Shown: positions 1-36,646 of the stretch, in pieces
Layout of the letters: the number at the start of each line of letters is the position of its first letter
How positions within the stretch are numbered: the stretch's first letter is position 1
Program-made: the position numbers and the translations under genes
The notes under the pieces: model-generated
The model's input: only the letters and a program-made list of their open reading frames with translations
Told to the model about the DNA's origin: nothing
Databases searched by the model: none
Assembly (NCBI GenBank): GCA_964552475.1
Contig: CAZKFZ010000007.1
Span: forward strand, 1 to 36,646
DNA from: an uncultured Candidatus Saccharibacteria bacterium
GTDB taxonomy: Bacteria > Patescibacteriota > Saccharimonadia > CAILAD01 > BJGX01
Direction of reading: 5' to 3'
DNA length: 36,646 bases

Positions 1-55
1 GTATTAGGCATACCGCCAGCGTTAATCCTGAGCCAGGATCAAACTCTCCAAAAAA
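1..55 (-). rRNA. rrs: 16S rRNA, 5' end only (the gene continues beyond the left edge)
   Basis: The reverse complement of 1-47 reads AGAGTTTGATCCTGGCTCAGGATTAACGCTGGCGGTATGCCTAATAC, which is the universal 27F site followed by the conserved 5' domain. The mature 5' end is placed only approximately at ~52-55. Confidence 0.9.
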
Positions 56-143
56 GATACCTAATTAGTTATCCTGAACATATTTCAAGATATCTAAATT
101 AAGATCAAAAGAGTCTGAAATCTGAACTTTCGGTTCGTTATTC

Positions 144-155
144 GTTCTCAAAGAA
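144..155 (-). promoter_or_regulatory. boxA-like antitermination element in the rRNA leader
   Basis: The minus strand reads TTCTTTGAGAAC, which resembles the Gram-positive rRNA-leader boxA (TGTTCTTTGAAAAC). It lies between the candidate promoter and the 16S 5' end. Confidence 0.35.
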
Positions 156-336
156 ATTTACAAAGATTATCCTTGTAAAAGAATTGTTTTACATTTAATG
201 CTGACACATTTCATATATCAAATTGCGATTAATAGTATTTGTCTTAAAATGCAAAAAAATAAACTCAGTCGACCTTTACTGTGTCATTCAAGTCGCTGTT
301 TTGTTTTGTTTAAAGATTTACTATCAATCTGAAGTA

Positions 337-366
337 ATTGTAGCGCATTACACCTATGCAAGTCAA
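337..366 (-). promoter_or_regulatory. candidate sigma70-type promoter of the rRNA operon
   Basis: The minus strand reads TTGACT (366-361), an 18-nt spacer, then TACAAT (342-337). This is ~275 nt upstream of the 16S start and immediately after the terminator of the upstream gene. Confidence 0.55.
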
Positions 367-371
367 TACCT

Positions 372-402
372 AAAAAGAATAAGCTAGCTCAAATGCTTAG
401 CT
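372..402 (-). terminator. rho-independent terminator of the 107-aa gene
   Basis: On the minus strand, AGCTAAGC / GCTAGCT form a hairpin with one bulge that overlaps the TAG stop (384-386). It is followed by TATTCTTTTT. Confidence 0.5.
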
Positions 403-707
403 AGAGAGCGTTTAGATAAATTATCAACATTTAAACTAATGTGCTGCCCGTCACCTGCACGAACACATACAATCTTTTCGGTTGCTTCTAAATCTAGCTT
501 CACTACCGACACATGCCAACTTACAGAGCCATCAAAAGAATCTACTATAAGATCTCTTACATCTTCTACTAACTTAACAAAGCAGACTTCTTTATTAGTA
601 CCAAGTACAGATATAATAGCTTTCTTTATTTGGCCATACTTGGCCTTCTCTATGGTTTTACCTTTTTGACCCTCAAACGGGTGCAATGTAGTGACGTAAG
701 CCGACAT
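384..707 (-). CDS. small soluble hypothetical protein (possibly DUF6958-like)
   Basis: The 107-aa ORF has an AGGAG Shine-Dalgarno (715-719) 7 nt before the ATG and its own terminator. The C-terminal half (VSWHVSVVKLDLEATEKIV) resembles DUF6958 from memory only. Confidence 0.75.
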   Translation of the reverse strand: MSAYVTTLHPFEGQKGKTIEKAKYGQIKKAIISVLGTNKEVCFVKLVEDVRDLIVDSFDGSVSWHVSVVKLDLEATEKIVCVRAGDGQHISLNVDNLSKRSLAKHLS

Positions 708-840
708 AATATAACTCCTCTTGTTTATACCTATTATACGTTAGTTTACAGATAAAACATAGGTGTACGGCTTAAAAACTGAGTATTTTTCTATAAATGT
801 GTTGTTTTGTACTTAAATAACAGCTGTTAGATATTTTTTG

Positions 841-1650
841 TTATTTCTTTTTAGTTTTCTTTTTGTTGGCTTTTTTTAGCCACTCAGATTTACGACGACT
901 ACTTGGCTCTGGTTTGCTAGAGCGTGTCGAATGAATGAGTCTATACACAAAAATAGCAATCAATATAAGCCAAACAAATACAACCATCCCAATAAAGAAC
1001 CATTGTGCCAAAAAGGTATTAATTTCTTCATAGCTTAGCAAAGCTATTATCACAAGCGTCACGCCCATTACCAAATTGATAAGTGCTAAATAGGTGAGGC
1101 TAGATCCAGCTTTTTTAACCTTTTTATATTTTTTTACACTCCACCAATACTTAATTGGAGCTGCTAATACTAATATTACACCAAATACCAAAAGTATCTT
1201 TGCTTGTGTTGAGTTGGGAGATCCAAACATTTCCGGAAATTGATTGGCAATCTTTTGGTACCCAAAACACATCGCGATCACAATACCTATAACCGCACCC
1301 ACAAAAACCTCTAGTGGCTGATGGCCCAATATTTCTCTTAGTTGCGTATACTCAGCTGCATTACGCAAACCACCAGACACACCAAGATCTCCAATCAGTT
1401 TATTTAAGGTTTTGGCCTGTTCGCCAGAACTGCGTCTCACTCCAAAACTATCATACATAACTATACCTGCAAACACTGCGGTAAAACCAAACAATGGTGA
1501 CGACAGACCGCCATCAATAAGTGCCCACGTGGCCAAACTACAAACTGTGGCCGAATGTACACTCGGCATTCCCCCGCTGGCATATAAGTATCGTAAATTT
1601 CTATCGCCACGTAGTAAAGCAAGTACAAATTTTATAAATTGAGCAATCAC
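841..1650 (-). CDS. divergent PAP2 family membrane protein (DUF212/YuiD-like) with an extra C-terminal multi-TM extension
   Basis: The motifs SGGMPSVHSATV, MYDSFGVRRSSGEQ and GHQPLEVFVGAVIG are typical of the divergent PAP2 family. The track start is a GTG. The in-frame upstream sequence (YLYVPFTAW) looks like the conserved N-terminal helix and follows an AAAGAGGAG Shine-Dalgarno (1705-1713), so the true start may be a non-canonical codon near 1698. Residues ~140-269 add further TM helices and a K-rich tail. Confidence 0.85.
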   Translation of the reverse strand: MIAQFIKFVLALLRGDRNLRYLYASGGMPSVHSATVCSLATWALIDGGLSSPLFGFTAVFAGIVMYDSFGVRRSSGEQAKTLNKLIGDLGVSGGLRNAAEYTQLREILGHQPLEVFVGAVIGIVIAMCFGYQKIANQFPEMFGSPNSTQAKILLVFGVILVLAAPIKYWWSVKKYKKVKKAGSSLTYLALINLVMGVTLVIIALLSYEEINTFLAQWFFIGMVVFVWLILIAIFVYRLIHSTRSSKPEPSSRRKSEWLKKANKKKTKKK

Positions 1651-1785
1651 CCAGGCAGTAAAGGGTACATATAAATATGGTGTTACATTAAAGTAAATAA
1701 CTATCTCCTCTTTAAGAGTTATTTTATATCTAATTACTTACACAGACAAGTGCCGTATATACTATAGCCTATAGAAAGCTTTAAC

Positions 1786-3972
1786 TTATTTTGAGTATTT
1801 TTTACTTAGTTGAAATATTACACCTGCCACAGACACGGCAATTATAGCAAAGAGCGGAAAGGCATAGTCAGAAAAAGGACGACCGTCGGGTCTTTTGTAG
1901 TCTAGTTGGTTGGTAACAGAATTGTTTGGACTAATTGATGCTAGAATATTTTGCGAGCTAGTTGAGTTGGCGCCGTTCGATGAACTAATGTTGAGCTGAC
2001 TACCAAGTTTTAATAAATTATCCAGATTTTGGCTAGTAGCAAATTGTTGAGCTTCATCACCCATAGAACTATCCGATAAGCTTTGTTTGTTATAGATATT
2101 TCCTGCTGGCGTGTCTACTCCAAAACTACCTATCCAATTGCCAAACACATTTATAAACAGCACTCCAAACCAATCTGATATACTAAAGTTTGAATTTATT
2201 ATATTGCCAACATTTAACGCAATGTCTGCATCTCCACTTTGAGCGTCGCCAGCTTCAGTATTGTTGCCTACATTGGCATCACCACTAGAAGCATTGAGAT
2301 TTAAATTATTGTTTATTGTATTTACTGAGTTTGAGTTATTAATAGAACTACCTGACTGTTGCTGAGTATTTTTATCAACATCACCACCAATTAGCGCACT
2401 GGTTGCTCCTTGCGGTGCATCCATTATCAACCCTAGCCAGCTACCAAAAACATTTACAAATACCAGTACTGCGTTTTTAGCAATGACTTGGTGTCCGGTC
2501 AGGTTCAGTAAAGTCAGTCTAATATCTGACTTACCAGTTTTGGCATCGCCCGCTGAAGTATTATTTAACACATTAGCATCACCGCTCTTGGCGTCAGCTA
2601 CAATATTATTATTAATCGTAGATAGATCGTTAGTATTACTAATTGAATTTCCAGATCTATTAGTATCTATTGTGTTATTGGAGTTGGGACCGGTATTATT
2701 TATGGTTGCTAGATTGCCACTCGTGTGTTGTAATTCACCACTCGCCAGAAGTTGATTTAAAAAATCTTTTGAAAATAAAATATCACCGTTGAGATTACCG
2801 TATATATTTATAACTCCAAAAAATGATTTACCCGAACTAATGTATGAATCGATAAGATTCATTAAGTTTACCAAAACTCTAGCGTCACCGCTCTTAGCAC
2901 TACCAGCCTTAGTGTTACCAGTACAACTTTTGGCCATTCTTTCAGTACCTCCACCTGTTCCACCGTCATTTTGACTGCAACCAACGGTAGCGTCACCGCT
3001 CTGAGCATCTATAACAACATTGTTATTAATGTCATTATAGTTTGATGTATTTATCATCAAATTACCATCTTTATTGTCGCTTATAGTGTTATTTGAGTTG
3101 GGTCCGGTGCCATTAATACCATATTTAGACCCGCCTAGACTTTTATCACTATCGTAATTTGAGTTGCCGGTATCAAGCAGAATATCGCCATTAACGTCTC
3201 CGTAAAGGCTTTGTATAAAAGTTAGCATTTGTCCACCACTAATATTCCATGCCGACGCTAGTAGATTGAGAATGTTGGTAAGAACGTTAGTATCACCACT
3301 AATAGCGTCGCCTCCTTCGGTGTTATTACTGACCAATGAGTTACCAGAAATTGAGTATATGTTGAAGTAGTTATTAATTTCTGCCTTAGTATATAGATTA
3401 AATATTCCATTTGCACTATCGTTAGCATTGATTTGGTTGTTTGAGCCTTGTCCTGTCCCATTAATATTTGTACGGCCACCACCTGCCAACAAACCTAGTT
3501 GCTCTAAAAGACTAGGTGCAACAGGCTTGGGTGTAGCAACATATTTACCGCTAGCGGGATCAAATGTCCACTCTGTTGTACTCCATGTACTAGTAACGGG
3601 GTCGTAATAGTAATCAGGTTTTTGTTTGGGACGAGTCTGGTGTGTAATAGGATCCCAAATGTATTGTTCATTTTCCCAATTTCCAGTATCGGTATTCTGT
3701 ACGTAAGTCTGAGAATCTACACCATTGGGCTGAGTAGGCCCTGGTGGTGTTTGTGGGCCAGTAGTTGGAGTAACTGGATTTGTACCGACTTCGGATTCCG
3801 GGGGTGTTGATGGTGTTTGAGTGGTAGCTTGATCTGTTGTAATTGTTTCCGTGCTACCATCTTCGGTAGCTAAAACTATATTGGTTGGCTGAACTACTAC
3901 CAAAGCAAATATCATTGCACTAAGTATAAATTTACTAAGAACTTTTTGAACTTTTTTTGTACTAATGACCAT
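1786..3972 (-). CDS. large secreted/membrane-anchored repeat protein (four TGPNSNN...SGDA modules)
   Basis: The 728-aa ORF has an N-terminal hydrophobic anchor or signal (FILSAMIFALVVVQP) and a Thr/Pro-rich linker. Four ~80-115-aa Asn/Ser/Gly-rich modules follow. The C-terminus has a TM helix plus KKYSK. Confidence 0.85.
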   Translation of the reverse strand: MVISTKKVQKVLSKFILSAMIFALVVVQPTNIVLATEDGSTETITTDQATTQTPSTPPESEVGTNPVTPTTGPQTPPGPTQPNGVDSQTYVQNTDTGNWENEQYIWDPITHQTRPKQKPDYYYDPVTSTWSTTEWTFDPASGKYVATPKPVAPSLLEQLGLLAGGGRTNINGTGQGSNNQINANDSANGIFNLYTKAEINNYFNIYSISGNSLVSNNTEGGDAISGDTNVLTNILNLLASAWNISGGQMLTFIQSLYGDVNGDILLDTGNSNYDSDKSLGGSKYGINGTGPNSNNTISDNKDGNLMINTSNYNDINNNVVIDAQSGDATVGCSQNDGGTGGGTERMAKSCTGNTKAGSAKSGDARVLVNLMNLIDSYISSGKSFFGVINIYGNLNGDILFSKDFLNQLLASGELQHTSGNLATINNTGPNSNNTIDTNRSGNSISNTNDLSTINNNIVADAKSGDANVLNNTSAGDAKTGKSDIRLTLLNLTGHQVIAKNAVLVFVNVFGSWLGLIMDAPQGATSALIGGDVDKNTQQQSGSSINNSNSVNTINNNLNLNASSGDANVGNNTEAGDAQSGDADIALNVGNIINSNFSISDWFGVLFINVFGNWIGSFGVDTPAGNIYNKQSLSDSSMGDEAQQFATSQNLDNLLKLGSQLNISSSNGANSTSSQNILASISPNNSVTNQLDYKRPDGRPFSDYAFPLFAIIAVSVAGVIFQLSKKYSK
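2113..3471 (-). repeat. four protein-level tandem modules inside the 728-aa gene
   Basis: The modules start near aa 168, 285, 423 and 540. Each has (I)N(G/N)TG(P/Q)(N/G)SNN, then SGDAxV, then NTx(A/G)GDAxSGD, and ends in F(I/V)N(I/V)(F/Y)Gx(W/L)xG. Confidence 0.7.
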
Positions 3973-4078
3973 TTGCTTAAATCCTTTTTATGTATTATTT
4001 TCAATAATTACTGGCAGGCTCAAGAGCTAATAATAACCCTTAAGTACCATGCCGGTCTCTACTAATTTCAATTAGCTT

Positions 4079-4648
4079 CTAGTTTGAAATAGAGCTTACT
4101 GTAGAGAATGAACTTGTGTTAGTTACACTTCCTGAAACGGCAGATCCGCCAGTTGTGTTGTTGCTAACATTTGCGCTACCAGTTGAACCGCTTTGACTGT
4201 TAGTGTTAGTTACGCTAACAGTATTAACGTTAGTTACTACACTACTGTATGTGTTGTTGTAGCTAACTTGGTTGTTAGAGTTTGGTCCAGTAACGTTAAT
4301 GCTTGTGCTGTTAGGAGCCATAACTGGTCCACCTGCACCACCAGCGTTACTTACGTTGAACACGGTAGAAGCCATAGCGGTGTTATTAACATTACCACTC
4401 ATTGCAGAACCACCTGTGGTGTTGTTGCTAACATTTGCAGAACCACTAGTACCATTTTGGTTGTTACTGTTAATACCTAATGCGGTGTTAGCGTTAGTCT
4501 TAACAGATGCCCAAGTGTTAGATTCTGTAACTTGGTTGTTAGAGCTTGGTCCAGTTGTACCAATAACCACTGAACTTGCTGAAACAACACCAGCTGTTAA
4601 GCCGAGTGAAGCTACAGTAACTGCGATAGTTTGTAATACTTTCTTCAT
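4079..4648 (-). CDS. small secreted Asn/Ser/Thr-rich repeat protein (two copies of the TGPxSNN module)
   Basis: The 189-aa ORF has a strong Shine-Dalgarno GGAGGTG (4656-4662) and a signal peptide MKKVLQTIAVTVASLGLTAGVVSASS. Two ~75-aa modules are present. Confidence 0.9.
   Translation of the reverse strand: MKKVLQTIAVTVASLGLTAGVVSASSVVIGTTGPSSNNQVTESNTWASVKTNANTALGINSNNQNGTSGSANVSNNTTGGSAMSGNVNNTAMASTVFNVSNAGGAGGPVMAPNSTSINVTGPNSNNQVSYNNTYSSVVTNVNTVSVTNTNSQSGSTGSANVSNNTTGGSAVSGSVTNTSSFSTVSSISN
4082..4570 (-). repeat. intragenic tandem duplication (period 264 nt / 88 aa)
   Basis: Module 1 spans 4346-4570 and module 2 spans 4082-4306. Examples at protein level: TGPSSNNQV...SGSANVSNNTTGGSAMSG versus TGPNSNNQV...TGSANVSNNTTGGSAVSG. 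The repeat is also visible in DNA, e.g. ttggttgttagagtttggtccagt versus ttggttgttagagcttggtccagt. Confidence 0.85.
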
Positions 4649-4674
4649 AATTTTTCACCTCCTTTCAATTTTTC

Positions 4675-4822
4675 GAAACCTACTGCAATACTATCGTCAG
4701 ATTTTATACCACTAATATTACAGTTATACCTTCGGGCGTTAGTATTGCGGTAGGTTTCTAGATTTCGGGCCATTGAAACCCGACTACTATTATCAATATA
4801 GATAATACTGGTCGGGTTTCAA
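4675..4822. promoter_or_regulatory. two strong intergenic hairpins between the 200-aa and 189-aa surface-protein genes
   Basis: Hairpin B pairs 4675-4692 with 4741-4758 (18 positions, one T-G). Hairpin A pairs 4773-4784 with 4811-4822 (12 bp) and 4788-4794 with 4801-4807 (7 bp). Neither hairpin is followed by a clean U-tract on the minus strand. Confidence 0.5.
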
Positions 4823-4867
4823 TTTAGACCCGAGTTTATTAATTTACAATGTTAATCTACATTTTTT

Positions 4868-5470
4868 TTAAAAGCTTGCTATAAGACTTTTCTGTTTGTA
4901 CTTGCTGTAAACGTATGTTGCAGCTACTGCACTTGCAAGTGCCAAGAAAGTTGGTACCCAACTCCACTCTACGCTGGTTTTCTGCATTGGTCCTATTACA
5001 CCAGTTCTAGCGTTTAGTAGTGCATTCATAAGTTCACTTAGGCCACCGCCACCAGTTCGTGGCAACATTGCTACTGAGCTTTCTAGTCCACTAGTGCTTG
5101 TAGATCCAGCAATGTTGCTTGGGGTTTCGGCAGGACCTGCACCATAACCACCTTCAGGTAATGTGCCGTTAGTAATATTTACCGATGTGGCGCTACTAAA
5201 TGAATTGTTCACGCTACCACTTGTGGCGTCTCCACCAGTAGTGTTGCCATTTACGCTAGCAGGCCCGGTTGTGCCGCTCTGGACATTGGTATTAGATATG
5301 TTTGTATTTGTTACATTAGTAACCGTCTCTGTGTAAGTATTAGTTACCGTATAAACATTATTGCTACCCGGGCCAGTATTCGTAATAGTAGTAGTATCGG
5401 CGTGTGCCACACTAGCCATAGAAAGTGAAGCTACCAGGCTACTTATTAATATTGCTATTTTATATCTCAT
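4868..5470 (-). CDS. secreted repeat-module protein with LPRTG sortase-type motif
   Basis: The 200-aa ORF has an AGGAGG Shine-Dalgarno and the signal peptide ...SMASVAHA/D. It contains one TGPGSNN...GNTTGGDATSG module, LPRTG at 5051-5065, and a C-terminal TM helix followed by KYKQK. Confidence 0.9.
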   Translation of the reverse strand: MRYKIAILISSLVASLSMASVAHADTTTITNTGPGSNNVYTVTNTYTETVTNVTNTNISNTNVQSGTTGPASVNGNTTGGDATSGSVNNSFSSATSVNITNGTLPEGGYGAGPAETPSNIAGSTSTSGLESSVAMLPRTGGGGLSELMNALLNARTGVIGPMQKTSVEWSWVPTFLALASAVAATYVYSKYKQKSLIASF

Positions 5471-5480
5471 ATTTCCTCCT

Positions 5481-6347
5481 TTAAATTACAATTGTTTTAT
5501 TTTTAATGTTTGCTGTTACAAAAAAGGAGCTTGCAAAATAATATGCAAACCCTCTTTTTGTAGCAGCAAAAGCCATGTTTAAATCACCTAGATCAGATCG
5601 TGCCGCATTTGTAAAACCACTCTTACGCCAAGATCTCAATAACAAACTTAATAGCCCTAACGCCACAAGCATACTCAAGCCAATAAGAGCGACAGGATAA
5701 AATAACGCGCTACCAAGTGCAGCTTGAGAATCACCATTAGCTAGCTGCGGGTTAGTAACAATAATGTTTTGGATTGATTGAAAAACTGTTGCCAACATTC
5801 TCAACACTAAGCCTGTTCCATCTAGTGGAAGGTTGGTAGGAACTGGTGAAGATCCTGACGATGTTGAGCTTTGTAGTGTAGAGGGAAAATCACTCGTACT
5901 TACCTGTATAGGGTTGAAATAATCTGATTGTGAACTGGTGTAAAAATAATTACTCGAGTTAATATTTGTTTTCGAACTATTAGGTTTATCTAGTGCAGTA
6001 TTATCATTTAATTGTTTAGTGGTGGGCAATATTGAATTTCTAGATTGCAAAGTGCTTTCGCCAACATTAGTCCGTAAGTCTAGAGAAGTGTTAGTTGTAT
6101 CTCCTGTAGAGCTTGATTGGTAAGATGTGTGATTTTCTACTGTTCCCTGTGCATTTATTGAAACTTCAGTTATTTCGTGTGTACTTTCTGAAATTTGTTG
6201 AGACGACTGCTCAACAGTAGTTATGCTAGTGGTTTGTGAAGTATCATTTTCTGTTTGTGATTCTGCTAAAGCTTTACTGCTAAAAACAAGGGTGCAAGCC
6301 GAAGCAAGCAGTATCAAGAACAAAAAACGAGTTGTACGCACGAACAT
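5481..6347 (-). CDS. secreted Ser/Thr-rich membrane-anchored hypothetical protein
   Basis: The 288-aa ORF has a GGGGAG Shine-Dalgarno and a signal peptide ending KALA/ES. A long Ser/Thr/Asn/Gln-rich region is followed by a C-terminal TM segment (ALIGLSMLVALGLLSLLL) and a ~45-aa tail. Confidence 0.8.
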   Translation of the reverse strand: MFVRTTRFLFLILLASACTLVFSSKALAESQTENDTSQTTSITTVEQSSQQISESTHEITEVSINAQGTVENHTSYQSSSTGDTTNTSLDLRTNVGESTLQSRNSILPTTKQLNDNTALDKPNSSKTNINSSNYFYTSSQSDYFNPIQVSTSDFPSTLQSSTSSGSSPVPTNLPLDGTGLVLRMLATVFQSIQNIIVTNPQLANGDSQAALGSALFYPVALIGLSMLVALGLLSLLLRSWRKSGFTNAARSDLGDLNMAFAATKRGFAYYFASSFFVTANIKNKTIVI

Positions 6348-6450
6348 AAAACCACTCCCCTGAAAATTATTTTGCGTAACTTTTTGTTTAACTTTTATAT
6401 CTATATTGTAGTGACAGTTTTCTAGGTCACTTTTTTGTCTTTATAACTTA

Positions 6451-6480
6451 GTTATACTCCCGCGAGTTTATTTGTGTCAA
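6451..6480 (-). promoter_or_regulatory. candidate promoter of the surface-protein gene run
   Basis: The minus strand reads TTGACA (6480-6475), an 18-nt spacer, then TATAAC (6456-6451). It sits ~100 nt upstream of the 288-aa gene, in the gap after gyrA. Confidence 0.45.
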
Positions 6481-6544
6481 TAGAAAAATTTTAAAAGTTT
6501 TAGAATTCTTGATAAGACAGTTTATTTATATAAACTTGTTATTT

Positions 6545-9091
6545 TTATTTGCTAATTTCGTCTTTTTCTGAATTAGATTCATCGGCTTTGACCTTCTGCA
6601 TTAACGCCACTGAAGCAATTTGATCTTCACCATTAAGTCGCATTATTCTTACACCCTGTGTAGCTCTGCCGATAATTGGGATAGCCGTTAATTTGAGGCG
6701 TATTACTTGACCTTGCTTTGAGATAAGTAATACATCGTCGTCGAGTTCGGGCACAATTCGAACATCGATTGCTTGACCAGTCTTGGCGGTTGCAACGCCA
6801 GCCTTAATACCAACACCACCTCTATTGTGACTACTAAATTGTTGAGACTTAGTGATTTTACCGTAGCCATTTTCCATAACTACTAGTAGTAAACCTTCGG
6901 ACTTACCAAGCACATCCATACCCACTACTGAGTCGCCGGGTCGCAAACGAATACCTCTCACGCCACGTGTAGCACGACCCATTGGCCTAGCATCTGCTTC
7001 TTTAAAACGGATCGCTTGTGCCTTGGCGGTAGATATAATTACGTCGTCGCCATCAGTAGTTTTCTTTACCCAATTTAATTGGTCGCCTTTGTCTAGCTTG
7101 ATACAAATTATGCCACTTTGACGAATATTTGCGAAATCTTCTATTTTTGTTTTCTTAATCACACCATTTTTAGTGGTCATAAATAGAAATTGTGTTTTCT
7201 CGTCTTTTTGCAGACTCAGCATAGACGTAACTCGTTCTTCTGGACCAAGATTTATAATGTTAACTATTGATTGACCTTTGGCGGTACGACTAGCAGGAGG
7301 AATTTCGTAAACTTTAAGTTTGAATACACGACCAAGACTAGTAAAGAAGAGTACTGTATCGTGTGTGCGACACTGCAAGACATGTTCGACCACGTCTTCT
7401 TCTTTAGTACTCATGCCTATCTTGCCTTTACCTCCACGGTTTTGACTGCTATAGGTATCGGCCGGAATACGTTTTACATAATTACCTTTGGTGAGACTCA
7501 CCACAACTTCTTCGTCCGGTATAAGATCCTCATCGCTAAAGTTACCAATGGCTTTTTTTATAATCTGCGTACGTCTTTTGTCGCCAAATTTTTCTTTAAT
7601 TTCAATAAGTTCTTCTGAAATAACTTTTAAAATATTTGCTTCGCTTCCAAGAATTTTTTTGAGCTTAGACATTAGGTCTTGTAATTCACTGTATTCGTCT
7701 TCAATTTTTTTACGCTCTAGCCCTGCTAGCGTTCTTAAGGGCATACCTAATATTGCATTGGCCTGTAGTTCGGATAGCTTAAATTTACTCATTAAGTTAG
7801 TTCTGGCTTCATCTTGAGTTTCGGATCCTCGAATGGTTGATATAACTTTATCTATTTGATCTAGAGCTATTCTCAAGCCTTCTAGTATGTGAGCACGGGC
7901 TTCAGCCTTGCGCAATTCAAACTCCGTGCGACGACGTACCACAACTTTACGGTGATCTATAAAGTGACGCAACACCATCTCAATATTTAGTACCCGCGGC
8001 TGTATACCATCGACAAGTGCTAGCATGTTGACATGAAAAGCTGTTTGCATGGGTGTCATTTTGTATAGTTGGTTGAGTATCTTACTGGCATAGGCATCTT
8101 TTTTCAACTCAATTACTACTCGTACCTCTTCTTTAGCTGACTCATCTCTAAGATCAGATATACCAACGATTTTTTTGTCTCTTACAAGGTCAGCGATCTT
8201 TTCTACTAAGGTAGATTTATTTGTCTGATATGGTACTTCAGTGATAATTATTTTCTCTCTACCTTTTTTATCTTGCTCAATATTTGCTACTGCCCGCATA
8301 GTAATTGAACCTTTGCCAGTACCATAGGCGTGAGCGATAGAGCCATCATCGAAAATTATCCCACCAGTAGGGAAGTCTGGACCTTTTATAATCTTACATA
8401 TATCTGCCACTGTAGCGTCTGGATTATCGATAATATACAGCACACCATCAACTACTTCAGTAAGATTGTGGGTAGGAATATTGGTAGCCATACCAACAGC
8501 AATACCTTGTACGCCATTTAGTAAAAGATTGGGCACTTTTGCAGGCAGTACCTTTGGCTCTTGTTGGGAGCCGTCGTAGTTGGGCATAAAGTCGACTGTG
8601 TCTTTGTCTATGTCGAGTAACATCTCTTCGGCAATACGAGTCATACGTGCTTCGGTGTATCGCATGGCAGCCGCACTATCACCGTCCATACTACCAAAGT
8701 TACCCTGACCATCTACGGTTTGGTAGCGCATTATCCAGTCTTGTGCCATACGTGCCATAGAATCGTAGATAGCCGTATCGCCGTGTGGGTGATACTTACC
8801 GATAACTTCACCAACGATAGTGGCAGACTTGCGATATTTTACATTATGGCGAAGACCTAGTGTACCCATAGCATATAGAATTCTACGGTGTACTGGCTTT
8901 AGTCCATCCCTTACGTCTGGTAAAGCCCTAGCTACTATTACACTCATAGCGTATTCTAGGTAACTTTTTTCCATTTCTGACTCTACTGTCTTTGGCGCTA
9001 TTAGACCAAATTCGGTCTTTTGCGGCTCAAAGTTGTTGTCGTCAAAAACTTCAAGGGGTTCTTCAATTGGTGGGTTTTGTTCTTTACTCAT
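6545..9091 (-). CDS. gyrA: DNA gyrase subunit A
   Basis: The 848-aa ORF contains KPVHRRILYAM, the active-site region AAMRYTEARM, and C-terminal beta-pinwheel repeats. It lies 3 nt downstream of gyrB. Confidence 0.97.
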   Translation of the reverse strand: MSKEQNPPIEEPLEVFDDNNFEPQKTEFGLIAPKTVESEMEKSYLEYAMSVIVARALPDVRDGLKPVHRRILYAMGTLGLRHNVKYRKSATIVGEVIGKYHPHGDTAIYDSMARMAQDWIMRYQTVDGQGNFGSMDGDSAAAMRYTEARMTRIAEEMLLDIDKDTVDFMPNYDGSQQEPKVLPAKVPNLLLNGVQGIAVGMATNIPTHNLTEVVDGVLYIIDNPDATVADICKIIKGPDFPTGGIIFDDGSIAHAYGTGKGSITMRAVANIEQDKKGREKIIITEVPYQTNKSTLVEKIADLVRDKKIVGISDLRDESAKEEVRVVIELKKDAYASKILNQLYKMTPMQTAFHVNMLALVDGIQPRVLNIEMVLRHFIDHRKVVVRRRTEFELRKAEARAHILEGLRIALDQIDKVISTIRGSETQDEARTNLMSKFKLSELQANAILGMPLRTLAGLERKKIEDEYSELQDLMSKLKKILGSEANILKVISEELIEIKEKFGDKRRTQIIKKAIGNFSDEDLIPDEEVVVSLTKGNYVKRIPADTYSSQNRGGKGKIGMSTKEEDVVEHVLQCRTHDTVLFFTSLGRVFKLKVYEIPPASRTAKGQSIVNIINLGPEERVTSMLSLQKDEKTQFLFMTTKNGVIKKTKIEDFANIRQSGIICIKLDKGDQLNWVKKTTDGDDVIISTAKAQAIRFKEADARPMGRATRGVRGIRLRPGDSVVGMDVLGKSEGLLLVVMENGYGKITKSQQFSSHNRGGVGIKAGVATAKTGQAIDVRIVPELDDDVLLISKQGQVIRLKLTAIPIIGRATQGVRIMRLNGEDQIASVALMQKVKADESNSEKDEISK

Positions 9092-9094
9092 AAT

Positions 9095-11170
9095 CTATAT
9101 ATCTAAGTTTTCTACTGATTTAGCATGAGTTTGAATGAAGTTCTTTCTTAAAGCCACTTCTTCGCCCATCAGTTTATTAAATATCGCATCGGCTTTTTCG
9201 GCATCAGCTACTGTAACTTTTAGTAGAATTCTATTTTCAGGATCCATAGTAGTTTCCCAGAGCTGATCGGCATTCATTTCACCCAAGCCTTTATAGCGCT
9301 GAATTGATAGGCCGGATATTTTTTGTGTTTCTTGTGACTCACTATCTAAATCTGTTGCTTCAAGTTCTTGTTCTTCTACTGCTAATTCGGCTAGATCTTC
9401 GGCGGTCTCAACACTTTTGGGCACATCTTCTTTAACCGCATCTTGAGGCTTAGTTTTGTCGGATTTTTTATCAGCGATACTACTTTTTAATTCATCAATT
9501 ATTTCATCGCGTTGAGTGTCTGAATAGGCATATTTGGAAGACTTGCCACGGCTTATTTTATATAGAGGTGGTTGAGCAATATAAATTTTACCTTCACTCA
9601 CAAGTTCTGGAAAGTGTCTGTAGAATAGGGTAAGTAATAAAGTTCTTATGTGAGCACCGTCAACATCGGCATCGGTCATAATTATTATTCTATGGTAACG
9701 TAATTTTGAGATATCAAATGTCTCGCCTATACCTGTACCCATTGCAATAATTAGATTTTTTACTTCATTGTTGGCCAGCATCTTGTCTAGTCTAGCTCTC
9801 TCTACGTTCAAAATTTTACCTCTCAAGGGTAGAATAGCCTGAAACTCCCTATCGCGACCCTGTTTGGCCGAGCCACCAGCTGAATCACCCTCTACAATAT
9901 ATACTTCACTTTTTTCGGCGTCTTTGCTTGAGCAGTCAGAAAGTTTGCCAGGTAAAGTCATACCTTCAAGTGCACCTTTTCGGATAACGCTATCGCGAGC
10001 AGCACGAGCTGCCAAGCGAGCACGAGCCGATAGTACACCTTTTCCGATAATCTTTCTGGCTTCGTTGGGGTTCTCTTCTAAGTAATAGCTAAGGTATTCG
10101 TTCAAAACCTTCTCTACTACAGTTCTAATTTCTGGATTACCCAATTTACCCTTTGTTTGGCCTTCAAATTGGGGATCGGGTAACTTCACAGAAATAACTG
10201 CAGTCAAACCCTCTCGCACATCATCACCGGTAAGATTTTCTTCTTTTTCTTTGATTAGTCCGTTTTTACGAGCATAGTCGTTAACTACTCTAGTTAAAGC
10301 TGAACGAAACCCAACTACATGAGTACCGCCCTCGGGGTTGTAGATGTTATTAGCAAAAGCCCTAAGTTGCTCATTAAAGCTATCGCAGTACTGCACCGCC
10401 AATTCAACATTAACTTCGCCAATGTTCTTATCTACATAAAAAGTGGGTTGGTTAAGTGCTTCTTTACCTTTGTTTAGGTGCTCTACATAGCTACGAATTC
10501 CGCCTTCAAAATAAAAGCCGTAGCTACGATTCTTTGACTGGTCAATTAAATTAACTCGAACCCCTTTTGTGAGATAGGCTTGATGTCTTAAATAGTCTAG
10601 AATGGTCTTATAGCTAAATTGAATAGTTTCAAAAATTTCAGCATCTGGTAAAAAGCTAATAGTAGTGCCTTGTTTATTGGTTTTGCCAATCTTTTTAATA
10701 TCACCTGTTGGCACGCCATTTTTATATTCTTGGCTGTACTCCACACCGTCTTTATAGACTACGGCTTTAAGATCGGTCGATAAAGCGTTTACAACGCTTA
10801 CACCCACACCGTGCAAACCACCCGAAACCTTATAACCACCACCACCAAATTTTCCTCCGGCGTGAAGCACAGTTAGGACTGTTTCTAGTGCAGATTTGCC
10901 AGTAGTCTTGTGTTTATCGACAGGTATACCGCGACCATTATCGGTACAGCTCACCCAACCATTTTCGTGCAACACAACTTCGACTTCGTTGGCTTCACCA
11001 GCAATTGCTTCGTCTATGGAGTTATTTACAAGTTCCCAAACAAGATGATGTAAGCCCTCTGGGCCAGTACCACCAATATACATACCAGGGCGTTTTCTTA
11101 CCGGCTCAAGACCTTCTAATACTTGAATCTGTGCGGCTGAATATTGATCTTTGGTTGGCTTTTTTGCCAT
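9095..11170 (-). CDS. gyrB: DNA gyrase subunit B (with an acidic insertion before the QRYKGLGEM motif)
   Basis: The 691-aa ORF contains GLHHLVWELVNNSIDE, GGLHGVG, EGDSAGGSAKQGRDR, PLRGKILNVE and QRYKGLGEM. Confidence 0.97.
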   Translation of the reverse strand: MAKKPTKDQYSAAQIQVLEGLEPVRKRPGMYIGGTGPEGLHHLVWELVNNSIDEAIAGEANEVEVVLHENGWVSCTDNGRGIPVDKHKTTGKSALETVLTVLHAGGKFGGGGYKVSGGLHGVGVSVVNALSTDLKAVVYKDGVEYSQEYKNGVPTGDIKKIGKTNKQGTTISFLPDAEIFETIQFSYKTILDYLRHQAYLTKGVRVNLIDQSKNRSYGFYFEGGIRSYVEHLNKGKEALNQPTFYVDKNIGEVNVELAVQYCDSFNEQLRAFANNIYNPEGGTHVVGFRSALTRVVNDYARKNGLIKEKEENLTGDDVREGLTAVISVKLPDPQFEGQTKGKLGNPEIRTVVEKVLNEYLSYYLEENPNEARKIIGKGVLSARARLAARAARDSVIRKGALEGMTLPGKLSDCSSKDAEKSEVYIVEGDSAGGSAKQGRDREFQAILPLRGKILNVERARLDKMLANNEVKNLIIAMGTGIGETFDISKLRYHRIIIMTDADVDGAHIRTLLLTLFYRHFPELVSEGKIYIAQPPLYKISRGKSSKYAYSDTQRDEIIDELKSSIADKKSDKTKPQDAVKEDVPKSVETAEDLAELAVEEQELEATDLDSESQETQKISGLSIQRYKGLGEMNADQLWETTMDPENRILLKVTVADAEKADAIFNKLMGEEVALRKNFIQTHAKSVENLDI

Positions 11171-11340
11171 AAAGAAAGCTTATCCCCTCAAGTTAATTTA
11201 AAATTAATGTTACAACTCTATATCTATTCTAAAAACAAAAGACAAGTCCTTAATAATACAGTAAAAGACTCATACTTACTTACTATTATAAGCCAATACC
11301 AGGTTAATAACAATACTATATCTAATACTATTGTTATATC

Positions 11341-11658
11341 TTATACGTCTATATCGGCCTGAATGCCACCGAATTTTTTAGCAGCAACATTATAAAGTGC
11401 AGCGGTTATTAACCCCGCAATTAGTCCAATAAGTACATAGAAACCAAAAAATATTCCACCTACAAAAAGGCCACCAAATAGACCGCCCACCAAACCTAAT
11501 ATCGGATTTTTACCACTTATTCCAGCTACAACACCAATTATAAGAATTACAATTGCGTATACTGCACCAAATATCAGCCCTAGCAATCCATAGATAGCTG
11601 CTAAAATTTTGGCCACACTCATTGGCTCTAAATATTTTATTGTAACTTTTTTTGACAT
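11341..11658 (-). CDS. small Gly-rich polytopic membrane protein, DUF3566-like
   Basis: In the 105-aa ORF, the N-terminal IKYLEPMSVAKI and the C-terminal AALYNVAAKKFGGIQADIDV resemble the DUF3566 TM domain that neighbours gyrA in Actinobacteria. This family call is from memory and was not searched. Confidence 0.75.
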   Translation of the reverse strand: MSKKVTIKYLEPMSVAKILAAIYGLLGLIFGAVYAIVILIIGVVAGISGKNPILGLVGGLFGGLFVGGIFFGFYVLIGLIAGLITAALYNVAAKKFGGIQADIDV

Positions 11659-11676
11659 TAGATTAGTAGTGATTTA

Positions 11677-12282
11677 TTAGATTTTTTCTGGGTGACGAAA
11701 ACGATGAAATATAAACTCTACCACTGCACCCAAGACTGCACCAACCAGCAAGAACAGTACCAGTGTAATGCTTGGGATTAAATATCCGTAATATACAGCA
11801 ACTATATACACAACCAAACCAAGTACTAGGCCTGTGACTGATCCACCAATAAGCACCGAGGGTCTAAATATTGTTTTACCAGCAACATCACTTACGCTTT
11901 CTACGACCGGGTTGTGAACAAATTTTGAAAAAGTTCTAGATCTCTTAGGTAGTTGGTTTTGGACTTTTTTTATCTCTTTTTTATATGCAGTTTTTTTCTC
12001 AGCCTTGGTGTACTTGGCAGGAGGTTTTTCTTCGCGTTCTGGCTTCTCGTGCTTTTCTTTTTCTGCTTTTTCCTTTTCCTTGGCTAGTTCAAGTTTGTGC
12101 TTTTCTTTTTCTGCTCTCAAGACTTTCTCGGCTTCGTGGCCCTTTTGAGCAAGCTCACTTTCTTTTTTTTGCACCTCTGCTTTTATAGGCTTTTTTTCTT
12201 TAGATTTAGATAGCTCTAGATTCTTTAGTTCCGGCTTCTCGGCATTAGACTTTTCGTGTTTTTCATTAATTTTTTCAGACAT
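11677..12282 (-). CDS. hypothetical membrane protein with a Lys/Glu-rich N-terminus and two C-terminal TM helices
   Basis: The 201-aa ORF has a GGAGTG Shine-Dalgarno inside the end of the upstream gene and starts 2 nt after the 779-aa gene. Its charged KE-repeat region is followed by hydrophobic helices. Confidence 0.75.
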   Translation of the reverse strand: MSEKINEKHEKSNAEKPELKNLELSKSKEKKPIKAEVQKKESELAQKGHEAEKVLRAEKEKHKLELAKEKEKAEKEKHEKPEREEKPPAKYTKAEKKTAYKKEIKKVQNQLPKRSRTFSKFVHNPVVESVSDVAGKTIFRPSVLIGGSVTGLVLGLVVYIVAVYYGYLIPSITLVLFLLVGAVLGAVVEFIFHRFRHPEKI

Positions 12283-12284
12283 TT

Positions 12285-14624
12285 TTAGTTCACTCCATCA
12301 CTTAATGTTTCTACAAGTTCTATCTCTCTTTTGAGTAAGCGATTTCTGAAGAAAAGATATAATGAGCTGGCGGCAAAGAAACCAATAAATACCAACGGAA
12401 CAGCGTCCGATCCAGTTCTAGGTAGAGGTAGGTTAGAACTAATAAGGTTGAGGCTACATTCAATTCGCTTTGCTGGATTAACATAGAGCGGGGTTTTTAC
12501 TAGCTTGCCAAAAAACTCATCTTGTACCATACAGTCGTAGTTAGTCGTATCGGTTGGTTTATGGGCCGTTGTTGGGAGTGGGTTTTTTAGCTGAACGGTG
12601 AATTCTTTTGAAACAAAAACTAGATTACCTTCGCTAGGTGTAGGCGGAATATCTACGGCTGGCCATTTTAGTATGGTTTGGCCATCAGTTTGCTCTACAC
12701 TTGCCCCACCTGCATCCACTAAATCAGCATACTCAAGTATATCTGATATATTGTCTTGGAAAACGAAGTTACTCATGGTGGTTGCGCCAGTGTTGCTCAC
12801 ACCAATAGTATAAGTAAGTTTATCACCTGCTCTTGCAGTGGCATCATTAGCATCGGTAGGCAAGCCACCACTCGTTAGTAGAGTGAGGTTCTTTACAGTC
12901 TTTTGATAAATAGTATTTTCAACATTTATCGTAACTGTACATGTAGCATTTGTTGAAGTTGCATCATTATCGTTGGCCACTACTTCAACTCGCGCGGTAT
13001 ATCTACCTCCTTGGTTATAAGTATGTTGCAGTGCTTGAGTGAGTTGACTAGACTGCACATTTTGATTTGTGCCATCCCCAAAGTCAAACTTATACTCTTT
13101 GACAGTTGTATTGTCTACTTGTGCCTGTGCGGTCAGGGTGGTATTGAGTGGTGCAGTATCTGAAGAAGCCGGGTTGGCTGTTAGTCGCACACAGCTGAAC
13201 GTTTTTGCGGGCTCTTCACAACGAGGATCACCAACTGGGATACCTGGCCTACATTCGTCTTGTCTGGTCACACTAAATTGGGCCCAGCAATCTTTTGTAT
13301 CAGCAACCGCGACGTTATTTGCATTATAAACTCTTAACGTAATTAGGTAATTGCCTGGCTCTGTGCGCCTAAACGAATCGGCATTAAATGATACAGGGGG
13401 TTCACCCACAGGATCTCTTAGCGTGGTATTGTTATGAACAATCTTTGCAACCCCAGGTACAGGCAGGTAAAACTTACCATTCATCTTGATAGTTTGTGAT
13501 GTCTCATTAGGTGTCTCTTGATAAAGTGCATATTCATATTTGCTAGGTCTAGGGTCTGGACCAGATCCATCTGTGACCGCTGCTTTACCTGTTAACACTG
13601 GCGTAAAGGGCGCAACTCCTGTGTTGTTTTGCATTTTTAAATCATTACAAACTAGTTGTTTTGGGGTAGGAGGTGGCTGAACTATAATCCTAATGGCACA
13701 GTTTCCGGTTGCGCTACCGCGAGCCAATACGGCCGTTCCGTTATTATTAAATGACACCCAAAGTCTTACAGTAAAAGTTCCAGCATTAGGAAAGGCAAAT
13801 GTTCTTCTGTTGGGATCTTGGAACTTACCTGTTGGATTATCAGAGATACCGTTCGCCCGCTTAAGATCCCCGATTTGTTCGCCCAAATCTGTTCCGTTTG
13901 GTTTATACACTCCATAGGCCATATTAACAAGTTCACCTGGTGAAACGTTTTCGCCATTTGCTAAACCACGAAAACCAATCTCGGTGCCAGCCTGTACGGT
14001 AAATGGCCCAGTTGTACCAAGGGTGGAATCAAGCCTCTGACAGCTAATATCTTTTGTAGGTGGGGGAGTGGTTCGTTTTAAGATGATGTTACCGCAATCG
14101 AGTACTACCCCCCATTCATACCACTGACCAGTCTGGGTATCTTGAATTTTATCTTTACCTATAATGGCGCTAAGACAATTAGAATTCCAACGAGATTCTG
14201 CTGTGCCAATATATATGCCCGGTTGAAATTGGGTTGAGTTACCAAAATTTTCTCTACCCATAGATAGCCAGTTTTGGCCTTTGCAGGCTGAACCAACTGT
14301 TGCCTCTTGCATTTTAGCTTGAGATATCTGTAATCTATTAAAAACCTGCTGTATACCTGCAGGATTTTGTTGCCAAACCTTACTTATAAGTGTGCTTTTG
14401 GTAAATGGTCCGCCTGGAATAAGATCATTTGCCGATGATGCATAACTAGGCTTTGGGGGAGCAACAAAGGTTATGAATTGGAATATTAGTAAGCCTACCA
14501 TTAAGACCGATGCGAGCCTACGTGTGGCGGTTTCTTTTGAAAGTCTTTTAGCGTAAAACGCTACTTTACTTTTTGATATTGCACCAATAGAAAATTTCGT
14601 TACTATGTCTTTGAAGTTACTCAT
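12285..14624 (-). CDS. LPXTG-anchored surface protein with PKD-like and DUF11-like Ig-fold repeats
   Basis: The 779-aa ORF has an N-terminal TM/signal (LMVGLLIFQFITFVAPP...SYA). A PKD signature YKFDFGDGT...HTYNQGGRYTARVEV and a DUF11-like segment GDKLTYTIGVSNTGATT are present. A canonical sorting signal LPRTG (12411-12425) is followed by a hydrophobic stretch and RNRLLKRE. Confidence 0.88.
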   Translation of the reverse strand: MSNFKDIVTKFSIGAISKSKVAFYAKRLSKETATRRLASVLMVGLLIFQFITFVAPPKPSYASSANDLIPGGPFTKSTLISKVWQQNPAGIQQVFNRLQISQAKMQEATVGSACKGQNWLSMGRENFGNSTQFQPGIYIGTAESRWNSNCLSAIIGKDKIQDTQTGQWYEWGVVLDCGNIILKRTTPPPTKDISCQRLDSTLGTTGPFTVQAGTEIGFRGLANGENVSPGELVNMAYGVYKPNGTDLGEQIGDLKRANGISDNPTGKFQDPNRRTFAFPNAGTFTVRLWVSFNNNGTAVLARGSATGNCAIRIIVQPPPTPKQLVCNDLKMQNNTGVAPFTPVLTGKAAVTDGSGPDPRPSKYEYALYQETPNETSQTIKMNGKFYLPVPGVAKIVHNNTTLRDPVGEPPVSFNADSFRRTEPGNYLITLRVYNANNVAVADTKDCWAQFSVTRQDECRPGIPVGDPRCEEPAKTFSCVRLTANPASSDTAPLNTTLTAQAQVDNTTVKEYKFDFGDGTNQNVQSSQLTQALQHTYNQGGRYTARVEVVANDNDATSTNATCTVTINVENTIYQKTVKNLTLLTSGGLPTDANDATARAGDKLTYTIGVSNTGATTMSNFVFQDNISDILEYADLVDAGGASVEQTDGQTILKWPAVDIPPTPSEGNLVFVSKEFTVQLKNPLPTTAHKPTDTTNYDCMVQDEFFGKLVKTPLYVNPAKRIECSLNLISSNLPLPRTGSDAVPLVFIGFFAASSLYLFFRNRLLKREIELVETLSDGVN

Positions 14625-14737
14625 TTTATTTTAGGTATTTCCCCATATTAACCTTAATTTATTAATTTAAGGTTATTATAATACACAATTAGTCATAAGC
14701 ACAATAGCATTTATTATTTTGGATTATTTATGTATAA

Positions 14738-17239
14738 CTAACCCATTCGTGACGGAGTTGGCTCAGTAGAAGTTGGGCTTTTCGCGCTACTAATAGCGTC
14801 AAGGCTAGCAGCTACCTCAGCAGCTACTTGGTCTTTGGGCCTACCGAATTTTGAACGAGATAAATCACGCATTGCACTTTGTAGTTCAGTGTTTACTACC
14901 TCGTTATCTATAGGTGGATAGCCTTTCATTGAAAACGGCGTTACTGGTTTTCCATTGGCAATTATCTTTGCAATTGCATAGTGATTGGGAATATTGGCAA
15001 TATCGCTGGCTCCAAATTGGGGCTCAAACTGTTTAGCCAAGTATTCTGCATCTTCGTTGCCGACTCTATGTATTATCATACTACCAACGTTGCCAAATAC
15101 TGCATCTCTTATCTGTTCATCAATCTGTTCTATATATTGATTCGCAACAGTAAGGTTGAAGTGATACTTTCTGGCTTCAGATAATATTGTTGCAAAGCTA
15201 TCGGTGGCAATATTTTGAAATTCATCTACATATAGACCAAAATCCACACGATCATCCTCGGGTATATCAGCACGACTCATAGCAGCGACCTGTAGTTTAA
15301 TAACAAATATCATACCAAGAAGCTTGGCATTTAGCTCACCCATAAGGCCTTTACTGAGGTTTACTATTAGAATCTTGTTGTTATCCATTATGTCGCGAAA
15401 ATTAAATGCCGACTTCTTTTGTCCAATAATATTACGAAGCATTTCGTTGTTGGCTACTGCACCAAATTTTGAAGCAAAATAACCCAACATATCGGACTTT
15501 GTTCGTGCATCTGTTTGAGCCATCTCGTTTGTCCAAAAAGCTTGTACGGTAGGGTCGTCTAAGTATTTGAATTTTTTCTTAAGGTATTCGTCGTCGGTAA
15601 AGACTCTCGGTACCTCAATGTAAGATCCGCCCTCGGGGTCTGCCATCACGGTAAGTGCTGCGTTTCTGAACCAGTTTTCAAACTGTGGGCCAATCATGCC
15701 TTGATGCTGGGGATCGTAAAGCTTATAGAGCATACTTATTATCTCTTGAACGATAAAGTCTTTTTGCTCTGGTTTATTCCGGTCGTATTCCATAATATTT
15801 AAGCCCATAGGAAACTCGGTATCGCCGGGGGAGAAATATATAACATCTTCAGCTCTATCTGCAGGTATTCTACCCAAAAGTCTTTCTGCTTCATCACCAT
15901 TCGGATCAATAAAACAAAAACCTCTCCCTGCTGCCGCATCTTGTATCATCATATTGGTGAGCAATACAGATTTACCTGTACCGGTTTGACCAATTATGTA
16001 GGTGTGACGGCGTTTGTCATCTTTAGTAAGAAATATTGGTGTCTCATGACCACGAAATATATTCAAGCCAATTCTAATACCTTCAGTTGGTAAACCGCCA
16101 GGTGCAGCAACTTCTTTGGCAGCCTTGCGGTCTAAGTTAACAGCTATACCAACTACTTCACTTGGTAGATGAAATATAGTAGCAAGCTCTACAGAGTTTA
16201 GTACCATATTTTTTTTATTGGCTGGAAAAAACCTAAATATAAAATCTGTGGCTACTTTCTGGGGTTCCTTGGCAGATTTATATTTAAAGCTGTTAGCACC
16301 GCCTTGGCTAAGTTGGGCAAAGCCTAAGTTTATATCTTGAATAATTACTTTTGCTCTTATTGGATCGTCAGAGCTAGCAATAATTCTAATGGAGGTTTCA
16401 AAAGCTGGTGACTTAGCTTTTTGTTCAATCATTTCGGATTTTTTTTGATCAATTGCATCGGGCTGTTTTTCTTGGGATTGTTTATTATCGTCTTCAGACT
16501 TAGTCTTAAATGGTGCTTTAAGAACATAAGAAACTGCATCCATAGCTTTACTTGAAGGGTCGTCATTTTTTTTCTTAGGGTCCAAGACTTGTTTGGCTCG
16601 CTTAATCGCTTGCTTAGTCCATTCTGAACCGGCCGGTCTTATAAGTATTTGAATGGCCGCACCTTCATGATCGTTGAGGTTAGAAAGTCCAGAGAGCAAT
16701 CCTGTTAGTGCATCACTATCGCTTTCACGATAAGTGTTTATGGGCAAATAACTTTCCTTGGATAGCTCTAGCTCGCCACCTTGTACTCCGGCAATTTTGC
16801 TAACTTTTGAGAATATATTCACATCTTGAGCTTTTTCTATTTGTATATCAGAATAGGCCGAAGTTAGTGACTTCTGTACCGCACTTAATAATGTTACGGG
16901 TACGGCAATGTAGAAGTTTATTTGCTTACCATCGGCCACAATCTCAAAACAAACATGTTTTTTACCATAAAATTTAGATTTTTCAGTCGCAATTCCAGAA
17001 AGCAAATTAAAAACTCCCTCGGCTTTTGAGATATTCTCTTTAATTAGTTCGCGACTATCTCTAGTACCTTCTTCAGCTTCTTGTGGTGGTAGCTTAACTA
17101 GTAGTGGAACCATTTTTAGCGAACGTTCAATATCTTTACTTCGTCTTGATATCTTTCTGTACCAGAAAAACCCCACCGTACTAACGCAGGCAACAAAAAC
17201 AATAAATAAGCTTATTGAGAATAACAAAAACTGTGACAT
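14738..17239 (-). CDS. membrane-anchored FtsK/HerA-superfamily ATPase, VirD4/TraD-like type IV coupling protein homologue
   Basis: The 833-aa ORF has an N-terminal TM helix and Walker A GQTGTGKS followed by FIDPNGDEAERL...PMGLN. Walker B LYVDEFQN and ARKYHFNLTVANQYIEQ complete the layout typical of TraD/TrwB/VirD4-type proteins. Confidence 0.8.
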   Translation of the reverse strand: MSQFLLFSISLFIVFVACVSTVGFFWYRKISRRSKDIERSLKMVPLLVKLPPQEAEEGTRDSRELIKENISKAEGVFNLLSGIATEKSKFYGKKHVCFEIVADGKQINFYIAVPVTLLSAVQKSLTSAYSDIQIEKAQDVNIFSKVSKIAGVQGGELELSKESYLPINTYRESDSDALTGLLSGLSNLNDHEGAAIQILIRPAGSEWTKQAIKRAKQVLDPKKKNDDPSSKAMDAVSYVLKAPFKTKSEDDNKQSQEKQPDAIDQKKSEMIEQKAKSPAFETSIRIIASSDDPIRAKVIIQDINLGFAQLSQGGANSFKYKSAKEPQKVATDFIFRFFPANKKNMVLNSVELATIFHLPSEVVGIAVNLDRKAAKEVAAPGGLPTEGIRIGLNIFRGHETPIFLTKDDKRRHTYIIGQTGTGKSVLLTNMMIQDAAAGRGFCFIDPNGDEAERLLGRIPADRAEDVIYFSPGDTEFPMGLNIMEYDRNKPEQKDFIVQEIISMLYKLYDPQHQGMIGPQFENWFRNAALTVMADPEGGSYIEVPRVFTDDEYLKKKFKYLDDPTVQAFWTNEMAQTDARTKSDMLGYFASKFGAVANNEMLRNIIGQKKSAFNFRDIMDNNKILIVNLSKGLMGELNAKLLGMIFVIKLQVAAMSRADIPEDDRVDFGLYVDEFQNIATDSFATILSEARKYHFNLTVANQYIEQIDEQIRDAVFGNVGSMIIHRVGNEDAEYLAKQFEPQFGASDIANIPNHYAIAKIIANGKPVTPFSMKGYPPIDNEVVNTELQSAMRDLSRSKFGRPKDQVAAEVAASLDAISSAKSPTSTEPTPSRMG

Positions 17240-17248
17240 ATATGTTCC

Positions 17249-17707
17249 TTAATTGACATCTAAGTTAAATCGCTTTTTTAAATAAGAACTACTTATGTGA
17301 TTTTGGTAGTCATCTTCCACGGAGGGATCGTCCTTTTCCTTCTCTATTATCTCTTCTGTCTTTTTCACCCAAGGCTCTTCTATTAAGTCGACATCTTCAG
17401 CTTCAAGTTGATCAATAGATTTTTTAAACATTTCTCTTGCTGTGGTACTATCGGTATGAACCTGTTGGGCTTGAGGGGGTTGGGGGTTTACAACGGCTGT
17501 GGCTGTAGTTACAGGCTGTTGATTGGTAAAAGGAGCTACAGGAGTCGCTTGCGTTATCGACTCAGGTTGTTTCATAGTAGGCTGAATTTCTTGGCCAGGA
17601 GGTGCAACTTCTAAATTTTGGTTGGGCTGCGCTTTTGTGGGCTCGGGCGAGGGGTTACGCAAATTAGAATCAACATCAGTAGCAAGATGAAATCTCGGGG
17701 TATTCAT
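17249..17707 (-). CDS. hypothetical protein with a Pro/Gln/Thr-rich disordered N-terminus and an acidic helical C-terminus
   Basis: The 152-aa ORF ends 9 nt before the ATPase start. A TATAAT box lies 7 nt upstream of its ATG. Confidence 0.65.
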   Translation of the reverse strand: MNTPRFHLATDVDSNLRNPSPEPTKAQPNQNLEVAPPGQEIQPTMKQPESITQATPVAPFTNQQPVTTATAVVNPQPPQAQQVHTDSTTAREMFKKSIDQLEAEDVDLIEEPWVKKTEEIIEKEKDDPSVEDDYQNHISSSYLKKRFNLDVN

Positions 17708-17714
17708 AACAAAT

Positions 17715-17720
17715 ATTATA
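17715..17720 (-). promoter_or_regulatory. -10 box placed for a leaderless transcript (152-aa gene)
   Basis: The minus strand reads TATAAT, then 7 nt (ATTTGTT), then ATG at 17707. There is no room for a Shine-Dalgarno sequence. Confidence 0.4.
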
Positions 17721-17740
17721 CCAGTTATGTTTGGTATCTA

Positions 17741-19219
17741 CTAGACATGAATCCATACCGGTGTTCCAATGTTAGCCCAGCCAAAAAGGAATGCTGCTGA
17801 ACTTTTTGGCATATTAACGCAACCGTGACTACCACCATTTATATAGTCTTGACCCCCAAAGCTAGATCGCCAATCAGCATCATGAAACCCTGCTCCGCCA
17901 TTAAAAGGCATCCAGTAGTCTACATAGACATTATAGCTCCAGCCATACTGGCTGCCGTTTAGATATCTACTGCGTTCCTTAGCATAAATAGCAAATATAC
18001 CGGTTTGGGTGCCAAAACCGTATCCAGAAGCTCCACTAGTAACGGGGGTTGAAAAAACTACTTGGTTGTCTTGATAAGCCCAAAGCCTTTGCTGGCTAAT
18101 ATTCACCTCTATATATGTACCGTAATCAAGTCCAACACTACGGTTAGTTTCTGTCTGAAACGCCACAGGACTCGCTTGGAGATTAAAACTTACAGATTCA
18201 TTTTTACTCAGGCCAGATACAATTGCATCTACGGCTGCTTGCTGATCTACAGCACTACCATTAACACCTTCTTGCTCCACAGAAGATACGCCATTACGTA
18301 TATTTATCTTCTTATTCTTTGGTGCAATATTTACTTGGTTGGCTACACTCTGTACATAGCCCGATACCTGTTCGGGTGAGATACTCGCCACCAACTTAGG
18401 CTTGCCATCTTTGTCGATTTGTTCGTTAAAAACTATCATATGGCCAATCGCGTCTCTATCAGCAACAAAGCTTCTACCTTCATAATTTAGCGTGACTGAT
18501 TGAGATAAAAATGTTTCAGCCTGGGTTTTAGCTTCACCTGTGTCACCGGCTAATATATCAGCCTTTAGAGTTTGAGGCAATAAAAATAGACTTTGATCTT
18601 TGGCGTCCTGCAAGGATGTTGCTAGAATTTTACTTAAATACCTTTGGTCTACCCTTAGACCATCCTTGTCGGGTACAACTGTTACCTGGCCATTTTCTAC
18701 TTTTAGAGTAGCGTTCTGAGCGCTATAACCAACCGAGCTTATGACTGAATCTGTAAAACTTTTCAGCTTAGCCAGATCTACATTGTAGGCATAACCTATT
18801 TGACCTTTATTATTAATACTTGCCATATTAAGTAGAGAGAATGGTTGCCCACGACCAACACCATAGGCAGTGGCTACTGTTGTAGGAATATCATAACTCG
18901 CCCCAAGATCATCACTTGTAATAGTAAAAGACTTTTCACCCACATTTACTGTAAAGGTTCTCTGAAGTTTCTGGTTGTAAAGATAATCAAGAGTTTGCTT
19001 TCTTGTGAGAAAGCTTACATCTTTTCCAGCAATAGACACGCCAGGCGCCATTCTTCCCATTGTGATAGCCGAAATAAGAAGCTCAACAAAACAAAATATC
19101 AAAACTAAGCTAATTATTACAAAGTTTATTCTCGCACTCCTACTCGGTTTAGCACCCGAATAAGACATAAATCTAGGTAGATGTAGTTTATGAGAGTGAG
19201 GATTGGTTCTATTTTTCAT
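17741..19219 (-). CDS. L,D-transpeptidase (YkuD domain) with an N-terminal membrane anchor and PG-binding/YoaR-like region
   Basis: The 492-aa ORF ends in a catalytic YkuD domain with GFHDADWR...GGSHGCVNMP. A TM anchor INFVIISLVLIFCFVELLI is present near the N-terminus. Confidence 0.9.
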   Translation of the reverse strand: MKNRTNPHSHKLHLPRFMSYSGAKPSRSARINFVIISLVLIFCFVELLISAITMGRMAPGVSIAGKDVSFLTRKQTLDYLYNQKLQRTFTVNVGEKSFTITSDDLGASYDIPTTVATAYGVGRGQPFSLLNMASINNKGQIGYAYNVDLAKLKSFTDSVISSVGYSAQNATLKVENGQVTVVPDKDGLRVDQRYLSKILATSLQDAKDQSLFLLPQTLKADILAGDTGEAKTQAETFLSQSVTLNYEGRSFVADRDAIGHMIVFNEQIDKDGKPKLVASISPEQVSGYVQSVANQVNIAPKNKKINIRNGVSSVEQEGVNGSAVDQQAAVDAIVSGLSKNESVSFNLQASPVAFQTETNRSVGLDYGTYIEVNISQQRLWAYQDNQVVFSTPVTSGASGYGFGTQTGIFAIYAKERSRYLNGSQYGWSYNVYVDYWMPFNGGAGFHDADWRSSFGGQDYINGGSHGCVNMPKSSAAFLFGWANIGTPVWIHV

Positions 19220-19279
19220 TTTTATATAGATAAACTTATGTACCTATTATACAACATGAGCTTATGCTTAACCATGCAT

Positions 19280-22099
19280 TTACAAAACCTTCAAATTCTT
19301 GAATTTCTTGTGTTTTCTTAGTTTTGCAACACATTTATCAACGCTTTTGCTAATGTATTTTAAGCTTGGGTTAGAACCACAATCCAATACTATTCTAATA
19401 CTTAGCCTTTTTTTATTAATCTTAATAAGTTCTGGGTTTATAAAAACACTCACAAGCTGTACTTTTCTAATATTGTCGCTGGTAGTTAAATTGTCTACCA
19501 CATCCTGCCACCAAACATTACTATCCACTTCAATAGTAATATCGCGCTGATTAAGTTGGTAACCAAGTGGTAATTCTATTTTTGCGTACTTGGGAGTTAG
19601 TAAGTCTTGTGACATCTCAATTTCGGCATAGCTAATCTCATTGTTAAATTTTTGATTTACTAGTATTACGCTATCTACCTGTCCAAACCATCCAATAGAC
19701 TTATTATTTACCAAAATATCTGCAGCTCTACCTGGTACAAAAAGATTATTATTACCTGGAACAATTTTATGTTTCCAACGATATTTTTGAGCTATCTCTC
19801 CAATAACTGTACCTAGTCTATCGATACTATTTTTGCCCACCAATGTTATTGCTAGCTTCCACGTCTCACTCTTGCCGTGTTTTTCATTTTTTGACTTATT
19901 ATATACTCTTGAAACTTCAAAGAAACCATAGCTTTCTTTCCAGTAGTCGCGATTATTAACTGCCGTCTGTATGTGACTCATGATTAGTGTGCTACGTAAA
20001 AACTCCTGTTCTTTGCTAAGTGGGTTTACTATTTTAAAATGCTTATCGGTTTCACTTTTGGCGAGCTGGAGTTGCTTGTGACTCACAAATGAGTATGTCA
20101 TTACCTCATACAGACCATTTGTGACCAGGTTATTTTTTAATTCTTGTGCTTTTAATATAAGCTGATGGTCGGCAGTGTTTGTTGGTGGTAGCTGGGGGAG
20201 GGTGGCGGGCATATTTTCATAGCCAACTATTTTGGCTACTTCTTCATATAAATCCTGTTCTATTTTAATATCATCTCGCCACCAAGGAGCTGTAACAGCG
20301 ACTGTATGATTGAAATTATCTACATAACGTCTAGCACCAAGATAGCCAGGGTTATTTGCAAACTCTTTTAGATCAACTTCAATAACTTCTTGATTATTTC
20401 TTTTCACCCATTTTTTATTTTTATATTCATACATTGCGGCCATTACAACTTTGTTATTACCAATATACAATCCGTTGTGACCAACTTCTTTTTTTTGTCT
20501 AAGCTGTTGTTTTACGTGTTTTCCGTGGTTATCTTTTAAGTAATAGTGATCATCTACCGAATTCTCTATTTTACCTTTATAAAAAACTACATCTCCTGGT
20601 TTTAAGTTACTAACTTCTATGGCCTCTCCGTGTTCGAATTGTGCCAATGCAGTATGTCCTATGTATACGCCTATAAGTGAGTATACATAATCAATAAGAT
20701 ATGAGCAGTCAAAAGCATTAATTCCATCTTCTTTAAAATTCGCCCCCCATTTGTATGGTTTACCCAAGTGCTTTTTAGCTTCTTTGGTAATAGAGAATTG
20801 TTCAGCCTCAAACCCTCTTTTACGTAGTCCGTTAATAACCTCTTTTTCATTTAACTTAAGACCTAAGAACTTTTCGGCTTTTCGAATTCGTAATCCAGTA
20901 TGTTGAATCCAGGGCCAATCATAAAGTTGATCGAAAGGACCATTAATAATTTTGGCTTGGCAAATAGTTTTGAATAAATAAAGAAGACGTTCAGTTGCAT
21001 AAATTGAGAGGGGGAGAGGTAAGCCTTTTTCAAACCTAGCACTTGCTTCCGTGCGAATACCATGACGATTAGCCGACCTACGTATTCTAGTGGCATTAAA
21101 ATTAGCAACTTCTAATACAATCTCTTTTGTATTATTATCAACTTCGGTGTTTACACCACCCATTACTCCGGCCAAACCAATAGCACTACTATTGTCGGCT
21201 ATTACTATGTCTTCTTTACTGAGTTTTCTATCTACACCATCTAGTGTGGTAATTGTTTCGTTATTTTTAGCAAACCTAACTTGTAAATTTCCTTTTAGTT
21301 TGGTTTTGTCATATGCATGAGAGGGTTGACCAGTCTCTAGCATTACAAAGTTGGTGATATCTACAATAGGATTAATCGGTCTCATCCCAGCCGCCTGTAA
21401 GTTTTCCACAATCCAGTCGGGTGTTTTACTCTGAATATTTATTTGTAAAACTGCGCTTACAAAGCGCTTACACTCAACGGTTTCTTTGACCTTTACGACT
21501 TCTCTATCTCTAAATTCAATTTTTGCATGCTCTGGCTCAGCTAACTCAGTACCAACGGAATTTGCAAAAATTTCTCGTGCTAAACCATAAACAGAGAGCA
21601 TGTCGGGGCGGTTTGTAGGGGTCTTAATATCCACGATATCACCCATATTGTCTATGTCGCACAATGATATACCAAGGGGGAGGTCAGGGTCGAGAACAGC
21701 TATACCAGAGTGGTCATCTCCTCTACCCAACTCTCTTTCTGAGCAAATCATACCTGAAGATTTTTCACCACGTAGTACTACTTGCTCAATCTTATCACCA
21801 CTTGGTAAAATTGCACCTGGTTTTGCATAGGCTACTACTTGACCTTCTCTTATATTCGGGGCACCACAAACCACCTTAGCTTTAGTTTTACCAAACAAAA
21901 CTTCTGCGACTTTCAAACGATCGGCATTTGGATGTTGCTTAGTTTTTAAAACCCTAGCAGTTACAATTTTCACATCTAAGTTATTAGAAGTTATAATTGA
22001 CTCCACTTCAACTTCTGTTTTCTCTAGCGCAGTGACAATACTGTCTGTACTAAGAGGTTTTTTAAAGTATAGGTTTAAGAAATTAACAGGTAAAAGCAT
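19280..22099 (-). CDS. pheT: phenylalanine--tRNA ligase beta subunit carrying an inserted NlpC/P60-like domain
   Basis: The ORF shows a tRNA-binding OB domain (HPNADRLKVAEV...CGAPN), a B3/4 domain (NRPDMLSVYGLAREI), a B5 domain (VTAPWWRDDIKIEQDLYEEVAKIVGYENMP) and a C-terminal FDX-ACB-like domain. I place the start at ATG 22099, one nt after the pheS TAA, rather than at the overlapping track start 22144. Confidence 0.93.
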   Translation of the reverse strand: MLLPVNFLNLYFKKPLSTDSIVTALEKTEVEVESIITSNNLDVKIVTARVLKTKQHPNADRLKVAEVLFGKTKAKVVCGAPNIREGQVVAYAKPGAILPSGDKIEQVVLRGEKSSGMICSERELGRGDDHSGIAVLDPDLPLGISLCDIDNMGDIVDIKTPTNRPDMLSVYGLAREIFANSVGTELAEPEHAKIEFRDREVVKVKETVECKRFVSAVLQINIQSKTPDWIVENLQAAGMRPINPIVDITNFVMLETGQPSHAYDKTKLKGNLQVRFAKNNETITTLDGVDRKLSKEDIVIADNSSAIGLAGVMGGVNTEVDNNTKEIVLEVANFNATRIRRSANRHGIRTEASARFEKGLPLPLSIYATERLLYLFKTICQAKIINGPFDQLYDWPWIQHTGLRIRKAEKFLGLKLNEKEVINGLRKRGFEAEQFSITKEAKKHLGKPYKWGANFKEDGINAFDCSYLIDYVYSLIGVYIGHTALAQFEHGEAIEVSNLKPGDVVFYKGKIENSVDDHYYLKDNHGKHVKQQLRQKKEVGHNGLYIGNNKVVMAAMYEYKNKKWVKRNNQEVIEVDLKEFANNPGYLGARRYVDNFNHTVAVTAPWWRDDIKIEQDLYEEVAKIVGYENMPATLPQLPPTNTADHQLILKAQELKNNLVTNGLYEVMTYSFVSHKQLQLAKSETDKHFKIVNPLSKEQEFLRSTLIMSHIQTAVNNRDYWKESYGFFEVSRVYNKSKNEKHGKSETWKLAITLVGKNSIDRLGTVIGEIAQKYRWKHKIVPGNNNLFVPGRAADILVNNKSIGWFGQVDSVILVNQKFNNEISYAEIEMSQDLLTPKYAKIELPLGYQLNQRDITIEVDSNVWWQDVVDNLTTSDNIRKVQLVSVFINPELIKINKKRLSIRIVLDCGSNPSLKYISKSVDKCVAKLRKHKKFKNLKVL

Positions 22100-22100
22100 A

Positions 22101-23093
22101 TTAAAATTGCTCCAAAAAACTAAATCTTGGGCGCCATAACTCACGCAGATCTGTCAAGCCATATTTTATTACCGCAAACCTCTCTGCTCCCCATCCAAAC
22201 GCAAACCCTGTGTATATATTAGGGTCTACCCCACCGTTTCTTAATACTTGGGGATGTACCATACCCGCACCGCCCAACTCTAGCCATTTTTCGTTGTACC
22301 AACAGTCTAACTCAACAGATGGTTCGGTATAAGGAAAATAGCTCGCTCTAAATCTTATCTCAACATCAGGTCCGAGTAGCCCCCTTACGACAGTCAGTAA
22401 TGTTCCTTTAAGATCAGACATCGAAACACCCTCACCTACTACCAAGCCTTCCACCTGGTTAAAAATCCAGGCATGTGTAGCATCTTCATCTTCATTTCTA
22501 AAAACTCTACCGGGCACAATGATTTTATATGGCGGTTTATTTTGCTCCATAAATCTTACTTGCATACCAGATGTATGTGATCGTGGCAAAAGGTTCATTT
22601 TGCCATTATCAATATAAAAAGTATCCTGCATATCTCTAGCTGGATGTGAATCAGGCATGTTGAGAGCTTCAAAGTTATACCAATCAGATTCTATCTCTGG
22701 ACTATCGACAATTGCAAATCCCAACTCTGTGAATATCTTATAAGTCTGAGACAACACCAAGCTTGTAGGGTGAAAGTGGCCGTAGCTATACCCATATATA
22801 CTATTTAGCAAACTAAGATCTTTAGGTTCATAAAAGCTAGTTGTGTTTATACGAGTTAAGGCCTCTCTAAACATTGCTTCAAGTTTATTTCTCGCTTGGT
22901 TTAGATTTTTACCTGCATTTACCTTATCAGCTAATGTAAGATTTGGAAGGTTCCTTAACTCCTTCGATAAAGCACTATCTTTTCCTAAATAATTAGATTT
23001 AGCCTTATCAAGATCACTTTTCGAACCAGCTTTTTCAAAAGCAATTCTAGCAACTTCTATATAATCATTTGAGATTGATTTAAAATTATTCAT
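22101..23093 (-). CDS. pheS: phenylalanine--tRNA ligase alpha subunit
   Basis: The 330-aa ORF contains class II motifs such as FRASYFPYTEPSVELD and GAGMVHPQVL...GFAFGWGAERF. Confidence 0.96.
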   Translation of the reverse strand: MNNFKSISNDYIEVARIAFEKAGSKSDLDKAKSNYLGKDSALSKELRNLPNLTLADKVNAGKNLNQARNKLEAMFREALTRINTTSFYEPKDLSLLNSIYGYSYGHFHPTSLVLSQTYKIFTELGFAIVDSPEIESDWYNFEALNMPDSHPARDMQDTFYIDNGKMNLLPRSHTSGMQVRFMEQNKPPYKIIVPGRVFRNEDEDATHAWIFNQVEGLVVGEGVSMSDLKGTLLTVVRGLLGPDVEIRFRASYFPYTEPSVELDCWYNEKWLELGGAGMVHPQVLRNGGVDPNIYTGFAFGWGAERFAVIKYGLTDLRELWRPRFSFLEQF

Positions 23094-23104
23094 AAATACT
23101 GCCT

Positions 23105-23491
23105 TTATGCTTTTCTGGTTCTAAAATACAGTTCAATAAGTAGTACTGTAAGAGCAAAAAGTATTATATCTCTTATACTTAAACTCTTTAGGCTAGAAAG
23201 TGCTAATAACAGAGTTAAGGCAAAGCCTATTAAAAAGCCAGTTCTTAGAGATTCTATTATTATCTTGCTAGGCTGCATGCGTTTTTCTTCAATCCTTAAC
23301 TTTAAGAGATAATCTAGTAAAGTTATTAAGCTAGACAAACAAGCAAGTATTCCAACAAACCAAAAGGTTATTGCGGCTGGTCCAAGCATTCTTGGAGTAA
23401 AATTAAACATCACATATATTACAGTGCTGAAGGAAATTACAAAAACTATGCTTAAAATAGAGATTGTTATAGTTATGGTCCTATTTCTCAT
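23105..23491 (-). CDS. hypothetical polytopic membrane protein
   Basis: The 128-aa ORF has about four hydrophobic helices and lies 11 nt upstream of pheS on the same strand. Confidence 0.65.
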   Translation of the reverse strand: MRNRTITITISILSIVFVISFSTVIYVMFNFTPRMLGPAAITFWFVGILACLSSLITLLDYLLKLRIEEKRMQPSKIIIESLRTGFLIGFALTLLLALSSLKSLSIRDIILFALTVLLIELYFRTRKA

Positions 23492-23867
23492 ATGTATACT
23501 CTATTATCTGACAAAAGTGATTAATTGTACAGTATAAAGCCATAGGTGCGTATAACGACAATTAATTTGCTCAAATATTGAACACATTATATATATTACT
23601 AATCAGTATGTGCTTAATGAGTATATTTTTTGTTCTTTTTATATTAATAACAATTTTTAGTATTACAATAATTTAACTTGTTAGTATTGTTGTTGCGTAA
23701 CTAAGTTATAAGTTTAGCTACATAAGCTGATTATGTCTAAGCTACGATTAAATTTGTGGATATTGTGTATAACTCGAAAAATTTCTGTTAGCATTTTATA
23801 ACATTAAAATGATTTGTATTAGTTTTTTATGTTAGTGAATATCGACATATTATGTAAAGTGTTTTTA

Positions 23868-23893
23868 TATAAAAAATCGCCAGTAACGGCGAT
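23868..23893 (-). terminator. rho-independent terminator of the unclassified RNA
   Basis: The minus strand reads ATCGCC-GTTACT-GGCGAT followed by TTTTTT. The stem pairs 23876-23881 with 23888-23893, and the A-run on the plus strand is 23871-23876. Confidence 0.6.
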
Positions 23894-24394
23894 TAATTTT
23901 AGAATTATTGCAATATGGTTACGGGCCAACGTATCTGCCCTGTAAAAGTAAAACTTTAAGTGGCACACGCTGGCCCGTTAAAGTCTGCTCTAAAAGCGAT
24001 TCTAAAGCGGACATTGGCTGTCAATTCACAATATCTACAAAAGATAGCAAAAATTGTGGTTGACGACTTCCCTACCACTCTTTTGGCAGTCCGGCTAGAC
24101 TATGCACCCCAAAAAAATAGGGCGCAAAGTCTAGCCGTCTCCGTCGGAATGATAGCGCTATATATAACTAGGTAAGGTGCAAAACGGTTTGTATTTTGTA
24201 TTATATATAGCATAAACCTCGAACAGTAGGGAAAATCTGGTCATAAAAAGCAAGGGGGCTGCTTTTTATGAACCAGGTCTTCCCTACCGAGCAGGATAAC
24301 GGCGATCCTTTATAGTTCATGGATCGTAACATTGTATTGATAAAACATATGTGTGTGGCATATTTTTATTTTTGTTTTTAATGAACTATTACTT
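23868..24394 (-). ncRNA. unclassified structured non-coding RNA (~525 nt transcription unit)
   Basis: No ORF of 60 aa or more lies on this strand, and the unit is bracketed by a consensus promoter (24401-24429) and a hairpin+U6 terminator. The 23920-24330 core is visibly more GC-rich than its AT-rich flanks. Helix set 1 is 24226-24233/24280-24287, 24237-24241/24272-24276 and 24242-24252/24260-24270. Helix set 2 is 24093-24101/24128-24136 plus 24103-24109/24120-24126. Helix 3 is 24027-24032/24053-24058. Helix 4 is 23921-23932/23967-23978, and its loop (23953-23959) can pair with 23978-23984 to form an H-type pseudoknot. Two helix positions are G-U on the minus-strand RNA but A-C on the plus strand. 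Confidence 0.55.
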
Positions 24395-24400
24395 AGTACA

Positions 24401-24429
24401 ATTGTATCAAATGCTTATGTTTATGTCAA
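24401..24429 (-). promoter_or_regulatory. near-consensus sigma70-type promoter driving the unclassified RNA
   Basis: The minus strand reads TTGACA (24429-24424), a 17-nt spacer, then TACAAT (24406-24401). It lies ~55 nt downstream of the trpS stop. Confidence 0.6.
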
Positions 24430-24481
24430 TATTTATTAACGTAATTATTACAATCATACCTGTTGAGCTATATAGACTTAT

Positions 24482-25465
24482 TTACAACAAACCAATTTTA
24501 TTTTTAACTTCTTCAAGCTTTTTGTTGGCTATTTCGCGAGCTTTAGAGTTTCCCTTCTCTACTATGCTCATTAATTTCGATTCATCGCTTCGCACAGATA
24601 TAAACTTAGACTGTAGATCTGCTAGATGACTAGATACTAATTCACCCAGATCCGCTTTAAACTCTGCATATCCAGATTTTGCATATTTTTTCTCTATTTC
24701 AGTAAGACTCATGTTACTAAAACCAGAGTATATCTCCATTAAGTTAGATATAGCCGGCTTAGATTCTTTGTTGTATCTTACTATGTTGTCAGAATCGGTG
24801 ACTGCACGCTTGAACTTATTAAGTACGCTATCTGTAGGATCAGATAGTAGAACAGAACTATCAGGATTATTACTTTTACTCATTTTATGTTTAGGGTCGT
24901 CTAAACTCATTATTCTAGATCCAGTTTTTGGTATAGTTGCTTTAGGTAAAACAAAAGTTTCGCCATATAATTTATTGAATCTTGTGGCAATATCACGTGT
25001 TAGTTCTATATGCTGTATCTGATCTTCACCAACTGGCACTTCATTACTATCATATAATAATATATCTGCCGCCATAAGTGCTGGATAATTAAAGAAGCCC
25101 GCCAATAGGCCTTCTGGGCCTATCTTTTTTGCCTTATCCTTGTATTGAGTCATTCGGCTAAGTTCACCCATAGTTACATAGTTTTCTAATATCCAGGCAA
25201 GCTCACTATGCGCCGACACCATCGACTGAACCAGTATAATAGATTTATTTGGGTCAACTCCAACAGTAATTAGCCAAGCAACCAAATCTAGAGTTCTTCG
25301 CTTGAGCTCTACAGGGTCTTGTCTAACTGTAATAGCATGGGAATTTGGTATAAAGAATATTGTACGGTTTTCACCCTGTTCTTTAGGCCAGTGCTTCATA
25401 GCTCCTAGGTAGTTACCAATGGTCATATCGCCAGTTGGTTTCAGACCTGAAAATATAGTCTTCAT
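24482..25465 (-). CDS. trpS: tryptophan--tRNA ligase
   Basis: The 327-aa ORF has a class I HIGH-like GNYLGA region, a KMSKS motif (KHKMSKS), and overall TrpS length and layout. Confidence 0.95.
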   Translation of the reverse strand: MKTIFSGLKPTGDMTIGNYLGAMKHWPKEQGENRTIFFIPNSHAITVRQDPVELKRRTLDLVAWLITVGVDPNKSIILVQSMVSAHSELAWILENYVTMGELSRMTQYKDKAKKIGPEGLLAGFFNYPALMAADILLYDSNEVPVGEDQIQHIELTRDIATRFNKLYGETFVLPKATIPKTGSRIMSLDDPKHKMSKSNNPDSSVLLSDPTDSVLNKFKRAVTDSDNIVRYNKESKPAISNLMEIYSGFSNMSLTEIEKKYAKSGYAEFKADLGELVSSHLADLQSKFISVRSDESKLMSIVEKGNSKAREIANKKLEEVKNKIGLL

Positions 25466-25472
25466 AGGTAAT

Positions 25473-25478
25473 ATTATA
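25473..25478 (-). promoter_or_regulatory. extended -10 box placed for a leaderless trpS transcript
   Basis: The minus strand reads TGATATAAT, then 7 nt (ATTACCT), then ATG at 25465. The box sits in the 18-nt gap after rmuC. Confidence 0.45.
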
Positions 25479-25483
25479 TCATA

Positions 25484-26575
25484 CTAATCATCTTGCCGAG
25501 GCTTTTCTACTTCAAGTAGGTCAATAACAGCATCTGTTGAAGCTATTTTCACAACATCTTTATCGATTTTCTTAAGTTCTCTGTGTGCAGTATTGTAGTG
25601 GTTTACGGTAGTGCCAAGTGAATTTCCTAACTTGTGCATATATTCGTCATAGTTCCCAATATGTTTACCTAGTTGACCAACTCTTTTTTGAATTTCCTTG
25701 GCCTGGTCTTCTATCTGAAGACTTCTTAAGCCTTGAAGGACTGTTTGAAGATAAGCTAAGAATGATGTTGGCGACACAATAATCACTCTTTTTTCCCTAA
25801 ATGCATACTCTATTAAGTCTTGTGAGCTTGTTTGCATGGCGCCAATTTTATTAACTAGTAGATCATAATATATTGCTTCTGAAGGTATAAACATAAAAGC
25901 AAAATCCATTGTACCCATACTAGGTTGAATATATTTGGAAGTCTCATCTATTCTAGACTTAAGGTCGGCTTTAAACTGTTTAATAATGTTAGCTTTGGTA
26001 GTAACGTCCTTTGTTTCAATAAGTCTGTTATAGTTCTCTAAGCTAAATTTCGAATCAACTGGTAGGATCTTATCATCTTGTAAGAATATGGCAGCGTCTA
26101 CAACCATATCCTTACCGTCTTCACCACGACCTATTTTATGTTGCAACTTAAACTGCTCAGGTGGTAATACGTTTTCTAAAACTGAGCCTAGGTAGTACTC
26201 ACCTAAGACTCCTCTTTGTTTAGGGTTTGATAAGACGTTCTGAAGTGTTTTGAGTTCGTCGGCCACATCTACAACCTTTTTATTAGTTTCGTCGAGTTTT
26301 GTAAGTCGATTATTGACATCAGCAATAAGTTTCGCAGACTCACTAAGCTGCTTTTGCACTGATTCGCTGGTACTCGCTTGTGACCTATCGATGCGCTCGT
26401 GAATTTGCGTTTGCGATTGTGTTAAGGATTGACTAAGACCTTGTATATCTTGCTTGAGAGAACCTACTGCCTCCTCTTCTTTTAAGGACTGTAAACGGGA
26501 ATTAAATGATAAGAACAGCATAACGAAGCCCAGAATCATGATAAAAAGTAATATAATTAGTAGAATTGTAATCAT
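25484..26575 (-). CDS. rmuC: DNA recombination protein RmuC
   Basis: An N-terminal TM helix and coiled coil are followed by the RmuC nuclease-like core (FAFMFIPSEAIYYDLL, VIIVSPTSFLAYLQ). I prefer ATG 26575 (MITILL...) over the TTG at 26593 used by the ORF track. Confidence 0.9.
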   Translation of the reverse strand: MITILLIILLFIMILGFVMLFLSFNSRLQSLKEEEAVGSLKQDIQGLSQSLTQSQTQIHERIDRSQASTSESVQKQLSESAKLIADVNNRLTKLDETNKKVVDVADELKTLQNVLSNPKQRGVLGEYYLGSVLENVLPPEQFKLQHKIGRGEDGKDMVVDAAIFLQDDKILPVDSKFSLENYNRLIETKDVTTKANIIKQFKADLKSRIDETSKYIQPSMGTMDFAFMFIPSEAIYYDLLVNKIGAMQTSSQDLIEYAFREKRVIIVSPTSFLAYLQTVLQGLRSLQIEDQAKEIQKRVGQLGKHIGNYDEYMHKLGNSLGTTVNHYNTAHRELKKIDKDVVKIASTDAVIDLLEVEKPRQDD

Positions 26576-26581
26576 GTATCT

Positions 26582-26587
26582 ATTATA
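26582..26587 (-). promoter_or_regulatory. -10 box placed for a leaderless rmuC transcript
   Basis: The minus strand reads TATAAT, then 6 nt (AGATAC), then ATG at 26575. Confidence 0.4.
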
Positions 26588-26651
26588 CCGCAATTATATA
26601 CGAACACAAGCCGAATAGATACTATTTAATGAAGGTTAGTAGCTAGTTATA

Positions 26652-27005
26652 CTAAAATTCTTCAGTTAAAAGTCTTTGAAGTGTTTTGAATATCGCAAGG
26701 ACCAAGAAAATAAAGGTTAATAGTAAAAGACCTGTCTGTATATAGGCAACCATTAGAAAAGCAAAGCCTTCTGGTGAACTTTCACCTGTAAATAGAACAC
26801 TATACATAACAAACTTTATAGCCTGTACTGCCAAAAAACACCCTAGTGCATACAATAGGTACTTTTTAGCTTGACTCAGTGCTAATCTTTGAGCTCTCTC
26901 TCTCGATCTTATCTTGGCTTTTTGAGCCAATGAATAACCAGAACTTCCAATATGTCGTACTTTGGTACTTTTTGGTTTGGTAACTCTGCGTTTATTGGTT
27001 TTCAT
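26652..27005 (-). CDS. hypothetical membrane protein with a basic N-terminus and 2-3 TM helices
   Basis: This is a 117-aa ORF with TATAAT 9 nt upstream of the ATG. I recognise no family for it. Confidence 0.6.
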   Translation of the reverse strand: MKTNKRRVTKPKSTKVRHIGSSGYSLAQKAKIRSRERAQRLALSQAKKYLLYALGCFLAVQAIKFVMYSVLFTGESSPEGFAFLMVAYIQTGLLLLTFIFLVLAIFKTLQRLLTEEF

Positions 27006-27175
27006 TTATAAACTATTATAGCATAACAACTATATATTGGTTAGGGAATGTTTATATATTATCTAGTTTTATTTATATATAGACTGTATTATACAATATT
27101 ATGAGCATTGATATTTTACTTGTGTGACGGGTAAATATTATCTGCAAGTAATGTGTATATGAGCACATTTAATAT

Positions 27176-27688
27176 TCATCTAAACCACCAAGGCGTATTG
27201 ACAACTCTAGTAGATACTCTACCGCTATACTTAATGGTATGACGCGGTTTATTAGGAAAATAACGTTCTACTACACCTAGCCAATTTTCCTTGAGCCATT
27301 TTTGCTGTTTAAAATATAGATCTTCCAGTCCACGCTCCGCGAACTCACGGCGTATCACTCCTCCACTATGTGGATGTTTTTGTTTTTGTTGGTGAGGAGA
27401 ATTGAATCCATGGGCGTAGTGGGTCATTTCGTGCACTATAGTAGCTACTACCACATATTCAGGTATATACAGATCTCGATAAAGTGGATTTATAGTAATA
27501 ATAGTGCTTTGGCGATCTTTTGGGTCTAAGCTAATCGACCCTAGCCTACGTTTGGCTTTTCTACCATAGCGTATATGCACTTTATTTGTTTGTTCTATGT
27601 CTGAGAAGTGCCTATACCATATATCGGCTAGTAAGTTTTCTAGCCATTCTTGATCTCTTGTATCACTCATCTGGGCCTGGTTACTCAT
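27176..27688 (-). CDS. HExxH zinc-metallopeptidase-like protein (SprT / DUF45-like)
   Basis: The 170-aa ORF contains RRLGSISL...TIITINPL followed by VATIVHEMTHYAHG, the layout of SprT/DUF45 minimal metalloproteases. Its ATG overlaps the helicase TGA stop in an ATGA at 27685-27688. Confidence 0.75.
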   Translation of the reverse strand: MSNQAQMSDTRDQEWLENLLADIWYRHFSDIEQTNKVHIRYGRKAKRRLGSISLDPKDRQSTIITINPLYRDLYIPEYVVVATIVHEMTHYAHGFNSPHQQKQKHPHSGGVIRREFAERGLEDLYFKQQKWLKENWLGVVERYFPNKPRHTIKYSGRVSTRVVNTPWWFR

Positions 27689-30528
27689 AATAATGTCCCA
27701 AATTTTACCTGGCTAGACCCCAGATCGGAAAATTTATTACTACGAATACTCTGGGCCAGCTTCTTGAGTAGATCTATGGTTTTTTGGTTATCAATTATAT
27801 CACTTTTGGCCAAAATGTTGTTCTCTACAAAGTATAAACTCACGGAATCAACCGGAGATTGATGTGTTTTTTGCCACGCTAGAGCATATATCTTCATTTG
27901 CAAGCTATCTTTGAGGCGTTGATTAGCTTTTTTAAAGGAACTCACATCTCCTGTCTTAAAGTCTCTGATCTCAACTACGCCCTCTCTGTTATATATTGCG
28001 TCGTACCGACCACTCACCCTTAATTTTATATCTTCCAATCTTAATACAAAAGGCTTCTCGACGGCCATTGGTAAATCTAGATGCGCTTCTTCACGTGTAT
28101 AAAATTGACTTAGTGCTTTTTTGCCAGCTTCAAACCTACTTTTTTCGTGCTGTAGCGATACAAATCCTTCACTTTTCCAGCTATTCTCAAAACTGCTAAG
28201 CATATCTTTTAGCTCTACTGGTTGGTTATTTAGTTTAGCGCGATAATACAGCTCAATAGCGGCATGTATTGCCGACCCATAAACCAGTGTATGGAATGGT
28301 CCTTTTGGTAGCTGTAACACGTCGAAATACCAAAATTCCTTAGGTGAACGTAGGTAGTCAGCTATCTGGTTGGTACTTAAATTTAACCACCCAAACTCGT
28401 CTATATACTTATGCAATGGATCTTTGGTAGATATACTTGGTAACTCTGCAAAAGCCTTAATTGTCTCAATAGACGCGGTTATGGCTTTTTGGCTTAATGT
28501 TATAGCTGTAGAGGTGGCCTCCTCAATAAATCTTGAAGGTTTTTTTAATCTTTTTCCGCCATGATCAAAAGACATAGTGAGGTACAACTTGTATTTTGCC
28601 CTGGTCATACCAACGTAAAACAATCTCCTCTCTTCTTGTATGTGCCAATCTATAGAATTGTCACTTTCGGCTAGTAGTCCTCGAGGTATGGGTATCTTAT
28701 CGCTCATATTTTTTGATGGAAAGGTCTGTTCGGTTAGATCTATCATAAAAACAACATCAAACTCCAGGCCTTTGGCCTTATGAAGAGTCATTATGGCAAC
28801 CGAGTTAGAGTCTAGGGGTGATGGCTGTATTAATATGTCAGATTCACTTTGACGAATATCATTCAGGTAACTCCAGAATGCTAGAATATGAGGATTATAA
28901 CTGTTGGCCAACTCGAATTCTTTTACAATATTGAAAAATTGGGATATATTCTGAATTTTTTGTACTACCGATGGGTCTGTGTTTGCTTTATTAATTAGTT
29001 CAGGTAAATAACCAGAACTCTCAATATATTTATACAAAAGTTGTCCTGCCGAAATATCTAAAGCTTCTGTTCGATAACTATCTAGAGAGGTTAAGACAGT
29101 TTCGACAATACTACCAGATAGAGTATCGTTTTTTCGTAGGTACTCCTCTAGACTAAGGTTAGCTCGACTCGCTCTGGAGCTATAGGGTGCTATCTCATCT
29201 AGCGATACTTTATACAAATCAGACACCATAAGTCCGTACAGTGCATCTGAGGCATTCGGATCGTTAAGAGCCCTTACGAAATTGAGTAAAACTTTTATTT
29301 CGGGTTGCTCCAGCAAGTTCTGACTTTCGGCAACTACAAAAGGAATGTGTAGCTTTTGTAGAGAATGCGCAATATCCTTCGCCTGGCTATTCTTGCGTAG
29401 CAAAATTGCTATTTTTGAATAGCTAATTTTCTGTTTTTTATTCAACTCTTGTATTTTTGAAGCAACAAAATCCATTTCTTCAACTATTGTTGTGCTTGAG
29501 TCTACAACAACGTCTGATTCATTTTTTAAACCTTTAAGTTTCTTGGTTATATTGTTCTCTATCTCTAATCTATACGGATTATTATTCTGAATTAGAGTAT
29601 AAGAGCTATCAAGAATTTTTTGACCTGAGCGATAGTTATTATTTAGTACAATCTGCTTGGCATCTGGATAGTCCTTGGTGAAATTTAATATATTAGAGAT
29701 AGATGCACCTCTAAAACGATATATGGACTGGTCGTCGTCACCAACCACCATAATATTGCGTTGTTTCTGTGACAACATTTTAACCAGATAGTTCTGACAG
29801 TAATTGGTGTCTTGAAATTCATCTACTAATATATATAAATATACAGATTGATAGTGTTGCAGTATAGTTGGTTTTGTTTCTAAAAGTTCGATAGCTAACA
29901 TAATCTGATCGCCGTGATCAATCATCCCTTTTTGTTGCGACAAGTTTTGATACTTTGTGTATATCGCACTAATTTCTTTAATTCTTAAAATTTCATTTGG
30001 CTCATTGTTTTTGTTCTTGCTATATTTTTTTACAAATTCTTTGAATTTATCGCTACTGATGTTGTCATCTTTAAGTCTAGATATAAACTTAAGTATTGCC
30101 GAAACAAAACTATAAGGGTTACCTAAAGGTTTGTAGTAACTTAAGCTAAGTTCATTTATTACTTGTTGCATCATTATTGATTGTTGGAAATTTGACATCA
30201 CCGTAAAATCCGACTGTAAACCTATAGCAAAACCATTCTCGCGCAAAATCTTATCACCTAATGCGTGAAAAGTTGATATATGTGTGTCGGTTAATCCATA
30301 AGGTAAAAGGCTATCTACCCTATCTTCCATTTCTGAAGCAGCTTTTTCTGTAAATGTAAGTGCTAAAATGTTATGACTCTTAACGTTATGGTGCTTTATA
30401 AGATGGGCTATGCGTAAACTTATCACTGCCGTTTTACCAGTGCCTGCACCAGCAATAACTATTGCCGGCCCCAAATTATGCTCCACTGCTAGTTTCTGTG
30501 CAGTATTTAGTTTTCTTACCTCACTCAT
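27685..30528 (-). CDS. UvrD/PcrA-family SF1 helicase fused to a C-terminal PD-(D/E)XK (RecB-like) nuclease domain
   Basis: The 947-aa ORF has Walker A GAGTGKT, DEFQDTN, VGDDDQSIYRFRGA, TLHKAKGLEFDVVF and VGMTRAK. The C-terminus carries GRYDAIY...EIRDFKTG...QMKIYALAW, which matches the D, ExK and QxxxY nuclease motifs. Confidence 0.88.
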   Translation of the reverse strand: MSEVRKLNTAQKLAVEHNLGPAIVIAGAGTGKTAVISLRIAHLIKHHNVKSHNILALTFTEKAASEMEDRVDSLLPYGLTDTHISTFHALGDKILRENGFAIGLQSDFTVMSNFQQSIMMQQVINELSLSYYKPLGNPYSFVSAILKFISRLKDDNISSDKFKEFVKKYSKNKNNEPNEILRIKEISAIYTKYQNLSQQKGMIDHGDQIMLAIELLETKPTILQHYQSVYLYILVDEFQDTNYCQNYLVKMLSQKQRNIMVVGDDDQSIYRFRGASISNILNFTKDYPDAKQIVLNNNYRSGQKILDSSYTLIQNNNPYRLEIENNITKKLKGLKNESDVVVDSSTTIVEEMDFVASKIQELNKKQKISYSKIAILLRKNSQAKDIAHSLQKLHIPFVVAESQNLLEQPEIKVLLNFVRALNDPNASDALYGLMVSDLYKVSLDEIAPYSSRASRANLSLEEYLRKNDTLSGSIVETVLTSLDSYRTEALDISAGQLLYKYIESSGYLPELINKANTDPSVVQKIQNISQFFNIVKEFELANSYNPHILAFWSYLNDIRQSESDILIQPSPLDSNSVAIMTLHKAKGLEFDVVFMIDLTEQTFPSKNMSDKIPIPRGLLAESDNSIDWHIQEERRLFYVGMTRAKYKLYLTMSFDHGGKRLKKPSRFIEEATSTAITLSQKAITASIETIKAFAELPSISTKDPLHKYIDEFGWLNLSTNQIADYLRSPKEFWYFDVLQLPKGPFHTLVYGSAIHAAIELYYRAKLNNQPVELKDMLSSFENSWKSEGFVSLQHEKSRFEAGKKALSQFYTREEAHLDLPMAVEKPFVLRLEDIKLRVSGRYDAIYNREGVVEIRDFKTGDVSSFKKANQRLKDSLQMKIYALAWQKTHQSPVDSVSLYFVENNILAKSDIIDNQKTIDLLKKLAQSIRSNKFSDLGSSQVKFGTLL

Positions 30529-30534
30529 AGATAT

Positions 30535-30540
30535 ATTATA
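30535..30540 (-). promoter_or_regulatory. -10 box placed for a leaderless helicase transcript
   Basis: The minus strand reads TATAAT, then 6 nt (ATATCT), then ATG at 30528. It lies inside a 51-bp divergent intergenic region. Confidence 0.4.
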
Positions 30541-30579
30541 TAGTCTGTTAGGCGCTGGTGATAGTGATTATTAAGTGAT

Positions 30580-32589
30580 ATGCTCAATGCAAGACGGGAG
30601 GGTAATTTAAGGTTGAAACCAGTTACGCAAAAAATTCAGATTATTGAGCCAGGCACTTCTCTTCTTGGCCATATAAGAACGTTTGTTTTCCAAGAACTTG
30701 GAGATCCGAAAGACCAAGTAGGATTGGAGAATATTTTTTGTATACTCACCATATGGGCGCCTGAAGATGATGTTTTAGACATCTATCATCACTGCACTAA
30801 AATGCTGGTTAAACACTTTCAGTCTAAGTTAGATGGTGTATCGGTACAGATAAGATACAATAATGCTCTAAGTGAAGTTAATAAGGCACTTAAACAGCTA
30901 GATATATATTATGCTAAAAATAAAAAGAGATTTCATGTCGAGGGCATTATTGGTGTTGTGTTGCCTACACAAGCATGGCTAAGCTCCTGTGGTGAATCAC
31001 AGGCCTACTTATGTAGAGAAAATGGCTGTAAGAAATTATTTAATGAATCCAATCATCAGAAACCAAACATATTTCATCGATCGGTTATTGTTAATACTCA
31101 GATAAACGACCACATAATACTAACTAGTAGTCGATTTAGTGATAGAGTACCAAAAACCATATTACAAAATTTTATCAGTTCAGAAAATCAACGCTTTGAA
31201 CAATTTAAAAATGAAATAGTGAGCTTAGAAAGTTCTAATTTAGCCGCTATATCAATAACCTTAAAAGTAGTAAAAAAAACCGCAGAAGAACCTATAGCCC
31301 CGGACACAAAAACTATATCAAGAAAAATTAATAATTCTTCAAGGCTTGAAACGTTTAAGCATGTATATACTTTAGTTATAAGTCGTATTGGTAAAGTAGG
31401 TAAAAAGATATTTCAACCTATTGGTGAAGCGTTTAAGTTGCTTTGGAACATGCTGTGGAGTAAGTACATCAATACCAGACCTTTGTTGTCGTTGACTATT
31501 TTTAGCATATTAGTTGTTATAGTTATTACCCTGATATCTTATTTTGTTATCTATAATCCACACAACCAATCACTCCATAGTAATTACATGCAAATGCAAA
31601 AGGAATTAACTTTAATAGAATCTCTAAGTAGCTCCAATAAAACCCTCGCACTCCAGAACATTAATAAGCTAAGAGATAGTATTAATAATCTGCCACCGAA
31701 AGATCGTCAAGCCATAAATAGTATTGAATCGAAAGCAAAACAACCAACTCTTGACGATTTGCTTGCAAAAATAGTTGTTATAGAAGACAAGATTAATAAC
31801 GTCTATCGCTTGACGCCGGTAGAGGTCTATTCAAGTTCTAAAGAAGCAAAATACACTGTGTCTGCTATACTTGGTGACAACCTATACACCGTAGATACCT
31901 TAAGTGGTGATGTGTTAGCTATCAACATTAAAGGTTCGACATCTAAAATTATTGCTTCTAAACCAGAATTGAAATTCGCAGAGAATATTTCGACAGGGTC
32001 TGTAAATACCCTGCTAATATCGGTTAAAAACGATATCTATCAAGTAACAACAAGTGGTGAAGTGACTAAACAAGCTAACACAAGCGGTAATTGGCCAACG
32101 AGTAAAGAGATCACTACCTTTGCTAACAGTCTGTATTTGCTCAGCCCTGAGAACGACCAGATATATAAGTTTAGTAAGCTAACAAATGGTTATGGACCTA
32201 AATCAAACTACATAAAAAACTCTTCAGCAGGCTTACTAAACGGTGCGTCTGGTATGGCTATTAATGGTGGAGTATTTGTGAGTTTAGAGTCGGGTAATAT
32301 ACTTTATTTCAACCAAGGTATTCAAAAAGATTTTTCAGTCACCAATCCTCCAACAGATATGCAAAACATTAATGGCATCGCCTTCTCAGAAGATCCAGAT
32401 AAGCTCATTTTACTCAATACATCAAAAAGTGCCTTTATAGTGCTTACGGTATCAGACACAGGAGCACAGTACGATAAAGAAGTAGTTGTAAACGAAACAA
32501 CGGATATTTCTAGCTTTGTTTTATCAAATAATAATAAAGATGTATATTTTACAACTAATAAATCAGTGTACAAACTAACTATTTTCTAG
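30580..32589 (+). CDS. single-pass membrane protein with a cytoplasmic degenerate PP2C-like domain, a TM helix and an extracytoplasmic beta-rich repeat domain
   Basis: The 669-aa ORF has a central TM helix LLSLTIFSILVVIVITLISYFVIY. The N-terminal segment GVVLPTQAWLSSCGESQAYLCRENGCKKLF weakly resembles the PP2C core but lacks the DGxGG metal motif. The C-terminal ~270 aa consist of short repeated beta-strand-like units. The start codon is uncertain. Confidence 0.7.
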   Translation: MLNARREGNLRLKPVTQKIQIIEPGTSLLGHIRTFVFQELGDPKDQVGLENIFCILTIWAPEDDVLDIYHHCTKMLVKHFQSKLDGVSVQIRYNNALSEVNKALKQLDIYYAKNKKRFHVEGIIGVVLPTQAWLSSCGESQAYLCRENGCKKLFNESNHQKPNIFHRSVIVNTQINDHIILTSSRFSDRVPKTILQNFISSENQRFEQFKNEIVSLESSNLAAISITLKVVKKTAEEPIAPDTKTISRKINNSSRLETFKHVYTLVISRIGKVGKKIFQPIGEAFKLLWNMLWSKYINTRPLLSLTIFSILVVIVITLISYFVIYNPHNQSLHSNYMQMQKELTLIESLSSSNKTLALQNINKLRDSINNLPPKDRQAINSIESKAKQPTLDDLLAKIVVIEDKINNVYRLTPVEVYSSSKEAKYTVSAILGDNLYTVDTLSGDVLAINIKGSTSKIIASKPELKFAENISTGSVNTLLISVKNDIYQVTTSGEVTKQANTSGNWPTSKEITTFANSLYLLSPENDQIYKFSKLTNGYGPKSNYIKNSSAGLLNGASGMAINGGVFVSLESGNILYFNQGIQKDFSVTNPPTDMQNINGIAFSEDPDKLILLNTSKSAFIVLTVSDTGAQYDKEVVVNETTDISSFVLSNNNKDVYFTTNKSVYKLTIF

Positions 32590-32596
32590 TGATAAA

Positions 32597-34303
32597 CTAC
32601 ATTTTTTGGGGTATTTTAAGACCCATTATTTCAAAACAGAGCTTGGTTGCAGAATATACTAAATTATTTATTGCCAATCTATTAGTTAACACCTTGTTGT
32701 CTGTTATTACCTGGTGAGTATGGTAAAAACTATTGTAAAGCCTGCAGAGTTTGTAGCAATAATGAGCAACCTCACTAGGTTGATAATTAAGTACAGCTTT
32801 TTCAAAAACTTGGTCAATTTTGCTAATCTCTAGTATCAACTCTACCTCATTTTTATCAAGCTCTTGAGATTGACTAGCCGACTCATCTACTCTTTCTGCT
32901 AAAGCAGCCTTATTTTTTACAGACAACATCCTAACAGCGCTGTAGGCCAAATATGGAGCACTATCTCCCTCTAGAGCAAGGGCGCTATCCCAATCAAAAG
33001 TGATATTTGAAAGCCTGTTTTGGTGTAGAATAGTGTACTTTATTACGTTAATTGTAAGCAGCTCGGTTAGTTCTACTTGATCATTTTCGCTTAGATCTTT
33101 AGATAGAGAAACTATCTGACTTTTTACCTTAGACTTAACAAGTTCCAAGAAATCTTCTACCAATACAATATTACCTTTCCTGGTACTCATACTTAAGTCT
33201 TTAAAGCTCATCCTGCCGAATGCTACATGCACGTTTTGAGCTTTTGTTAAATCTAGCTTGTGCGCTACTTCATATACCTGTTTAAGCTGTAAGGTCTGCG
33301 CAATATCTACTACATTCACCATTAGATCTGGTTGCCAATTCTCTTGCCAGTACTGTACTCTGGCGAGATCTCTAGTAAGATATAGACTAGTACCGTCACT
33401 CTTCTGAATAAGAGCTGGTGGTTCGTCAGGATTATCTAGTGGGCATATCAGGGCACCTTGGCTGGCTTGGAATATTTTCTTTTGTTTACCTAGATTAATA
33501 ATCGATTCGAGTTTATCTTCATAGAAGCTCTCGCCGTGAAAGTAATCAAACTCCACATCTAGCTTTTTGTATATATCTAGCATTCCAGCCATGCTCCAAT
33601 CTTGAATTTTCTTCAATAGAGCTCGGCTTTGCGGATCACCCTCTTCAAGTAGCTTGTACTCGTGTCGGCCAGCATCATCTAGAGTATCATCAGAATCAGC
33701 TAAAATATGAAACTTCACATACAACTTTAGAAGTTCAGGTATGGGGTTTTCTTCTATTGCGCCTAAATCGCCCCAGGTCTTTATGGCATGAATTAGCTTT
33801 CCAAACTGCGTACCCATATCCCCTACAAAGTTGTCAGCAACTACATTGTAACCAACTTGCTTGTATAGTCTTTTTATTGAATCACCGATAATAGTAGACA
33901 AAAGGTGATGCACCCCCATGGGTTTTCCAATGTTGGGATGAGAATAGTCTATAATCATTTTTTTACCATCACCCATCTTACCTATATAAGCCGGCAGATC
34001 TTGTAGTGTGGTCTTTAGATTCTCCAAAATAATATCATCGCTCAATCTAACATTAATAAACCCGGGCTTTACTACCTCTAGCGAGGCTATACTTGGATGA
34101 TTACTTAGTGACGTCACAAGCTTATCGGCTATTGCCATGGGTGACATTTTAAGGTTTTTGGCAGAAACTAGACCGATATTACTAGTAAAATGACCAAACT
34201 TAATGTCGCAATATTCTATCTGTACGGTAGCATTAGTACCTACAAACTCTTGGTTGTAGGCTTCTTGGAATATTGACTGTACATGTGTAGTTAACGAATT
34301 CAT
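32597..34303 (-). CDS. argS: arginine--tRNA ligase
   Basis: The 568-aa ORF contains SHPNIGKPMGVHHL (HIGH region), MSTRKG, and a C-terminal DALR-type anticodon-binding domain. Confidence 0.95.
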   Translation of the reverse strand: MNSLTTHVQSIFQEAYNQEFVGTNATVQIEYCDIKFGHFTSNIGLVSAKNLKMSPMAIADKLVTSLSNHPSIASLEVVKPGFINVRLSDDIILENLKTTLQDLPAYIGKMGDGKKMIIDYSHPNIGKPMGVHHLLSTIIGDSIKRLYKQVGYNVVADNFVGDMGTQFGKLIHAIKTWGDLGAIEENPIPELLKLYVKFHILADSDDTLDDAGRHEYKLLEEGDPQSRALLKKIQDWSMAGMLDIYKKLDVEFDYFHGESFYEDKLESIINLGKQKKIFQASQGALICPLDNPDEPPALIQKSDGTSLYLTRDLARVQYWQENWQPDLMVNVVDIAQTLQLKQVYEVAHKLDLTKAQNVHVAFGRMSFKDLSMSTRKGNIVLVEDFLELVKSKVKSQIVSLSKDLSENDQVELTELLTINVIKYTILHQNRLSNITFDWDSALALEGDSAPYLAYSAVRMLSVKNKAALAERVDESASQSQELDKNEVELILEISKIDQVFEKAVLNYQPSEVAHYCYKLCRLYNSFYHTHQVITDNKVLTNRLAINNLVYSATKLCFEIMGLKIPQKM

Positions 34304-34364
34304 GATTATCTACATTATAACCAATTTAGTAGTCTATAGCACATCATATTCAACTGGTCTGCGG

Positions 34365-34370
34365 TATAAT
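34365..34370 (+). promoter_or_regulatory. -10 box placed for a leaderless smpB transcript
   Basis: The plus strand reads TATAAT, then 7 nt (ATTAATT), then ATG at 34378. Confidence 0.4.
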
Positions 34371-34377
34371 ATTAATT

Positions 34378-34824
34378 ATGAAGATAGTAGCCACAAACAA
34401 GCGAGCTCATTTTGACTATGATATAAGCGAAAAAATGACTGCGGGCATAGTTTTAGCCGGACATGAAGTAAAAAGCGTCAAAAGGGGTGCAGTGAGCTTA
34501 AAAGGTAGCTTTGTTAGTTTTACTGGAGACGAAGCTTATTTAACCAATGCCCATATTACCCTTTACAAACAAGCTGCAAACATCAAAAGTTACGACCCAA
34601 CAACATCTAGAAAGTTATTGCTTCACCGTAAAGAGCTAGATAGATTGTTAGGTGCTCTCAAATCTGAAGGTAAGACTGCGGTGCCCACTGCTATAGGTAT
34701 AGACAGAGGCCTTGTAAAGGTTGAGATTGGCATAGGTAGAGGTAAAAAGCGACACGACAAACGTGAGACTATTAAAAAAAGAGATATGCTTAGAGACCTA
34801 GAAAAAGATATTAAAAAACGTTGA
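34378..34824 (+). CDS. smpB: SsrA-binding protein SmpB
   Basis: The 148-aa ORF contains NKRAHFDY, GIVLAGHEVKS, LLLHRKEL and a basic C-terminal tail. Confidence 0.95.
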   Translation: MKIVATNKRAHFDYDISEKMTAGIVLAGHEVKSVKRGAVSLKGSFVSFTGDEAYLTNAHITLYKQAANIKSYDPTTSRKLLLHRKELDRLLGALKSEGKTAVPTAIGIDRGLVKVEIGIGRGKKRHDKRETIKKRDMLRDLEKDIKKR

Positions 34825-35012
34825 GTTGCATACATTATTAGTACATTGAAGTAGTTTTATATAATATTTTTTTTAGTATATATCATAATTTATATCTGTA
34901 ATGTTATAGCAAATACACACACATATAGTGCTTAAACATAAGTTATATGTATTATATTATTATATTAAACTTAAGTTCTATATATATTTGTGATATTATA
35001 ATCATAACAACT

Positions 35013-36035
35013 ATGAAACCCTCCCCCTTATCACTACAAGATATAGCAAAGCACCTAATGAAGGCTCCTAAGGGTCTGTTGGCAGCAGATGAGAGTAATA
35101 ATTCTTGCGATAAAAGGTTTACAGCTCTTGGCATAAGTACCGATGAAGACACTAGGCGTATCTATCGTCAATTACTATTTACAACACCTAACTTCGCACA
35201 ATATATTAGTGGCGTTATCTTATACGATGAAACCATTAGACAAAAATCCGATAATGGCATACTTTTTACTCACCTATTTCAAGACCTAGGGGTTATTCCG
35301 GGTATCAAAGTAGATTCCGGCTTGGTAGATCTTACCAACTTCGAAGGCGAGACCATTACGGGAGGCCTGGATGGGTTACCAGATAGACTCTCTGAGTACT
35401 ACGAAATGGGTGCGAGATTTACAAAGTGGCGAGCCGCATTTTCTATAGACGAACAAAACAGGCTTCCCTCCTTAACAGCAATTCACGCCAACCTCAACCA
35501 GATGGCCCGATACGCTACCTTGGCACAAGCAGCCGGTATGGTACCGATAGTGGAACCGGAAGTAATTTTTGCAGGTAAACACGACATAAAAACTAGCGAA
35601 GAAGTTACTTCTCTGGTATTAAGAGTATTATTTGACATTTTAAAAGCTTACCGAGCGGATTTGAGCGGACTGATATTAAAAACCAGTATGGTGCTAGCTG
35701 GCAAAGATCATACTGTTCAATCTACGCCCGAAGAGGTTGCCCACTCTACTTTAAGAGTACTAAGAGAGCGAGTACCGAAAGAAACTGCTGGAGTAGTTTT
35801 TCTATCTGGAGGACAAACTCCTAAGCAGGCTACCGCCAATCTTAATGCTATTAGTTTGGGTGGTAAGCAGCACTGGCCAATCACCTTCTCATTCTCTCGT
35901 GCCGTACAAGAACCCGCCTTAAAAGCATGGGGTGGTAGATCTCAAAACATTACTAAAGCCCAAAAGCTTTTTGTTGAACGTTTAGCTGCAAATTCTCTTG
36001 CCAGAATGGGCAAATTAGCCATTAAAAATACTTAG
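35013..36035 (+). CDS. fba: fructose-bisphosphate aldolase, class I (eukaryote-type)
   Basis: GLLAADESNNSCDKRF, IPGIKVD and the Schiff-base lysine region LILKTSMV match class I aldolase. I place the start at ATG 35013 (MKPSPLS...), because the 22 aa added by the track ORF are AT-rich read-through. Confidence 0.9.
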   Translation: MKPSPLSLQDIAKHLMKAPKGLLAADESNNSCDKRFTALGISTDEDTRRIYRQLLFTTPNFAQYISGVILYDETIRQKSDNGILFTHLFQDLGVIPGIKVDSGLVDLTNFEGETITGGLDGLPDRLSEYYEMGARFTKWRAAFSIDEQNRLPSLTAIHANLNQMARYATLAQAAGMVPIVEPEVIFAGKHDIKTSEEVTSLVLRVLFDILKAYRADLSGLILKTSMVLAGKDHTVQSTPEEVAHSTLRVLRERVPKETAGVVFLSGGQTPKQATANLNAISLGGKQHWPITFSFSRAVQEPALKAWGGRSQNITKAQKLFVERLAANSLARMGKLAIKNT

Positions 36036-36092
36036 TTATTATTCAATCAAAAAAAGTTATAAAAAAAGTCAAAAAATCTTTGAAAAAAGTTG

Positions 36093-36122
36093 TTGACAAG
36101 GCTTATGCTTACGGGATATGAT
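36093..36122 (+). promoter_or_regulatory. candidate sigma70-type promoter with no downstream ORF
   Basis: The plus strand reads TTGACA (36093-36098), an 18-nt spacer, then TATGAT (36117-36122). Confidence 0.45.
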
Positions 36123-36129
36123 GTATGTA

Positions 36130-36275
36130 GTGCTGCACACTAAAATTACTCAAAACAAAAACAAAGCTCTTTTCAACAGATTGGCGAAGCTCTCAAGGCG
36201 ACGCCAATTTGTTTTCAAAAACTAAATTTAGAAACCAAAAAAAGCACCACAAAAAAAATGGTGCTTTTTATTTTG
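36130..36275 (+). ncRNA. candidate small RNA (~145 nt, A-rich)
   Basis: The candidate lies between the promoter at 36093-36122 and the terminator at 36243-36275. It has an internal 7-bp hairpin (36180-36186/36202-36208) and no convincing ORF. Confidence 0.3.
36243..36275 (+). terminator. rho-independent terminator
   Basis: AGCACCA (36243-36249) and TGGTGCT (36259-36265) form a hairpin followed by TTTTATTTT. Confidence 0.6.
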
Positions 36276-36295
36276 TTCAAAAAATATTCGTATAT

Positions 36296-36333
36296 AAAAA
36301 AAACAGACTCTTACAAACGAGTCTGTTTTTTTT
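36296..36333 (-). terminator. bidirectional rho-independent terminator downstream of the RRM gene
   Basis: ACAGACTC (36303-36310) and GAGTCTGT (36319-36326) form a hairpin. It is flanked by an A-run (36296-36303) and a T-run (36326-36333), so a U-tract follows the stem on either strand. Confidence 0.7.
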
Positions 36334-36356
36334 ATATATCGCAACTGCAATTTTAC

Positions 36357-36614
36357 TTAGTCGCGTGGTTGTTGCGGACGAGCTTCAGAAACGGTAATGG
36401 CACGGCCATCAATTTCTTTGCCGTTAGTAGCTTCTATTACAGCATTTAGATCTGCACTTTCAGCTAATTCGACAAAACCGAATCCTTTGCTACGACCATT
36501 CATACGATCGGTGATAACGTTTGCAGAAACAACTTCTGCACTTTCACCAAATATTTCAGCAAGCTGCTCAGATGTAACACTGTATGGCAGATTGCCAACA
36601 AATAACTTTTTCAT
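36357..36614 (-). CDS. RNA-binding protein with a single RRM domain
   Basis: The 85-aa ORF has RNP-2 LFVGNL and RNP-1 KGFGFVE. Confidence 0.92.
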   Translation of the reverse strand: MKKLFVGNLPYSVTSEQLAEIFGESAEVVSANVITDRMNGRSKGFGFVELAESADLNAVIEATNGKEIDGRAITVSEARPQQPRD

Positions 36615-36646
36615 GTATTTAGATGGTTCTTTCTTTTAATAATCTT

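Follow-up and report, generated by a model that had tools for sequence, protein, structure and literature searches.

Three neighbouring genes in the stretch of DNA analysed here (the window, 36.6 kb) encode proteins that share an Asn/Ser/Thr/Gly-rich module of about 77 aa, present once in p200, twice in p189 and four times in p728. The p189-p728 gene pair is the conserved unit and is invariant across the family; the p189/p728/p200 set is conserved across Saccharibacteria and, judging from sequence, probably builds a cell-surface structure. The initial annotation had described four consecutive minus-strand genes, all beginning with signal or anchor sequences and rich in Asn, Ser, Thr and Gly. 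The ORFs of p728, p189, p200 and p288 were all present on the minus strand of the window at the positions listed below, each protein opens with a basic n-region and then a hydrophobic stretch, and the N+S+T+G content ranges from 40 to 62% (p189, 62%; p200, 48%; p728, 43%; p288, 40%).

1786-3972, minus strand: p728; cleavable signal (aa 1-35), P/T-rich linker, aromatic domain (aa 78-150), four modules, each with a conserved hydrophobic beta-hairpin behind it, disordered S/N-rich stalk (aa 635-698), C-terminal TM and basic tail (aa 701-727)
1792-1872, minus strand: C-terminal transmembrane helix and basic tail of p728 (AF2 model, TM profile)
2113-2364, minus strand: p728 module 4 and extension, aa 537-620, FINVFG (motif, module HMM)
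2428-2709, minus strand: p728 module 3 and extension, aa 422-515, FVNVFG (motif, module HMM)
2773-3117, minus strand: p728 module 2 and extension, aa 286-400, with a variable 20-aa insert (module HMM)
3175-3468, minus strand: p728 module 1 and hydrophobic extension, aa 169-266 (module HMM, AF2)
3523-3741, minus strand: conserved aromatic (W/Y-rich) beta-hairpin domain of p728, aa 78-150; invariant P82, W106 and W130; pLDDT 83-93
4079-4648, minus strand: p189; signal peptide, module 1 (aa 28-102), module 2 (aa 116-189), no anchor
4082-4303, minus strand: p189 module 2 (module HMM), 61% identical to module 1 in both nt and aa
4343-4567, minus strand: p189 module 1 (module HMM)
4868-5470, minus strand: p200; signal peptide, module (aa 28-101), G/A/S linker, LPRTG, 30-aa insert, TM, basic tail
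5051-5065, minus strand: LPRTG motif of p200, aa 136-140 (motif search)
5481-6347, minus strand: p288; S/T-rich type I membrane protein with a signal and a TM at about aa 209-240, without the module

The shared module and its proteins

A module HMM of 77 positions, built from homologues, detected two copies in p189 (60.9 and 66.7 bits), one in p200 (59.3 bits) and four in p728, in agreement with the claim that three of the four proteins share a module. The seven copies scored 25-67 bits, and the real proteins reached 43-67 bits versus at most 6 bits for the best of 200 shuffles of each protein. The p288 score of 5 bits was noise, and p288, by its sequence, is not a member of the module family. 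The motif TGPxSNN lies at aa 32 and 120 of p189, aa 32 of p200 and aa 173, 289 and 427 of p728, and NNTxGG(D/S)AxSG at aa 75 and 163 of p189 and aa 216, 470 and 570 of p728, where they had previously been placed; G, N, T and A positions of the module are invariant in 60 homologues. The profile is matched by 2,390 clusters at 50% identity, and the family occurs in at least 212 species genomes, nearly all labelled Saccharibacteria. Some of its secreted members carry 3, 4 or 6 modules in tandem, which shows that the module can be concatenated. Module charge varies: mature p189 in the window contains no Asp and one Glu, and modules of other lineages are GDA-rich.

The module had initially not been recognised, and searches of Pfam, NCBIfam, PHROGs, PDB sequences, PDB profiles and Foldseek (PDB, BFVD) likewise returned no significant match; nor did we find a paper describing the family. 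On these searches and the predicted structures, the all-beta module appears to belong to no known family or fold, and the cell-envelope system built on it to be specific to Saccharibacteria. The AF2 model of p728 is folded and all-beta, with a mean pLDDT of 70 and module cores above 90. All predictions were made on monomers; a module modelled alone reached a pLDDT of 40, versus above 90 for the same module backed by the hydrophobic hairpin in p728, a contrast that fits modules of the small proteins needing a partner. The beta-solenoid that had been proposed from the regular polar repeats is not supported, because the module is without a short sub-repeat (none significant, maximum z 2.7); furthermore, strands in the AF2 model of p728 extend up to 20 residues, and Foldseek beta-helix matches were limited to E≥1.8 and TM≤0.08. 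Nor did Foldseek match the fold to that of any known fibre, solenoid or S-layer protein.

In p728, the four copies stood, but the hydrophobic motif F(I/V)N(I/V)(F/Y)G said to end each of them follows in exact form only modules 3 and 4 (FVNVFG, aa 505; FINVFG, aa 606); modules 1 and 2 end in the looser versions FIQSLYG and VINIYG. Pfam gave nothing above noise for the W/Y-rich domain. Homologues of p728 number more than 764; 45 columns are invariant in 119 homologues, most of which carry an N-terminal signal (115/119) and a C-terminal TM (107/119). Exactly four modules are kept in the p728 orthologue at 80 of 84 loci. With its signal peptide and a C-terminal transmembrane helix behind the disordered stalk of about 65 aa, p728 is expected to be seated on the membrane and to expose its modules to the outside. 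The protein is a mosaic and evolves fast; p200 and p288 also diverge quickly.

Having a signal peptide and no anchor, p189 is exported free, and the family follows this topology (N-terminal signal in 58 of 60 members, C-terminal TM in only 2). Asn is the last residue in 76 of 80 orthologues. Module 2 follows module 1 at an offset of 88 aa (264 nt), which bears out two copies at the spacing of the suggested 264-nt tandem duplication; however, at only 61% nucleotide identity the repeat was not detected by Tandem Repeats Finder, and the duplication is ancient, since the two-module form is common to the whole family. Identity to the nearest relative is 94.8% for p189 and 97.5% for gyrA in the same comparison. 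This near-gyrA conservation argues, at the sequence level, against a fast-evolving host-recognition surface and is as expected for a subunit that would be tightly packed and self-assembling.

Gene neighbourhood and translation signals

In all 78 loci that could be tested, which come from about 80 species, the two-module gene is the immediate upstream neighbour of the four-module gene. The idea of a cassette co-localised in related genomes thus held for the p189-p728 pair, but not for all four genes. The neighbours are the housekeeping genes gyrB, gyrA and DUF212, here and in several relatives. In cultured S. epibionticum, the cassette was not found between gyrA and DUF212, and so is not universal in the phylum. 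p288, located 10 nt upstream of p200, is lineage-restricted: a search of 5.8 billion proteins gave only three relatives, and no more than 5 of 84 loci have homologues. Its place is taken elsewhere by another anchored protein, of about 175 aa, which precedes the pair in most lineages and is absent from the window.

A gene with one module occurs near a pair of the p189-p728 type at only 34 of about 82 loci, and may therefore not be an obligatory partner. p200 has the single module and the LPRTG motif attributed to it, and LP[RK]TG is kept in all its close orthologues. A canonical sorting signal has a hydrophobic segment and a basic tail right behind the motif, which is some 35-40 aa away from the C-terminus. 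The LPRTG of p200 lies 64 aa from the C-terminus, not about 39, with a conserved 30-aa insert preceding the TM and KYKQK, and the sister-clade orthologues have the canonical arrangement (LPNTG, hydrophobic stretch and YRR, 38-42 aa from the end). The 36.6-kb window holds no sortase gene. At other loci, the co-occurrence with sortase genes that had been suggested as a check was found: at 22 of 34 loci, a sortase gene lies 5-37 nt downstream of the one-module LPxTG gene, whose product, the p200 orthologue of sister lineages, has a canonical sorting signal there. These adjacent sortases retain the His/Cys/Arg motifs and fit no class model, scoring at most 27 bits where the class-specific models require 140-166 bits; a GT2 glycosyltransferase gene lies behind the sortase gene in 17-19 loci. 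The sequence features of p200 point to a protein that is probably a sortase substrate or wall anchor.

Four further features concern translation and RNA structure.

3973-4078, minus strand: p189-p728 spacer with a stem-loop (MFE -24.3 kcal/mol, z -2.3)
4655-4665, minus strand: Shine-Dalgarno site of p189, AAAGGAGGTGA (-14.1 kcal/mol, 1st of 26 ORFs)
4676-4833, minus strand: structured leader RNA between p200 and p189, with two long stem-loops (4765-4833 and 4676-4758)
5475-5482, minus strand: Shine-Dalgarno site of p200, AAAGGAGG (-11.6 kcal/mol, 2nd of 26 ORFs)

This ranking confirmed that the two small genes have the strongest Shine-Dalgarno sites, and the p189 core GGAGGTG is invariant in six relatives. 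The p189 leader RNA is strongly structured (MFE -75.1 kcal/mol, z -9.3), its Shine-Dalgarno site stays unpaired, and 12 of the 26 pairs of the first stem-loop are kept via compensatory changes in six relatives; no Rfam family matched. The best sigma-70-like match (4795-4822) overlaps this first stem-loop, which makes the promoter call ambiguous. The two-module genes of other lineages are likewise surrounded by structured RNA (median z -3.1 and -2.7), including the equivalent p189-p728 spacers (median z -2.7, 74 loci); the spacer stem-loop could possibly be an attenuator or stabiliser. The top-ranking Shine-Dalgarno site and the structured leader are indirect signs of a high level of p189, which, on these sequence signals only, we propose as the putative abundant subunit.

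Candidate explanations for the set

The reading that we tentatively favour, at somewhat short of an even chance, is a shared-module envelope system in which secreted p189 assembles with anchored p728 and p200 into a surface layer or fibre. p189, as the abundant subunit, would be exported by Sec and would bind its anchored paralogues through module-to-module beta-sheet contacts; this would yield a surface layer or short fibre made of protein, which p728 would fix to the membrane and p200 to the peptidoglycan, and it could serve either envelope integrity or host-cell contact. The proposed assembly does not account for the role of the anchored protein of about 175 aa. A more far-reaching version appears doubtful to us: the module would define a novel kind of self-assembling polymer at the bacterial surface, distinct from amyloid repeats, pilins and known S-layer folds. 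Its polar beta-module, "incomplete" in the abundant subunit that is secreted, would be completed in trans by membrane-anchored (four-module) and wall-anchored (one-module) templates, and the polymer would be the main outer coat or fibre of Saccharibacteria in the environment, the surface by which these epibionts encounter their hosts.

It is rather unlikely that the module is instead a lectin-like domain that binds either a wall polysaccharide of the cell itself or a glycan on the host surface, so that free, wall-anchored and membrane-anchored proteins would bind the same ligand independently and form no polymer. The polar, N/T/S/G-rich composition, the conserved W/Y-rich domain of p728, of a kind often used in carbohydrate binding, and the GT2 gene behind the sortase gene are consistent with it, as are the mosaic, fast-evolving p728, expected for a surface-interaction protein, and the glycan-binding essential surface proteins of cultured Saccharibacteria (PMC10633639). 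However, no lectin or carbohydrate-binding family matched by sequence or fold, module charge is not conserved among lineages, and ligand binding leaves unexplained both the 78/78 adjacency and why the free protein is the slowest-evolving and, by sequence signals, the best-expressed. That p728 and p189, with the protein of about 175 aa in most lineages, form a housekeeping trans-envelope scaffold, which sets membrane-to-wall spacing or serves wall growth or division without a role in host contact, we consider improbable, although p189 evolves at a housekeeping rate among housekeeping neighbours, the anchors reach both membrane and wall, and the fixed number of four modules in p728 suggests a defined architecture rather than a variable adhesin stalk. 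A cassette that is not universal in the phylum speaks against such a scaffold, and the quick divergence of p728, p200 and p288 and the mosaic p728 would be unusual for core envelope machinery.

Saccharibacteria live as epibiotic parasites (PMC10633639), and p728 might accordingly be membrane-active or attack the host, its four hydrophobic beta-hairpins (..LVFVNVFGxWxGLI..) inserting into the host membrane or envelope with p189 as a helper or shield. Within p728, conservation is highest in the hairpins, and internal 17-aa windows with a Kyte-Doolittle hydropathy of at least 1.8 occur in 102 of 119 family members; nevertheless, this is very improbable, as AF2 buries the hairpins as high-confidence beta-strands of a folded body, the C-terminal TM anchors p728 in its own membrane, and no pore-forming toxin matched by sequence or fold. 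That the shared motifs are merely an artefact, produced by biased composition or low complexity in secreted proteins rich in N, S, T and G, can be practically dismissed: composition is strongly biased and HMMER bias terms are high, but this is refuted by the same-composition shuffles, by invariant positions across 60-119 homologues, and by strict synteny together with the many clusters matching the profile.

Comparison with known systems

A comparable case is that of the Pam pili of the Saccharibacterium Ca. Mycosynbacter amalyticus, in which CPR-restricted, Sec-exported and formerly "hypothetical" proteins form an extracellular structure (bioRxiv 10.64898/2026.03.03.709456). The set described here likewise consists of CPR-restricted, Sec-exported proteins of a Saccharibacterium. 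Pam pilins are proteins of 39-55 kDa with two Ig-like domains, paired cysteines and donor-strand exchange, encoded beside ATP-synthase genes (bioRxiv 10.64898/2026.03.03.709456); by this published description, the proteins here are set apart by size, by neighbourhood and by Cys content, p189 and p200 having no Cys at all. RTX calcium-binding repeats were rejected, as the Pfam HemolysinCabind model was not matched and mature p189 lacks Asp, and so was a phage tail fibre or structural protein (no PHROG match; best BFVD E 5e-3, TM 0.05, rmsd 44 Å). Pfam and NCBIfam searches gave no S-layer or anchoring domains (SLH, CWB2 and similar). As in the sortase-assembled pili of Gram-positive bacteria, an LPxTG protein is encoded beside a dedicated sortase gene in sister lineages, but the candidate major subunit here, the two-module protein, has no LPxTG, and thus a sortase cannot polymerise it.

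In the Csc/WxL clusters of Lactobacillales, a small LPxTG-anchored and a membrane-anchored protein occur with small and large secreted proteins that have one domain in common. Their gene-cluster logic is similar, but that domain is unrelated to the module, and Pfam gave no WxL, DUF916 or DUF3324 match. Curli consist of a major subunit, CsgA, and a nucleator, CsgB. Here, too, an Asn/Gln/Gly/Ser-rich, all-beta secreted subunit occurs with a paralogue that is attached to the surface and might serve as its template; in contrast to curli, whose structure is reviewed in PMC10192328, the envelope is monoderm and no CsgG/E/F-type export genes lie nearby. Curlin_rpt was not matched (Pfam, E≤1), and neither a 19-23-aa sub-repeat (maximum z 2.7) nor a beta-solenoid fold match was found.

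Streptomyces chaplins comprise long (ChpA-C) and short (ChpD-H) forms, of which the sortase-anchored ones tether the assembly of the secreted ones to a Gram-positive-type wall; the chaplin domain is hydrophobic and about 40 aa long. The Pfam Chaplin model was not matched, and the module here is, in contrast, 77 aa long and extremely polar, with a membrane-anchored four-module protein always encoded beside the secreted one. In both cases, small secreted paralogues and sortase-anchored ones, here the probable wall anchor p200, share one small beta-forming domain in differing copy numbers. By analogy, although a member of neither system, the set resembles chaplins or curli in its logic.

The repeated module and its predicted structure

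The four ORFs encoding exported proteins, named here by their length in amino acids, lie on the minus strand between a DUF212/divergent-PAP2 gene and gyrB-gyrA, in a window that makes up an entire contig of 36.6 kb:

841-1650: DUF212/divergent-PAP2 gene, on one side of the four-ORF region
1786-3972 (-): p728 ORF
4079-4648 (-): p189 ORF
4868-5470 (-): p200 ORF
5481-6347 (-): p288 ORF
6545-11170: gyrB-gyrA, on the other side of the region

Each of the four proteins opens with a basic n-region and then a hydrophobic stretch, and N, S, T and G together account for 40–62% of their residues. The motifs that the initial annotation had described as shared among three of them were found where it had placed them. 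A 77-position HMM of the module, trained on both halves of 60 two-module (p189-type) homologues, detected two copies in p189 (aa 28–102 and 116–189; 61 and 67 bits), a single copy in p200 (aa 28–101; 59 bits) and four in p728 (starting at aa 169, 286, 422 and 537; 25–43 bits), and scored p288 at 5 bits, within noise. Shuffled controls (200 shuffles per protein) stayed at or below 6 bits, refuting a compositional artefact as the source of the shared motifs. A number of G, N, T and A residues never vary in the module consensus, I-x2-TGP-x-S-x-N ... V-x-N-x-N ... N-x-N-x-Q-x-A-x-SG-x-A-x-V-x2-NTTGGDATSG-x-A-x-N ... V-x-[VI]-x-N.

The p189 copies, previously described as a 264-nt tandem duplication, are indeed offset by 88 aa (264 nt), but at the DNA level they share only 61% identity and went undetected by Tandem Repeats Finder, which found no DNA-level repeats in the cassette; the duplication is old, and the two-copy form is common to the whole family. 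In p728 a conserved hydrophobic hairpin comes after every module, although the motif F(I/V)N(I/V)(F/Y)G ascribed to all four hairpins is exact only at modules 3 and 4, modules 1 and 2 having FIQSLYG and VINIYG. The regular short repeats from which a beta-solenoid had been proposed were not recovered: profile autocorrelation revealed no sub-repeat inside the module (maximum z 2.7) and Foldseek gave no match, so a classical beta-solenoid is not supported. The repeat unit is the 77-aa module itself.

The AF2 model of p189 (60 homologues) was all-beta with a pLDDT of 40 and is unreliable. That of p728 (119 homologues) had a mean pLDDT of 70 and a pTM of 0.58, with pLDDT >90 in the module cores and hydrophobic hairpins; it contained an N-terminal helix (aa 5–27), a C-terminal helix (aa 701–727), elsewhere only beta-strands, some of them 20 residues long, and disordered linkers at aa 29–75 and 635–698. 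In the four-module (p728-type) family, 115 of 119 proteins carry an N-terminal signal and 107 of 119 a C-terminal TM with a basic tail, and P29 and A35 hardly vary, as would be expected at a conserved signal cleavage site. The two-module family likewise has a signal (58/60), with a C-terminal TM in only 2/60, and ends exactly in Asn in 76 of 80 proteins. p288 has the topology of a type I membrane protein, with an ectodomain rich in S and T. Mature p189 of the window lineage contains one Lys and no Arg, so that standard tryptic proteomics would miss it.

The absence of a characterised family for the module, as claimed initially, survived comparison with Pfam, NCBIfam, PHROGs, PDB and Foldseek. 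Searches of Pfam, NCBIfam (June 2026) and PHROGs with the four proteins and their sub-domains returned nothing above noise, the best domain matches, OCRE (E 0.058) and Peptidase_C107 (E 0.019), falling far below their cut-offs, and PDB sequences gave no match to single proteins or family profiles. Foldseek with the p728 model reached a best E of 1.8 in PDB and of 5e-3 in BFVD (TM 0.05, rmsd 44 Å; none at E≤1e-3), with TM ≤0.08 across both. A description of the module family was likewise not found in the literature on Saccharibacteria/Patescibacteria surface proteins, sortases, S-layers and amyloid. Together they make up a set of Sec-exported, paralogous surface proteins, TM-anchored or putatively sortase-anchored, on an unclassified fold.

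Distribution and gene neighbourhood of the family

The module characterises a large and uncurated family, centred on Saccharibacteria, whose exported proteins have this one all-beta unit in common. An exhaustive search of 1.84 billion cluster representatives with the module profile yielded 2,390 clusters (counted at 50% identity) at E≤1e-3 and 1,419 at E≤1e-10; the 2,390 include secreted proteins with 3, 4 or about 6 modules, and no cluster has a name or Pfam domain. A search with p200 gave 87 proteins, none of which has a name other than "hypothetical", in two architectures (one module with LPxTG and TM, or two modules in ~195 aa). With p728, >764 proteins of about 650–740 aa were obtained, again devoid of Pfam domains. 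When one genome per species was scanned, a p728 relative turned up in at least 212 genomes, a minimum figure since only exact peptide patterns are recognised. Among the best 80 of these, 71 are labelled Saccharibacteria, Saccharimonadia or Saccharimonadales, and the other nine are unclassified, carry other CPR labels or, in one case, represent a short contig placed in the bin of an actinobacterium. The DUF212 gene comes directly after gyrA in cultured oral S. epibionticum, which thus lacks the cassette at this site; no sequence with the module motif occurred in the supplements on this species.

Several single loci deserve mention. The contig binned with the actinobacterium (JAODAV010000056.1, 6.7 kb; locus L022), from a MAG labelled Rhodoglobus sp. 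(Actinomycetota), carries a Saccharibacteria-type pair of two- and four-module genes; it is probably an epibiont contig assigned to the wrong bin, and may hint at a host association. Another locus (L085:8001-9740) encodes a secreted ~6-module variant of 579 aa with a W/Q/Y-rich insert, on a contig of 51% GC beside an LPNTG-anchored protein and near Pup-ligase-like and cellulose-synthase-like GT2 genes. In the proteome of Ca. M. amalyticus, the "hypothetical protein" QHN42381.1 (71.6 kDa; 29th in abundance rank; supplement 10.64898/2026.03.03.709456) has a mass that would fit a four-module homologue.

The secreted two-module and membrane-anchored four-module forms are always encoded together. 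In all 78 loci with enough upstream sequence, the two-module gene directly precedes the four-module gene, with the same orientation and a median gap of about 115 nt, bearing out the expected co-localisation in related genomes. At 80 of 84 loci the four-module protein indeed carries that number of modules. The one-module (p200-type) form is genomically linked to a dedicated sortase: it was found within the flanks of 34 loci, and the proposed check for sortase co-occurrence revealed a sortase gene starting 5–37 nt 3' of it in 22 of these 34, usually followed by a GT2 glycosyltransferase gene. One-module proteins beside a sortase end in a canonical signal (LPxTG, hydrophobic stretch, YRR) located 38–42 aa from the C-terminus, and the adjacent sortases keep the His/Cys/Arg signature and fit no NCBIfam class. 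Directly 5' of the two-module gene, 61 loci (L003-L084; e.g. L004:6637-7164) encode an N-terminally anchored, Ser-rich protein of ~175 aa with the conserved motif VTVNGQDVPVPENGTVHK and no Pfam or NCBIfam match.

The window contains neither a sortase nor the ~175-aa protein. In its clade, p288 and then p200 lie directly upstream of the p189–p728 pair, and a conserved 30-aa insert separates LPRTG from TM in p200. Only three relatives of p288 exist among 5.8 billion proteins; its identification as a divergent sortase or as the counterpart of the ~175-aa protein was not supported. Of the four-gene cassette initially proposed, the p189–p728 pair is conserved, but the four genes together are not a conserved unit. 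Since adjacency holds in 78/78 loci while the window clade differs upstream, the conserved functional unit is the pair, and the LPxTG paralogue with its sortase is a frequent second operon.

Upstream of gyrB, the window (11677-14624 (-) and 14738-19219 (-)) encodes a 201-aa protein matching no family and a PKD/DUF11 surface protein of 779 aa, resembling SEML1_0143 and SEML1_0144 beside gyrB in S. epibionticum, as well as a VirD4/TraG-like coupling protein and a YkuD L,D-transpeptidase. In the 954-aa beta chain of phenylalanyl-tRNA synthetase (19280-22144 (-)), aa 461–547 form an NlpC/P60 peptidase domain (PF00877, E 8e-13) that lies between B3_4 and B5.

Expression signals and evolutionary rates

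The SD sites of the two small genes, singled out initially as the strongest in the window, ranked as the top two of 26 ORFs (p189 AAAGGAGGTGA, -14.1 kcal/mol; p200 AAAGGAGG, -11.6 kcal/mol). Many other window genes have a TATAAT box adjoining the start codon and no SD, which suggests, from sequence, that leaderless mRNAs may be frequent; TATAAT-like boxes 5–10 nt before the start occur at 34378(+), 17707(-), 25465(-), 27005(-), 30528(-) and 34303(-), and these presumed leaderless starts contrast with p189 and p200, whose SD sites are near-perfect. Both flanks of p189 are predicted to be structured:

3973-4078 (-): structured spacer downstream of p189, z -2.3
4676-4833 (-): structured p189 leader, predicted fold with two long stem-loops

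The 219-nt leader folds with an MFE of -75.1 kcal/mol (z -9.3) and leaves the SD free, and 12 of 26 pairs of its first stem-loop are kept by compensatory changes across six relatives. Spacers on both sides of the two-module gene are structured in other lineages too (median z -3.1 for 50 upstream and -2.7 for 74 downstream), and Rfam matched nothing in the whole window, including these flanks. Such a combination of SD and structured flanks would be expected of a differentially stabilised, highly expressed cistron.

The closest relatives of the window are MAGs labelled Candidatus Saccharibacteria (L006, the nearest, and L005, the next), and identities differed widely among the proteins.

Identity to the window of proteins from the two nearest relatives
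Protein; L006; L005
gyrA; 97.5%; 92.4%
p189; 94.8%; 90.2%
DUF212; 88.7%; 60.7%
p200; 82.5%; 58.0%
p728; 63.3%; 74.3%
p288; 56.4%; 41.8%

These values indicate that secreted p189 is under strong constraint and that the anchored proteins diversify. p728 is nearer to L005, although gyrA of L005 is more distant than that of L006, and its modules 1–2 share 87–97% identity with L005 versus 27–77% with L006; p728 is therefore mosaic, suggestive of recombination at this surface gene. Its variation is concentrated in the P/T linker, the module 2 insert and the stalk.

Possible surface assembly and comparison with known systems

The secreted two-module form may be abundant and may join its anchored paralogues through module–module contacts, the product being a surface layer or fibre tethered to membrane and wall. 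The AF2 models, poor for free modules versus confident for hairpin-backed ones, suggest that free modules could be completed in trans. A lectin-like binding domain acting without polymerisation is an unlikely but credible alternative. We give still less weight to a housekeeping trans-envelope scaffold, and a membrane-active role of the hydrophobic hairpins appears very improbable. The evidence speaks neither for nor against the role in host attachment proposed initially; the slow evolution of p189 argues against p189 itself as a variable recognition surface, for which mosaic p728 would be the better candidate.

CPR bacteria, Saccharibacteria among them, live attached to other bacteria as their hosts, and to our knowledge very few components of CPR envelopes have been identified. 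A family so large, strictly syntenic and uncurated, without a fold match, points to a substantial blind spot in envelope biology. Should the proteins build an outer coat or fibre, this would amount to a new principle by which monoderm surfaces are assembled. The family would then also be a candidate for determining host contact or phage recognition, and would make a useful marker of Saccharibacteria in the environment.

Chaplins, curli and Csc/WxL clusters follow a similar organisational logic, but the module family failed every membership test for them, so the likeness is an analogy of organisation only. The essential adhesins of S. epibionticum are VCBS, dockerin and FN3 proteins (PMC10633639) and differ from the module proteins. 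Pam pili, surface filaments identified in 2026 in one cultured Saccharibacterium with filament structures solved directly (bioRxiv 10.64898/2026.03.03.709456), are likewise set apart by description: the Pam pilins of Ca. Mycosynbacter amalyticus are Ig-like, donor-strand proteins of 39–55 kDa with cysteines, encoded in an ATP-synthase neighbourhood.

Follow-up and report, generated by a model that had tools for sequence, protein, structure and literature searches.

A VirD4-like membrane ATPase and its small partner gene in Saccharibacteria, a candidate motor for a separately encoded T4SS

The window, a stretch of 36,646 nt from an uncultured Candidatus Saccharibacteria bacterium (contig CAZKFZ010000007.1), holds a run of six minus-strand ORFs around an ATPase gene related to type IV coupling proteins (T4CPs), and farther upstream a gene for a small membrane protein:

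17741-19219, minus strand: L,D-transpeptidase (Ldt), 492 aa; Pfam YkuD (3e-24) and two PG_binding_4 matches
17249-17707, minus strand: small soluble partner gene, 152 aa, matching no family
14738-17239, minus strand: T4CP-like ATPase gene, 833 aa, on which the feature centres, from the ORF call
17162..17230, minus strand: TM anchor of the ATPase, aa ~4-26, from the sequence, followed by the basic stretch YRKISRRSK
16064..17122, minus strand: N-terminal domain of the ATPase, aa 40-392, with a predicted fold that resembles the VirB4 N-terminal domain
14840..16063, minus strand: VirD4/TrwB-like nucleotide-binding domain, aa ~393-800, from Foldseek, profiles and Pfam/NCBIfam
15968..15991, minus strand: Walker A, GQTGTGKS, aa 417-424, from the translation
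15425-15769, minus strand: predicted helical insertion, all-alpha-domain-like, aa ~491-605, from DSSP on the AF2 model
15212..15235, minus strand: Walker B region, LYVDEFQN, aa 669-676, from the translation
12285-14624, minus strand: PKD/DUF11 surface protein, 779 aa; Pfam PKD (1e-11) and DUF11 (5e-5)
11677-12282, minus strand: K/E-rich protein, 201 aa, with two C-terminal TM helices
11341-11658, minus strand: Gly-rich hydrophobic ORF of unknown status, 105 aa, with three hydrophobic segments
23105-23491, minus strand: 4-TM protein, 128 aa, a possible third component of the ATPase unit

ORF calls and translation bore out the gene run described in an initial annotation of this DNA: all six ORFs lie on the minus strand with the coordinates and lengths it gave, the gaps between them are 33, 9, 113, 2 and 18 nt (it had given a range of 2-113 nt), and the motifs GQTGTGKS, FIDPNGDE, LYVDEFQN and ARKY...ANQ are all found in the ATPase. 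The surface protein ends in LPRTG, a hydrophobic stretch and a basic tail, and its gene forms an operon-like pair, across the 2-nt gap, with that of the 201-aa protein, for which a match to EssA stayed below threshold. That the six genes are co-directional is unremarkable, because the run sits inside a stretch of about 30 kb (384-30528) in which 22 of 22 main genes lie on the minus strand, pheST, gyrBA, trpS and a UvrD-like helicase gene among them. Promoter-like and terminator-like sites do not exceed their frequency in shuffled sequence, GC content is even across it, and no window ORF of at least 80 aa belongs to a VirB4, VirB6, relaxase or sortase family.

A family of membrane-anchored motors of the conjugation type (VirD4-like), already catalogued, is widespread in Patescibacteria, and the ATPase is its Saccharibacteria copy. 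Its placement in the T4CP (VirD4/TraD) branch of the FtsK/HerA superfamily, proposed earlier from the motifs, is supported by Pfam and NCBIfam matches that are weak but consistent (TrwB_AAD_bind, 8e-6; TraG-D_C, 9e-5; SXT_TraD, 4e-13), by a profile of the ATPase run against PDB sequences (TrwB, 6e-8; DotL, 5e-6), and by Foldseek, in which the nucleotide-binding domain aligns with TrwB at TMt 0.60-0.67 over ~440 columns and also matches Cag-beta and DotL. Across 78 homologues, residues G417, Q418, T419, G420, G422, K423 and S424 of Walker A are invariant and T421 is kept in at least 90%; D672, E673, F674, Q675 and N676 of the Walker B region are likewise invariant. The window protein and every CPR homologue scanned have one hydrophobic segment, and since this single N-terminal TM helix is followed by the basic YRKISRRSK, the remainder of the protein is predicted to be cytoplasmic. 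The full-length AF2 model (pLDDT 84) predicts an architecture of TM helix, VirB4-NTD-like domain and TrwB-like domain with helical insertion. In close homologues the N-terminal domain is Pfam PF26449 by precomputed annotation (a family that falls into 1,240 clusters at 50% identity; of 150 listed, nearly all carry the domain close to the N-terminus), and a local copy of Pfam gives no match for this region in the window ATPase. When the domain was modelled separately (AF2; pLDDT 85.6, pTM 0.83), all 14 Foldseek matches in the PDB with E<=1e-3 were TrwK/VirB4 chains (E 6e-7 to 2e-4, TMq 0.41-0.47), and the best match after them had an E-value of 4.5e-3 and a probability of 0.28. Profile-versus-sequence comparison of this domain gave no sequence signal for VirB4, and the model suggests a resemblance at the fold level only (TM about 0.45). 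Of the searches that the initial annotation had advised, those with sequence profiles return T4CP families for the ATPase; the VirB4/TrwK matches of its N-terminal domain come from the structure comparison. An assignment of the ATPase to FtsK, which the annotation had named as the alternative, was rejected; the related Southlakia epibionticum has a separate canonical FtsK (SEML1_0096), which is essential.

The ATPase has more than 2,900 homologues, the best 120 of them at >=49% identity, and is found in Saccharibacteria, Microgenomates, Parcubacteria, Berkelbacteria, Dojkabacteria and Doudnabacteria, with about 40% identity between CPR classes. Housekeeping genes always flank it in related loci, among them genes of DNA metabolism (gyrBA in Saccharibacteria; dnaX, a xerC-like gene and RNR in other classes), and identity to the window protein tracks that of GyrB (r = 0.88, n = 27). 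Viral relatives number only 17, weak and confined to the nucleotide-binding domain, in 2.9 million viral contigs. Neither the window nor 80 related loci contain a T4SS or relaxase gene near the ATPase, and virB4 is linked to it in none of the 80; the earlier description of the ATPase as a lone one was therefore correct. The ATPase unit belongs to the chromosomal core of Patescibacteria, is inherited vertically and has been kept by nearly all of them.

This unit consists of two genes, those of the 152-aa protein and the ATPase, and maybe a third; it is not a six-gene module. The expectation of a conserved neighbourhood held for the small gene beside the ATPase and failed for the adhesin, the 2-TM protein, the 105-aa ORF and Ldt, as the comparison of 80 loci across Patescibacteria shows. 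The 152-aa gene ends 9 nt before the ATPase start codon, and its product combines a variable, P/Q-rich N-terminus with a conserved, helical C-terminal stretch of ~55 aa (nt 17252-17416), whose block 'DLIEKEWVxKAKxIVxxTKDDPYxQ...ADYLKKRY' is kept in 31 Saccharibacteria loci. A small soluble co-directional ORF occupies position -1 of the ATPase in 32/32 Saccharibacteria loci and 28/37 other CPR loci, often no more than 15 nt away or overlapping (11 of the 32 Saccharibacteria loci have a 1- or 4-nt overlap with the ATPase start), and these proteins show no detectable homology between CPR classes. The third part, in Saccharibacteria only, is possibly the 4-TM protein (23105-23491): its homologue adjoins the 152-aa gene upstream in most Saccharibacteria, a small 3-5-TM protein is encoded at -2 in about 24 of 32 loci, and the C-terminal pattern 'SLxxLxxRD...Y..R' of the 128-aa protein is common to the -2 ORFs of L005-L036, a homology judged by eye and position, without a statistical test. 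In the window and in its three closest relatives (L001-L003), the 4-TM gene is set apart from the 152-aa gene by pheS, pheT and Ldt.

Functional information comes from S. epibionticum ML1 (Wang et al., 2023; PMC10633639, Tables S1 and S2). Its gene order runs YifB, a 117-aa and a 139-aa protein, a 1019-aa 'TraM recognition domain' protein, then a 193-aa and a 535-aa DUF11 protein (both on the opposite strand), gyrB, gyrA and PAP2 (PMC10633639), and the order and sizes of SEML1_0140-0147 match Saccharibacteria loci L005-L034. The gyrB-gyrA-PAP2 linkage is common to the window and S. epibionticum; the window differs by an upstream insertion of pheST and Ldt and by an inversion of the 779/201-aa pair. 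From synteny and gene sizes, not from sequence comparison, we infer that SEML1_0142 is the ATPase orthologue; it is annotated with a TraM-recognition domain and a P-loop domain at aa 381-800 (PMC10633639), and it has 1019 aa against 833 aa in the window, whose clade has no long C-terminal tail. In Tn-seq SEML1_0142 scored ES/ES/ES, class I essential (called at T0), and SEML1_0141, the positional orthologue of the partner, GD/ES/ES, essential with 0 insertions; the 4-TM counterpart SEML1_0140 was NE/GD/GD, a growth defect only, and SEML1_0143 and SEML1_0144, orthologues of the 201-aa and 779-aa proteins, were NE, non-essential (PMC10633639). The counterpart of the ATPase, its orthology taken from synteny, is thus essential in S. 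epibionticum, the one tractable species. The same genome carries a second ATPase paralogue, SEML1_0293, which is non-essential.

We favour, with a probability of about 0.5, the reading that the unit is the substrate motor of the separately encoded, relaxase-less, FATA-derived T4SS of Patescibacteria. VirB4 clusters occur in 2,417 of 3,035 Patescibacteria genomes, and almost all Patescibacteria T4CP homologues lie far from virB4 (PMC12102498); their VirB4 proteins form a clade inside the monoderm MPF-FATA class. The T4SS of S. epibionticum (SEML1_0006-0019), itself essential, 'lacks recognizable coupling and relaxase proteins'. That a T4SS elsewhere in the genome accounts for the ATPase, one of the circumstances in which the initial annotation would have given up its own proposal, is plausible from this literature (PMC12102498). 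Hexamer formation, docking to the T4SS, the nature of the substrate and what the partner does are inferred as follows. The ATPase, a motor of hexameric type, would sit at the cytoplasmic face of the membrane and use ATP to recruit and push a macromolecular substrate, protein or nucleic acid, most probably into that separate, essential T4SS with no recognised coupling protein. The small partner may be an adaptor or regulator, like the accessory proteins of other T4CPs. Such proteins are common, as in DotL with IcmSW and Cag-beta with CagZ.

Several observations weigh against a T4SS motor and speak for a second reading, in which the ATPase with its small partner, and possibly the 4-TM protein, is a self-contained, essential translocase that works independently of a T4SS at the cytoplasmic membrane. 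No physical or genetic link to a T4SS, virB4 included, is seen in the window and 80 loci. T4CP homologues occur in more genomes than VirB4 (2,918 vs 2,417 of 3,035), although the former count includes FtsK-like t4cp2 hits (PMC12102498). SEML1_0142 is class I essential and most T4SS genes of S. epibionticum are class II, so loss of the ATPase may do harm sooner than loss of the T4SS. SPO1-like phages encode a member of the family beside a Replic_Relax protein and have no T4SS, and the ATPase family can therefore act outside one. The T4SS-motor reading is further weakened by an orthology of SEML1_0142 that comes from synteny, with the paralogue SEML1_0293 in the same genome, and by -1 proteins that are not detectably homologous across CPR classes and an N-domain call made at the fold level. 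A translocase of this kind would move nucleic acid or protein by itself, for example to handle host-derived nucleic acids or as part of a DNA transaction linked to replication or segregation, and would derive by exaptation from a conjugative coupling protein; it has been suggested in print that Patescibacteria t4cp is perhaps 'exapted for other functions', the ATPase repeatedly adjoins DNA-metabolism genes, and in Saccharibacteria its unit encodes a 4-TM protein. However, housekeeping neighbours are expected by chance in CPR genomes, which are largely housekeeping, one TM helix per subunit offers little from which to build a channel, and the 4-TM gene SEML1_0140 gave only a growth defect. S. 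epibionticum also has its canonical, essential FtsK, and comEC-dependent DNA uptake is dispensable in it. No T4CP is known to translocate substrates without a partner channel. We regard an independent translocase as a serious alternative, though less probable than a motor for the T4SS.

The initial annotation had proposed instead that the ATPase, the LPRTG/PKD protein, the 2-TM and Gly-rich proteins and Ldt form a minimal translocation or attachment module. Beyond the tight co-directional packing already discussed, this very improbable reading can draw on homologues of the 779-aa protein, each directly followed by a 201-aa homologue in either orientation of the pair, near the ATPase in 25 Saccharibacteria loci. 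The pair lies on the opposite strand in 20 of these 25, however, is missing between ATPase and gyrB in about 10 Saccharibacteria loci, and stands beside the ATPase in no other CPR class; Saccharibacteria synteny is high anyway, with gyrBA, YifB, a PAP2-like gene and an upstream cluster (IF-3/L35/L20 in S. epibionticum) holding their positions. SEML1_0143 and SEML1_0144 are non-essential while SEML1_0142 is essential, Ldt adjoins the unit in the three closest loci only, and the 105-aa ORF matches no family of Pfam, NCBIfam or PHROGs and gives no tblastn match in any of the 80 loci. The module is largely refuted by this neighbourhood analysis: adhesin, 2-TM protein, Ldt and 105-aa ORF owe their place near the ATPase to synteny or lineage-specific rearrangement and stand outside its unit. 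Least credible is a remnant or cargo of an integrated ICE, plasmid or prophage, a reading that family names derived from conjugation and the closest non-CPR relatives, which sit on plasmids and phages, might suggest, and that is contradicted by core-gene flanks (pheST, gyrBA and others), a window with no integrase, relaxase, tRNA (ARAGORN finds no tRNA gene) or repeat boundary, uniform GC content, an orthologous position in dozens of genomes with divergence that tracks GyrB, and an essential syntenic orthologue.

Compared with known systems, the ATPase shares its superfamily and membrane anchoring with FtsK/SpoIIIE, but the FtsK_SpoIIIE match is weak and limited to the P-loop (E 0.0066), the 4-TM, alpha and gamma domains are absent, and the FtsK-like t4cp2 hits of Patescibacteria are distinct genes. 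With VirB4 (R388 TrwK, 7O42/7O43/8RTD) it shares a layout in which a RecA-like ATPase at the C-terminus follows a ~400-aa N-terminal domain and Walker A lies at about residue 420-440, and Foldseek with the full-length model has its best E-values for VirB4 (8e-16), yet at low TM-scores (0.29 full length, 0.41-0.47 for the N-domain). No VirB4 sequence family matches the ATPase significantly (AAA_10, 0.039; the TIGR00929 match covers the P-loop only), its gene does not adjoin VirB3, VirB6 or VirB8, and the published VirB4 of Patescibacteria is a different gene elsewhere in the genome.

Full-length homology, N-domain and nucleotide-binding domain together, extends to 'DUF87 domain-containing' ATPases of Bacillaceae plasmids. 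The homologue on Bacillus subtilis plasmid NZ_CP154917 (WP_345805471.1; E 3e-39 over aa 88-776, 23% identity over 726 aa) belongs to a conjugation cluster and lies directly upstream of genes for a Replic_Relax protein, TcpC, TcpE and an AAA_10 VirB4-like ATPase, an arrangement repeated on Shouchella clausii plasmid NZ_CP012476. Phage family phrog_5156 (SPO1-like phages, CP-51, phage G gp156) matches the window ATPase at 3e-100 over aa 81-814. In the plasmids and SPO1-like phages, the ones checked for it, a Replic_Relax (PF13814) gene follows, whereas no Replic_Relax homologue was found near the CPR genes. The N-terminal TM helix sets the ATPase apart from these relatives: hydrophobic segments are absent from the Bacillus plasmid homologues and from SPO1L1 gp68, and in phage G gp156 they are internal, none N-terminal; identity to the plasmid relatives is about 23%, against about 40% between CPR classes.

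The best sequence-profile matches are to VirD4/TrwB/TraD proteins (R388 TrwB 1E9R/1E9S/1GKI; SXT and TOL TraD; DotL; Cag-beta), with which the ATPase has in common FtsK/HerA-type Walker A and B motifs, a TraG-D_C region, a helical insertion in the nucleotide-binding domain and an N-terminal membrane anchor, although its T4CP-family scores fall far under the curated cut-offs (SXT_TraD, 48.8 bits vs 366). It differs from these T4CPs in having one TM helix instead of two, in the predicted additional VirB4-NTD-like domain of ~350 aa between anchor and nucleotide-binding domain, and in adjoining neither relaxase nor mating-pair-formation genes; its gene sits on the chromosome, is inherited vertically and, judged from the orthologue, is essential.

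The conserved core of this region is a pair of genes, encoding a small upstream partner and the coupling-type ATPase, and the pair is a vertically inherited Patescibacteria trait of the type IV coupling protein (T4CP) lineage. In the window, itself a chromosomal segment of a Saccharibacteria-type (Patescibacteria/CPR) genome whose sequence type occurs in sludge and wastewater metagenomes, the pair and the genes that bear on it are arranged as follows:

841-1650, minus strand: DUF212/divergent-PAP2 protein, 269 aa
6545-11170, minus strand: gyrB and gyrA, immediately downstream of the six genes grouped by the initial annotation
14738-17239, minus strand: coupling-type ATPase, 833 aa
17249-17707, minus strand: small partner of 152 aa, directly upstream of the ATPase
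19280-23093, minus strand: pheS and pheT, immediately upstream of the six genes
23105-23491, minus strand: gene for a small protein with four TM segments (4-TM)

When one genome was scanned per species, 597 ATPase relatives came up, and the 80 loci retained cover Saccharibacteria; Microgenomates (Levy-, Davies-, Woese-, and Curtissbacteria); Parcubacteria (Uhr-, Magasanik-, Moran-, Staskawicz-, and Sungbacteria); and Berkel-, Dojka-, and Doudnabacteria. The window proteins were located in these loci with tblastn, and every flanking ORF was assigned to a cluster. Only one feature persists across the whole set, a small soluble ORF immediately ahead of the ATPase and in the same orientation (32 of 32 Saccharibacteria loci and 28 of 37 others); it often overlaps the ATPase start or ends within 15 nt of it. 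The Saccharibacteria partner has a variable, P/Q-rich N-terminus and a well conserved C-terminal block of ~55 aa, and the upstream proteins of other CPR classes carry class-specific conserved C-termini. Because an HMM of the Saccharibacteria block found nothing significant in the other classes (best E 0.03 and 0.12), it is position, and not sequence, that argues for homology of these proteins across classes. The 152-aa protein belongs to no family in Pfam, NCBIfam, or PHROGs; a weak PDB-chain profile match of its C-terminal block (17252-17416, minus strand) to YoeB, with E 0.002 over ~35 residues, is probably due to chance, and we rejected that identity. The ATPase itself is 49-99% identical among the best 120 homologues and ~40% identical between CPR classes. 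Across 78 sequences, Walker B and many other positions are invariant, as is Walker A except for T421 (at least 90% conserved), and divergence within Saccharibacteria follows that of GyrB (r = 0.88, n = 27), as vertical inheritance predicts. The family duplicates occasionally, since one non-Saccharibacteria MAG contig (L042, 1182-~6400) carries two tandem copies of 819 and 858 aa and Southlakia epibionticum has a dispersed paralogue, SEML1_0293. The unit supported by these comparisons is the small partner and the ATPase, to which the 4-TM protein may add a third part in Saccharibacteria.

The assignment of the ATPase to the T4CP family, first made from motifs that are indeed found in the translation, is supported by family-model matches and by a TrwB-like predicted fold. 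Across 17 members, TrwB_AAD_bind matched all 17, TraG-D_C 16, and T4SS-DNA_transf 8; the window ATPase gave weak Pfam matches to TrwB_AAD_bind, TraG-D_C, and DUF87, its profile matched TrwB at 6e-8, and TraD-type coupling-protein models ranked best in NCBIfam, but far below their curated equivalog cut-offs. Homologues bear Pfam PF26449 in precomputed annotation. The AF2 model (pLDDT 84) comprises an N-terminal TM helix, an alpha/beta domain of ~350 aa, and a RecA-like domain interrupted at aa ~491-605 by a helical insertion. The membrane anchor is a single hydrophobic helix (aa 4-26) followed by a basic stretch, and it occurs in every CPR homologue scanned. In Foldseek searches, the C-terminal half of the model superposes on TrwB (TMt 0.60-0.67 over ~440 columns), Cag-beta, and DotL, and for the whole chain full-length VirB4/TrwK takes the best E-values. 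When the N-domain was modelled alone (pLDDT 85.6), its sole significant matches were 14 VirB4/TrwK chains (E 6e-7 to 2e-4, best probability 1.0; TMq 0.41-0.47, rmsd ~10 A), beyond which the list falls off sharply to unrelated folds; when the 17-sequence alignment was compared by hhalign with a single VirB4-like protein from a plasmid, only the Walker B region aligned. The predicted structure suggests that the N-domain is like the N-terminal domain of VirB4, a likeness that we confine to the level of the fold because the TM-scores are modest and sequence gives no signal. The N-domain family comprises 1,240 clusters at 50% identity, with the domain at about residues 40-400 in nearly all of the 150 matches listed and with full-length members of 800-2,000 aa.

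Published transposon data bear on the importance of this pair. Southlakia epibionticum is the only genetically tractable species, and its type IV secretion system (T4SS) is essential (Wang et al., 2023, PMC10633639). Tn-seq Table S1 of that study matches the Saccharibacteria gene order exactly, and the order of SEML1_0138-0147 recurs in our loci L004-L034:

SEML1_0138: YifB, not essential
SEML1_0140: 117 aa, NE/GD/GD
SEML1_0141: 139 aa, small gene upstream of SEML1_0142, GD/ES/ES, zero insertions recovered
SEML1_0142: 1019 aa, 'TraM recognition domain' protein, ES/ES/ES
SEML1_0143: 193 aa, opposite strand, not essential
SEML1_0144: 535 aa, DUF11, opposite strand, not essential
SEML1_0145 and SEML1_0146: gyrB and gyrA, essential
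SEML1_0147: PAP2, essential

The position of the SEML1_0142 orthogroup is matched in the window by the 152-aa gene, the ATPase, a pair of genes for 779-aa and 201-aa proteins, gyrB, gyrA, and the DUF212/PAP2 gene, and by this synteny-based orthology the ATPase orthologue is apparently essential. The main text of the Wang et al. study (PMC10633639) does not name SEML1_0142 or SEML1_0141. The paralogue SEML1_0293 (921 aa) is non-essential (PMC10633639), has the stronger T4CP Pfam matches, and is probably the "non-essential t4cp" cited by Quinonero-Coronel et al. (2025, PMC12102498). In the published accounts consulted, we found no distinction drawn between a gyrB-linked orthogroup, essential along with its small partner, and a non-essential paralogue.

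Patescibacteria account for a large part of bacterial diversity and are dependent on host cells. VirB4 was found in 2,417 of 3,035 of their genomes, where it branches as a clade within the monoderm MPF-FATA class and often lies near dnaA, and the same survey counted 5,713 T4CP matches in 2,918 genomes, just 148 of them near virB4, and relaxases in 103 genomes only (Quinonero-Coronel et al., 2025, PMC12102498). Its Table S3 gives one or two t4cp1 matches per genome plus FtsK-like t4cp2, all far from virB4, and its authors describe t4cp as possibly "exapted" (PMC12102498). A "lone" coupling protein is therefore already on record, a T4CP far from virB4 is a known phenomenon in CPR, and, the ATPase family being catalogued in the literature, this instance is not new. 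In S. epibionticum, the T4SS cluster is essential and lacks recognisable coupling or relaxase proteins (Wang et al., 2023, PMC10633639). The most economical mechanism, to which we assign a probability of about one half, is that the ATPase is the missing substrate-recruiting motor of this separately encoded, relaxase-less Patescibacteria T4SS: it would recruit substrates for the system, and a VirB4-like N-domain would suit docking on the inner-membrane platform. We favor this reading because both the ATPase and the T4SS occur nearly throughout the phylum, descend from monoderm conjugation machinery, and are essential in Southlakia (the ATPase by synteny-based orthology), and because T4CPs are commonly encoded away from mating-pair-formation genes. 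The orthologues of SEML1_0141 and SEML1_0142, which are to be kept distinct from the non-essential SEML1_0293, form a specific, phylum-wide, apparently essential gene pair that is the best candidate for the missing T4SS motor, with an independent essential translocase as the alternative. As a concrete candidate for coupling in an essential secretion system, they can be tested in Southlakia.

That second possibility, an essential translocase that works independently of the T4SS, is the main rival, less probable in our view but still live. Several observations point toward it: linkage to virB4 is wholly absent from the loci compared, T4CP matches are more widely distributed than VirB4, the ATPase is class I essential versus class II for most T4SS genes, and the phage relatives of the ATPase work without a T4SS. 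More speculative still, and improbable in our estimation, is a Patescibacteria-specific form of this idea in which the partner, the ATPase, and perhaps the 4-TM protein would together make an essential T4SS-independent translocon, its motor being an exapted coupling protein with a VirB4-like N-domain, an evolutionary intermediate between VirB4 and VirD4, whose substrates would be macromolecules, host-derived or self, moved at or across the cytoplasmic membrane. If true, this would help explain the lifestyle of these ultra-small epibionts.

A mobile-element origin of the ATPase gene is poorly supported, even with the relatives that tblastn of the ATPase found on plasmids and phages, which are full-length and cover both the N-domain and the nucleotide-binding domain (NBD). 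Those on Bacillaceae plasmids carry the annotation "DUF87 domain-containing protein"; in B. subtilis NZ_CP154917, the homologue (pairwise E 3e-39 to the window ATPase over 726 residues) stands ahead of genes for a Replic_Relax protein, TcpC, TcpE, and an AAA_10 VirB4-like ATPase, and a Shouchella plasmid has the same arrangement. We rejected the label pLS20-like for the Bacillus plasmids, as the VirD4 of pLS20 itself is a conventional T4CP with two TM segments. In phages, PHROG family phrog_5156 (unknown function), found in SPO1-like phages, CP-51, and phage G, matches the window ATPase at 3e-100, and SPO1L1 (phage locus L082, 5773-9313) encodes a full-length homologue with a Replic_Relax gene directly after it. 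Because the TM anchor is absent from the plasmid homologues and SPO1L1 gp68 (and from the N-terminus of phage G gp156), because no Replic_Relax relaxase was found near the CPR genes (best E 0.5 in the 80 loci and 0.28 in the window), and because viral relatives are few and weak (only 17 among 2.9 million viral contigs), the CPR gene is a chromosomal descendant, equipped with a membrane anchor, of an ATPase lineage associated with conjugation and phages, and not mobile-element cargo. The window also contains no tRNA genes and no compositional break, and the relatives on viral contigs match in the NBD only, all of which counts against a mobile-element origin. We did not find the full-length kinship with plasmid and phage ATPases beside Replic_Relax proteins stated in the published accounts consulted, nor the VirB4-like fold predicted for the N-domain; that this coupling-protein lineage may have kept such an N-domain bears on the evolution of the two T4SS ATPases. 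As separate observations, in phage G (L084, 2273-6415 for gp155-gp156) the homologue gp156 comes after gp155, annotated 'VirB-like', and it is puzzling that lytic Bacillus phages carry a conjugation-type ATPase paired with a relaxase.

Also poorly supported is the module of adhesin, membrane proteins, and transpeptidase around the ATPase that the initial annotation proposed, as these surroundings are not conserved as a unit across Patescibacteria and the 152-aa gene alone shows consistent linkage to the ATPase in co-occurrence and co-orientation over the 80 loci. Its description of the genes was accurate: the six ORFs (492, 152, 833, 779, 201, and 105 aa) lie on the minus strand with gaps of 33, 9, 113, 2, and 18 nt, and profile searches bore out the domain calls, with YkuD and two PG_binding_4 domains in the 492-aa L,D-transpeptidase (Ldt) and PKD, DUF11, and a C-terminal LPRTG sorting signal in the 779-aa protein. 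Tight same-strand packing carries little information here because the main genes between 384 and 30528 all share the minus strand. The usual Saccharibacteria order is a small 3-5-TM protein, the 152-aa homologue, the ATPase, the 201-aa/779-aa pair, gyrB, gyrA, and a PAP2-like gene. The 201/779 pair is on the opposite strand in 20 of 25 loci, is absent between the ATPase and gyrB in ~10, and among the loci compared never stands beside the ATPase outside Saccharibacteria, where the ATPase is flanked by housekeeping genes (class II ribonucleotide reductase, cobalamin adenosyltransferase, dnaX, an xerC-like recombinase, and cysS). Ldt, pheS, and pheT adjoin the unit only in the three closest relatives (L001-L003; 3 of 80 loci), and there, as in the window, they split the 4-TM gene from the 152-aa gene; tblastn found a homologue of the 105-aa ORF in 0 of 80 loci. 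In annotation, the neighboring adhesin, membrane proteins, and L,D-transpeptidase should not be labelled as secretion-system components. Three RNA runs of the source study yielded two tiny metatranscriptome contigs only, in the 201-aa gene and pheT, and are uninformative on co-transcription because neither covers the ATPase; a promoter and terminator scan gave counts no higher than in shuffled sequence, and operon boundaries therefore cannot be drawn.

Several other features of the window deserve mention. PheT (954 aa, 19280-22144, minus strand) contains an NlpC/P60 peptidoglycan-hydrolase-type domain at aa 461-547 (E 8e-13), between B3_4 and B5, an unusual fusion for a tRNA synthetase. Its tblastn HSPs to L001-L003 cover nearly the whole query (from ~aa 10-16 to 942-953), so the insertion is probably common to these closest relatives. 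Just upstream of the 4-TM gene, a ~1-kb gap (23492-24481) has the lowest GC of the window (0.29) and contains ORFs of at most 71 aa; a plus-strand ORF of 92 aa (24351-24629) overlaps its last ~130 nt only. The gap gave no tRNA, tmRNA, or Rfam match even at E<=1, and an Rfam search of the window likewise found no match. In S. epibionticum, too, long stretches upstream of SEML1_0140 carry no annotation. Four secreted or anchored proteins (728, 189, 200, and 288 aa; 1786-6347, minus strand) belong to no Pfam family; the first three have repeats such as 'TGPNSNN' and 'GDAxSG', and the 200-aa protein has its own LPRTG sorting signal. The DUF212/divergent-PAP2 protein is roughly double the size of its counterparts in Saccharibacteria (144 aa in L025), with additional C-terminal hydrophobic segments and weak SLAC1 and holin-like matches. 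The first plus-strand gene after ~30 kb of minus-strand genes is a 669-aa ORF (30580-32589) without a Pfam or NCBIfam family.

Among known systems, FtsK/SpoIIIE, which had been raised as an alternative identity for the ATPase, is rejected: the only match is to the P-loop (FtsK_SpoIIIE, E 0.0066), the alpha and gamma domains are absent, and S. epibionticum has a separate canonical FtsK, the essential SEML1_0096 (PMC10633639). The ATPase also differs from the VirB4 sequence families (AAA_10, CagE_TrbE_VirB, and TIGR00929), matching AAA_10 at E 0.039 and TIGR00929 at the P-loop only, with 19 bits against a cut-off of 643. From the T4CPs (VirD4/TraD/TrwB) it differs in standing alone, as the initial annotation had described it: relaxase and mating-pair-formation (VirB4, VirB6, and VirB8) genes are absent from the window and from the 10 kb around the ATPase in the 80 loci, and sortase families are absent from the ORFs of the window. 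It nevertheless shares with them an FtsK/HerA-type NBD, the Walker A and B motifs, and family-model similarity, along with, in the predicted structure only, an all-alpha-like insertion in the NBD and a TrwB-like fold. Like them, it has an N-terminal membrane anchor, but one made of a single TM helix where canonical VirD4 has two.

Follow-up and report, generated by a model that had tools for sequence, protein, structure and literature searches.

To our knowledge, large and intricately folded RNAs are rare in bacteria, the known examples being the rRNAs, RNase P RNA, tmRNA, group I and group II introns, OLE, GOLLD, ROOL, HEARO, and raiA, and every one of them that we are aware of either serves as a core machine or has long remained a puzzle. 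In RNase P RNA, the P4 pseudoknot is formed by CR-I (GGAAAGUCC) and CR-V (ACAGAA..CGGCUUA); the elements follow the order P1-P2-P3-CR-I, then P7-P12, and the two ends of the molecule are paired in P1. tmRNA harbors a tRNA-like domain built from its paired ends, a T-arm, an ACCA end, and a tag reading frame. In SRP RNA, the domain IV hairpin is capped by a GNRA-type loop and contains conserved internal loops, and 6S RNA consists of one long helix interrupted by a central bubble. T-box leaders are defined by a match to the RF00230 model, a Stem I specifier loop, and an antiterminator that contains the T-box sequence and is in competition with a conserved terminator.

Candidatus Saccharibacteria are ultra-small epibiotic (parasitic) bacteria with heavily reduced genomes of ~1 Mb that have shed most non-essential DNA. 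The locus described here lies in a stretch of 36,646 nt from an uncultured member of this group, all of which was analyzed and is referred to as the window. The locus probably encodes a stand-alone non-coding RNA of ~525 nt that belongs to a previously undescribed family in one Candidatus Saccharibacteria lineage. Compensatory changes, strand specificity, and the lack of a conserved ORF, which are generic marks of a structured non-coding RNA, are all found, and the RNA appears to represent a new class among the large RNAs of bacteria. A sequence-only reading of the window had proposed a minus-strand, ORF-free unit for a large structured RNA, either a divergent known one or a novel one. This interpretation is now supported by ~30 distinct homologs that keep the promoter, the helices, and a terminator, and novelty is the better supported of its two options.

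OLE (ornate large extremophilic) RNA (RF01071), found in the Bacillota, and the present RNA are both bacterial RNAs of 500–600 nt with their own expression signals, many helices, invariant blocks in junctions and loops, and a distribution restricted to one lineage. In addition, both adjoin the gene of a small multi-pass membrane protein (oapA for OLE, ORF128 here). However, the two RNAs show no sequence or structure match and occur in different host phyla; ORF128 has no detected relation to OapA, and the present RNA and ORF128 are separate transcription units. ROOL (RF03087) and GOLLD (RF01998) are likewise large ornate metagenomic RNAs of unknown function, with lake water among their sources. 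In contrast to ROOL and GOLLD, which are often borne by phages or prophages near tRNA genes, the present RNA is chromosomal, is not in IMG/VR, has no nearby tRNA genes, and matches neither model.

The Transcription Unit

Between 23492 and 24481, the ORFs on the two strands are all short (no more than 71 aa) and overlap one another, in agreement with the earlier view that this interval holds no credible ORF. No ORF is conserved in the homologs, in which the longest ones differ in strand, position, and length (27–102 aa). The promoter, which is of the sigma-70 type, lies on the minus strand at 24401–24429 and consists of the −35 element TTGACA (24424–24429), a 17-nt spacer, and the extended −10 element TGATACAAT (24401–24409). 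In a promoter scan, this TTGACA-17-TACAAT site with its TG extension, matching at 11/12 positions, is the top promoter-like site within 23000–25000, and it is conserved in all full-length homologs, the spacer TAAGCATAAGC included. The sole terminator-like site found in the same interval is an intrinsic terminator on the minus strand (23871–23894), which has an 8-bp stem (23894–23875), a 4-nt loop, and a U6 tract (the T-run of the DNA). Both signals are where the sequence-only reading had placed them. A terminator stands at the same place in every homolog, with a sequence that is unrelated among them.

The whole predicted RNA spans 23871–24397 on the minus strand (~525 nt), starting ~7 nt past the −10 element and ending in the U-tract of the terminator. 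These ends, as well as the abundance and stability expected of the RNA, are read from promoter and terminator geometry together with sequence signals. The core has a GC content of 39–43% vs 20–29% in the flanks (38% in the whole window), and the enrichment described earlier is thus real.

The minus strand of the region (541 nt) has a predicted folding energy of −192.8 kcal/mol vs −117.7 ± 6.9 kcal/mol for dinucleotide shuffles (z = −10.9). The corresponding z-score is −7.8 for the plus strand, −9.5 for a clade 2 homolog (L089), and −8.2 for a clade 3 homolog (L121). G-U pairs are abundant among the helices of the minus-strand RNA; they include 24106/24123 and 23929/23970, which are A-C on the plus strand, as pointed out before. 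A covariance model of the 3′ domain scores 152 bits on the minus strand vs 25 bits on the plus strand. The RNA is assigned to the minus strand on the basis of the G-U pairs and the model scores, which upholds the direction of expression originally suggested.

Homologs and Distribution

Homologous loci number ~40, corresponding to ~30 distinct sequences in three clades, all within a Candidatus Saccharibacteria lineage. The nearest public relative of the TrpRS of the window (91% identity) is encoded on a contig of an uncultured Candidatus Saccharibacteria bacterium, and further relatives at 74% and 69% are from Saccharibacteria or Patescibacteria. Three loci with homologs are found in GTDB representative genomes. 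In the region downstream of trpS, identity to the window is 89% for L005, 73% for L006, and weaker for L007. JGI metagenomes were scanned with a pattern taken from the 3′ domain of the RNA, and 27 of the 31 matches are true homologs, the remaining four being GC-rich coding sequences. Contigs encoding TrpRS relatives gave 11 more loci, including L116–L120 and L132. Clade 3 (L121–L123 and L128–L129), which came from these contigs as well, is more distant, with TrpRS proteins that are 62–63% identical.

An nhmmer profile and two covariance models did not find the RNA beside trpS in 77 other loci, which take in two more distant Saccharibacteria (L013 and L022) and many other Patescibacteria. Judged by these sequence comparisons, the RNA is conserved in one Saccharibacteria (TM7) lineage. 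Because a 0.5-kb gene with a near-perfect promoter is kept in reduced genomes where TrpRS is just ~62% identical, the RNA is probably important to its hosts.

The region contains long near-perfect inverted repeats, the short-read assemblies of two samples break within it, and DnaA boxes occur in the adjoining spacer, all of which would suit a feature acting at the DNA level, such as a palindrome cluster, a miniature mobile element, or part of a replication origin. Such a feature is hardly credible in view of the strand-specific signals: promoter and terminator lie on one strand, and pairing is kept via G-U pairs that are A-C mismatches on the opposite strand. The region is moreover present in a single copy in the window, is always in the same syntenic place, and shows no GC-skew turn. 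Target-site duplications or copies at other genomic places were not seen, and the RNA was not found in IMG/VR viral contigs, where one chance match falls inside a 1306-aa ORF.

Secondary Structure and Covariation

On the basis of sequence comparison, at least eight helices are conserved, namely, H1, H2, a variable domain, H5, H6, H7, H8, and a long-range helix (all coordinates below refer to the minus strand). The layout common to full-length homologs is an A-rich 5′ segment, H1, H2, the variable sub-domain, H5, a junction, H6–H8, a tail, and the terminator. Helix sequences drift while pairing stays, and invariant bases concentrate in loops and junctions, i.e., the H1 loop (UGAWCUCU), the H2 loop (CCCCCUUG), the junction (GGUWGGGAAG), and the internal loops of H8; both H2 arms are also nearly invariant. 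Compensatory pair counts in related loci, given below for H2, H5, H6–H8, and the long-range helix, bear out the proposal of a structured RNA. Since there are only three clades, many of the compensatory alignment cells go back to a small number of events.

The unpaired A-rich 5′ segment, AGUUCAUUAAAAACAAAAAUAAAAAU (24362–24387), is conserved, and clade 3 too has an A-rich leader. The AUGCCACA block that follows (24354–24361) is invariant in clades 1 and 2 and absent in clade 3; it may open a tiny ORF that is not conserved, or it may be a pairing partner. The H1 hairpin (24303–24326) has a variable, covarying stem and a conserved loop of 11–13 nt, (Y)UGAWCUCUWAAA. H2 (24224–24289), a 28-bp interrupted hairpin with the loop GCCCCCU (24253–24259), is the most conserved element of the RNA. 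Its cells are 95.8% paired vs 41–56% when the partners are slid by 1–3 columns, and 6/28 pairs are compensatory. The predicted variable sub-domain H3 (24157–24211) differs in shape among clades.

H5 (24085–24142) is an irregular hairpin of ~24 bp whose sequence is almost free, with a conserved base (GGAG/CU.CC). In a plain MAFFT alignment of clade 1 that was not structure-fitted, 95.8% of H5 cells are paired vs 34–44% in the slid controls, and 16/24 pairs are compensatory. In clades 2 and 3, an unrelated sequence adopts the same hairpin fold at −30 to −40 kcal/mol. The 3′ domain is made up of the H6 hairpin GUCAAC...UUGAC (24020–24064), the inner stem of which is variable, the H7 hairpin (23983–24012), and the H8 hairpin CGGGCC...GGCCCG (23922–23977), which carries an inner UGCC/GGCA helix and a small apical hairpin. 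Together, H6–H8 are 92.5% paired vs 27–43% in the slid controls, with 23/37 pairs compensatory, in an alignment (A6) of 29 distinct sequences from three clades that was model-fitted and hence leans towards structure. The tail UAACCA (23916–23921), invariant in clades 1 and 2 and absent in clade 3, is complementary to UGGU in the junction motif. When the clades are aligned together with MAFFT, H5 and H6 carry one-column offsets, and the analysis used per-sequence folds, the clade 1 alignment, and covariance models; a cross-clade model alignment of H5 (A8) was left out, antisense matches to the hairpin being among its rows.

Three hairpins drawn from the window sequence by the sequence-only reading, at 24226–24287, 24093–24136, and 23921–23978, are recovered as H2, the upper part of H5, and H8, respectively, and all three covary in the homologs. 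Its H-type pseudoknot (23953–23959/23978–23984) is a different matter: the 7-bp complementarity exists in the window, but the homologs do not keep the structure, and the pseudoknot was discarded. Its 5′ strand, ACUUUAA, lacks conservation (GUUCU in L006), and the strand in the loop makes a local covarying hairpin, with AAAG/CUUU vs UGUUU/AAACA between clades.

The long-range helix is formed by the 5′ strand ACUGUUC (24221–24227), which lies just 3′ of H2 and shares 4 bp with the end of the H2 3′ arm, and the 3′ strand GAGUGGU (24074–24080), which lies just 5′ of the junction motif; within 24064–24080, a second copy of GGUAGGGAAG (24067–24076) comes after this strand. In the consensus ACUGNNN × NNNYGGU, the three outer pairs covary: UG or UA occurs at position 5, UA, CG, or UG at position 6, and CG or GC at position 7. 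A U-to-C change immediately ahead of GGU, which converts a G-U pair to G-C, is compatible solely with the long-range helix with ACUG. According to this comparative evidence, the long-range helix closes the H3–H5 domain. Other candidate partners, UGCCAC/GUGGUA, tail ACCA/UGGU, and H2-loop CCCU/H8 AGGG, all involve invariant bases.

Alternative Pairings

The invariant 10-mer GGUAGGGAAG occurs twice in the RNA, in the H2 5′ arm and at 24067–24076. Both copies complement the same strand, the H2 3′ arm UUUUCCCUACUG. In the window, the second copy and the long-range helix would form a continuous 14-bp helix that is exclusive of lower H2. The lower H2 stem has a compensatory change of its own (G-C to A-U in clade 2), and in most sequences the second copy retains a U-U mismatch; therefore, support favors the base of H2 on the inner side and the long-range helix on the outer side. 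The sequence variation is compatible with both alternative pairings. The RNA is thus hypothesized to toggle between two folds, in which either the base of H2 would be closed or the long-range helix would be extended, and the two pairings may form at different times.

Relation to Known RNA Families

At gathering scores, none of the 4227 families in Rfam 15 matches the window or 141 kb of homologous loci, which applies to RNase P, tmRNA, 6S, SRP, and T-box RNAs as well as to OLE, ROOL, GOLLD, raiA, HEARO, and the other large non-coding RNAs. With E ≤ 10 and permissive filters, positions 23400–24600 give only chance-level matches (13.8–23 bits, E 1.1–9.8), which involve the terminator-driven sRNA models rseX and STnc430 as well as miRNA and snoRNA models. 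ARAGORN detects no tRNA or tmRNA in the window and 17 homolog loci. Full-text searches of the published, openly accessible literature returned no description of such an RNA in Saccharibacteria.

A very divergent form of one of the known universal RNAs, with RNase P RNA as the foremost candidate, has to be considered here, given that genomes of the candidate phyla radiation (CPR) carry RNase P RNAs that fall below Rfam thresholds (PMC8172020). Lui et al. (2021) detected RNase P RNA in 10/35 complete CPR genomes only after cutting the RF00010 threshold to 5 bits (PMC8172020). With scores down to 5 bits for CPR forms, the lack of an Rfam match is insufficient on its own, and the architectures were therefore compared. 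The present RNA falls in a size range similar to that of type A RNase P RNA (RF00010), and its invariant block GGGAAGUCG resembles CR-I. However, RF00010 and RF00011 have no match at E ≤ 10 in 23400–24600 and none at gathering scores in the window and 12 homolog loci. The order of elements also differs: ~330 nt separate the 5′ end from the CR-I-like block, and past this block there are just three simple hairpins, with no P7–P11 cruciform (the specificity domain), no P12, and no P15. The GUC of this block pairs locally as the base of H6, and there is no conserved ACAGAA...CGNCUU strand for P4, as GACUU, the sole complement in the window, is missing from L006 and clade 2. Finally, the 5′ and 3′ ends form no P1, the 5′ end being an unpaired A-rich stretch. 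Threading of the RNA onto RNase P is ruled out by topology and the absent P4, and a divergent universal RNA is very improbable as the identity of this locus.

Other universal RNAs differ as well. The RNA has no ARAGORN or Rfam match to tmRNA, and its ACCA tail is internal, being followed by the terminator, and is absent in clade 3. Unlike SRP and 6S RNAs, for which there is likewise no Rfam match, it is multi-domain, and the loop of H2 is a 7-nt GCCCCCU. The motif search of the sequence-only reading, which had found no convincing RNase P, tmRNA, SRP, or T-box identity, therefore agrees with the Rfam results and with a topology that fits none of them. A novel large non-coding RNA is favored over a divergent known one because its architecture is incompatible with all four.

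Genomic Context

The gene order in nearly all loci is trpS (24482–25465, minus strand, in the window), the RNA, an AT-rich spacer of 350–550 nt, a membrane protein of 125–133 aa (ORF128, a 128-aa ORF at 23105–23491), pheS (22101–23093), and pheT (19280–22144). ORF128 is a conserved four-helix membrane protein (43% identical between clade 1 and clade 3) with no Pfam match; its relatives reached by the search all have at least 54% identity. The whole neighborhood, comprising addB-like, sprT-like, rmuC, trpS, RNA, ORF128, pheS, and pheT genes, is syntenic in the lineage, so that adjacency of the RNA to ORF128 or the synthetase genes may mean nothing. In L098, L106, L110, and L132, purD sits directly after the terminator of the RNA, and a methyltransferase gene is inserted between trpS and the RNA in L121. 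Since the RNA persists with these insertions, it is tied to neither neighbor. The ORF128-pheST unit has its own conserved promoter, TGTACA-17-GATAAT, 13–20 nt ahead of the ATG.

Its place upstream of pheST, in the same orientation in nearly all loci, and the terminator at its end would allow the RNA to be a leader or attenuator of ORF128-pheS-pheT, e.g., a T-box-like or other tRNA- or amino-acid-sensing element in which the 3′ terminator controls read-through. The invariant UGGU, which complements the ACCA end of tRNA-Phe and could pair with the NCCA end of a tRNA as in T-boxes, and the two mutually exclusive pairings, reminiscent of riboswitch logic, add to this resemblance. On the other hand, the downstream operon has its own promoter 350–550 nt further on, just before the ATG of ORF128, and the RNA persists where purD comes right after the terminator (L098, L110, and L132). 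Terminator sequences are unrelated among homologs, which leaves no conserved antiterminator partner and thus no conserved antiterminator logic. The Rfam T-box model (RF00230) has no match even at E ≤ 10; the RNA lacks Stem I features, any specifier loop, and a conserved antiterminator/terminator pair, and it is about twice as long as a T-box. There is no conserved Phe codon in a specifier-like loop, and the GUUC of the leader is lost in clade 3. Two more specific ideas were rejected: the UGGU belongs to a covarying helix, which speaks against a T-box, and the H1 loop cannot serve as a mimic of the Phe anticodon because 'UGAAC' varies to 'UGAUC'. A cis-acting leader is thus unlikely, whereas the separate ORF128-pheST promoter and the non-conserved terminator sequence point to a stand-alone RNA that is probably abundant and acts in trans.

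Possible Function

A strong promoter with a conserved spacer, a terminator, sequence-tolerant helices, and invariant loops and junctions are hallmarks of stable RNAs with a defined three-dimensional fold that bind proteins or other RNAs, such as RNase P, SRP, and OLE, and not of a base-pairing sRNA or a leader. This combination favors a trans-acting ribonucleoprotein scaffold, perhaps one that can switch its conformation, as the role of the stand-alone RNA. In the proposed mechanism, the RNA would be made in quantity, would be stable, and would act in trans; its most likely role, judged by the signals in its sequence, would be to form the scaffold of a ribonucleoprotein, with the invariant loops and junctions as putative protein-binding or tertiary-contact sites. 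The sole functional leads are its fixed place between two aromatic aminoacyl-tRNA synthetase genes and the conserved small membrane protein adjoining it.

More tentatively, the RNA might be an 'ornate' class confined to Saccharibacteria that is more than a passive scaffold, i.e., a ribozyme, a trans-acting sensor alternating between the two conserved folds, a link to tRNA or aminoacylation status, or an OLE-like membrane ribonucleoprotein that involves the adjacent membrane protein; this is possible but has the lesser claim. By analogy to OLE, association with the membrane may be imagined, which is pure speculation. If confirmed, the stand-alone RNA would provide a new RNA class for a phylum of poorly understood biology and a compact target for cryo-EM or chemical probing, and genetics could follow in the few cultivable Saccharibacteria, should these be carriers. 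It would also fill an annotation gap, as ~1 kb is currently labelled as nothing here.

Coding Potential of the 5′ Region

Clades 1 and 2 carry AUG CCA CAY without variation directly after the unstructured A-rich leader, which raises the question of whether the RNA serves as an mRNA for a tiny peptide (MPH...) or combines two functions, its 3′ part being long and structured. In clade 2, the frame reads MPH(T/I/L)KPP-stop with synonymous differences (AAG/AAA, CCA/CCU, and UAA/UAG), and several clade 1 versions finish Asp-Pro-stop. However, clade 3 has no AUG at this place and no equivalent ORF, and this absence led to the rejection of the small MPH ORF as the main function. The peptide, at 5–15 aa, is conserved neither in length nor in sequence past MPH. 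The AUG site has no Shine-Dalgarno sequence and does not show the leaderless arrangement used by other genes of the window. Furthermore, >85% of the conserved RNA lies outside the MPH ORF and evolves under base-pairing constraint. A peptide-coding role is thus quite unlikely compared with a non-coding RNA; possibly the mini-ORF is translated in some clades, but it would not explain the conservation. A 92-aa ORF runs antisense to the end of trpS.

DnaA Boxes and the Promoter Spacer

The ORF-free spacer downstream of the RNA gene (23492-23868) harbors a perfect DnaA box, TTATACACA, at 23764-23772, which is the sole perfect DnaA box across the entire 36.6-kb window. It adjoins a one-mismatch box (ATATCCACA, 23755-23763), and two further one-mismatch boxes are located at 23609-23617 and 23547-23555. 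Thus, 380 nt of spacer contain four boxes, where ~0.4 would be expected. A single box or a box pair is present in the equivalent spacer of the homologous loci L006 and L118, and a box or pair in reversed orientation is found in that of L121 and L128, which belong to the most distant group of RNA homologs (clade 3). A cluster of this kind (23547-23772, minus strand) could mark a replication origin; however, no GC-skew turn was found and the surrounding genes all lie on one strand, so the cluster is probably not oriC. The boxes may instead allow DnaA to control the promoter of ORF128-pheST.

On the other side of the RNA gene, the spacer of its own promoter (24410-24423) is likewise conserved in the homologs and carries a direct repeat, ATAAGC ATAAGC. 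In clade 3, a third ATAAGC copy gives rise to a palindrome, ATAAGCTTAT, immediately upstream of the −35 element (L121, 5815-5850; L128, 4520-4560). Such an arrangement could serve as a binding site for a regulator.

Two short-read (Logan) assemblies, made independently from the same organism, have contig ends at this locus: L001 and L002 end 105-135 nt past trpS, and L003 and L004 start inside or after the RNA. Strain variation or low coverage may be the cause of these breaks.

ORF128 and PheT

ORF128 (23105-23491, minus strand) encodes a small conserved membrane protein for which no Pfam family was found. The protein and its homologs are 125-133 aa long, have approximately four hydrophobic segments, and share the motifs LGPxxxTFWF, LLALSSLRSLxxRD, and E..FRTR+. 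The clade 1 and clade 3 proteins are 43% identical, and one source annotates a relative as an “FtsH-binding integral membrane protein”. The gene directly downstream is always pheS.

The PheRS β subunit is encoded by pheT (19280-22144, minus strand). Residues 461-547 form an NlpC/P60 peptidoglycan-hydrolase-like domain, an insertion that separates domains B3/4 and B5, and the same architecture is recorded at the homologous loci. Such a fusion is unusual for an aminoacyl-tRNA synthetase.

Translation Starts and the trpS Neighborhood

Many genes in the window, including trpS, have a TATAAT-like −10 element just 6-10 nt upstream of the ATG and lack a Shine-Dalgarno sequence (e.g., 25466-25490, 27006-27030, 17708-17732, and 34304-34328), which suggests that leaderless mRNAs are widespread; other genes in the window have a clear GGAGG.

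TrpRS enzymes 59-61% identical to that of Saccharibacteria are encoded on Ignavibacteria-type contigs (L124-L126 and L130-L131), where the neighbors are wholly distinct (ddl, divIC, uppS, bamA, and ompH). These findings hint at a horizontal transfer of trpS between the two groups. Upstream of rmuC-trpS-RNA-pheST, at a distance of a few kb, clade 3 carries a gene for prephenate dehydratase, a phenylalanine-biosynthesis enzyme with PDT and ACT domains (L121, 261-1154; L128, 312-1187); therefore, the neighborhood unites several functions that relate to aromatic amino acids.
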